From a virus (Duplodnaviria > Caudoviricetes): a DNA stretch of 33,878 bases. The stretch's first letter is position 1; each line of letters starts with the position of its first letter. This document shows, in pieces, positions 1 to 33,878 of the stretch. Where the stretch lies: positions 1-33,878 of the IMG/VR virus record IMGVR_UViG_3300037851_000846. One strand, given 5' to 3'. The notes beneath the pieces were generated by a model. That model did not search any database. It was not told the DNA's origin and saw only the letters and a list, made by a program, of their open reading frames with translations. The position numbers were made by a program, and so were the translations under genes.

Positions 1-201
1 CCGGTATTTCTTGGGCGTGTGTTTGGCCGGGCCGAGGGCGACTTGTGCGGCCTGGTACGCCTGCACGTCGGCCAGGTTGACCAGGGTGCGGCCATAGAAG
101 GGCCGGGTGGCGACGCGCCGGTCGCGCACGAGCTGCCGCACCCGCGTCGGCGAGTAGCCGGTAACGGCGGCGGCGGCGGTAACGGGTACATATCCGTCCA
201 T
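1..201 (-). CDS. Excisionase/MerR-like HTH_17 DNA-binding protein, 3' end truncated by window edge
   Basis: Not in ORF track. Hand translation from ATG at 201 (AGGAGG SD upstream): MDGYVPVTAAAAVTGYSPTRVRQLVRDRRVATRPFYGRTLVNLADVQAYQAAQVALGPAKHTPKKYR. Open to the edge; paralog of 425-685. Confidence 0.8.
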   Translation of the reverse strand, partial: MDGYVPVTAAAAVTGYSPTRVRQLVRDRRVATRPFYGRTLVNLADVQAYQAAQVALGPAKHTPKKYR

Positions 202-239
202 ACTTTCCTCCTGTGGTTTGTTCATCGGGGCCTCCCAAG

Positions 240-268
240 TAAAAAGCCCCACCAGCAATGGCAGGGCT
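240..268 (-). terminator. Intrinsic terminator between promoter and HTH gene
   Basis: Minus strand AGCCCTGCCA-TTGC-TGGTGGGGCT-TTTT: 10-bp stem with G-U pairs plus U tract. Confidence 0.7.
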
Positions 269-345
269 AAGATTATGACTCAGCGCCTCTGTGCTGGCGG
301 CTATCGCGGGCGGCAACCATGTGTTTCCTGATTAGGAACAACTTG

Positions 346-400
346 ATTGTATAATAATTTCAACTTCATGTCAATAGACAAATCGTGGATTTGAAGTTGA
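346..400 (-). promoter_or_regulatory. Sigma70 promoter with overlapping inverted-repeat operator
   Basis: TTGACA (374-369), 17-bp spacer, TACAAT (351-346). Inverted repeat TCAACTTCA (360-368) / TGAAGTTGA (392-400). Confidence 0.75.
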
Positions 401-407
401 GGAATAG

Positions 408-438
408 AAAAAGGCCGACTATGTTTAGTCGGCCTTTT
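408..438. terminator. Bidirectional intrinsic terminator
   Basis: AAAAGGCCGACTA-TGTT-TAGTCGGCCTTTT, overlapping the stop of 425-685. Confidence 0.75.
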
Positions 439-685
439 GTCGTTTGCTTTTGGGGGTATGTTTTGTCTTTCCCATAGCTTGCATTAATTGCGCATACCTA
501 ATGATGTCGTTTGTTCTGAAGAATAGCATGTTCCCGCGTTTAACTGCTTCTATATTCCCTCTTTTCGCCATCTTTGTTAGATTGCGCGTGGTATATCCCG
601 TAATCTCAGCGGCTTCCTGGGTGGTAATCCACTCATTGGGGTTAAACTCGCCCGGATTGATTATCTCAGTCGGCGTGGGGGACAT
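425..685 (-). CDS. Excisionase-like HTH_17 protein
   Basis: WITTQEAAEITGYTTRNLTKMAKRGNIEAVKRGNMLFF is the typical HTH_17 pattern; AGGAGG SD. Confidence 0.85.
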   Translation of the reverse strand: MSPTPTEIINPGEFNPNEWITTQEAAEITGYTTRNLTKMAKRGNIEAVKRGNMLFFRTNDIIRYAQLMQAMGKTKHTPKSKRQKAD

Positions 686-699
686 GGGGGGCCTCCTAT

Positions 700-728
700 G
701 AATTAAGAATTAAGAATTAAGAATTAAG
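700..728 (+). repeat. Heptamer tandem repeat (GAATTAA)x4
   Basis: Directly visible. Confidence 0.9.
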
Positions 729-816
729 CAGGGCAAAGTGGAAAGTGCGTTAAAATCTCTGGAAAAGTAAGAGAAATTGTGCTATATTTTAATCAGAAGG
801 TTGATGAGGAAAGGAC

Positions 817-1005
817 ATGATTTTAGAAGTTTTCTTAGCTATGACGATTTTTATACTCGGCAGCGGACTGGGGTGCGCTCTGGGAGCTTTCCTGGGAGCG
901 GCGTGGATTATTGCCACCTTCGAGGGCGCTGGAGTGCTGAAAGACTCATGGGAAGCTAATGTAAGTCTTTACAAGGCCCTCCAAAAGCGTCGCCAACGCG
1001 GGTAA
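817..1005 (+). CDS. Small membrane protein
   Basis: AGGAAAGG SD; TGCTATATT extended -10-like element upstream; long Gly-rich hydrophobic N-terminus and basic tail; 3' overlap with the convergent gene. Confidence 0.55.
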   Translation: MILEVFLAMTIFILGSGLGCALGAFLGAAWIIATFEGAGVLKDSWEANVSLYKALQKRRQRG

Positions 1006-1308
1006 TCCCAACGAAGCCCCCGCTTTTTTCAGCAGCTCTAAGCCTTGATGCCAAATGGTATCATCGCGGGCTACGGCCAGAAACTCATGGCCCTCCCATG
1101 TCAGCCGTAACGGCGTCCAGGTATGTTGTCCATCGTTGAAAAAGTCGTGCGCGGCCAGATAGCCGCCCTCGGCCAGCAAACCGACATGATACGAAATTTC
1201 CTCCGCCGTATAGCCAGGCAGGGCGACGTTGATAAAATGCTCCGCGCCCGTGTCGGCGGACTCGACGGCCAGTAATATCTTCCGGATCAAGTTTAAATCG
1301 CGTTTCAT
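946..1308 (-). CDS. DUF2513 family protein
   Basis: MKRDLNLIRKILLAVE...YHVGLLAEGGYL...RLTWEGHEFL...DDTIW signature. Confidence 0.85.
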   Translation of the reverse strand: MKRDLNLIRKILLAVESADTGAEHFINVALPGYTAEEISYHVGLLAEGGYLAAHDFFNDGQHTWTPLRLTWEGHEFLAVARDDTIWHQGLELLKKAGASLGLPALATLLEGLVKTYISFP

Positions 1309-1324
1309 GTTTCCAACAAAACCA

Positions 1325-1368
1325 TTGCTTTAATCAGGGCGCTTGTGCTATACTAGAACAAAAGTTCG
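1325..1368 (+). promoter_or_regulatory. Promoter with LexA-type (GAAC-N4-GTTC) box
   Basis: TTGCTT (1325-1330), extended -10 TGCTATACT (1346-1354), directly followed by AGAACAAAAGTTCG (1355-1368). Confidence 0.7.
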
Positions 1369-1380
1369 GACAGGGAGAAA

Positions 1381-1626
1381 GTGATGACCGCCATAGTCTG
1401 GATCGTGACCACTGATCGTTACGTGCAGAATATGCAAGATCGTTCGGCCGACTGTGAAGCGGACGCCTTATTGGAAGCGTATATGGGTCTACCCGCGGCT
1501 GCACGGCCAGCCCAGGTTATCGTAGATACTACCGGCCTGGGCGTAGTATTGGCTGAAAGACTGCGCGAGCGGGGGCTACCCGTGGTCAGGGCCGTGACTC
1601 CCTTACATCAGATAGCGCTTCTGTGA
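1381..1626 (+). CDS. Small protein resembling a fragment of the terminase large-subunit nuclease domain
   Basis: GGGAG SD; motif VIVDTTGLGVVLAERLRERGLPV matches the hhhD-x-x-G-h-G pattern of TerL C-terminal domains. Confidence 0.6.
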   Translation: MMTAIVWIVTTDRYVQNMQDRSADCEADALLEAYMGLPAAARPAQVIVDTTGLGVVLAERLRERGLPVVRAVTPLHQIALL

Positions 1627-1699
1627 AAATTATGAGCTTGTGTTGGGTAAAATGGCAAGTGAGCCTGACGCCATACCCGCAATAGTTAAAAGGAGTCCA

Positions 1700-1888
1700 A
1701 TGACTGAAGCCCAAATCCGTCAAATTGTCTACACTGAAGCTCTGGCGCTGCTCGCCAGAAATACTATGTTCGAAGAAGAAATACGTAAGATTGCCTATGA
1801 GGAGGCCGACAAAAAATGCTTCTCATATTTTCTGATTGTCGTCTTTGCAATCCTCTTAGTAGCGGCGCGGTATCTGTTATTTCCATAG
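1700..1888 (+). CDS. Small membrane protein, paralog 1
   Basis: AGGAG SD before ATG 1700; two EEIRxIxxxEA-like units followed by a hydrophobic helix. Confidence 0.7.
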   Translation: MTEAQIRQIVYTEALALLARNTMFEEEIRKIAYEEADKKCFSYFLIVVFAILLVAARYLLFP

Positions 1889-1895
1889 GAGTCCG

Positions 1896-2018
1896 ATGAC
1901 TGAAGAAGAAATTCGCAAAATTGTCCGCGACGAGGCCTACAAGGTATGCAACTCGATGTTCATTACCGTGCTATTGGGCGTCGTGACGGCGCTGACCCTC
2001 CATTGGCTGTGGCTGTAG
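1896..2018 (+). CDS. Small membrane protein, paralog 2 (40 aa)
   Basis: Below ORF cutoff. MTEEEIRKIVRDEAYKVCNSMFITVLLGVVTALTLHWLWL; AGGAG SD. Confidence 0.7.
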   Translation: MTEEEIRKIVRDEAYKVCNSMFITVLLGVVTALTLHWLWL

Positions 2019-2027
2019 AGGTTTCTC

Positions 2028-2177
2028 ATGAGCTATCAGCCAGAATCGCAACCGACAACCGTCGCCCTGGTGCGTGAGATGGCGCGACGCGAAGCCTGGC
2101 GCGTGTGTCGCCCGGTCCTGACCACCCTTATGCTCAGCATTTTAATCAGCATCCTCAGCGAAGTGTTACAGCACTAA
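2028..2177 (+). CDS. Small membrane protein, paralog 3 (49 aa)
   Basis: Below ORF cutoff. MSYQPESQPTTVALVREMARREAWRVCRPVLTTLMLSILISILSEVLQH; GAGGT SD. Confidence 0.6.
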   Translation: MSYQPESQPTTVALVREMARREAWRVCRPVLTTLMLSILISILSEVLQH

Positions 2178-2588
2178 GGCGTAGAGATATTTCAGGATTT
2201 CAATGACGATCACCGCCATCACGGCCGCTATCATACCGCGCCATTCCGGTTTAAACTCGTCCCATTCCTCCCTGAGCCAGCGTCGCCAGGCGGGTAACGC
2301 CCAAAGCCGCGCGTAGGCGTGCGCCTCGGCAGTCAACACAAAGGTGTCGCCGGCGGGCAACCCGGATAGGCCGCTGCCGACGACGATCAACCCGCGTGTT
2401 TTCCAGACATCCAGCCAGTCCGGCAGGATGACGAGCGGCGCCAGCCGCGTTTGCCGGGGAATCAGCGGCGCGACATACACATCATCATCAGTGCGCCCGA
2501 TGACAAATTCTAAGGACTGCGCGGCGCGCGTTTCCGTGGCCACTATTTGCAGCAGCGCGGCGCGTTGATCGGGAGTGAGTTTTGGCAT
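2166..2588 (-). CDS. Hypothetical protein with C-terminal transmembrane anchor
   Basis: 140-aa ORF with winged-helix-like RGLI...FVLTAEAHAY and a hydrophobic C-terminus. Confidence 0.65.
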   Translation of the reverse strand: MPKLTPDQRAALLQIVATETRAAQSLEFVIGRTDDDVYVAPLIPRQTRLAPLVILPDWLDVWKTRGLIVVGSGLSGLPAGDTFVLTAEAHAYARLWALPAWRRWLREEWDEFKPEWRGMIAAVMAVIVIEILKYLYALVL

Positions 2589-2612
2589 AGTTTATAGCTT
2601 TGGAGGTGTACG

Positions 2613-2849
2613 TTGCCCGAAGAAAAAATGATTACCAATTTCAATTTGTGCATACCTGGCACAACCGTCGTATGGACTGATCAGGCGGTAATGTCTTTAT
2701 TGTTGTCCGTGCTTAAGCCCCTCGCTGAAAAATGTGGTTACCAGATCGTTTTGTCGAAAAACAATGAACCCACTAGCGCCGATCAAGAATGGCTCAAGGA
2801 ACGCCTCGATCAGTTTCGGCAGGAGTTGATGAGTTCCCTGACAGCTTAG
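2613..2849 (+). CDS. Hypothetical protein
   Basis: GGAGGT SD before TTG start; protein-like composition. Confidence 0.55.
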   Translation: MPEEKMITNFNLCIPGTTVVWTDQAVMSLLLSVLKPLAEKCGYQIVLSKNNEPTSADQEWLKERLDQFRQELMSSLTA

Positions 2850-2931
2850 CGATATTTTTAGAAACCGGCCGAACATAATGCCGATAAAACAGTTCCTGTA
2901 AAAGTATCAAGAATATTAAACGAGGTGAAAA

Positions 2932-3144
2932 ATGTTAGATAAAGAGCATGAATCTACTCTGACACATTACGCCGCCGAGATCGAACTGGCAAAAGCCGAA
3001 ATTGCTCTGCTAACCTATCCTGATGGAACGCCCTTGCAGGATCATACGCAGACAGCGTTACTGATACTGCTGTGGCTAAGAGGGCATCATAATGTCAATA
3101 CGGATGCCAGTGAGCTGCTACACGCTATCCTGGCGGTGCTTTGA
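2932..3144 (+). CDS. Hypothetical protein
   Basis: GAGGTG SD before ATG. Confidence 0.6.
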   Translation: MLDKEHESTLTHYAAEIELAKAEIALLTYPDGTPLQDHTQTALLILLWLRGHHNVNTDASELLHAILAVL

Positions 3145-3331
3145 TTTCAGATTCTATCCGTTTGACCGAACGCCAGTAATCTACTCGGATTATCTGCACT
3201 ACCCGCGATGGATTATTGGCGATATCAGCCAATACTAGATTTCCGTGGGTATCTACATACGCACATTCAGCTTCTATCGTGGATGACTCAACCTTGTTGC
3301 CTGTTGCCGCGGTTACTTCCCATTGCGCCAT
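3125..3331 (-). CDS. Hypothetical small beta-rich protein
   Basis: ATG at 3331 after a G-rich SD; MAQWEVTAATGNKVESSTIEAE... Confidence 0.55.
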   Translation of the reverse strand: MAQWEVTAATGNKVESSTIEAECAYVDTHGNLVLADIANNPSRVVQIIRVDYWRSVKRIESEIKAPPG

Positions 3332-3352
3332 TGATCTGTCCCCCCCTAACAC

Positions 3353-3393
3353 AAAACCCCATCCATACCGTCACTGGCTATGGATGGGGTTTT
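3353..3393. terminator. Bidirectional intrinsic terminator
   Basis: AAAACCCCATCCATA...TATGGATGGGGTTTT inverted repeat. Confidence 0.75.
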
Positions 3394-3528
3394 GATTTAA
3401 AATATGAATCTAGCCAGTTATTTGCAAGAAAAATATGCCCCAGAGAGGACTTGCCTGGAGTAGTTGGGGCAACTGGCTAAAAGTAATGTATGCGACGTTT
3501 ACCCTGCTATTATAGCACACCTTTTCTG

Positions 3529-5046
3529 TCAGGGATCGCGGAACCGGCAGAAATCCGGGGCGGCGCGCCAGATGAACGGCCAGAGGGACGCCAGCCAGTC
3601 GCGCGGGGTCAAGCGTACCAGGTGGCCGGTGTCCAGCGGGTTGCCGGAAATTTCGATCCGGGCAAACAGGCTGTGGATCACGTCTTTCTGCTCCTGGTAG
3701 TCGAGCGCGCCCAGGTCTTGGCTGAGGGCGCGGAAGCGGGTGAGCTGTGGCTGGATGTCGTCCCATCCCGGCGGCAAGGCGGCTTGGGCGGCGCGGAGCT
3801 GGGCGGCGAGGGTATCGGAGGCGGCCAGGTACGCGGCCAGGGGCAGGTCGCCGGCCAGGTGCCGTTGTAGCAGGCGCGGCTGCTGCGCTTCCAGGCGCAG
3901 CAATTCGCGGTGCGCGGCGGCGCCGGTGGGTGAGATGGCCGCCAGCGCGGCGTGGAGCGCGGCCGGCAGGCCGGGGGTGTCCAGCGCGCCCACCCACGCG
4001 GTAAAGCTGCGCTCGTAGCCGTCGGCGGGAATCCAGGCGGGGATTTTACACCGCGCGGCGTGGCGATAGTAGCGCACGCCCTCCTGGCGCGCGGTGGTGA
4101 GCGGCTGGTCGCAGTTGTGGCAGACGAGCAGCGGGGTGAGCAGGTAGCTGCTGCGCGGGCCGTGCGTGGTGTAGGCGCGCGCGTGACGTTCCAGTTCGGC
4201 CCCCACCCGCCGGCACAGGTCGGGCTCGAGGATGGGGTCGTGTAGGCCGGCAATGACTTCGGCCGGGTGATCCTTCTGGCGGCCCAGGGGCAGGTCGCCG
4301 GCGTAGAGCCGCCAGGCGGCCAGGATGCGCCGCACGTCGTCCCGCGTCCATTCCCGCGCCACGCCCTGCCGGTTTTTGAAGCGCCAGCCGGCGGCATTGA
4401 GGGCGGCGGTCAGGCTGTCGTAGGTGTAGTCGCCGCCGGCAAACCACTCGTAGGCCTGCTGCAAGGCGGCGTGGTAGGGGCGTTCCCGCAGCGCGCCGGC
4501 GGCGTCGGTCAACCAGAGCGTGTCGGGGTCGGGTTGCAGGCAGCCCTTGATGCGGATGCAGCCAAAGGGGATCGTGCCCCAGTGCCAGCCCAGCGCGCGG
4601 CGCTTGTACTCGATGTTGGCGGTGACGCGCTCCGAGGTTTTGCGCGCCTCCATCTCGTACATACTGACCAGCACCGTCGCCAGCATCCGCCCGCCGGCCG
4701 TGCCGGTGTCCACCATGTCGTGGACCAACACCATGCGTTTGTGCAGCTTTTCCAGTTCGTCCACGAATTCCAGGAACTCGCGCGTGTTGCGGTGGATGCG
4801 GCTCAGGTCGTAGGCGGCGATGCCGGCCACGTCGGCGCGCGGCAGTTGGGCTTTGAGTTGCAGCCAGGCCGGGCGGCCTTCTTCGGAGAGGCCGCTACGG
4901 TGGCCCTCCGCGTCTACGTACCATTCACAGGCGAACCCGCGCGCCTCCACCAGCGCACGGATGGCAGCCCGCTGCTGATCCGGGCTGACGCTGGCGTTTT
5001 CGTCGGGCATGTAACTACGGCGGATGTAACAGAGTAAGGTTTGCAT
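3529..5046 (-). CDS. Large serine recombinase (integrase)
   Basis: Start at ATG 5046 gives MQTLLCYIRRS (catalytic Ser); SG...RPAW, DLSRIHRN, long helix E (EARKTSERV), recombinase domain, Zn ribbon CHNC, coiled coil. Confidence 0.93.
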   Translation of the reverse strand: MQTLLCYIRRSYMPDENASVSPDQQRAAIRALVEARGFACEWYVDAEGHRSGLSEEGRPAWLQLKAQLPRADVAGIAAYDLSRIHRNTREFLEFVDELEKLHKRMVLVHDMVDTGTAGGRMLATVLVSMYEMEARKTSERVTANIEYKRRALGWHWGTIPFGCIRIKGCLQPDPDTLWLTDAAGALRERPYHAALQQAYEWFAGGDYTYDSLTAALNAAGWRFKNRQGVAREWTRDDVRRILAAWRLYAGDLPLGRQKDHPAEVIAGLHDPILEPDLCRRVGAELERHARAYTTHGPRSSYLLTPLLVCHNCDQPLTTARQEGVRYYRHAARCKIPAWIPADGYERSFTAWVGALDTPGLPAALHAALAAISPTGAAAHRELLRLEAQQPRLLQRHLAGDLPLAAYLAASDTLAAQLRAAQAALPPGWDDIQPQLTRFRALSQDLGALDYQEQKDVIHSLFARIEISGNPLDTGHLVRLTPRDWLASLWPFIWRAAPDFCRFRDP

Positions 5047-5168
5047 CCTACCGGTATACCCCCAGCCGGCGAATAGGCAAACCGGGGCTTGGGCGCGGAG
5101 GTGCAGGGGTGCGGGGGGGCGTCGCATTGCTATGGCGCCAGTCCTTAAGGGTAAGTTGCGTCTTTTTC

Positions 5169-5196
5169 GTGACAACTTGTCCAGGTGCGGTATAAT
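5169..5196 (+). promoter_or_regulatory. Sigma70 promoter of the three-gene cassette
   Basis: GTGACA, 16-bp spacer, TATAAT. Confidence 0.6.
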
Positions 5197-5228
5197 GAGA
5201 GCAGATCAGTGAACCTGGCGGAGGAGCT

Positions 5229-5531
5229 ATGACTGAGAAACAGCTATATCGCGTGCCGCTGCGGTGGGTCGTCGATCCCCACCTGGTGAGCCGCTATGCG
5301 AATAACGTGATTGTACAACACACACCGGATGAGTTCGTGTTGAATTTCTTTGAGGCGCGGCCGCCCCTACGATTGGAGGCGGATGGGCAACTCCCCGAAG
5401 TGATTGAAGCCTATTGTGTCGCCCGCATTATCCTCAGCCCCGCCCAAATGGAGAGTTTGCTGACGGTGCTACAGGAGAATTTTAATGATTTTTTACGTAT
5501 CCAGGAGATGGCAGATGAAGACGCGCCATGA
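5229..5531 (+). CDS. DUF3467 family protein
   Basis: YANNVIVQHTPDEFVLNF...VARIILSPAQMESLLTVLQEN signature; GGAGGAG SD. Confidence 0.8.
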   Translation: MTEKQLYRVPLRWVVDPHLVSRYANNVIVQHTPDEFVLNFFEARPPLRLEADGQLPEVIEAYCVARIILSPAQMESLLTVLQENFNDFLRIQEMADEDAP

Positions 5532-5814
5532 CCCCCAGGCGCAACGCCGGGCCGCCGTGACTGGGCGGGATATGTCGGCCTGGTTAGCGGTGAGTACGGC
5601 CACCGCTCGCTACTTTGCGCTATCCCCCACCGCGGCTGACGCGGCGCCTTTAACGGCTTTCCAATGGGAGATTCTGCGGGATAACCGCGGGCCATACCTC
5701 CCGGAACCGGAAGATGAGTTCCTGGCGCATAGTCCCTTATTGCCTAAATTGTTAGCGCAGGCCTTACACCAACCGATCCCGGATGACTGGCGGCAGGCGC
5801 TGCGTGACTTGTAG
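5515..5814 (+). CDS. Hypothetical protein, candidate antitoxin
   Basis: AGGAG SD before ATG 5515; overlaps both neighbours; ends DDWRQALRDL directly upstream of a RelE-type gene. Confidence 0.6.
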   Translation: MKTRHDPQAQRRAAVTGRDMSAWLAVSTATARYFALSPTAADAAPLTAFQWEILRDNRGPYLPEPEDEFLAHSPLLPKLLAQALHQPIPDDWRQALRDL

Positions 5815-6160
5815 AGTGGTATTTGGCGCCACGTTTGCCCGCGATCTGAAACATCTGGAACGGCGTTATCCCCATATCCGCGCCGATATGGCGGCGGCAC
5901 TGGACTTGCTCCTGCGCGTGCCGGAAACCGGCGTCATCATTCCCGATGATTACGGTATGGGTAAACTCCGGGTGCGCAATCGGGATGCCCGGCATGGCAA
6001 AAGTGGCGGCTATCGCGTGATTTATTACCGGCTGGGGACGGTGTGGTATTGTCTGGCCCTCTATGCCAAAGCCGACCGGTCAGACATTACCCGGTATGAG
6101 TTGCAGCAATTGTTATTTGAGATCGAGCAATTAGAGAAATCTGGATCGCCACCGGAGTAA
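5804..6160 (+). CDS. RelE/HigB-family toxin
   Basis: FARDLKHL...KLRVRN...GKSGGYRVIYY...LYAKADRSDI motif; likely GTG start at 5804. Confidence 0.85.
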   Translation: MTCRVVFGATFARDLKHLERRYPHIRADMAAALDLLLRVPETGVIIPDDYGMGKLRVRNRDARHGKSGGYRVIYYRLGTVWYCLALYAKADRSDITRYELQQLLFEIEQLEKSGSPPE

Positions 6161-6179
6161 GTGATTTCTCGCTAGGTTT

Positions 6180-6219
6180 ATTCGGCGCGCTCACCCAGAG
6201 CGCGCCGAATTTTTGTTTT
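6180..6219 (+). terminator. Intrinsic terminator
   Basis: ATTCGGCGCGCTC-ACCCA-GAGCGCGCCGAAT-TTTTGTTTT. Confidence 0.85.
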
Positions 6220-6235
6220 CCCCTGGCCCATCCCC

Positions 6236-6255
6236 ATTATTTCCCAGGAAATAAT
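6236..6255. promoter_or_regulatory. 20-bp palindrome copy 1 (Noc-site/parS-like)
   Basis: ATTATTTCCCAGGAAATAAT; identical copies at 9691, 16121 and (inverted) 16618. Confidence 0.8.
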
Positions 6256-6275
6256 CTGCCCCCCACTTTCCCCAC

Positions 6276-6349
6276 AGAACACAAGTTCTATATTGACAAG
6301 ATCGGAAGTGGGCTTATAATCAGTATAGTTGCGTAAGAATTTACGCAAC
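6276..6349 (+). promoter_or_regulatory. Early-operon promoter with LexA-type box and downstream inverted repeat
   Basis: AGAACACAAGTTCT (6276-6289); TTGACA (6293-6298), 16 bp, TATAAT (6315-6320); GTTGCGTAA-N4-TTACGCAAC (6328-6349). Confidence 0.85.
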
Positions 6350-6459
6350 ATTAACAGGACATAAAAGCGAACACCGGGGGGGTTGCAGCCCGTCCCGGTG
6401 TTCTAGCCCAACAGCCAGCGCATTGGCGGTCAGGTTACCCTCATTATAGCACTCTTTGA

Positions 6460-6492
6460 GGCCCCCCGCAGCGTTCTGGCGGGGGGCTTTTG
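6460..6492 (+). terminator. Intrinsic terminator in early leader
   Basis: GCCCCCCGC...GCGGGGGGC-TTTT before the first gene. Confidence 0.7.
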
Positions 6493-6540
6493 ATTTTGGA
6501 TTTCAGATTTCCGATTTTGGATGGCAAACAGGAGGCTAGG

Positions 6541-6822
6541 ATGACGCAGACCGAGAGTGTACAAATTTTGGCGACGTTGGAGACGCTGCTCCCGCAATAC
6601 CGGGAGCGCTGCGCGAAATTCTATGAGACCCACGACGCGGGCAGCGACCCCCTTGTGGCGAATCGCTGGATTCACCGGGAATTGATGGAGCGGTTTGGGG
6701 TGCAGCCGGTGCTGACGGAGAGCGCGAAGATTCGCCGCCGGTTGACCATCGCCCGCACCGGGGTGCAGATCCTCCTCAAGGGGCGCGCCACACAGTCCCG
6801 TAAGTCCAAGCTGTGGAAGTGA
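6541..6822 (+). CDS. Hypothetical protein, first gene of early operon
   Basis: AGGAGG SD before ATG 6541; the upstream extension in the ORF track is a heptamer repeat. Confidence 0.7.
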   Translation: MTQTESVQILATLETLLPQYRERCAKFYETHDAGSDPLVANRWIHRELMERFGVQPVLTESAKIRRRLTIARTGVQILLKGRATQSRKSKLWK

Positions 6823-6826
6823 CGGG

Positions 6827-7267
6827 ATGAGCGGTTATACCTTCCCCGCCACCTGGCCGGAGACCGGCCCGGTGATTTTGCAAAAAGTTCCCCCGGACAA
6901 CGCGGCCCCCCAGCGCGACTGCCTGGAATTCATCACCTGCCGCGGCGGGCGCTTCTACATCGCCATTGATGCGGGGCGCCCGCGCCCGGACGGGATGACC
7001 TACCAGGAAGCCCGCAGTTGGGCGAAATTCGGCGCAGTGGCATTTGATACCCGGCCCTATAGTTGGAACGTTTGTGCTACGTTCTACGAGCCACCGCCGC
7101 GCTGTGTGGCGGTAGTCTCGGCAACGCGCGGGACGTGTTTTGTGAAGTTGCGGGACGGCGCGCCCCTCCCCACCACGCTAGCGGAGTTGGCGACGGCGGC
7201 GGCGGAACGGCCCGGGCGGTGGACGCCGCAGGGGGAGGTGGTCGGAGAGTTGCGAGTTGCGAGTTAG
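6827..7267 (+). CDS. Hypothetical protein
   Basis: Operon-like spacing; GC3-rich codon use. Confidence 0.65.
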   Translation: MSGYTFPATWPETGPVILQKVPPDNAAPQRDCLEFITCRGGRFYIAIDAGRPRPDGMTYQEARSWAKFGAVAFDTRPYSWNVCATFYEPPPRCVAVVSATRGTCFVKLRDGAPLPTTLAELATAAAERPGRWTPQGEVVGELRVAS

Positions 7268-7346
7268 GAGTGAGGAGTGAGGAGTGATGGGGTAGGGGTT
7301 AGGGGTTAGGGGTTTTTATGTTTTACGTTTCACGTTTTAGGGGAGG
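7249..7346 (+). repeat. Cluster of heptamer tandem repeats
   Basis: GTTGCGA, GAGTGAG, GGGGTTA and TTTTACG/TTTCACG units; 7320-7346 recurs identically at 8383-8409. Confidence 0.8.
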
Positions 7347-7351
7347 CGACG

Positions 7352-7669
7352 ATGTTTGACTTTCAGAATATCCGAGTGGTGGAAAGTGTGCGCGTGCCTT
7401 CGCCGGCGGAAGCGGCGGAGTTGCGGGCGCAACTGCGGGCGGCGCGGCTGATGCGCGATCTGCTGGCCGTGATGTTGGATGAGGTGCGGCAGCAATTGCA
7501 GGCGGAACGGCGGCTGTGTGACGCGCTGGCCGCCGATCTCGAACGGTGGATGGGCGCGGGCGCTGCGGACACAGCGCCCACGCCCCAGGCAGGGGAGGGT
7601 GGCAAACCTGACGCAATCGTATACCCGTTGGCGGGCAGTGTCAAGGGGGATAGCGAGGCAGCGGCATGA
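7352..7669 (+). CDS. Hypothetical coiled-coil protein
   Basis: GGGAGG SD; Leu/Glu/Arg-rich helix. Confidence 0.7.
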   Translation: MFDFQNIRVVESVRVPSPAEAAELRAQLRAARLMRDLLAVMLDEVRQQLQAERRLCDALAADLERWMGAGAADTAPTPQAGEGGKPDAIVYPLAGSVKGDSEAAA

Positions 7670-8325
7670 ACGCGATCCCGCAGACCGGGGCGACCCGGTA
7701 CGACTTCACGCGCCCGATCCCGGTGGACGCTGCCCCATGGCGCATCCAGGCGCGCGACGCTAACCGGCGCGTTATCCAGGATGAGGACGCCGGCGCCGGC
7801 TTCGCGTTGGAAATGGCGCTCCAGACGCTCACGGCGGCGCGGTGGGTCGTCTCCGCCTGGATTGCCCAACGGCACATCCGGGCCTATCGCGGCGACACGT
7901 TGCCGGTCACGCGCATGGACTTCCGCTGGACGGTTGGGCGCTGGACGGTGCAGAAATGGCTGGCCGGGTGGACGGCCTCCACGCAGCCCAACTACACCGA
8001 GGTCAAGCCGGCGGGCTGGGAGGCGGCTGAAGCGGTGCGTTGGTTACAAGCCCACCGGCCCCAGGATGACGCGCAGATCGAAGGCTGGCGGTATGAGACC
8101 GTGGGCGCGCACTTCATCCGCGCGTGGTACGGCCCGCGCCTGCCGGTGCGCACCAAAGCGCAGATCATTCGGATGCGCGACGCGCTGAAAGACTACCGCA
8201 ACTCAGAACTGCTGTACGTCCAGCGTGAACCGTGGCGGGTCTTACCGCGCCCGGCCTGGCTGCCGGCGGATGTGTCGGTGATGGAGATAGAGCGGGACAA
8301 GCTGGACCTGGCCTATCTCTTGTGA
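7666..8325 (+). CDS. Hypothetical Trp-rich protein
   Basis: ATGA overlap with the upstream gene; 219 aa. Confidence 0.7.
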   Translation: MNAIPQTGATRYDFTRPIPVDAAPWRIQARDANRRVIQDEDAGAGFALEMALQTLTAARWVVSAWIAQRHIRAYRGDTLPVTRMDFRWTVGRWTVQKWLAGWTASTQPNYTEVKPAGWEAAEAVRWLQAHRPQDDAQIEGWRYETVGAHFIRAWYGPRLPVRTKAQIIRMRDALKDYRNSELLYVQREPWRVLPRPAWLPADVSVMEIERDKLDLAYLL

Positions 8326-8413
8326 GATTCTTCGCAAACTGCGCTCAGAATGACGAATGACGTTTTACGTTTCACGCATCACGTTTTACGTTTCACGTTT
8401 TAGGGAGGCTACG

Positions 8414-9586
8414 ATGACATTCAAGAAGATGGTACGCACGCAGTATCCCCCGCGCCTGTGGGCGCTGGTGGGCTTTCCGGGGGGCGGCAAGAGCACGTTC
8501 GCGGCGCAGATGCGCGGGCCGCTGCTGCCCATTGACGCGGATCAGCGGTTCGGCGAAGTGCGCCCGCTGACCGCGAGCGAAGTTTACCAGTTGAGCGACG
8601 TGGCCGCCGACCACACCGACGCGGAGCGGGTCGCGGCGCTGCTGGCGGAGGGGATGCCGGGCAGCGACGTGCGGACGATCATCGTGGATAGCCTGACCAC
8701 GATCATCGCGCCGCTGGTCACGCGCGCGCTGATTGACAACGACGCCGAGCGGAATAAGAACCGGATGGCGGCCTTCCGGGAAAAGGCGTTGACCATGCGC
8801 CTGCTCCAGGACAGCATCACCAAATGGGGCTGTGACGTGCTGTGGATTTACCACCTGCAAACCGGGCGCGACGCCGGCGCGAAGGAGCAGACGACGGCCA
8901 CCGTGAGCAAGACGGAGCTGGCCCGCCTGCTGCGCTCGCTGAACCTGCAACTGGAAATCGTGCAGGACGGCGCGCGGCGGGGCGTCAAAGTCGTGTGGGC
9001 GCGCCGGGGCCGGGCCTATCCCGCCGTGCCGGTCCTGTGGGATGACAGCGGCAAGTGGGCGGGGATGCCGGAGAAGATCGAGGCGGCGGTATACGACGGC
9101 CTGACCCTGGCCGACCAGGAGCGCATCGCCAGCGCGACGCCGACCAGCTTCCCCAACGATGAAGCCGCCATCGCCTGGGGGCTGGCGCAGGGTTGCTTCG
9201 CGGCTCTCCCGCACGCGCGCAACGCTTACGAGAAGCTGAAGCGCGCGCATCCCGACGCTAACGGCGATCTGGCGTCTCTGTGGGTGGCCGACGTGCAGGA
9301 GCGGGTGAAGGGGGAGGGGGAAAATGCGGAGGGGGAGCGGGGGAGCGGGGGAGCGGGGGAGATGCCGCCGCCGCCCACGCCGGAACCGGCGCCGGAACCG
9401 CCGACCGATTTGCCGCGCGGCCATCTGACGGCCAATGATTTCTGGCAGGATTTTTACCGGCTGAAGGCCGAGGGGCGGCTGGGCAGCCAGGCCGACAAGC
9501 TGAAGACGGCGCCGGAAGTCAAAACGGCGCTGCGCTCAAACGACTGGGCCACGGCGCATAAGTGGCTGATGGCGCAGGTGCGGTAG
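8414..9586 (+). CDS. AAA_24/Sak4-like recombination ATPase
   Basis: Walker A GFPGGGKST, IDAD, Walker B TIIVDSLT; GGGAGG SD before ATG 8414. Confidence 0.8.
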   Translation: MTFKKMVRTQYPPRLWALVGFPGGGKSTFAAQMRGPLLPIDADQRFGEVRPLTASEVYQLSDVAADHTDAERVAALLAEGMPGSDVRTIIVDSLTTIIAPLVTRALIDNDAERNKNRMAAFREKALTMRLLQDSITKWGCDVLWIYHLQTGRDAGAKEQTTATVSKTELARLLRSLNLQLEIVQDGARRGVKVVWARRGRAYPAVPVLWDDSGKWAGMPEKIEAAVYDGLTLADQERIASATPTSFPNDEAAIAWGLAQGCFAALPHARNAYEKLKRAHPDANGDLASLWVADVQERVKGEGENAEGERGSGGAGEMPPPPTPEPAPEPPTDLPRGHLTANDFWQDFYRLKAEGRLGSQADKLKTAPEVKTALRSNDWATAHKWLMAQVR

Positions 9587-9690
9587 GCACAGCATCTCAT
9601 ATCCCGCTGCTCCGCGCGTGACGTGAAGCCACGGGCCGGAAGAACGCTAACCAAGCGCAAGGATACGCCGTTAGACGGCGGGGCGGCGGG

Positions 9691-9710
9691 ATTATTTCCC
9701 AGGAAATAAT
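9691..9710. promoter_or_regulatory. 20-bp palindrome copy 2, 18 bp upstream of parB
   Basis: ATTATTTCCCAGGAAATAAT. Confidence 0.8.
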
Positions 9711-9728
9711 GGCAACAAGGAGCAGACT

Positions 9729-11327
9729 ATGATCAGAGTAGAGTTGACCCGTATTGACGACAATCCGTATCAAAGCCGCCTGGAATATGGCGATCTGACC
9801 GACCTCGCGGTCAGCTTCCTGGAATTATGCGGCGCCCTGCCGGAGACCTCCGGCCTGCTGCAAGTGCCCCTGGCGCGCCTGGTGCTCGACGGGCGCGTGG
9901 TGGACCCCCTGCCGGGGGACGTGGCGGCGTTCCTGGCGGAGACGCCGGCGCGCGTGGAATTGGCGATAGGCCACCGCCGTAAGCGGGCGTTCGCGCAATT
10001 GGCCGCCCGCGCGGGCGCGGTCGCGCAGGACTTTACCACCTTCCCGGTCACCCTGGCCGTGCTGGACGACCAAGCGATGGCGGCGCTGGCCTGGGAAGAG
10101 AACGAGAAGCGCAAGGACATTTCCGACGTGGAGCGCGCCGTCGCTATCGAGAAAGCGCTCCACGATTTCGCGTGGACGCAGGCGGAGATCGGCAGCCGGT
10201 GGGGGATCGCGCAGGGCACCGTCTCCAACCTGCTGCGGCTGTTAGCGCTGCCGGAGAAGATCAAGGGGCTAATCTGCGCGGGGACGATCACCGGGCGGCA
10301 CGGCCGCGCGCTGTTGCCGCTGGTGGACATGGGCGAGCGGTGGGAAACTTTCGTTCACATGGTCGAGCATGGCGGCTCGGGCGAGTATGTGCCGGTGGCC
10401 GAAGTAGAGCGGCGCGTGACGGAATATGTGCAGACGCACACCTACGATCTGACCGAAATCCCCTGGGATGAAGCGTGGGATCCGCGCCTGGCCGAAACGC
10501 AGCCCTGCGCCACCTGTATGGCAAAAATCAAGGTGGGGCGGGAAACGCGCTGCACCCAGGCCGGGTGTTACACCGCCAAGACGCGCGCCTACAAAGTTAC
10601 GGTCAAAGGCCCGGCTAACGCGGTCAAGTCCTACCACCTTTACCGGCGCGAGGGGTGGCGCGAGACGCCCGATCCCGGCTGGGCGACGTGCCTGGGCTGT
10701 GGCCGCACTGCGCGCGACCTGGAAGCCGCGCGCTACGGCTCGCGCATCTGGCTGCGCAGCGGCGGCAATCACATCTGCCCGCAGTGCGCGGCGCTGGGGC
10801 AGTTGCGGGCGACGGAGCCGGAGAGGGGGAGAGGGGGAGAGGGGGAGACGGGGAGAGAGGGAGCGGGGGCGGAGTATTTCCCGGCGACGCCGCCGCCGGC
10901 ATACGCAGAAACCGGCGAGCCTGGGCGCTCACTGGCCGGGGTGTTTGCTGAGGGGGCTGACGCTCCCGGCGATCCGGACGCTGGTTTCACGGCGGGGGTG
11001 GATGAGGATGGGGATGGGTTTGGCAAGGATGACAATGCCGCAGCGGAGGCCCCGGCGTCAGCGCCCCAGGCGGCCACCAGTCCGACGTTACCTGCACCCG
11101 GCGCGCATGTAGTCTATACCGGCACGGCGATACTCACGACGCCGCCGGCGCGTCCCGCCGTGTTGACGGCGCGCATTATGCCCGGCGCGGCGCTGGCAGC
11201 GCGGCGGGTGATCGTGTCCATCGCCGACGAGGGGTTGATGCCGGCGGTGCTGCGGTCAGGGCCGTTTGAGAATATCGGGATATTGATCGGGGAGGCGCTC
11301 CAGGCGCATTTCCCGGAGATGGAGTAG
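9729..11327 (+). CDS. parB: ParB/Spo0J-family CTPase (PRTRC-associated) with Cys-rich C-terminal extension
   Basis: NPYQSR, GLLQ, GHRR, ENEKRKDIS, HTH TQAEIGSRWGIAQGTVSNLLRLL, RHGRALL; later CxxC pairs and an acidic linker. Confidence 0.9.
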   Translation: MIRVELTRIDDNPYQSRLEYGDLTDLAVSFLELCGALPETSGLLQVPLARLVLDGRVVDPLPGDVAAFLAETPARVELAIGHRRKRAFAQLAARAGAVAQDFTTFPVTLAVLDDQAMAALAWEENEKRKDISDVERAVAIEKALHDFAWTQAEIGSRWGIAQGTVSNLLRLLALPEKIKGLICAGTITGRHGRALLPLVDMGERWETFVHMVEHGGSGEYVPVAEVERRVTEYVQTHTYDLTEIPWDEAWDPRLAETQPCATCMAKIKVGRETRCTQAGCYTAKTRAYKVTVKGPANAVKSYHLYRREGWRETPDPGWATCLGCGRTARDLEAARYGSRIWLRSGGNHICPQCAALGQLRATEPERGRGGEGETGREGAGAEYFPATPPPAYAETGEPGRSLAGVFAEGADAPGDPDAGFTAGVDEDGDGFGKDDNAAAEAPASAPQAATSPTLPAPGAHVVYTGTAILTTPPARPAVLTARIMPGAALAARRVIVSIADEGLMPAVLRSGPFENIGILIGEALQAHFPEME

Positions 11328-11347
11328 GGAGTAGGGAGTAAGGTCAG

Positions 11348-11794
11348 ATGAAAATTTACAAGTACAACGACTATGAGTACAAAGACGAGGCTGGGGAGTT
11401 TACGACGGCAGATGTGAAACAACAACTGACCCAGTATTTCCCAGAGATTGCCAACTGTGTGACCGAGGAAAAGCAGCAAGGGGCGGATACGGTCGTCACC
11501 TTCGTTAAGCGGGCGGGGACGAAAGGACAAGGTGACGGGGTGACAGGGAGAGAGGGTGAGCGGATGCCGGTATTTTTGCGGGTGGGCGATGACCGCTGGA
11601 TCAACCTGTCCAACGTGCTGGACATCAACGCAGAATGTGTCGTGCCTGACTGTATTACGCTGGATGGCGCTACGCGGGTCGTGTTGTGCGGCGCCGAATC
11701 CGAGGCTTTTTTAGCCTGGCTGACGGATCACGACTGGGATATTCGGGACTATAACGAACCGGCGGCGCCGGCTCAGGCACATGACCCCGCGTGA
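11348..11794 (+). CDS. PRTRC protein C (prokaryotic ubiquitin-like) fused to a C-terminal domain
   Basis: Residues 1-60 match the pattern YxY..D....T..VK..L...FPEIAN...TFVKRAGTKG; the frame continues 88 aa past GTKG. Confidence 0.85.
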   Translation: MKIYKYNDYEYKDEAGEFTTADVKQQLTQYFPEIANCVTEEKQQGADTVVTFVKRAGTKGQGDGVTGREGERMPVFLRVGDDRWINLSNVLDINAECVVPDCITLDGATRVVLCGAESEAFLAWLTDHDWDIRDYNEPAAPAQAHDPA

Positions 11795-12050
11795 CGTGCT
11801 GACGCGGTTGGATGCGCTGCCGCCGGTGGACTTGCCGGCGGTGGCGTTGGTCCTCTGGCTGTGGGAATGGGATGGGGAGACGCTGACCGGCGGCCCGCTC
11901 CATGTCGCCAATATGGCGGAACTCTTCGCGGCCGGTGAGCAGGCGCAGGCGGCCCTGGCGCGCTATGCCGAGGCTGCCGGGAGGTTGAAGGAACGATGTC
12001 TGACGCAATGGCAACCCAGCCCGGCGGTTGCGCCGCCGGTGGGCTTCTGA
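11781..12050 (+). CDS. Hypothetical protein within PRTRC cluster
   Basis: Overlaps both neighbours; helical composition. Confidence 0.65.
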   Translation: MTPRDVLTRLDALPPVDLPAVALVLWLWEWDGETLTGGPLHVANMAELFAAGEQAQAALARYAEAAGRLKERCLTQWQPSPAVAPPVGF

Positions 12051-12913
12051 ATTTCCAGGCAGTCGAGCGCCTGGGGCGCCGCTTCCGGCTGCCGCGTTAC
12101 AGCGCGCTGGCGGAGGCGTGCGCTGACCTGGCCGCGCTCACGGTCATCGCCCCGCTGGAACGCGCGTTTGCCGCCATGTTCGACGCGCCGGAAACGCCGC
12201 TACTGAGCGTGGTAGGCCGGGAGGAATGGCTACTCGGCAACGTCGAGCGGCATCTGTTCCCGCTCGATTTAGATTACGTCAACCAGATTTTTTATAGCGC
12301 CGAAGAGTCGGTTTTGTTGGGGGCGGTCCCCTTTGACGCCGCCGGCATCCCCTGGGAGGTGTGTGGCATGGGTAATATGCCGGCCGGTATCGAGGCGCTG
12401 TACGCGCTGACCTACCGCTCGTTGACGCCCTTGGCCGGCATCACCGACGTGGCCGAGCTGGGCGACTGGCTGGTCGAGACGGATGACGAGGTCATGGAGT
12501 GGCTGGCCGAGCGCGACCTGGTGGGGAGCGGCTGGGATTACCTGGCGATCCTGGCGGCGTTGCAGGCGCTGCCCGCGCCCTTCGATGGCCTGGCCGCCGG
12601 CTACCGCCGCCTGGCGCGGCAATCCGGCAACGTGTTTATAGACACCCTGCCCGGCAGTTGGCTGCCGGAATATGGGATTTTTGGGGCGGATGAGGCGGAA
12701 TTCGGCTGGACGCCGGAAGACTTACGCACCCTGGCGGGCGCGTGGGCGGAGATTACCCCGGCAGCGCAGGCGTGGCAGCATTACCAGGACTGGTACTTGG
12801 GCGCACCGGGGGCGGAAGAGATCGTGATTAAGACGCTGTGTGCGGCGCTAGGGTTGGCGCTGCCGGAGGAAAATGCCGATGACACTGACGACGAATTTGC
12901 CGCAGGTGCATAA
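11996..12913 (+). CDS. Hypothetical acidic protein, positional equivalent of PRTRC protein F
   Basis: 305 aa, acidic and Trp-rich; lies between Ubl and E2 as F does. Family call is by synteny only. Confidence 0.6.
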   Translation: MSDAMATQPGGCAAGGLLNFQAVERLGRRFRLPRYSALAEACADLAALTVIAPLERAFAAMFDAPETPLLSVVGREEWLLGNVERHLFPLDLDYVNQIFYSAEESVLLGAVPFDAAGIPWEVCGMGNMPAGIEALYALTYRSLTPLAGITDVAELGDWLVETDDEVMEWLAERDLVGSGWDYLAILAALQALPAPFDGLAAGYRRLARQSGNVFIDTLPGSWLPEYGIFGADEAEFGWTPEDLRTLAGAWAEITPAAQAWQHYQDWYLGAPGAEEIVIKTLCAALGLALPEENADDTDDEFAAGA

Positions 12914-13577
12914 CGCGCTGGACGTGGCGCGCTATGGGCTGAATCCCGCGCAGGATTATCAGCAGTTGCGCGGGCGGCTGGATGTGTACGACGAAGCGCT
13001 GCTGTGGACGCGCTACCTGGACGACGAGCGCACGTCCACCTACGAGGTATCCCCGTTAGACGTGGCCGCGACCTTCGCCGATCTGCCGCTCGTGACTGGC
13101 ATCCTGCCCCCGAATTGCCTGTGGTATCGGCAGACGGGCGGCGTGCAGGTGGGGTTGTACGTCGCGCCGCAAGCGTGGACGCTGCACGATCATGAAGATA
13201 CCGTGTTCGCGGACGTCTCCCTGCCGGGGCTGGTGTTTTGCGGCAGCGGCGGGGAGTATCGCGTCTTCGCCGTCAAGCACCGCCCGGTGGACGCCAGTGA
13301 GAGGCTGTTCTATGCGCCCTTGCCCAACGTCCATAACGACGGCAAGATTTGCAAAGGCAATGCGCCCTTCCCGGCCTGTACGCTGCGCACGGTCAATGCG
13401 GCGCTTAAGCTGTTTATGGTGGAGAGCGCATTCAGCGATCACCTGCGCGGGGGCCGGTGCAAATCCTATCCCGACGATGTGCGCGGCCTGTGGGCGACGC
13501 TGGCCGGGCAGGCGGAATTCCCGGAGAGCGAATTGCTGCCGGCGAAGCTGAAGGTGGGGGACTTATGGGCGCTATAG
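12873..13577 (+). CDS. PRTRC protein B / prokaryotic E2 family D
   Basis: GILPPNCLW, LPGLVF, VFAVKHRP, LFYAPLPNVHNDGKICKGN (catalytic Cys), SAFSDH. Confidence 0.88.
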   Translation: MPMTLTTNLPQVHNALDVARYGLNPAQDYQQLRGRLDVYDEALLWTRYLDDERTSTYEVSPLDVAATFADLPLVTGILPPNCLWYRQTGGVQVGLYVAPQAWTLHDHEDTVFADVSLPGLVFCGSGGEYRVFAVKHRPVDASERLFYAPLPNVHNDGKICKGNAPFPACTLRTVNAALKLFMVESAFSDHLRGGRCKSYPDDVRGLWATLAGQAEFPESELLPAKLKVGDLWAL

Positions 13578-14140
13578 CCTCGCCGGTGGCCTACACGATC
13601 TATCAGGGCGGCGCGCCGAGTGTGCCGCCGGGTAAGAGCTACGCCTATTTCCTGGCCGGGAACGGCGTCTTCAAGCTGGCCGAGTCGTCCTACCTGCACG
13701 CGGTGATCCCGGTCGCGGTGGGGCGCGTGGCCGGGTTGCCGCCGTTGGCGCCGGAGGTCGCGCTGCGGGTGGACATCCCCGCGCAGTTATGGGATCACGT
13801 GCTGGCCGATGCGCGCCGCGTGGCCTGGGAGACGCCGCGTGAGGCGATGTATCACGTGCGCGTCAACGGCAGGGGCGTCAGCGTCGAATCGCCGGCGCAG
13901 ATCGGCACTGCCGGACATCTGGCATATCAGGGCGGCGCCGGGGCCGACGTGGTGCTGGACGTGCATTCGCATTGTGAAATGGGGGCCTTTTTCAGCGGCA
14001 CCGATAACGCCGACGAGCAGGGCTTCAGGATTTACGGCGTGATCGGGCGCATCTTCACCCGACCAGAAATCCGGCTGCGCGTGGGCGTGTATGGGGATTT
14101 CTGGCCGATAAAACCGGAGGAGCTATGCAAACCGTGGTAG
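13565..14140 (+). CDS. PRTRC protein A / JAB (JAMM) metalloprotease
   Basis: YFLAGNGVF, PREA (Glu), DVHSHCEMGAFFSGTDNADE (HxH-x7-S-x2-D), RVGVYGDF; start ATG 13565. Confidence 0.9.
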   Translation: MGAIASPVAYTIYQGGAPSVPPGKSYAYFLAGNGVFKLAESSYLHAVIPVAVGRVAGLPPLAPEVALRVDIPAQLWDHVLADARRVAWETPREAMYHVRVNGRGVSVESPAQIGTAGHLAYQGGAGADVVLDVHSHCEMGAFFSGTDNADEQGFRIYGVIGRIFTRPEIRLRVGVYGDFWPIKPEELCKPW

Positions 14141-14691
14141 AGATGTTTGGGGCTGGTTGGCGCGAGGTAGATGCGACGTGGCTGGATTATCCGCAGCGGA
14201 ATCAATATTTTACCGAGGCTTGGACAATGCAGGAACGGCGTACATTGGGGATGGGCGCTACGGCGATTCTGAGAGCGTTGTGCCGCTTGGATGAGGGGCA
14301 CATGCAACGCTACACCGATGGTCGGTATCGGCCACTCCGGGCCGGGATGTTCACGCTGGCCGATATGGCGGCGCTGTTTGTGGAGTGGCTACGCGCTGAG
14401 CGCTATATCTATGGATTCGGGCGCGGGTGTGGTGTTCTGATGCGGCAGTTTTTCGCACCCTACCTGGATGGTGACGAGACACCCCGCGCGCCGACAGCGA
14501 TCCCGTATCCGGTGGATGTGCCGCAAATCTTCGCGGCGATTATGGATGCGGTCCAGGCCGTCGAACGCCTGCCGGTGCAGCACGCGGTAGGCAGCGCGCC
14601 GCACATGGTGATGGATCAGTTATTGCAAAACATTGGGACGTTGGCGCGGGCGGGGTACGAGATCACGCGCCAGGTGGGGATGACGTTATGA
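14125..14691 (+). CDS. Hypothetical protein between JAB and E1
   Basis: GGAGGAG SD; overlaps both neighbours. Confidence 0.7.
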   Translation: MQTVVEMFGAGWREVDATWLDYPQRNQYFTEAWTMQERRTLGMGATAILRALCRLDEGHMQRYTDGRYRPLRAGMFTLADMAALFVEWLRAERYIYGFGRGCGVLMRQFFAPYLDGDETPRAPTAIPYPVDVPQIFAAIMDAVQAVERLPVQHAVGSAPHMVMDQLLQNIGTLARAGYEITRQVGMTL

Positions 14692-15476
14692 TTACCCTCA
14701 CGCACGAAAAACGCTATCGTCTCCAGATCGGCGCCCCGGATATTTACCGGATTTATCTGGTAGGCTGCGGTGGGACGGGCAGCTTCCTGGCGCTGCACCT
14801 GGCGCGGCTGGCGTATCACGTCCGCGAGCGGTATGGGCGGGAAGTCCGGCTGACGTTCATTGACCCGGATCGGGTGGAAGATAAAAATATCGGGCGGCAA
14901 AACTTCTGTCCAGCGGAGATTGGGGCGTATAAGGCGCACACGTTGATGCGGCGCTACAATGCGGCCTTCGGGCTGGACATCCAGGCGGTCTGCGCGCCCT
15001 TCGCGTCGAGTATGACGACCGGGCGCGTCGCGTTCCGGCTGCTGGTCGGCGCGGTGGATAACGCGGCGGCGCGGCGCGAGTTGCAGACGGCGGCCACGGT
15101 GATGGGCGGCGCGACGTGGTGGCTGGACTGCGGCAATCACGAACACGCCGGGCAGGTGCTCCTGGGGAATCGCGCCGATCTGCGCGCGCCGGAGATCGCG
15201 CTCGGTTTCTGTGGCGGCCTGCCGCTGCCGAGTGTGCAGGCGCCGGAGCTGCTGGAAGCGAATAGCGAATTACGAATGACGAATGGCGAGAGCTGCGCGG
15301 AGTTGGCGCTCCGCGACGCACAGAGTTTGATGGTGAATCAAATGGCGGCGGGGTGGGCGGCGTCTTATGTGTACCGGCTGCTCATCGGTAAGGATTTGGA
15401 TGTGTACGCGACGTACTTTGACCTGGTGAGTGCGGCGGCGCGCTCGCTGCCCATCGTAAGACCGGAGGCCGTATGA
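14688..15476 (+). CDS. PRTRC ThiF-family E1-like adenylyltransferase
   Basis: LVGCGGTGS, DPDRVEDKNIGRQNF, K, GAVDN, WLDCGN, GQVLLG, SCAE (Cys), QSLMVN. Confidence 0.92.
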   Translation: MITLTHEKRYRLQIGAPDIYRIYLVGCGGTGSFLALHLARLAYHVRERYGREVRLTFIDPDRVEDKNIGRQNFCPAEIGAYKAHTLMRRYNAAFGLDIQAVCAPFASSMTTGRVAFRLLVGAVDNAAARRELQTAATVMGGATWWLDCGNHEHAGQVLLGNRADLRAPEIALGFCGGLPLPSVQAPELLEANSELRMTNGESCAELALRDAQSLMVNQMAAGWAASYVYRLLIGKDLDVYATYFDLVSAAARSLPIVRPEAV

Positions 15477-15907
15477 GTAGTTGTCAGCTTTGTGGTAAGC
15501 CGATTGAGAACGACCAGGTGTTCGGCAATCCAGGCGATGTGCTGTGCTGGACGTGCTGGCGTGACTTGCTGGATGAACCGGAGAGTTACCCAGAAATCCA
15601 CTGCGCCATGTCGCATCTATGGATTTCTAACCAAAAGCCCGCCGAGTGGCCGGCCATCCCCGCCGACGTGGCCGTGTGTCCGATTTGTCGCGCGCCGGTG
15701 GAAATCGTGGAGATCAATGAATGGGAAGTTAAATCTCGGAAAGTCACGGATGACGGGCTAAAGATTGACTGCACGACTGCCCCGGATATAGATAGCGACG
15801 GGTGGGAAGATTGGCATCGCACGCACTGGTCAAGGCCCTACGTGGATTGGTTGCCGGTGGAGAAAAAGGGGCGGGCGTGGTTCAATCAGCATTACCGCAT
15901 CCGTTGA
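15473..15907 (+). CDS. Cys-rich (Zn-finger) hypothetical protein
   Basis: CQLC, CWTC, CPIC; GGAGG SD; ATGA overlap. Confidence 0.7.
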   Translation: MSSCQLCGKPIENDQVFGNPGDVLCWTCWRDLLDEPESYPEIHCAMSHLWISNQKPAEWPAIPADVAVCPICRAPVEIVEINEWEVKSRKVTDDGLKIDCTTAPDIDSDGWEDWHRTHWSRPYVDWLPVEKKGRAWFNQHYRIR

Positions 15908-15911
15908 CTTG

Positions 15912-16021
15912 GGGTGACCGGGGTCACCCTACCGGTCACTTCACCGGTCTCCCCGTGATTTGAGGGGAAGAACGCCGGTCTCCCCACCGGTCAACTTGCC
16001 GGTCTCCCCACCGGTCACCCC
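15912..16021 (+). repeat. Iteron-like 12-bp-period repeats plus palindrome
   Basis: CCGGTC at 15932, 15944, 15975, 15987, 15999, 16011; palindrome GGGTGACC-GG-GGTCACCC at 15912-15929. Confidence 0.8.
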
Positions 16022-16047
16022 AGGGAATCGGGCATACATAAGGGGAA

Positions 16048-16091
16048 ACAGGATTAGCATGATTGACAGGATTAACATGATTGACAGGATT
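16048..16091 (+). repeat. 18-bp tandem repeat, about 2.4 copies
   Basis: ACAGGATTA(G/A)CATGATTG twice, then ACAGGATT. Confidence 0.85.
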
Positions 16092-16120
16092 GGGGATAAA
16101 TAGACTGGCGGATGGCCGGA

Positions 16121-16140
16121 ATTATTTCCCAGGAAATAAT
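16121..16140. promoter_or_regulatory. 20-bp palindrome copy 3
   Basis: ATTATTTCCCAGGAAATAAT. Confidence 0.8.
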
Positions 16141-16192
16141 TTCAATTTGGTGTAAATTCGGTTATTTATGTCAAAATGCGCCATAAATTCAC

Positions 16193-16220
16193 TTGCTTAG
16201 AACAGATGTGCGTATATACT
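16193..16220 (+). promoter_or_regulatory. Putative late promoter with imperfect LexA-type box in the spacer
   Basis: TTGCTT, 16 bp, TATACT; spacer contains AGAACAGATGTGCG. Confidence 0.6.
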
Positions 16221-16226
16221 AGGGGT

Positions 16227-16424
16227 ATGATGCCGGTAGAGCAAATCGTAGCGGTCATTAAGGACGAACTGGAAAAGCTCGTCAACGCTGGGCACTGGGG
16301 CGAGGTGATTTTTCGCGTGCCTTTGAAGCACGGCGACCCGCAACAGATCGCTATCGGGTACGAAAAAACGATTAAGACTGCACCGGCCACTGGATTATTA
16401 CCGACTACTACCGCGCGCCCCTAA
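16227..16424 (+). CDS. Small DUF2292/YezD-like protein, probably leaderless
   Basis: WGEVIFRVPLKHGDPQQIAIGYEKTIK resembles the YezD G-x-V...G...QI...K pattern; ATG starts 7 nt after the end of the -10. Confidence 0.6.
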   Translation: MMPVEQIVAVIKDELEKLVNAGHWGEVIFRVPLKHGDPQQIAIGYEKTIKTAPATGLLPTTTARP

Positions 16425-16458
16425 AGCGCGCGGTGTGTATTTTGGCCTGACTGAGCGA

Positions 16459-16504
16459 GAACGCCGGGGCTAACGGATTGCCGTTAGTCCCGGCGTTTGT
16501 GTTG
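16459..16504 (+). terminator. Long hairpin/terminator upstream of virion genes
   Basis: GAACGCCGGGGCTAACGG-ATTG-CCGTTAGTCCCGGCGTTT-GTGTTG. Confidence 0.7.
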
Positions 16505-16617
16505 CTATGAAACGTTTACGCTGTCTGGGCGCTAAGGTGTGGGGCTGGCTGTATCTGGCATGGCGCAGGATACAGCGCCGACCCTTGCGCCGGTGGGAAT
16601 GGCGGGATACGGATGAA

Positions 16618-16637
16618 ATTATTTCCTGGGAAATAAT
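16618..16637. promoter_or_regulatory. 20-bp palindrome copy 4 (inverted), 16 bp upstream of terS
   Basis: ATTATTTCCTGGGAAATAAT. Confidence 0.8.
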
Positions 16638-16653
16638 CGGGGATTAACAGAAT

Positions 16654-17274
16654 GTGGGCGAATTATGGGAGCAGCAACCGGGCGAATCCCGGCTTTGGTA
16701 TACCCGCTTTCGGGCGTGGCTGGTTGACCCGCGCCGGTCGCTGCTCGGCGTCTACCGCGCTGAATGGGAAGCGCAGGTTAGAAAAAAGGCGCGAAAAGGC
16801 GCGAAAGAGCGCGATTTTGGCGCTACTTCCATCCCCGGCAGTTGGCAAAAAACCATTCAACGGTGGCGCTGGACGGAACGCGCCGCAGCCTACGACATGC
16901 ACCTGGACGCCCTCGGCGGCGATTTGGTGGCGCGCGCGCTGCGCGAATTGCGCGGCGAAGCGCCGGCCATCGCGCGCAAGTTGGCGACGGACGGCGTCAA
17001 CGGCACGCTCAATCGGGAGCAGATTCGGGCGGCGATGGCCGTCCTTGACCGCGCGGGGCTATCGCCTACCGCGAAGCACGAGATTACCGGGCCGGACGGG
17101 GGCCCGATTCAGCCTCGGACGGTAACGCTCGATGCGCAACAGCGGGATCGCGCCCTTTCTACACTCGCAGCCGCCCTCGGTGCTGGCCTGGTTGGCGGCG
17201 ATCCAGGAGCAAACGGCGCTCTGGGCGCCGGCCAGCCAGCCGCAATGGCAGGCGATCCTGAGTCCGGCGGATGA
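16654..17274 (+). CDS. terS: Terminase small subunit
   Basis: WEQQPGES...F..W...RSL...WRWTERAAAYD and KHEITGPDGGPIQ; directly precedes TerL. Confidence 0.75.
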   Translation: MGELWEQQPGESRLWYTRFRAWLVDPRRSLLGVYRAEWEAQVRKKARKGAKERDFGATSIPGSWQKTIQRWRWTERAAAYDMHLDALGGDLVARALRELRGEAPAIARKLATDGVNGTLNREQIRAAMAVLDRAGLSPTAKHEITGPDGGPIQPRTVTLDAQQRDRALSTLAAALGAGLVGGDPGANGALGAGQPAAMAGDPESGG

Positions 17275-18616
17275 ATTGTTTTATGGCGGCAGCGCCGGCG
17301 GCGGGAAGTCTGATCTGCTGCTGGGTCTGTCCATCAGCCTGCACCTTGACAGCCTGATCTTTCGCCGGGAATACGCCCAGATGGTGGGGGCGCGCGGCTT
17401 GATTGACCGGAGCCGCGAGTTGGTCGGCAACCAGGGGCGGTACAACGGCACGGAGCACGTCTGGCGCGCCATTCAGGGGCGGCGCTCCTTAGAGTTTGGC
17501 AGCTTGCCGCACGAGCAGAGCAAATTCCGCTATCTGGGACGGCCACACGATCTGCTCGGCTTTGACGAGATCACCGAGTTCAGCCGGACGATGTACGAAT
17601 TCGTCATCCGCTGGAACCGCACGACGGAGCCCGGGCAACGCTGCCGGGTCGTCGCTACCGGCAATCCCCCGATGCACGCCGACGGGCAATGGGTGATTGA
17701 CTACTGGGGGCCGTGGCTCGATGACAAACATCCCTATCCGGCCGCGCCGGGCGAGTTACGTTGGTACGCGATGCTGGACGAGAAGAGCGTAGAAGTGGCT
17801 GGCCCCGCGCCATTCGAGCACCAGGGGGAAACCGTCATCCCGCGCAGCCGCACCTTCATCCCGGCGCGCCTGTCCGACAATCCCTACCTGGGCGACGATT
17901 ACCGGGCGATGTTGCAGGCGGCGCCGGAGCCGCTGCGCTCGCAGCTACTCTATGGCAGCTTTACGGTAGGGCTGGCCGATGATGACTGGCAGGTCATCCC
18001 TACCGAGTGGGTGCGACAGGCCCAGGCGCGTTGGACGCCGCAATGCCAGGACCTATTAGACGCACTGGGCGTCGATCCCGCGCGCGGCGGCCAGGATCAA
18101 ACCGGCATCGCGGAACGGCGCGGCAGGTGGTTTTCCGTGACTGGCTATCCCGGCGTGACGACGCCAGACGGCGACGCGGTGGCCGGGCTGATAGGTAAGC
18201 ATTTGTTGCAGGGTGGGACGCCGGCGATTAACATTGACGTGGTGGGGATTGGCGCGAGTGTCTATGATAGCGCGCGCAAGCTCTATAAAAACGTCTACGC
18301 GGTCAACGCGGGGGCCGGGAGTCCCATGCGCGACCGCAGTGGGCAGTTCGCTATGGCGAACGTGCGGGCCGCCTACCATTGGGCGCTGCGCGAGGCGTTG
18401 GAGCCAGGCAAGGGGCAGGGATTGGCGCTGCCGCCGGGAGCGCGGGTGTTGTCCGACCTGACGGCGGCGCGCTATAGCATCACCGCGCACGGGATTCAAG
18501 TGGAGGACAAAGAGGCGATCAAGTCCCGGTTGGGCCGGTCGCCCGATCAGGGCGAGGCGCTGATGTTGGCGCATTATCGCGCGGAAAAGCGCACGACGCG
18601 GATGACGGTAGCATAG
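17132..18616 (+). CDS. terL: Terminase large subunit
   Basis: Walker A YGGSAGGGKS, Walker B LLGFDEITEF, ATGNP, DNPYL, nuclease GVDPARGGQD and SPDQGEAL. Start uncertain. Confidence 0.93.
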   Translation: MRNSGIAPFLHSQPPSVLAWLAAIQEQTALWAPASQPQWQAILSPADELFYGGSAGGGKSDLLLGLSISLHLDSLIFRREYAQMVGARGLIDRSRELVGNQGRYNGTEHVWRAIQGRRSLEFGSLPHEQSKFRYLGRPHDLLGFDEITEFSRTMYEFVIRWNRTTEPGQRCRVVATGNPPMHADGQWVIDYWGPWLDDKHPYPAAPGELRWYAMLDEKSVEVAGPAPFEHQGETVIPRSRTFIPARLSDNPYLGDDYRAMLQAAPEPLRSQLLYGSFTVGLADDDWQVIPTEWVRQAQARWTPQCQDLLDALGVDPARGGQDQTGIAERRGRWFSVTGYPGVTTPDGDAVAGLIGKHLLQGGTPAINIDVVGIGASVYDSARKLYKNVYAVNAGAGSPMRDRSGQFAMANVRAAYHWALREALEPGKGQGLALPPGARVLSDLTAARYSITAHGIQVEDKEAIKSRLGRSPDQGEALMLAHYRAEKRTTRMTVA

Positions 18617-18625
18617 ATACAGATT

Positions 18626-19921
18626 ATGGCTAAAAATCGCTTAAAGCAGATTGCGGGAAATGTGGGGCAGGCGCTCGGCACGTTTGAGCGGCAGCGGGAG
18701 TTGGCGCGCAATGGGCGTCCCGCGCGGCGCCCGGCGTTCCTGGATGCGACGGCGGACGAGAAGCGGTGGACGGGCGGCAATCTGCTGGCCGAGGGCGCGC
18801 AGAAACGCGCGTTGCGCAATAGCTGGGTGTACACGGCCATCGGGATGATTGCCCGCGAGGTAAGCGCGGCGGCCTTCCAGGTGACGCGCCAGGTGGGGTA
18901 TGACGCGCAGCCGGTGCAGATCGCCAACCATCCGTTGGAGCAACTGCTGGATCGCCCGAATCCCTGGATGGGGACGGCGTATCTTTGGCAGTATACCACC
19001 ACCTGGTTAGAGCTTTCCGGTAATGCCTACTGGGTCATCCCTGGCCCGGAAATCTGGCCGTTGCCCAGTTGCGCCGTGGAAGTGGCGCCCGGCGACCGGG
19101 AGCGCTTTGTGGATTATTACGAGTACACCGCCAATGGGCAGCAATTCCATATCCCCTCAGAATACGTCGTGCATTTCCAACTCCCCAACCCCTGGGACAT
19201 TTTCCGGGGACTGAGTCCGCTGGCCGCCGCGCTGCTGGCCGCCGATAGCGATCAGGCGATGGCCTATTGGAACGGCGCGTTCTTCGGCAAAGACAATGTG
19301 ATGCCATCGTCCATCATCAACCTGAAATCCGGCGACCCTAACGCGCCGATTGACCCGGCCGACGCGGAGGCGCTCAAGAGCCAACTCCGCAGCGACTATC
19401 AGGCCGCGCGGCGCAAGACGGCGATCACGACTGCGCCCGGCGGCGTGGAAGCCGTGCTGCTCGGCTGGAATCCGAAGGATATGGATTTCATCCAGGGGCG
19501 GCAGTTCACCAAAGAAGAGATCTTCGCCGTGTACGGGATTCCGGGCGGGTTGCTGGATAAAAACGCGACGGAAGCCAACGCCACGACCGCCGACCGCATC
19601 TTCAAAGAAAAGACGATCTGGCCGTTGCTCTGCCTGCTGAGCGAGCAATTGACCGCGCAACTGGTAATGCCCTACTACGGGCGCGACCTGCGGGCGGGCT
19701 TTGCGGACATCCGCCCGGCGAATCGTGCGCAGGAATTACAAGAAGTCGAGGCCGCTGGCCCGTATTTGACGAAAGATGAGGTGCGCGCGCAGTACTGGCA
19801 GAAGCCCGCGCTGCCCGAGGGGATGGGCGCGCAGCCGGCCGTGAGCGCGCCAACGGGGGAAGACCTGGGGGCGTCACCGGAGGGCGTCCCACCGAACTTT
19901 TTTCGGCAAAGCTACCCCTGA
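18626..19921 (+). CDS. Portal protein (HK97-like)
   Basis: NSWVYTAI, HPLEQLLDRPNP, LELSGNAYW, GLSPL, KDMDF...EEIFAVYGIP, LTKDEVR. Confidence 0.93.
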   Translation: MAKNRLKQIAGNVGQALGTFERQRELARNGRPARRPAFLDATADEKRWTGGNLLAEGAQKRALRNSWVYTAIGMIAREVSAAAFQVTRQVGYDAQPVQIANHPLEQLLDRPNPWMGTAYLWQYTTTWLELSGNAYWVIPGPEIWPLPSCAVEVAPGDRERFVDYYEYTANGQQFHIPSEYVVHFQLPNPWDIFRGLSPLAAALLAADSDQAMAYWNGAFFGKDNVMPSSIINLKSGDPNAPIDPADAEALKSQLRSDYQAARRKTAITTAPGGVEAVLLGWNPKDMDFIQGRQFTKEEIFAVYGIPGGLLDKNATEANATTADRIFKEKTIWPLLCLLSEQLTAQLVMPYYGRDLRAGFADIRPANRAQELQEVEAAGPYLTKDEVRAQYWQKPALPEGMGAQPAVSAPTGEDLGASPEGVPPNFFRQSYP

Positions 19922-21251
19922 CGAGCAACCGGCGCGGCGGTACGAGGCTGCGCTGCAAGGCGCATTACAACGGTTACTCGCCCAGCAAGCGCCGGAAATC
20001 GCGGCGTTGCTGGCAGAGCATAAAGGCACTTTACCAAAGGCATATTGGGATCATTTACAGGAGCAACTTCAGACGCTCATCGAGCCGTGGTTGTTGCGCG
20101 TAACGCAGGCCGGCATCGCGGCGGGCAAGGTAGACCTTGCCGCGAATGAGTCTACGCGGAAGAAGGCCGCGCCGGTGATTGGCATCGCCTGGGATTTGGT
20201 GAACCAGGACGCCCGCCGCCAGGCGCAAACCTACACCTACGATCTGGTCAGAGGCATCACGGACAACACCCGCGAGCGCCTGCAAAAACAGGTGGACGAG
20301 TGGATTGCCGCTGGCAACGCCTTCCCCGACCTGGTAGAGCGCATCAAGCCGCTGATTCCCGACCTGGAGGCGATAGCGGCCACGGCGCTACAACCCGACT
20401 ACCGCGCGCGGCTGATTGCAATGACCGAATCCACGCGGGCGTATGCGGATGGCAATAATCGTGTGTGGGAAGCGGCGGGGTATTGGGGGCGCGAGTGGGA
20501 GACGGCAGTAGATGAGCGCGTGTGTCCTGTCTGTGGGGCACTGCATCAGCAACGGGCTAAATTAGGCGAGGATTTCGCGGTGACAGTCAAGGGGAAGCGG
20601 GTGGTAGTCAAGAATCCGCCCGCGCATCCGGGCTGCCGGTGCGGCGTCAAGCCAGTGGTCAGGCCAGAGCGCAGTCCGACGCCGGGCACGGGGCAGGAGC
20701 GGGGCTTACTGAATGGCCGTGAGGTGACTATCCCGAGTTTGCCCAGAGATGCGGGGGAAATCGGCTACTTGCAGCACTTTTACCAGACATACGGGGTATC
20801 CCTGGACTTGAGCTCCGGCTACAATTTGCGTCCTACAGAAGCGGAAGCCTTGAATACGGTATTAGGGGCATTGCCCCCGGCGGATGTCCGCAGCAACCCG
20901 CTATTTGAGGAATTTTCGCTGGCGGAGCAAGCCTACGGACCCAACCCAGATGTAATGGGAATGCACCAGGGGAATCGGATTACGCTTTATCCCCAGGGGC
21001 GTGACTTACAACCGCACACCGGTGAATATACGCAGGCTTCAGCCTTCGAGGAAACTTTGTTGCACGAGGTAGGGGAATCGCGGTGGCGGCAATTATCCGC
21101 TACGGAACAAGCCGAATGGGTCACTCTGGTGCAGAATAACCCATTCTTGACGAAATCTCCATCGGAACAATTTGCAGTGGCGTTTAGTTACGCGTATCTG
21201 CGAGAGCCGGGTATTCCGCCAGCGCTGGAAAAGTGGGTGCGGGCACGGTGA
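19920..21251 (+). CDS. MuF (SPP1 gp7-like) head morphogenesis protein with zincin-like C-terminal extension; probably entered by +1 frameshift from portal
   Basis: RARLIAMTE, WETAVDERVCPVC, PPAHPGCRC; C-terminal ETLLHEVGE...SEQFAVAF. Frame is open from 19845 with no ATG/GTG/TTG before 20007. Confidence 0.85.
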   Translation, partial: DEQPARRYEAALQGALQRLLAQQAPEIAALLAEHKGTLPKAYWDHLQEQLQTLIEPWLLRVTQAGIAAGKVDLAANESTRKKAAPVIGIAWDLVNQDARRQAQTYTYDLVRGITDNTRERLQKQVDEWIAAGNAFPDLVERIKPLIPDLEAIAATALQPDYRARLIAMTESTRAYADGNNRVWEAAGYWGREWETAVDERVCPVCGALHQQRAKLGEDFAVTVKGKRVVVKNPPAHPGCRCGVKPVVRPERSPTPGTGQERGLLNGREVTIPSLPRDAGEIGYLQHFYQTYGVSLDLSSGYNLRPTEAEALNTVLGALPPADVRSNPLFEEFSLAEQAYGPNPDVMGMHQGNRITLYPQGRDLQPHTGEYTQASAFEETLLHEVGESRWRQLSATEQAEWVTLVQNNPFLTKSPSEQFAVAFSYAYLREPGIPPALEKWVRAR

Positions 21252-21552
21252 CGCGCCAATCGGCCACAATAAATAAACCGGATAAAAGTTGGCGAGTCTC
21301 ACGTGCCATACCGAGCGCGCCGAAGTGGACTTCTGTACCCGGATTAAAGGGGACTCTTTTCCAGACCACCGCACCATTCGATAACCGTTCGTCACGCGCC
21401 GCCATATACGGCACGGCAATGGCTTGCAGAAAGGCTTGTGCCTGCGTCGCATCGTGAGCATAAACTTTTAAGGTGTCATCAAACGTGATACACCCCACGA
21501 TTTGATCGGGACGAGTAACCGTTTCCGTGGTAACAATGAATTTTTGGTACAT
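21184..21552 (-). CDS. Hypothetical protein antisense to late operon, candidate MuF immunity
   Basis: ATG at 21552 with AGGAAAGGA SD and extended -10 TGTTATACT (21589-21581); fills the gap between MuF and the next gene. Confidence 0.6.
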   Translation of the reverse strand: MYQKFIVTTETVTRPDQIVGCITFDDTLKVYAHDATQAQAFLQAIAVPYMAARDERLSNGAVVWKRVPFNPGTEVHFGALGMARETRQLLSGLFIVADWRVTVPAPTFPALAEYPALADTRN

Positions 21553-21591
21553 ACGCTTTATCCTTTCCTGAGTTGATTTTAGTATAACACA

Positions 21592-22203
21592 ATGGCGAAT
21601 AGTTTTGAACTCCAAATCACCGGCCTGGACGAGTTAGAGCAAGCTCTCGCCCAACTGTCTGCCGAGATGCCGCAAATCTTGACGGCGGCGATGGATGAAA
21701 CGTTGGCGTATCTCCGGCAAACGTTGCCGCCGTATCCTGGCGGGAACGCGGGCGAGTTGCCCAAAGTTTACACGCGGCAGCCGGAGAAACGCGGCTTCAA
21801 GAGCGCCAAACAGCGGCGGTATTTCTTCTGGGCTTTGCGGCAGGGAATCATCGAATTGCACAGCGGCGCGTACCAGAGCAAATTCAAGAGCCGCAAGCAG
21901 CAGGGGTATTTCTTTTGGGCGATGGCGAGCGGGAAAATAACTATCCCGTATGCCCGTACCAGAAAACTTGGGAATAGCTTTCACATAGAAAGCACAGTCA
22001 ACGGGAACGAAGTGATCGGGAGCATCGGCACGGCCATCCAATATGGCCCTTACGTCATCGGCGACGATACGCAGCAGGCGCCCATCCACAAAGACCGCTG
22101 GTGGCAATTGGCCGACGAGGTGGAACAAAATCTGCCAGGCGCTGCACAGGCTTTCGAGGATGCGGCCGTGCGGGAAATCCGCAAGGCAATCGGCAGCACG
22201 TAG
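21592..22203 (+). CDS. HK97 gp10 / Mu gpG-like virion morphogenesis protein
   Basis: ITGLDELEQAL, RTRKLGNSF, IGTAIQYGPYV motifs. Confidence 0.75.
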   Translation: MANSFELQITGLDELEQALAQLSAEMPQILTAAMDETLAYLRQTLPPYPGGNAGELPKVYTRQPEKRGFKSAKQRRYFFWALRQGIIELHSGAYQSKFKSRKQQGYFFWAMASGKITIPYARTRKLGNSFHIESTVNGNEVIGSIGTAIQYGPYVIGDDTQQAPIHKDRWWQLADEVEQNLPGAAQAFEDAAVREIRKAIGST

Positions 22204-22276
22204 GGGCGCGGGCGCCGCGCCAGAACTGCCGCGAAGTGGTATACGCGGAAAGCGGGCGACGAAACATCGCCCCTAC
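22200..22276. repeat. REP/REPIN-like inverted doublet
   Basis: GTAGGGGCG...CGCCCCTAC ends, each followed inward by its own short palindrome. Confidence 0.6.
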
Positions 22277-22309
22277 ATCTGCAAAAATTTACAGATAAGG
22301 AGGTTAACC

Positions 22310-24385
22310 ATGCCCTATCTCATTCGTAAACGCGAAAATCAATACTGCATCTACAAGGAGACCGCCGGTGAGCCGGACGGCGAGCCATTGGGGTGCCATC
22401 CGACCGAGCTGGCCGCCGAAGCGCAACGCCGCGTGCTCTATGCCGCCGAGGGCAAGACCGCCATTGATCGCATTGCGATGGGCGGCGCGCTCAAGGCGCT
22501 GGCCGGCGGCAAGGTCGGCGGCTACGCGCTGCTCTTCTCTGGGCCAGAAGCTAAAGACCTGCAAGGCGAATACTTCACCCCAGAGACCGAAACCCTGTGG
22601 GAGGGCAATGAACCGCGCCCGGCCATGTACCATCACGGGATGGACGCCACCCTGGACGGCAAGTTGCTGGGGAGTGGCTGGCGCAAGGCGCGGGTGGATG
22701 ACCTCGGCGTGTGGGTCGAGGCGCAACTCAACTTGCGCGATGAATATGAGCAAGCGATTTACGAGTTAGTCCAGGCCGGCAAGCTGGGCCTTTCCAGCGG
22801 GACGGCGGGACACATGGTGCAGCGCGCGCCGGATGGTAAACTCACGCGCTGGCCGATTGTTGAAATTTCGTTCACCCCCACGCCGGCCGAGCCGCGCGCC
22901 AGTGTGGCGCCGCTTAAAAGCGTGGGCCTTATTCACCAAGCCAAGTCGGAGGTAAAGCAGATGGATCTCTTAGAAACTATCAAACAACTGGTGCCGGGGC
23001 TAACTGATGACCAGTACGCCCAAATCGGCGCGGTGTTGGCACTGGCCGGCCTGACAGGGGAGAAACCCGCCGCGCCGGACGCTGAGCCGCCCGCGCTGGA
23101 CGATGACATGATCAAGGCCGCGGTGCTGGAGGCGCTGGGGGCGATTGCCCCGCCGGCCGCGCCGCGCCCCCCCTACGAGTTCAAGCCCGCGCCGGTGGGC
23201 AGCGAGCCGCCCGTCGCGCCGGAGGTTAACGCGCGCGCGGAGGCCGTCAAGTCGCTGGCCGTGCTGCGCTTCGGGGAGACGCCCAGCGGCATCAAGGCCG
23301 TCGCCACTGACATCTATGGGGCGGATTACGAGGTCAAGCGCCATCAGCAGCATGTGGCCTTCGGGCGTTACCTGCGCCATGGCGAGCGCGGCCTGGATGG
23401 GGAGATGCGCCACACCATGAAGCAGGTCATCCTCACGCCCGCGCAACTCAAAGCGTTCGTCCTCAGCGGCGGCGAAGTCAGCGCGCTGAAGACCGATATG
23501 AGCGAGGCGATTGATACGTTGGGGGGCTTTTTGGTCCCCGAAGACATCCGCCTGGACATCATCGAGCGGCTGCCCGGCCTGACCGCCGTGCGCCCGCGCG
23601 CGGATGTGACGCAGACTTCGAGCGACGTGATGATCCGCGTGAAAGTCACCGGCGGCGACGACCGGCATGTGGGCGCGGTGCGCGTCACCTGGGTGGGTGA
23701 TACGCCCTCCACCGGCGACGCGGCCACCAACCCCACCTTCGGCGTGGAGAAGACCCCCATTCATATCACCCTGGCGACCATCCGCACGCCGCGCGCGTTG
23801 CTGGAAGACTCCGCCTATCCCCTGAGCGCCAAACTCAGCGAGTGGGCGTCCCAGGAATTCGCGCTTGACGAGGACGAACAATTCCTGGTAGGCAACGGCA
23901 TCGCCAAGCCGCAGGGCATCTTGCCGAATAGCGTCAATGGCCTGGGGCTAACCGAGGTCAGGAGCACGCACGCGACGGAACTGCGCTTCACCGGGCTGGT
24001 CGCCCTGCGCTATGGCGTCGCGCGGCAATATCGGAACGGCGCGGTGTGGATTATGAACGACACGACCGCCGGGGTCTGCGCGCAGATGTTGGACGACGCG
24101 GGCCGCCCGCTGTGGCAGCCGAGCGTCACCGAGGGCGAACCGGATCGGCTGTTAGGCTATCCCGTCCTCACCGACGAGGCCATGCCCGACATCGCCGCCA
24201 ACAGCTACCCCGTGATTTTCGGCAACCTGATGGGCTACCAGATCGCGGATCGCATCGGGATGAGCGTGCTGCGGGATGAGACCACCCACAGCGAAGAGGA
24301 CATCGTGAAGTTCGTCTTCCGCCGGCGTCTGGGCGGGCAGGTCAACCGCACCTGGGCGTTTGCGGTACAAAAGGTATCGGCATAG
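22310..24385 (+). CDS. Prohead protease-major capsid fusion (HK97 fold), with internal start at 22961
   Basis: TAAGGAGGT SD at ATG 22310; protease motifs DLQGEYF, YHHG, GLSSG, EISFTPTPAEPR; capsid motifs GGFLVPE, FLVGNG..KPQGI, WIMN, LLGYPV, IFGNL. Confidence 0.92.
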   Translation: MPYLIRKRENQYCIYKETAGEPDGEPLGCHPTELAAEAQRRVLYAAEGKTAIDRIAMGGALKALAGGKVGGYALLFSGPEAKDLQGEYFTPETETLWEGNEPRPAMYHHGMDATLDGKLLGSGWRKARVDDLGVWVEAQLNLRDEYEQAIYELVQAGKLGLSSGTAGHMVQRAPDGKLTRWPIVEISFTPTPAEPRASVAPLKSVGLIHQAKSEVKQMDLLETIKQLVPGLTDDQYAQIGAVLALAGLTGEKPAAPDAEPPALDDDMIKAAVLEALGAIAPPAAPRPPYEFKPAPVGSEPPVAPEVNARAEAVKSLAVLRFGETPSGIKAVATDIYGADYEVKRHQQHVAFGRYLRHGERGLDGEMRHTMKQVILTPAQLKAFVLSGGEVSALKTDMSEAIDTLGGFLVPEDIRLDIIERLPGLTAVRPRADVTQTSSDVMIRVKVTGGDDRHVGAVRVTWVGDTPSTGDAATNPTFGVEKTPIHITLATIRTPRALLEDSAYPLSAKLSEWASQEFALDEDEQFLVGNGIAKPQGILPNSVNGLGLTEVRSTHATELRFTGLVALRYGVARQYRNGAVWIMNDTTAGVCAQMLDDAGRPLWQPSVTEGEPDRLLGYPVLTDEAMPDIAANSYPVIFGNLMGYQIADRIGMSVLRDETTHSEEDIVKFVFRRRLGGQVNRTWAFAVQKVSA

Positions 24386-24395
24386 GAGGCTGAAG

Positions 24396-24812
24396 ATGTA
24401 TACCGTATCGGATAACTTGTTAATCAAGCAAAACATCGCGCCGCAGGACATCGCCAGCGCCGCGACTGTAGATGGGACGGGCCAGGATTGCGCGGGGTAT
24501 GAGCAACTCCTGGTTATCGTGGAGGTGGGGCTGGCGACGACCGGCAATATCACCGTCAAGCTCCAGGAATCGAGCGACAACGGCGTAGGCGACGCCTTCG
24601 CGGACATCACCGGCGCGACTACCGGGGCCGTCGGGCCGACCGGCGACAATGAGCCGTACCTGATGGACGTGAACCTGAGCGAGCGCGAGCGGTACATCCG
24701 CGCGACGGCGACGGCCGCCGGCGGCGGCGACGTGCAGGTGGGCGTGTCGTTCGTGTTGGCGCGCGGGCGGCATCTGCCCCCCACGCAGGACAACACGGTG
24801 GTGAAAGTTTAG
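24396..24812 (+). CDS. Probable head decoration/cement protein
   Basis: Beta-rich, VKLQESSDNG...FADITGA...RYIR; immediately after capsid; AGGAGG SD. Confidence 0.7.
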   Translation: MYTVSDNLLIKQNIAPQDIASAATVDGTGQDCAGYEQLLVIVEVGLATTGNITVKLQESSDNGVGDAFADITGATTGAVGPTGDNEPYLMDVNLSERERYIRATATAAGGGDVQVGVSFVLARGRHLPPTQDNTVVKV

Positions 24813-24887
24813 GAGTTAGGAGATAGGAGATGGGAGTGGCGAAGCAACGTAGGCTACTCTATTTCCTATTTCCTATTTCCTATTTCT
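24811..24887. repeat. Inverted heptamer arrays
   Basis: AGGAG(A/T)T units followed by (CTATTTC)x4; mutually complementary with G-U pairs. Confidence 0.75.
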
Positions 24888-24906
24888 CAAACAGGAGGCA
24901 GAACCG

Positions 24907-25671
24907 ATGAGTCAACAAAAGATTAACTATATCGTGATGGCCGGTCTCTGTATGCTGGCCTTGATTCTGGGCTACTTTGGCATCAGTCTGCCGGTGACGC
25001 CGGAGATCCCCGCGCCACTGCCGACACCGACGCCGGTTGACCTCAGTGGCTATGTGGCGCACGAGGAACTCGCGTTGCTCCAGCGGCAGATTGAGACATT
25101 GAGCGTCACGGGCGGCAATGAACCCACGAGTTTCGGGGCCTACCAGACTAATTGCTGGATGGAGGCCGGGGGCAATCAATGGACGGCCGGCGACGGTTGC
25201 GTGTGGGAAGTCCAAAGCGGCGCAACGTTGGATGTGCAGGCGGGCGCGACGGTGACGCTGACCAGTGCGGCGGTGACGACGCAAACGGTAAGCAGTCTGA
25301 CGGTCAGCGGCGTCCTGGACGCGCAGGGTACGATCATCAATAGCGGCGGGACGTTGACTGTCAACGATCACCTGGATGTCGCCAACACCCTCAACTACGG
25401 CAGCAGCGATCTCTATCCCGTAGGCAGCGAGGACTCTAACTTTCAGTTCTCCTGGGGCAGCCAGACCATCACCGGCACGGCGGCGCTGACCACTCAGAAG
25501 GTGGGCAGCCCGACCGCTGCGTGGTGCAGCATCTCCGCGGCGACATTCACCGCGACCCATTGTAGCACCCTGATCGTAGGGACTACGGTGACGGCCAGTG
25601 TGTGGATTTCGGACGGGACGGCCGCGCCGGTGGGCGTGGACGTGGATTGGTTAGTAATCGGGATTCCGTAA
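24907..25671 (+). CDS. Protein with N-terminal TM/signal, Pro linker and fibre-like beta region
   Basis: YIVMAGLCMLALILGYFGI, PAPLPTPTP, Thr/Val/Gly-rich body, ends VDWLVIG; AGGAGG SD. Confidence 0.75.
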   Translation: MSQQKINYIVMAGLCMLALILGYFGISLPVTPEIPAPLPTPTPVDLSGYVAHEELALLQRQIETLSVTGGNEPTSFGAYQTNCWMEAGGNQWTAGDGCVWEVQSGATLDVQAGATVTLTSAAVTTQTVSSLTVSGVLDAQGTIINSGGTLTVNDHLDVANTLNYGSSDLYPVGSEDSNFQFSWGSQTITGTAALTTQKVGSPTAAWCSISAATFTATHCSTLIVGTTVTASVWISDGTAAPVGVDVDWLVIGIP

Positions 25672-25739
25672 ACGGCAAACGGTAGCCGGTAGACAGGGGC
25701 CGGGTCTCCTGTCTACTGGGCTACCCGGGGAGATGAACT

Positions 25740-25958
25740 ATGAAACTCATCATTGTACAGCCCGGACGGTATAACGACGCGCACGGTCACGCGCGCAGCT
25801 ATACGGCCGGCGAGGGCCTGGAAACCTCATTGGAGTACGGGCGCAGCCTGGTAGATTCCGGCTATGCGCGCCCCGCTGAAGCAGCGGTCATTGCGCCCGC
25901 CGGCATTGCGCCCGCGGTCGCGCCAGAAAAAAACCGCCGCAAGAAAGCGGCGGCATAG
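25740..25958 (+). CDS. Small head-associated hypothetical protein
   Basis: YTAGE...GRSLVDSGYARP plus basic tail; usual position before the connector; GGAG SD. Confidence 0.65.
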   Translation: MKLIIVQPGRYNDAHGHARSYTAGEGLETSLEYGRSLVDSGYARPAEAAVIAPAGIAPAVAPEKNRRKKAAA

Positions 25959-25964
25959 GCGCTT

Positions 25965-26849
25965 ATGGACTACGCTACCCTGACCCAAATTCGCGCCTAT
26001 CTGAAGCTGGCGACCGCTGAGACGGCAGATGACGCGCTGCTCCAAACGTTCATCACGTGGGCCAATCAGACCCTCAACGCCATCCGCCGGGGTGACGTGC
26101 GCTATGAGACCCGTTACTATGACTACCCCATCCAGGCGGGCAACGCCTTCGGCGTGTACGATGCCGAGACGTGGGTACAGCAGATGAACGCGGCGGGGCT
26201 ACTCTCCCAGGGCAAGCTGATGCTGGATGATGACCTACTGGCATTGGTCAGTGTGACCAACGGCAATGGCGAAGATTTGCCCACTACCGCGCTGATCACC
26301 GAGCCGCCGAATATCTATCCCAAACATATCCTGAGAATCAAGCGGGGGTCGGAGTATCGCTGGCAGATGGGCGACAACGGCGAGCGCGAGCAGGTCATCG
26401 CCGTGACGGGCTGGTGGGGCTATCATCCCGACTACGGCAGCGCGTGGACGCTCACCGACGCCGTGCAGAGCAATCCGCTCAGCGCGGTAGCCACGAGTGT
26501 CACCGTCACCGATGGCGGCCTGTTTCAGACCGGGCAACTCGTAAAAATCGAGGATGAACTGCTGACCGTCACCGCCGCCAATCCCACGACCGACAGCCTC
26601 ACCGTGACGCGGGGCGCTAATGGGACGGCGGCGGCGGCGCACGTCCAGACCACGCCGATCTATCGCTACACGGCCTGGGGCAATTATGCCCTGGCCGCCA
26701 CGCGCCTGGTAGTGTGGCGTTACCGGCAGAAGGACGCCAACGTGTTTGAGAAGACGACCAGCTTTGAAACGGGCGTCACTATCGTTCCCGCCGCCATCCC
26801 CGCCGACATTCAGGCGCTGCTCCCGCCGCGCCGCCAGGTGACGCTATGA
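25965..26849 (+). CDS. Head-tail connector (gp6/gp15-like) with beta-domain insertion
   Basis: YATLTQIRAYL...DDALL, VTGWWGY, C-terminal IPADIQALL. Confidence 0.8.
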   Translation: MDYATLTQIRAYLKLATAETADDALLQTFITWANQTLNAIRRGDVRYETRYYDYPIQAGNAFGVYDAETWVQQMNAAGLLSQGKLMLDDDLLALVSVTNGNGEDLPTTALITEPPNIYPKHILRIKRGSEYRWQMGDNGEREQVIAVTGWWGYHPDYGSAWTLTDAVQSNPLSAVATSVTVTDGGLFQTGQLVKIEDELLTVTAANPTTDSLTVTRGANGTAAAAHVQTTPIYRYTAWGNYALAATRLVVWRYRQKDANVFEKTTSFETGVTIVPAAIPADIQALLPPRRQVTL

Positions 26850-27256
26850 GCATCGCGGACACCTGCGCAGGGATCGTCGCCATCGGCGCCACGGTCAGCG
26901 GCATCTTCAACGCCAGCGACCCGCCGCCGGAGAAGCTGGACAGCGCGGAAATGCCCGCGTTGTATGTCTTCACCGGCCCAGCGACCTATGACACGAGTAC
27001 GTATGGGTTTCACCGCGAGACGCGCCAATATCGCGTGCGGGTGGCCGTCGCGCCGGAAGGCCAGGCCACCCCGCCGGTCATCGAGGCGCGGGTGCGGACG
27101 TTGCTGCCGCTGGTCAGCGCGGCGCTGATTGCCGCGCCTACCCTCAATGGCAAGGCGTGGCAAGCCACCGTGTTGGGCGATAGCGGCGTGATTCTATTAC
27201 CGGAGTATAGCGCCGTGGGGTTTGAACTCCGGGTGGAGGTGTTGGATGACTGTTAG
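26846..27256 (+). CDS. Probable tail terminator
   Basis: 136 aa; MPALYV and APTLNG motifs; position before the tail tube gene. Confidence 0.6.
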   Translation: MSIADTCAGIVAIGATVSGIFNASDPPPEKLDSAEMPALYVFTGPATYDTSTYGFHRETRQYRVRVAVAPEGQATPPVIEARVRTLLPLVSAALIAAPTLNGKAWQATVLGDSGVILLPEYSAVGFELRVEVLDDC

Positions 27257-27587
27257 CTGTCCCCAATGTGGCAGCCCACTCACGTGGGTGACGCGCGGCG
27301 ACCGGGAGGTCGGATACTGTCGGTATAACCCCCACGGGCCAGTGATTGATCGCCCGTTAACCCCCGCTGAGGAACTGGCAGAAACAGCCCCTACCGGCAG
27401 TGAATTGACTACACTGCCCGGCATTGACCTGGAGATTATGGGCGCGCTGGTCCACGCGGGCTATACTACCGTGGCCCAGGTGCAGGCCGCCACCGATGCG
27501 GAATTGTTGGCGATCTCCGGCATTGGCCCGGTGCGTCTGGCGAAAATCCGGGGTATTATTCACAGCGGCGCTTCACCCCTGGGGTGA
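27246..27587 (+). CDS. Zn-ribbon plus helix-hairpin-helix protein
   Basis: CPQC...C...H; LPGI...AGYTTV...ATDAELLAISGIGPVRLAKI; GGAGGT SD. Confidence 0.75.
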   Translation: MTVSCPQCGSPLTWVTRGDREVGYCRYNPHGPVIDRPLTPAEELAETAPTGSELTTLPGIDLEIMGALVHAGYTTVAQVQAATDAELLAISGIGPVRLAKIRGIIHSGASPLG

Positions 27588-27615
27588 AGCGCCCACTATC
27601 AGGAGGTAAAGACCT

Positions 27616-28428
27616 ATGACCGCAGCAGCAGCACAAATTACCAGCGTCTCCTTTCGCGGCGTGCAACTTCTGGCGGTGGACGCCAACGGCTACCCCACCG
27701 TCGAAAGCGCCACCGAATACAGCGGGCTCCGCATTGTGGGCGCGAAGGCGCTCACTCTCAACATCCCCGATTGGCAACGCTTGACCGCCACCGGCGATGA
27801 CCGGGTGTTGGCGCAGTTTGTCCTCCCCGCGCAGGAAGGCGTCACCGGCGAATTGCGCGTGGGCGCGTTCGATATGACCGCCGAGGCGTTGGTCAGTGGG
27901 ATCAACGTCAAAACGGTGGGCGAGATGAAGGCGCTCCCCTTCGCCACCGAACAGGCCGATTTGCCCGATATGTGGCTGTTGGCCTGGCGTGAGGCGAAGA
28001 GCGTCGTCTCCGGCGATGCCGGGCGCGGGCATTATGAGTGGGTGCTCCTACGCGCCAAGCTCACGCCGCTGGCCGGGGAATGGGGCGAGCGCGCCACCGA
28101 GGAACGGCGCTATATGGTGACGGCGCAGGTCGTCAGCAAGTGGCCGTGGGGTGAAGCGTTGGTCTTAGGCACGGACGGCTGCGCCGAGATGCAACTGGCC
28201 TTCGGGTCGGCGGAATACGTGCCGCGCCTGAGCGCCTTTGAGGGCGATGGCGCGACGTTGGCGTTTACCCTCGTGGGCAAGACCGCCATCAGCACGGACA
28301 AAATGTCAGTGTACAACAACGGCACGGCAGTGGTCGCCGGTCTGACCAAAGCCGTCGGCAGCCTCACCTGGGCCGGCGCGCCCACCAATGGCGCGAAGAT
28401 CGTCCTGTTCTGTGAGGTGGCGAGTTGA
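27616..28428 (+). CDS. Major tail (tube) protein
   Basis: AGGAGGT SD; 270 aa beta-rich; C-terminal GDGATLAFTL Ig-like segment; precedes chaperone. Confidence 0.75.
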   Translation: MTAAAAQITSVSFRGVQLLAVDANGYPTVESATEYSGLRIVGAKALTLNIPDWQRLTATGDDRVLAQFVLPAQEGVTGELRVGAFDMTAEALVSGINVKTVGEMKALPFATEQADLPDMWLLAWREAKSVVSGDAGRGHYEWVLLRAKLTPLAGEWGERATEERRYMVTAQVVSKWPWGEALVLGTDGCAEMQLAFGSAEYVPRLSAFEGDGATLAFTLVGKTAISTDKMSVYNNGTAVVAGLTKAVGSLTWAGAPTNGAKIVLFCEVAS

Positions 28429-28871
28429 GCACGCCGACCGTCACGCTGAGCACCGGCCAGTCCCTCGCCGTCCAGCCCGTCCCGCCTTTCGCGCTGGCCG
28501 AAATCGAGCGACGGTATGCTGCTCCCCACGACACGCTGGCCTCGGAAGACCCGGCCGCGCGCGCATCCCGCGAAAAGTTGACGCGGGAAGTGGCCTGGCT
28601 GCTGGCCTTACCCGACGTAGTGACGCCGGAGGATTGGCAGTTCCCGCGCGCGCTGCGCTATGCCGGGATTGAGCCGCGCGACGGGGATGAAGGGCGCCTG
28701 TTGGACTACATCGAGTATGCCCTGCTGGTCACGCCGGGCGACATCCAGGCAGTGCAGGCGGTGATGTACGGCGCGGCATTGACGGAGGACGACATCGGCG
28801 CCGCCGAGGCCGTGTTTCCGGCTGACTGCGGACGGACACCCCCTTTTACCTATCCCGGCGCCGCCGGATGA
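28425..28871 (+). CDS. Tail assembly chaperone (G)
   Basis: Position after the tail tube gene; GAGGTG SD and TTG start; AAEAVF segment before the candidate slippery site. Confidence 0.7.
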   Translation: MSTPTVTLSTGQSLAVQPVPPFALAEIERRYAAPHDTLASEDPAARASREKLTREVAWLLALPDVVTPEDWQFPRALRYAGIEPRDGDEGRLLDYIEYALLVTPGDIQAVQAVMYGAALTEDDIGAAEAVFPADCGRTPPFTYPGAAG

Positions 28872-29076
28872 ACCGGACGTCCGGGCGGCCGGCAGTTTTG
28901 AGGAATTGGGCGCGGCGCGCGCCTGGGGGTTGACCCCGGCCGCGTGGTACGCCGAACCGCGCTGGGCGCGCGCGGCGCTGGTGGCGCATAGCCGCCTCCG
29001 CGCGCGCCTTGAGTATTGGACGGGGGAATGGCGGCAGGGCCGGGGATTACCCGCGCCGGAGATCAGCCGAGGCTAA
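28816..29076 (+). CDS. Tail assembly chaperone frameshift extension (T), +1 frame
   Basis: Not in ORF track. FRLTADGHPLL...FEELGAARAWGLTPAAWYAEPRWARAALVAHSRLR...; no ATG/GTG start at its 5' end. Confidence 0.7.
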   Translation, partial: FRLTADGHPLLPIPAPPDEPDVRAAGSFEELGAARAWGLTPAAWYAEPRWARAALVAHSRLRARLEYWTGEWRQGRGLPAPEISRG

Positions 29077-29077
29077 T

Positions 29078-29638
29078 ATGGAAACTAAACCCCTGGACTT
29101 CAATGGCCTGGTCTTGCAGGAATTGCGCAATGTGCAGACCGGCCTCACGCAGCTGACCGCGGAAAGCGAACACATCCTCAAGCAGTTGACCCGCGTGGAA
29201 AGCACGCTGGACAAGCTGGAGGCGCGCGACGACGCGCAACAGAAGGCGTTGGACGCGCTGACGCTGATGGTGCATCGCGCGGAATCCGCGCTGACGGCGG
29301 TATCGGGGACGGCCAGCGATAATGCGCGCCGGGTGCAGGGGCTAGAACGGCAGTACCAGGGGTTGACCGACAGCTATATGCAAATCAATCGGCGGATATT
29401 AGACTGCGAGCGAGAGACTGCGGAGATGTTCAAGACCCTACAAGTGCGGATTGATGGCGTGGAAGTACAGGTAGCCGCAACGGAAGCGCGCGCCGACGCG
29501 CACCGCCGCGAGTGGGAACCGTGGGCTAAGGCGCTGCGGTGGGCCGCCTTGATTATCGGCGCGCTGATTGTCGCCGCGATTGGCATCTGGCTGCTGCGCG
29601 ATCTGGCGACCAGCATTGTGAATGGGGGCTTGCCATAG
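29078..29638 (+). CDS. Coiled-coil protein with C-terminal TM helix (XhlA/holin-like architecture)
   Basis: GAGG SD before ATG 29078; heptad repeats, then ALIIGALIVAAIGIWLL. Confidence 0.7.
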   Translation: METKPLDFNGLVLQELRNVQTGLTQLTAESEHILKQLTRVESTLDKLEARDDAQQKALDALTLMVHRAESALTAVSGTASDNARRVQGLERQYQGLTDSYMQINRRILDCERETAEMFKTLQVRIDGVEVQVAATEARADAHRREWEPWAKALRWAALIIGALIVAAIGIWLLRDLATSIVNGGLP

Positions 29639-31783
29639 ATGGCGGATAAAACGGTTGAAGTCACCCTCAAAGTCAAAACGGATACGGCGAGCACCCAAGC
29701 CGCGGCCCAAGCTGTCGCGGGTGTGGGGGATGCGGCTAAGAAGAGCGCAGACAAAGCCGCTGTCTCTATAAAGCAACTTAATGACCGGATGAATAGCCTG
29801 GCCGAAACCGGCGAGAAGTTGAGCAGTATCGGCGGCGCCGTCGCCGGCATCGGCGCGGTTATTTCCGGACCATTGTTGCTCGCGGCTAATTCCTACATTC
29901 AGGCCACAGGGCGGGCCGAAGCGCAGTCGCGGCGCTGGCTTAGTACGCAGGAACGGATCGGTAAGGCCGGGCAGGACGTGGGGCGCGTGGTAGTACAGCA
30001 GGTATTGCCTTATCTGGAAAAAGCCGCCGACCTCGCCGAGAAAGCCGCCCGCTTTGCCGAGCAGCATCCCGAAGCCATTGCCGCCGCGCTTAAGATCGGC
30101 ACAGTGCTGGCCGGCCTGGGCGCGGCGTTGGTCACGGTGGGGCAGATCGCCGCCACGGCGGCCAACATCGGCAAGCTCTACGCGGCGGCGGCCACGGCCA
30201 AAGCCGCGGGGGCGGCCGGGGCGGCTGGGGCCGGAGTCGCGGGCGGGGCGGCGCTGGCGGCGGGCGGTGTGCTAGCCGTGGGGGGCGCGGCGGCTTATGG
30301 CGTGATGCGCGCCGGTGAGGAAATCACCGGGCGCAAGTTTGGCGTCACCGTCACGCAGACGGCCAGCCTGGTCAGTTACGGCCTGGGCAGTCTCATCGGT
30401 AAAGGTGAAGAATTTGCTAAATTCACCTACGGCGTGGGGGAGAAGCTGGGGCTGACCGGCAAACAGGCGACGGAGGCCGCCCAGAGCGTGGACGCGCTCA
30501 ATACCTCCCTGGCGGACATGGTCGGCGACGCTACCTGGAAAAGCGCCCTCGCCGGTTACGAACAATTTCAGAAAGAAAACACGGCCGCCACCGCGCAGTA
30601 TGAGCAATTTCGCGCCGACCTCATTGACCGCTACGGCCAACGGCGCGCCCAGGCCGAACAACAGTATGAACAGCAGCGCACCGCCATTGTGACTGACTTT
30701 GCCCAGCAACAAGCGCGCGCGCTCCAGGACTTCCGGCAGGGGCAGGCGCGCGCCGCGACGGACTTCTCCCGCAATCAGGCGCAAGCGGCCGCCGCGTTCG
30801 CGCGCGCCCAGGCGCAGGCCGACAGCGATTACTATGCCCAGCGCGCCCTGAACGCGCGGAATTTCGGCCTTGAAGCCGCGCGGATGGAAGCCGATCACCA
30901 ACGCGATATGCGGCGGATGCAGCAGGATTATCTCAACCAGGTAGCCGACGCGGAAATTGACCGCGACGCCACGGCCCTCTACCAGGCCACGCGCAGCTAT
31001 GACCAGCAGCGCACGCAGGCGGAAGAGGACTACCAGACTGAGGCGCAACGGCGCAACGCGGATTATGCGCAATCCGTAGCCGACCAGGAAGCCGCGTTCC
31101 AACAGCAACGCGCCCAAAGAGCAGAAGAATTTTCGCGCCAACAGGCTGAGGCCCAGGCTCATTATGCGGAACAGCGGGATCAACAGTTGGCCGATTTCGC
31201 CCAGGAGCAGGCCGATGCCCGCAATCAACAGGCCGAACGGTTGGCAGAGTTGGACGCCGCTTACCAGGAAGAGAAGGCGCAGACGGATATACAGCAACAA
31301 GAAGAGTTAGCGGCGGAGTATGCCCACTATGAGGCGGAGAAGGTTCTCCGTAGTACCAAATTCCAGGAGCAGTTGACCGCCCTGGACGCCGCGCTGACCG
31401 GCCAGCAGGCGACGGCGCAGGCGAAATACGCCGCGATGGAGGCCGATTTCACGGCCTATTTGAACCGCCTGCAAACCAGTATCCCCAAGACTACCCCGAC
31501 CTCTGCCCGCACTGCCACGCGCCGGGGCGGGCGCGCGGCCGGCGGGTATGCGGATTATGGCGCGTACACGCTCGGCGAGGCTGGGCGGGAATTCGTGCTG
31601 AACGCGGACACGACCCGGCAACTCGAAGGCGCGTATGGCGGCGCGTTGACCCAGCAGACGTTCAATAGTCAGCCCGTCAGCATCCAGGCCAGCTTCACCG
31701 GGATGGGCGCGAATGACCGCCAGTGGTTTGAGGCGCGCCTGGGGCAATTTGCGGCGCAATTGCAGGGGGCGCTCAATGGCTGA
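29639..31783 (+). CDS. Tape measure protein
   Basis: 714 aa Ala/Gln-rich, hydrophobic middle region, 11-residue F/Y periodicity, C-terminal AAGG...GEAGREFVLN. Confidence 0.88.
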   Translation: MADKTVEVTLKVKTDTASTQAAAQAVAGVGDAAKKSADKAAVSIKQLNDRMNSLAETGEKLSSIGGAVAGIGAVISGPLLLAANSYIQATGRAEAQSRRWLSTQERIGKAGQDVGRVVVQQVLPYLEKAADLAEKAARFAEQHPEAIAAALKIGTVLAGLGAALVTVGQIAATAANIGKLYAAAATAKAAGAAGAAGAGVAGGAALAAGGVLAVGGAAAYGVMRAGEEITGRKFGVTVTQTASLVSYGLGSLIGKGEEFAKFTYGVGEKLGLTGKQATEAAQSVDALNTSLADMVGDATWKSALAGYEQFQKENTAATAQYEQFRADLIDRYGQRRAQAEQQYEQQRTAIVTDFAQQQARALQDFRQGQARAATDFSRNQAQAAAAFARAQAQADSDYYAQRALNARNFGLEAARMEADHQRDMRRMQQDYLNQVADAEIDRDATALYQATRSYDQQRTQAEEDYQTEAQRRNADYAQSVADQEAAFQQQRAQRAEEFSRQQAEAQAHYAEQRDQQLADFAQEQADARNQQAERLAELDAAYQEEKAQTDIQQQEELAAEYAHYEAEKVLRSTKFQEQLTALDAALTGQQATAQAKYAAMEADFTAYLNRLQTSIPKTTPTSARTATRRGGRAAGGYADYGAYTLGEAGREFVLNADTTRQLEGAYGGALTQQTFNSQPVSIQASFTGMGANDRQWFEARLGQFAAQLQGALNG

Positions 31784-32177
31784 GTACGCCATCAGCAACA
31801 CCTTGATCGCGGTTTTCCCCACCGCGCAGAGCGTCTTCGGCGTCGCGCCGGCCTCCAGCTACAAATACGGCGCGGAATTGACGCCCACCGGCGACGGCGG
31901 CCAACTGTGGCGCGGCTATCCGCGCGCCGTCTGGCGCTTCAAGGCCATCCCGGTGCCGACGTACACGACGGCCATTTGCACCACGTTGGGCATTGCGGCG
32001 GGTAGCGCCGCCGGGGTAGTCTATATCTACACCCGCAATGAGTACGATACCTGGGGTTATTATCAGGCGATGTTGCGCGTGCCGGACCCCACCACGCTCA
32101 ACCGCTGGGGCGGCCATTATCTGGATGTGGCTCTGGAATTCATCCTATTGGCGCCGGCGACGCCGCCGGCGCCTTAA
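31776..32177 (+). CDS. Probable distal tail protein
   Basis: Follows tape measure; GYPRAVWRF...VYIYTR; ATG 31776. Confidence 0.65.
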   Translation: MAEYAISNTLIAVFPTAQSVFGVAPASSYKYGAELTPTGDGGQLWRGYPRAVWRFKAIPVPTYTTAICTTLGIAAGSAAGVVYIYTRNEYDTWGYYQAMLRVPDPTTLNRWGGHYLDVALEFILLAPATPPAP

Positions 32178-32189
32178 GAGGATTGAACG

Positions 32190-33878
32190 ATGAATTTACT
32201 ACAGGCACGATTGGGGCTGTTGGCCCCCACCACCACGCCGCTCTGGACGGGCACGGCCAATGCCGCGCAATCCACGACGTTCACGTTGGCCGTGACCACC
32301 GTTTCCGGCGCGCTGCCTACCGCTACGAGCGGCCTCTTGTTGGTGCGCGCCGGCGTTGACCTGGTGCGGATCAAGACCCACAGCGGCAGCACCCTCTACC
32401 TGGCGGAAAATCCGGCCACCTTCACGGCGGGGGACGCGCTGGCGGTGTACGATCTGCGCCTGCCATGGCCGCGTTATCAACGGTTGGTCAGCACGACGGT
32501 GTACAAGGATTACGACATCCCCTTTCCCGCCACCTGGCAGCAGAGCCTCCCTCCGGCCGCGCTGGTGACGCCGGAGGTGGCCTGGCTGGACGTGGGCGAT
32601 ACGCAGGTCTTCGACGCCTCCACCTCGCAGGTGCTGGCCCCCGACCCGGCAGCCGGCCTCACGGCCACGTGGGATTGCACCGGCTGGGGGACGGGGACGG
32701 CCTACGGCAGCGCGGGCGGCGTGACGAATTGCTATTTCCCCCTGACACCCACGGCGACTGGCCTGCATTACCTGAAATGCACCCTCACCGACGAGTGGGG
32801 CGGCGCGTATAGTCGGCAGGTGGCGGTGTGGGTGGGAACGACGCCCACCGCCGTGCTAGAGGCGTCGCTGGAGTGGTCATTGGAGCGCGGCTGGCGCGGC
32901 AGCGTGACGCTGGACGGGACGCCGGCCTGGTTCGATTATAGCCCGGTGGCGCTGGTAGACCTGGACACGCGGGAGGTGCTCTTTTATGGCTTCTATCGCG
33001 CGCAGCGCGTGAGTGGCGACCTGGGGCTGGCGACCGAGACGGCGGAGTTACTCTCCCCTCTCAATGCCGCCGCCGCGTTGTATGGTTACCCCTTCATCGT
33101 CACCGACCTGGCCGATCCGGGCAGCACGCCGCCGGACAATTGGGCCGAGGTGGGTAAGTTGACCTGCGCGCGCGCGTTGTGGTATCTGCTGGTGTGGCAC
33201 AGTGTCCTGCCGCAATTGGCGAATCTCGACCTGGGCGACCCGACCGCGCGGCGCATCGCCGGGCAGACCTTCAGCGCGGGCAACTTACTCAATCTCATTG
33301 ACCAGGTGACGCAGGCCGCGTTTTATGGCCTGCGCGCGGCGGCGACGGGCGCGCTGGCCCTGGAAGTGCAGCCCCTCTATGCCGCTGCCACGACATGGGC
33401 GGCGTTGTCTACCTATACCCTGGCCGCTGCCAGTCGCGCGGCGGCGTATACGTACACGCCGCCGCAGGCGCGCTGCTCCGAGGTGCGCGTCAGCGGCGTG
33501 TATCTGGCGGTGGGCGACGATTACGCGCCAGCCATCGCCCGCTGTCCGGCGCATCCGGCGGCGTGGGGTGCGGGGACTAACGAGGTGACCAAACTCGCGC
33601 CGTTATCCGCTGCCGAATTGCTGCAATGGGCCGGGCGGCACTTCGCGGTGGAGAACCAGGCGGCGACGGTGGATGTGGCGTTGTTCGCGGCCATCAATCC
33701 GGCCATGTATGCGCGGGTGGCGACCGACATTCCGGGCGGGGCGACGCTGGCCCTGGACAGTCTGCGCTATGGGTACGACGCGGCAGCGCTGGCGTGGGCG
33801 GGGCAATTGAGCGGGCGGACGTATGACGCCGCGCCCACAGCGGATTATGTGCCCGTGCCGCAGCCGGTGGTGATTTCC
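32190..33878 (+). CDS. Tail tip/hub protein with PKD/Ig-like domain, truncated by window edge
   Basis: Not in ORF track (no stop). GAGGA SD, ATG 32190, MNLLQARLGLLAP..., open to the end; FDASTS...TWD...GLHYLKCTLTD. Confidence 0.8.
   Translation, partial: MNLLQARLGLLAPTTTPLWTGTANAAQSTTFTLAVTTVSGALPTATSGLLLVRAGVDLVRIKTHSGSTLYLAENPATFTAGDALAVYDLRLPWPRYQRLVSTTVYKDYDIPFPATWQQSLPPAALVTPEVAWLDVGDTQVFDASTSQVLAPDPAAGLTATWDCTGWGTGTAYGSAGGVTNCYFPLTPTATGLHYLKCTLTDEWGGAYSRQVAVWVGTTPTAVLEASLEWSLERGWRGSVTLDGTPAWFDYSPVALVDLDTREVLFYGFYRAQRVSGDLGLATETAELLSPLNAAAALYGYPFIVTDLADPGSTPPDNWAEVGKLTCARALWYLLVWHSVLPQLANLDLGDPTARRIAGQTFSAGNLLNLIDQVTQAAFYGLRAAATGALALEVQPLYAAATTWAALSTYTLAAASRAAAYTYTPPQARCSEVRVSGVYLAVGDDYAPAIARCPAHPAAWGAGTNEVTKLAPLSAAELLQWAGRHFAVENQAATVDVALFAAINPAMYARVATDIPGGATLALDSLRYGYDAAALAWAGQLSGRTYDAAPTADYVPVPQPVVIS

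Follow-up and report, generated by a model that had tools for sequence, protein, structure and literature searches.

The stretch of DNA analyzed here (33,878 nucleotides, hereafter the window) belongs to a virus of the Caudoviricetes and is a linear fragment, 56% complete. It encodes on the minus strand a large serine integrase (3529..5175), which marks this as a temperate, integrating phage. The parB gene and the cassette described below are on the plus strand. A sigma70 promoter, TTGACA(6293)-16-TATAAT(6320) (6293..6320), matches the consensus at 12/12 positions and likely drives an early operon containing parB; just upstream of its -35 element lies the inverted repeat AGAAC-N4-GTTCT (6276..6289, plus strand), which resembles a LexA box and is conserved in two related phages, G001 (2693) and G003 (9614). 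The parB gene (9729..11327) codes for an orphan ParB of 532 aa and adjoins a PRTRC-like ubiquitin-like (Ubl) cassette (11348..15476) composed of C/Ubl (11348), an F-like gene named from gene order only (11996), B/E2 (12873), A/JAB (13568) and ThiF/E1 (14688). The ThiF product scores above its family cut-off (159.8 vs 144.75 bits), and the matches of A, B and C fall below theirs.

Dispersed over this region are four exact copies of the palindromic 20-mer ATTATTTCCCAGGAAATAAT, at 6236, 9691 and 16121 on the plus strand and at 16618 on the minus strand, as the preliminary description of this DNA had stated; no further copy occurs in the window at up to three mismatches, and shuffled controls gave 0 in 100. 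What is conserved is a 16-bp core, TATTTCCCAGGAAATA, a single base off the Noc site: 15 of its 16 bases coincide with the consensus NBS reported for Bacillus subtilis nucleoid occlusion, TATTTCCC-GGGAAATA (PMC7383237), and the one mismatch noticed earlier is central. All four sites are intergenic. Site 1 (6236..6255, core 6238-6253) precedes the -35 of the early rightward promoter by about 40 bp, a position shared with G001 and G003 (40-50 bp in G000, G001 and G003), and site 2 (9691..9710) lies just upstream of the parB ribosome-binding site, with 18 bp between the site end and the parB ATG. Site 3 (16121..16140) is followed about 60 bp further on by a weaker LexA-like box (16199) and by a small ORF (16176/16227-16424). 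Site 4, inverted (16618..16637), stops 16 bp short of the ORF (16654-17274) preceding terL and has an equivalent in G001 at 33203; this ORF has no family match and owes the name terS only to its place before terL. Of the control-point labels proposed for the sites, the "late promoter" and "terS start" of sites 3 and 4 are putative: a consensus scan detected no sigma70 promoter near either of them, and terS is named by position. A possible decayed half-site, CATTTCCCGG (11307..11316, plus strand), is found at the parB 3' end, where several relatives retain a full site, and a contig of run X1 suggests a fifth copy about 17 bp to the left of window base 1. Weaker hidden sites in the structural half of the window were rejected, the best additional score being 6.6 bits vs 32.

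Sequence and structure modeling divide the ParB protein into a CTPase-fold domain that begins at residue 1 (GHRR 81-84, EN 124-125), an HTH with the specificity and permissive residues Q162/L168/A173/R190, an eight-cysteine middle region (C260-C353), a disordered linker (residues 372-455) and a C-terminal domain (residues 473-531) that is predicted to self-pair. The HTH_ParB match is clear (63.7 bits vs a cut-off of 22.6). The best PDB matches of the model are Noc, ParB and KorB (8qa9, E 1.4e-7); Noc is the best match in both PDB and NCBIfam, at a score below the cut-off of the Noc family TIGR04285 (78.7 vs 315 bits). Noc carries an N-terminal membrane-binding helix; in the phage ParB model a CTPase-fold strand is already present at residue 2, so there is no such helix. 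Sequence and model also agree that the window protein has no N-terminal extension for a motif that binds ParA, given as (L/F/I)G(K/R)G(L/F/I) (PMC12704722). Among related ParBs the CTPase motifs vary little or not at all; the P motif of the window protein reads GHRR instead of GERR, and the choice of nucleotide is reportedly not readable from ParB sequence (PMC12704722). Self-pairing of residues 473-531 was predicted with a score of 0.56 (best control 0.00), with at least 13% contact agreement among runs and a partner pLDDT of at least 53; the mark used was reached by 20/30 solved pairs and by 1/23 single chains. CTPase fold, HTH and C-terminal self-pairing together are predicted to make a clamp. 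When the C-terminal domain was put through a wide fold search, nothing matched clearly (best Z 4.6). No close homologue was detected in cultured phages; a scan of genome contigs yielded one Chloroflexota prophage locus and 79 weaker matches, mostly from Firmicutes, and rescanning the viral records with a wider alignment added none that were new. In the literature searched, mainly papers outside subscription, neither this phage family nor its sites was described; the datasets of PMC12704722 may include these ParB proteins.

The assignment of the palindrome to ParB is based mainly on comparison with related phages, each of which carries a dispersed palindrome peculiar to it. In the 36 ParBs whose site is known, Q162 goes with adenine at base 1 in 18/18, R162 with guanine in 12/14 (thymine in 2) and A162 with a degenerate base 1 in 4, and of 215 columns that of residue 162 predicts base 1 best, with a normalised mutual information of 0.86 (next 0.49). 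The pairing is the same contact as those reported between Noc Q158 and adenine 1 and between ParB R173 and guanine 1 (PMC7383237). In the window protein Q162 (IAQGTVSNL) and R190 (TGRHGRAL) align with Noc Q158 and R186, so that the earlier observation of both Q and R is borne out, as is the lack of the permissive lysines, their positions being occupied by L168 and A173, neither K nor R. Four of the 18 Q-type relatives, window included, are devoid of a permissive K/R; according to PMC7383237 such a residue is necessary in a Caulobacter scaffold, where QTAR was non-functional, and given this requirement the Q-L-A-R set of the window counts against the loading-site explanation favored below.

The rule linking residue 162 to base 1, fixed beforehand, was then applied to 53 new ParBs, 25 of which had a site in their locus: R was paired with G in 10 and with G/T in 1, and Q with A in 2, these being the only two Q-type proteins with a site in the set; no R-to-A or Q-to-G case was seen. 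Conversely, TGTTTGCGCGCAAACA alone retrieved 26 contigs of which 9 encode this ParB family, including 3/3 of those at least 90% complete, with R162 in 8/8 parsed. One relative with Y162 (G012) has a wholly different palindrome with 7-bp arms in 12 copies, and another (G107, 44 kb) yielded no repeated site. A second rule, which tied base 3 or 5 to residue 191, agreed with the training data and was discarded after failing in 5/8 inverse and several forward cases. On the tree residue 162 changes five times, and only three independent pairs fall on starred branches (3/3 agree, p 0.25). Because the palindrome shifts in step with the DNA-reading residue across dozens of related phages, it is likely the docking site of ParB; we consider it very probable that it belongs to the phage's own ParB and is bound by it, and the glutamine-adenine logic holds across the family.

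The resemblance to Noc extends to the lack of a ParA match in the 56%-complete window and to the dispersal of the sites (PMC7383237), and a relative, G074, contains the perfect 14-bp NBS core in four copies. Unlike Noc, the protein is phage-encoded, 532 aa long, with the eight-cysteine region and another C-terminus, without the permissive K and the N-terminal extension, and its relatives switch among Q, R, A, H and Y, their sites changing to match.

The number of sites per record is four in the window and 2 to >10 in relatives. Their spacing is more even than expected by chance (25/29 records with p<0.5, Fisher 6e-8), with a median gap of 6.6 kb, which fits the ParB spread of 10-15 kb cited in PMC12409273; coverage is uneven in the window itself (p 0.71) and in G001, the relative closest to it, where one gap measures 25 kb (p 0.88). 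With regard to genes, 43 of 141 sites across the family are within called genes and 10 between convergent genes, and intergenic sites show no enrichment at consensus promoters (10/96 vs 8.0 expected), so that the control-point idea is not supported for the family. The one place shown to be favored is the parB start: a site occurs up to 80 bp upstream in 9/24 genomes vs 53/1314 other called genes (p 4e-7). Counted by locus, a site is directly upstream of parB in 15/34 and at its 3' end in 5/34.

On balance, these features are best accounted for if a sliding clamp of the KorB type, working without ParA, loads at the palindromes, extends over the phage DNA and modulates transcription. That ParB loads and slides is probable; that its main output is transcriptional we consider somewhat more plausible than otherwise. 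ParB would probably be made after SOS induction or infection, because parB is placed in the early operon behind the LexA-box-like promoter and no CI-type HTH_3 repressor was matched in the five records G000, G001, G003, G004 and G006. It would close at the 16-bp palindrome into a nucleotide-dependent (probably CTP) sliding clamp and spread over several kilobases of phage DNA; loading at sites about 7-9 kb apart, it might cover the genome. It would act as a KorB-like long-range modulator of phage transcription, its own gene included, dampening parB and the early promoter, and may set the timing of the early-to-late transition. Against a regulatory clamp count the lack of promoter enrichment across the family, the uneven spacing in the window and G001 and the case of G107, in which no repeated site was found.

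The closest parallel to the regulatory clamp is KorB of plasmid RK2, a ParB-family clamp whose palindromic operators (OB) are spread over a mobile element both near to and far from promoters (PMC11790492) and to whose structure the phage protein was matched. The phage site differs in sequence, the window has no IncC/ParA and the element is a temperate phage rather than a plasmid; repression of distant promoters, as by KorB, is a putative role of the phage ParB. The LexA-like boxes near sites 1 and 3, as a sign of a KorA-type clamp-locking partner, are only a lead. BisD of ICEclc, an integrating element, is likewise a ParB-like clamp that carries an additional domain, and is reported to load at parS-like sites (bisS) and act on distant promoters (PMC12409273). 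It uses two sites, is encoded behind a parA-like gene and activates together with BisC (PMC12409273), while the phages have 4 to >10 spread sites and no partner resembling KorA or BisC was identified for them.

Alternatively, the sites could constitute a dispersed centromere at which the ParB clamp positions or segregates an excised or replicating phage circle, with a ParA encoded outside the fragment, a host ParA or SMC as partner, as with phage N15 or RK2. Even spacing and intragenic sites need no promoter and would suit this explanation, and dispersed centromere-like sites have been noted for N15, RK2 and pSM19035 (PMC3235114). N15 in particular combines a phage ParB-type protein with several palindromes over the phage genome (PMC3235114). 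It is, however, a plasmid prophage with SopA, while the window has an integrase and no ParA. The dispersed centromere of N15 also affects late genes. Within the family, ParA was found in 8/36 relatives, directly upstream of parB in G012, G078, G088 and G100, and G004 and G006 are complete yet without a recombinase match. On the other side, no ParA was found in the window, as remarked before, a linear fragment 56% complete, or in the near-complete G003, G004 and G006; the window protein, starting at the CTPase fold, offers no place for a ParA-binding motif. A recombinase was detected in 33/41 relatives and, taken with the ParA count, this means that most relatives need no partition system. A centromere function is therefore regarded as unlikely.

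Plain local operators, with ParB as an ordinary dimeric repressor of its own gene and of nearby promoters that does not slide, would be in line with the preference for the parB start, the similar distance of site 1 from the early -35 in G000, G001 and G003, the intergenic position of all four window sites and the lack of an HTH_3 match in the five records. This explanation has to face the intragenic and convergent sites and the absence of promoter enrichment, on which promoter-proximal operators were rejected as a family-wide rule, as well as the conservation of the CTPase motifs and the even spacing, and is quite improbable.

The clamp might also serve as a DNA platform or substrate of the Ubl cassette, recruiting E1/E2/JAB/Ubl or being modified by them, and the preliminary description had in this sense proposed the palindrome as a cis element for the PRTRC module. 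The window does resemble the PRTRC cassettes (TIGR03734-03741) in the order ParB-C-F-B-A-ThiF, which is that of canonical operons, in the cysteine-rich region after the HTH and in the ThiF score. The window-type ParB C-terminal domain is present in 9/9 E1-bearing relatives (7 by HMM, G081 and G082 by eye) and otherwise only in G072, and the top neighbor of this domain in an Atlas search, in which all entries fell under the bar, is an E2/RWD-containing protein (TM 0.64). Nevertheless, the sites track ParB and not the Ubl genes: ThiF/E1 occurs in 9/36 relatives (4/11 of the near-complete ones), and sites are present in 26 of the 27 without it, the exception being G107. The co-occurrence of domain and E1 appears close to a single event, because both are confined to one clade. 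Moreover, the window ParB scores far below the PRTRC-ParB cut-off (TIGR03734, 24.5 vs 278.6 bits). Protein E (TIGR03741) had no match in the window or five relatives. The three canonical PRTRC ParBs readable by eye have R and G at the specificity positions (a fourth, L519, was left out) and five canonical PRTRC loci contain no Noc-like palindrome; as a general statement the cis-element proposal is rejected. The ParB C-terminus as a fused protein E was also discarded, with no HMM or profile support against five E proteins (hhalign probability 0.4%), and its predicted self-pairing surface speaks against a platform as well. Such a function is very unlikely.

Steering of packaging by ParB at site 4, which would mark phage DNA for terminase, is suggested by the position of this site before the putative terS ORF here and in G001 and is hardly credible, since the sites of relatives spread genome-wide and the sole position shown to be favored is the parB start.

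Equally hard to credit is that another host or phage protein reads the site or that it is a dispersed host repeat. In favor of this, 50/59 of the searched single-copy viral contigs with the 16-mer have no ParB match, nor do G008-G010, two-copy fragments 30-36% complete. The count in host chromosomes that had been proposed gave the 16-mer in one of 301 host-class genomes, a lysogen whose six sites are all in phage-like or mobile DNA (that on C160 judged by eye), and none in the other 300, which rules out a dispersed host repeat; the tracking of base 1 with a single ParB residue also argues against another reader. G002, with six sites and no close ParB, was dismissed as a counter-example: the same sites recur in G003, displaced throughout by 18,783 bp, so that G002 seems to be part of a genome of the G003 type stopping short of parB. 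HerB/YfjB of the F plasmid is likewise a long orphan ParB-like protein that a mobile element makes early and that has a dimerisation module of its own, and is reported to bind host chromosomal sites (PMC13370423), while the phage site is missing from host chromosomes.

Beyond the clamp that tunes transcription, a broader and doubtful proposal is that the phages of this wide temperate family wrap the entire genome in a ParB clamp of their own as a self-mark or chromatin shared neither by the host nor by rival phages, its evenly spaced sites being rewritten in each lineage together with one helix residue, and that in the present clade the phage Ubl conjugation system also uses this coat as its platform or substrate. 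If true, this would give PRTRC-type cassettes their first concrete function. Many mobile elements carry orphan ParB genes and the site is known for few of them; here dozens of phage ParBs have a site that can be deduced at once from sequence, and the phage set offers a natural way to test the ParB/Noc recognition code worked out in the laboratory. Pairs of protein and site that differ from one another could become orthogonal DNA labels. Noc-type specificity occurs outside Firmicutes Noc, switches several times and extends to Q-x-x-R proteins that have no permissive lysine, a residue described as necessary in the published model (PMC7383237), and the family provides a clean system to address the role of a ParA-less clamp in an integrating phage.

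The exact 20-mer is present in the window at 6236, 9691 and 16121 on the plus strand and at 16618 on the minus strand, as the preliminary description had reported, and no further copy with up to three mismatches was found there (nor in 100 shuffles). The window covers the entire virus record, which is linear and 56% complete, and encodes a serine integrase, a Sak4-like gene, parB, a PRTRC-like Ubl/E2/JAB/E1 cassette and head and tail genes. Its closest named homologue belongs to an Anaerolineae MAG, and a close locus occurs in a single genome, a Chloroflexota MAG. In agreement with the preliminary description ParA was not found in this 56% complete window, and no HTH_3 repressor was found there. 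The same description had placed every site at a control point: site 1 has a perfect sigma70 promoter about 40 bp downstream, site 2 adjoins the parB ribosome-binding site on the upstream side, and no consensus promoter was found at sites 3 and 4. A probable fifth copy lies 17 bp outside the left end of the window, in a contig of run X1 that overruns this end, at the same place as sites of the related records G001 (4226) and G003 (4224).

Repeats of the AGAAC-N4-GTTCT type, which we take to be LexA-box-like, occur at 1355-1368, at 16199-16212 and together with the early promoter at 6276-6320, where the repeat adjoins the -35 element and is conserved in G001 and G003. Since no CI was found, host LexA may be the induction switch of this phage. 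Just before site 1, at a terminator, ends a unit (5229-6160) composed of DUF3467, a small ORF and a RelE-like gene, with a second near-consensus promoter at 5169-5196; it is likely a toxin-antitoxin unit expressed in the lysogen. Upstream of site 3, the stretches 15915-16021 and 16056-16090 contain short CCGGTC(A/T)C repeats, some of them inverted, together with a doubled ATGATTGACAGGATT; these may form an origin or a different binding array. Short tandem repeats of 7-8 nt (6480-6520, 7320-7342, 8362-8405, 9321-9370 and 10812-10872) occupy gene gaps and parts of ORFs, including the ParB linker.

The ParB protein was predicted (mean pLDDT 84) to start directly with the CTPase fold, with its GHRR and EN motifs, and to continue through an HTH and a region of eight cysteines to a disordered linker and a small C-terminal domain; Noc, ParB and KorB are the best PDB matches of the model. 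Two copies of residues 215-532 were predicted to pair through 473-531; the score was 0.56, against 0.00 for the best control, and this mark was attained by 20 of 30 solved pairs and by 1 of 23 single chains, with contact agreement of at least 13% and pLDDT of at least 53. Such self-pairing would complete the outline of a clamp. According to one study, nucleotide choice is not readable from sequence (PMC12704722). The preliminary description was accurate on the DNA-reading residues: Q162 and R190 occupy the Noc specificity positions, and L168 and A173 the permissive ones in place of lysines. The Q-L-A-R set has no permissive K/R, a lack shared by 3 other Q-type relatives among the 18; on structural grounds this is what speaks most strongly against binding, and it allows the published model to be tested directly.

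A scan with ParB alignment A1 gave 43 viral loci, and a degenerate site pattern was run over the records of 37 of them (3 places in all matched the reversed-pattern control) alongside de novo palindrome searches. Most records have their own repeated, dispersed 14-bp palindrome, with half-sites including ATTTCC, GTTTCC, TTTTCC, GTTYGC, GTGTCC, NTGTCC and ATGTCC. The covariation set comprised 36 proteins with a known site: that of the window, those from 33 among the 43 loci, and those of G007 and G014; two duplicates, three short near-duplicates, five loci in which no site was found (including the 44-kb G107) and G012, whose Y162 ParB goes with an unrelated palindrome, were left out. Among 215 alignment columns, residue 162 was the best predictor of the first base of the half-site: Q162 was accompanied by A in 18/18 proteins, R162 by G in 12/14 (T in 2) and A162 by a degenerate base in four. 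A contact between the equivalent residue and base has been described for Noc and ParB (PMC7383237). On a tree built without the helix columns residue 162 changes five times, and only three independent pairs lie on starred branches, all in agreement (p 0.25); kinship among the proteins weakens the covariation count.

The residue-162 rule was fixed in writing before the held-out tests. For the forward test, a metagenome scan (best 80 of 184 relatives) provided 53 new non-duplicate ParBs after exclusion of duplicates, two training copies and loci with an unparsable helix. A site was found within the locus in 25 and not in 28, mostly short contigs. R162 occurred with G in 10 cases and G/T in 1, H with G in 5, A with T in 3, P with A in 1 and K with T in 1; Q162, thinly sampled because the query was R-type, occurred with A in 2, and 2 of the 25 were ambiguous. 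For the inverse test, 26 new contigs were retrieved by a G-type 16-mer alone; nine encode the ParB family, including 3/3 near-complete and 5/8 multi-copy contigs, and all eight parsed ParBs have R162. A rule on residue 191 failed in 5/8 inverse cases and several forward loci and was dropped. It is thus very probable that the palindrome belongs to the phage's own ParB as its predicted site.

Other palindromes and ParBs were observed among the relatives. The complete 58-kb phage G012 (L167-L169) has parA upstream of its ParB, CGGTCG-N4-CGACCG in 12-15 copies, and nine copies of TGAACC-W-GGTTCA, often near the first palindrome and a possible KorA/OA-like partner site. Second dispersed palindromes occur in G075 (AGGTCT-N3-AGACCT at 6299, 37405, 43398, 56970 and 57203, two copies being no more than about 100 bp away from a ParB site) and G080 (GCCAAC-N3-GTTGGC at 37485, 38247 and 46251). 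In G014, four canonical parS sites are clustered at 30937-31096 beside a tyrosine recombinase. A Q-type ParB with Noc-like sites of its own is encoded about 1.8 kb from this cluster, and the element may borrow the host ParB as well. A second, shorter ParB is encoded by G003 (29113-29499), G004 (24227-24562) and G006 (3860-4303), with a different recognition helix in the first two.

The proposal that the palindrome is a cis element of the PRTRC module fared less well. Canonical PRTRC operons have the gene order of the window cassette plus an E gene; ThiF/E1 is present in only 9/36 relatives and ParA in 8/36, the three of four canonical PRTRC ParBs that were readable by eye are of the R/G type, and no Noc-like palindrome was found in five canonical loci, which together point to a ParB element and not a PRTRC element. 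A tyrosine or serine recombinase was present in 33/41 relatives. The co-occurrence of E1 with the window-type C-terminal domain of ParB, found in 9/9 E1-bearing relatives and otherwise only in G072, is the remaining lead for the suggested ParB-Ubl connection; the relatives sharing both fall within one clade, the domain had no match to PRTRC protein E, and it is also the predicted self-pairing surface. No recombinase match was found in the complete G004 and G006, which may therefore be phage-plasmids. A site of G004 (41738) lies directly before a 323-aa ORF whose start resembles ParM-type actins.

Five other viral contigs contain the exact 20-mer and, with mismatches allowed, hold 5, 6, 11, 8 and 1 sites, the constant part being the 16-bp core. 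A search of viral contigs with this 16-mer gave 112 loci, with 10 multi-copy and 65 single-copy contigs. The window-type ParB is encoded by 6/10 multi-copy contigs; G002 is apparently part of a genome of the G003 type, and no ParB match was found in G008-G010, which are 30-36% complete. Of the single-copy contigs 59/65 were searchable for ParB: three gave a strong match, all holding additional variant sites, six a weak one (E about 1e-9) and 50 none. That the 20-mer is a dispersed host repeat, a possibility for which the preliminary description proposed counting sites in host chromosomes, is rejected because 300/301 host-class genomes lack the 16-mer and the exception, lysogen G071, has its sites in prophage or mobile-like DNA: four of six on a prophage contig and one within DNA 89% identical to G001. 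The last (C160 11792, L309) has integrase-like ORFs on one side and a helicase gene on the other in the host assembly; its flank, as judged by eye, resembles that of G003 18696, with the same downstream hairpin, and it probably represents an end of a related mobile element.

Site placement was analyzed on our own gene calls in 25 records, with mismatch thresholds chosen in view of the data, so that a few of the sites may be false: 98 of 141 sites were intergenic, 43 within called genes and 10 between convergent genes. Intergenic sites were not enriched near consensus promoters (10/96 vs. 8.0 expected). The start of parB was a preferred position, with a site in 9/24 cases vs. 53/1314 other genes, and among 34 parB loci 15 had a site at the 5' end, five at the 3' end and five inside. 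The last codons of parB often contain the site in relatives, as ISRE[IM] or ISQE[IM] peptides (C-termini of P0019, P0021 and P0023-P0025); the window parB has only a half-site at its 3' end (11307-11316). Spacing was more even than uniform placement (p<0.5 in 25/29 records, Fisher 6e-8; the records are related, G082 was dropped as a near-duplicate, and G001 and G076 were by choice taken to be circular), with a median internal gap of 6.6 kb and about one site per 8.9 kb.

No description of this phage family or its sites was found in the literature searched. By the criteria of those families the window ParB is neither a Noc nor a PRTRC ParB. DNA reading is predicted to be like that of Noc at NBS, and the mode of action like that of KorB at its OB operators. 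KorB acts on promoters at a distance (PMC11790492), and BisD, the clamp of ICEclc, with the opposite sign (PMC12409273). Most likely, ParB is made from the early operon and loads at its own palindromes; it would then slide over the neighbouring kilobases, limit its own gene and modulate the early promoter and others from a distance, a full scheme that we consider slightly more likely than not. Even spacing does not extend to the window (p 0.71) or to G001 (p 0.88), whose sites all lie in the regulatory half; in this sub-clade, therefore, tuning of transcription may matter more than whole-genome cover.
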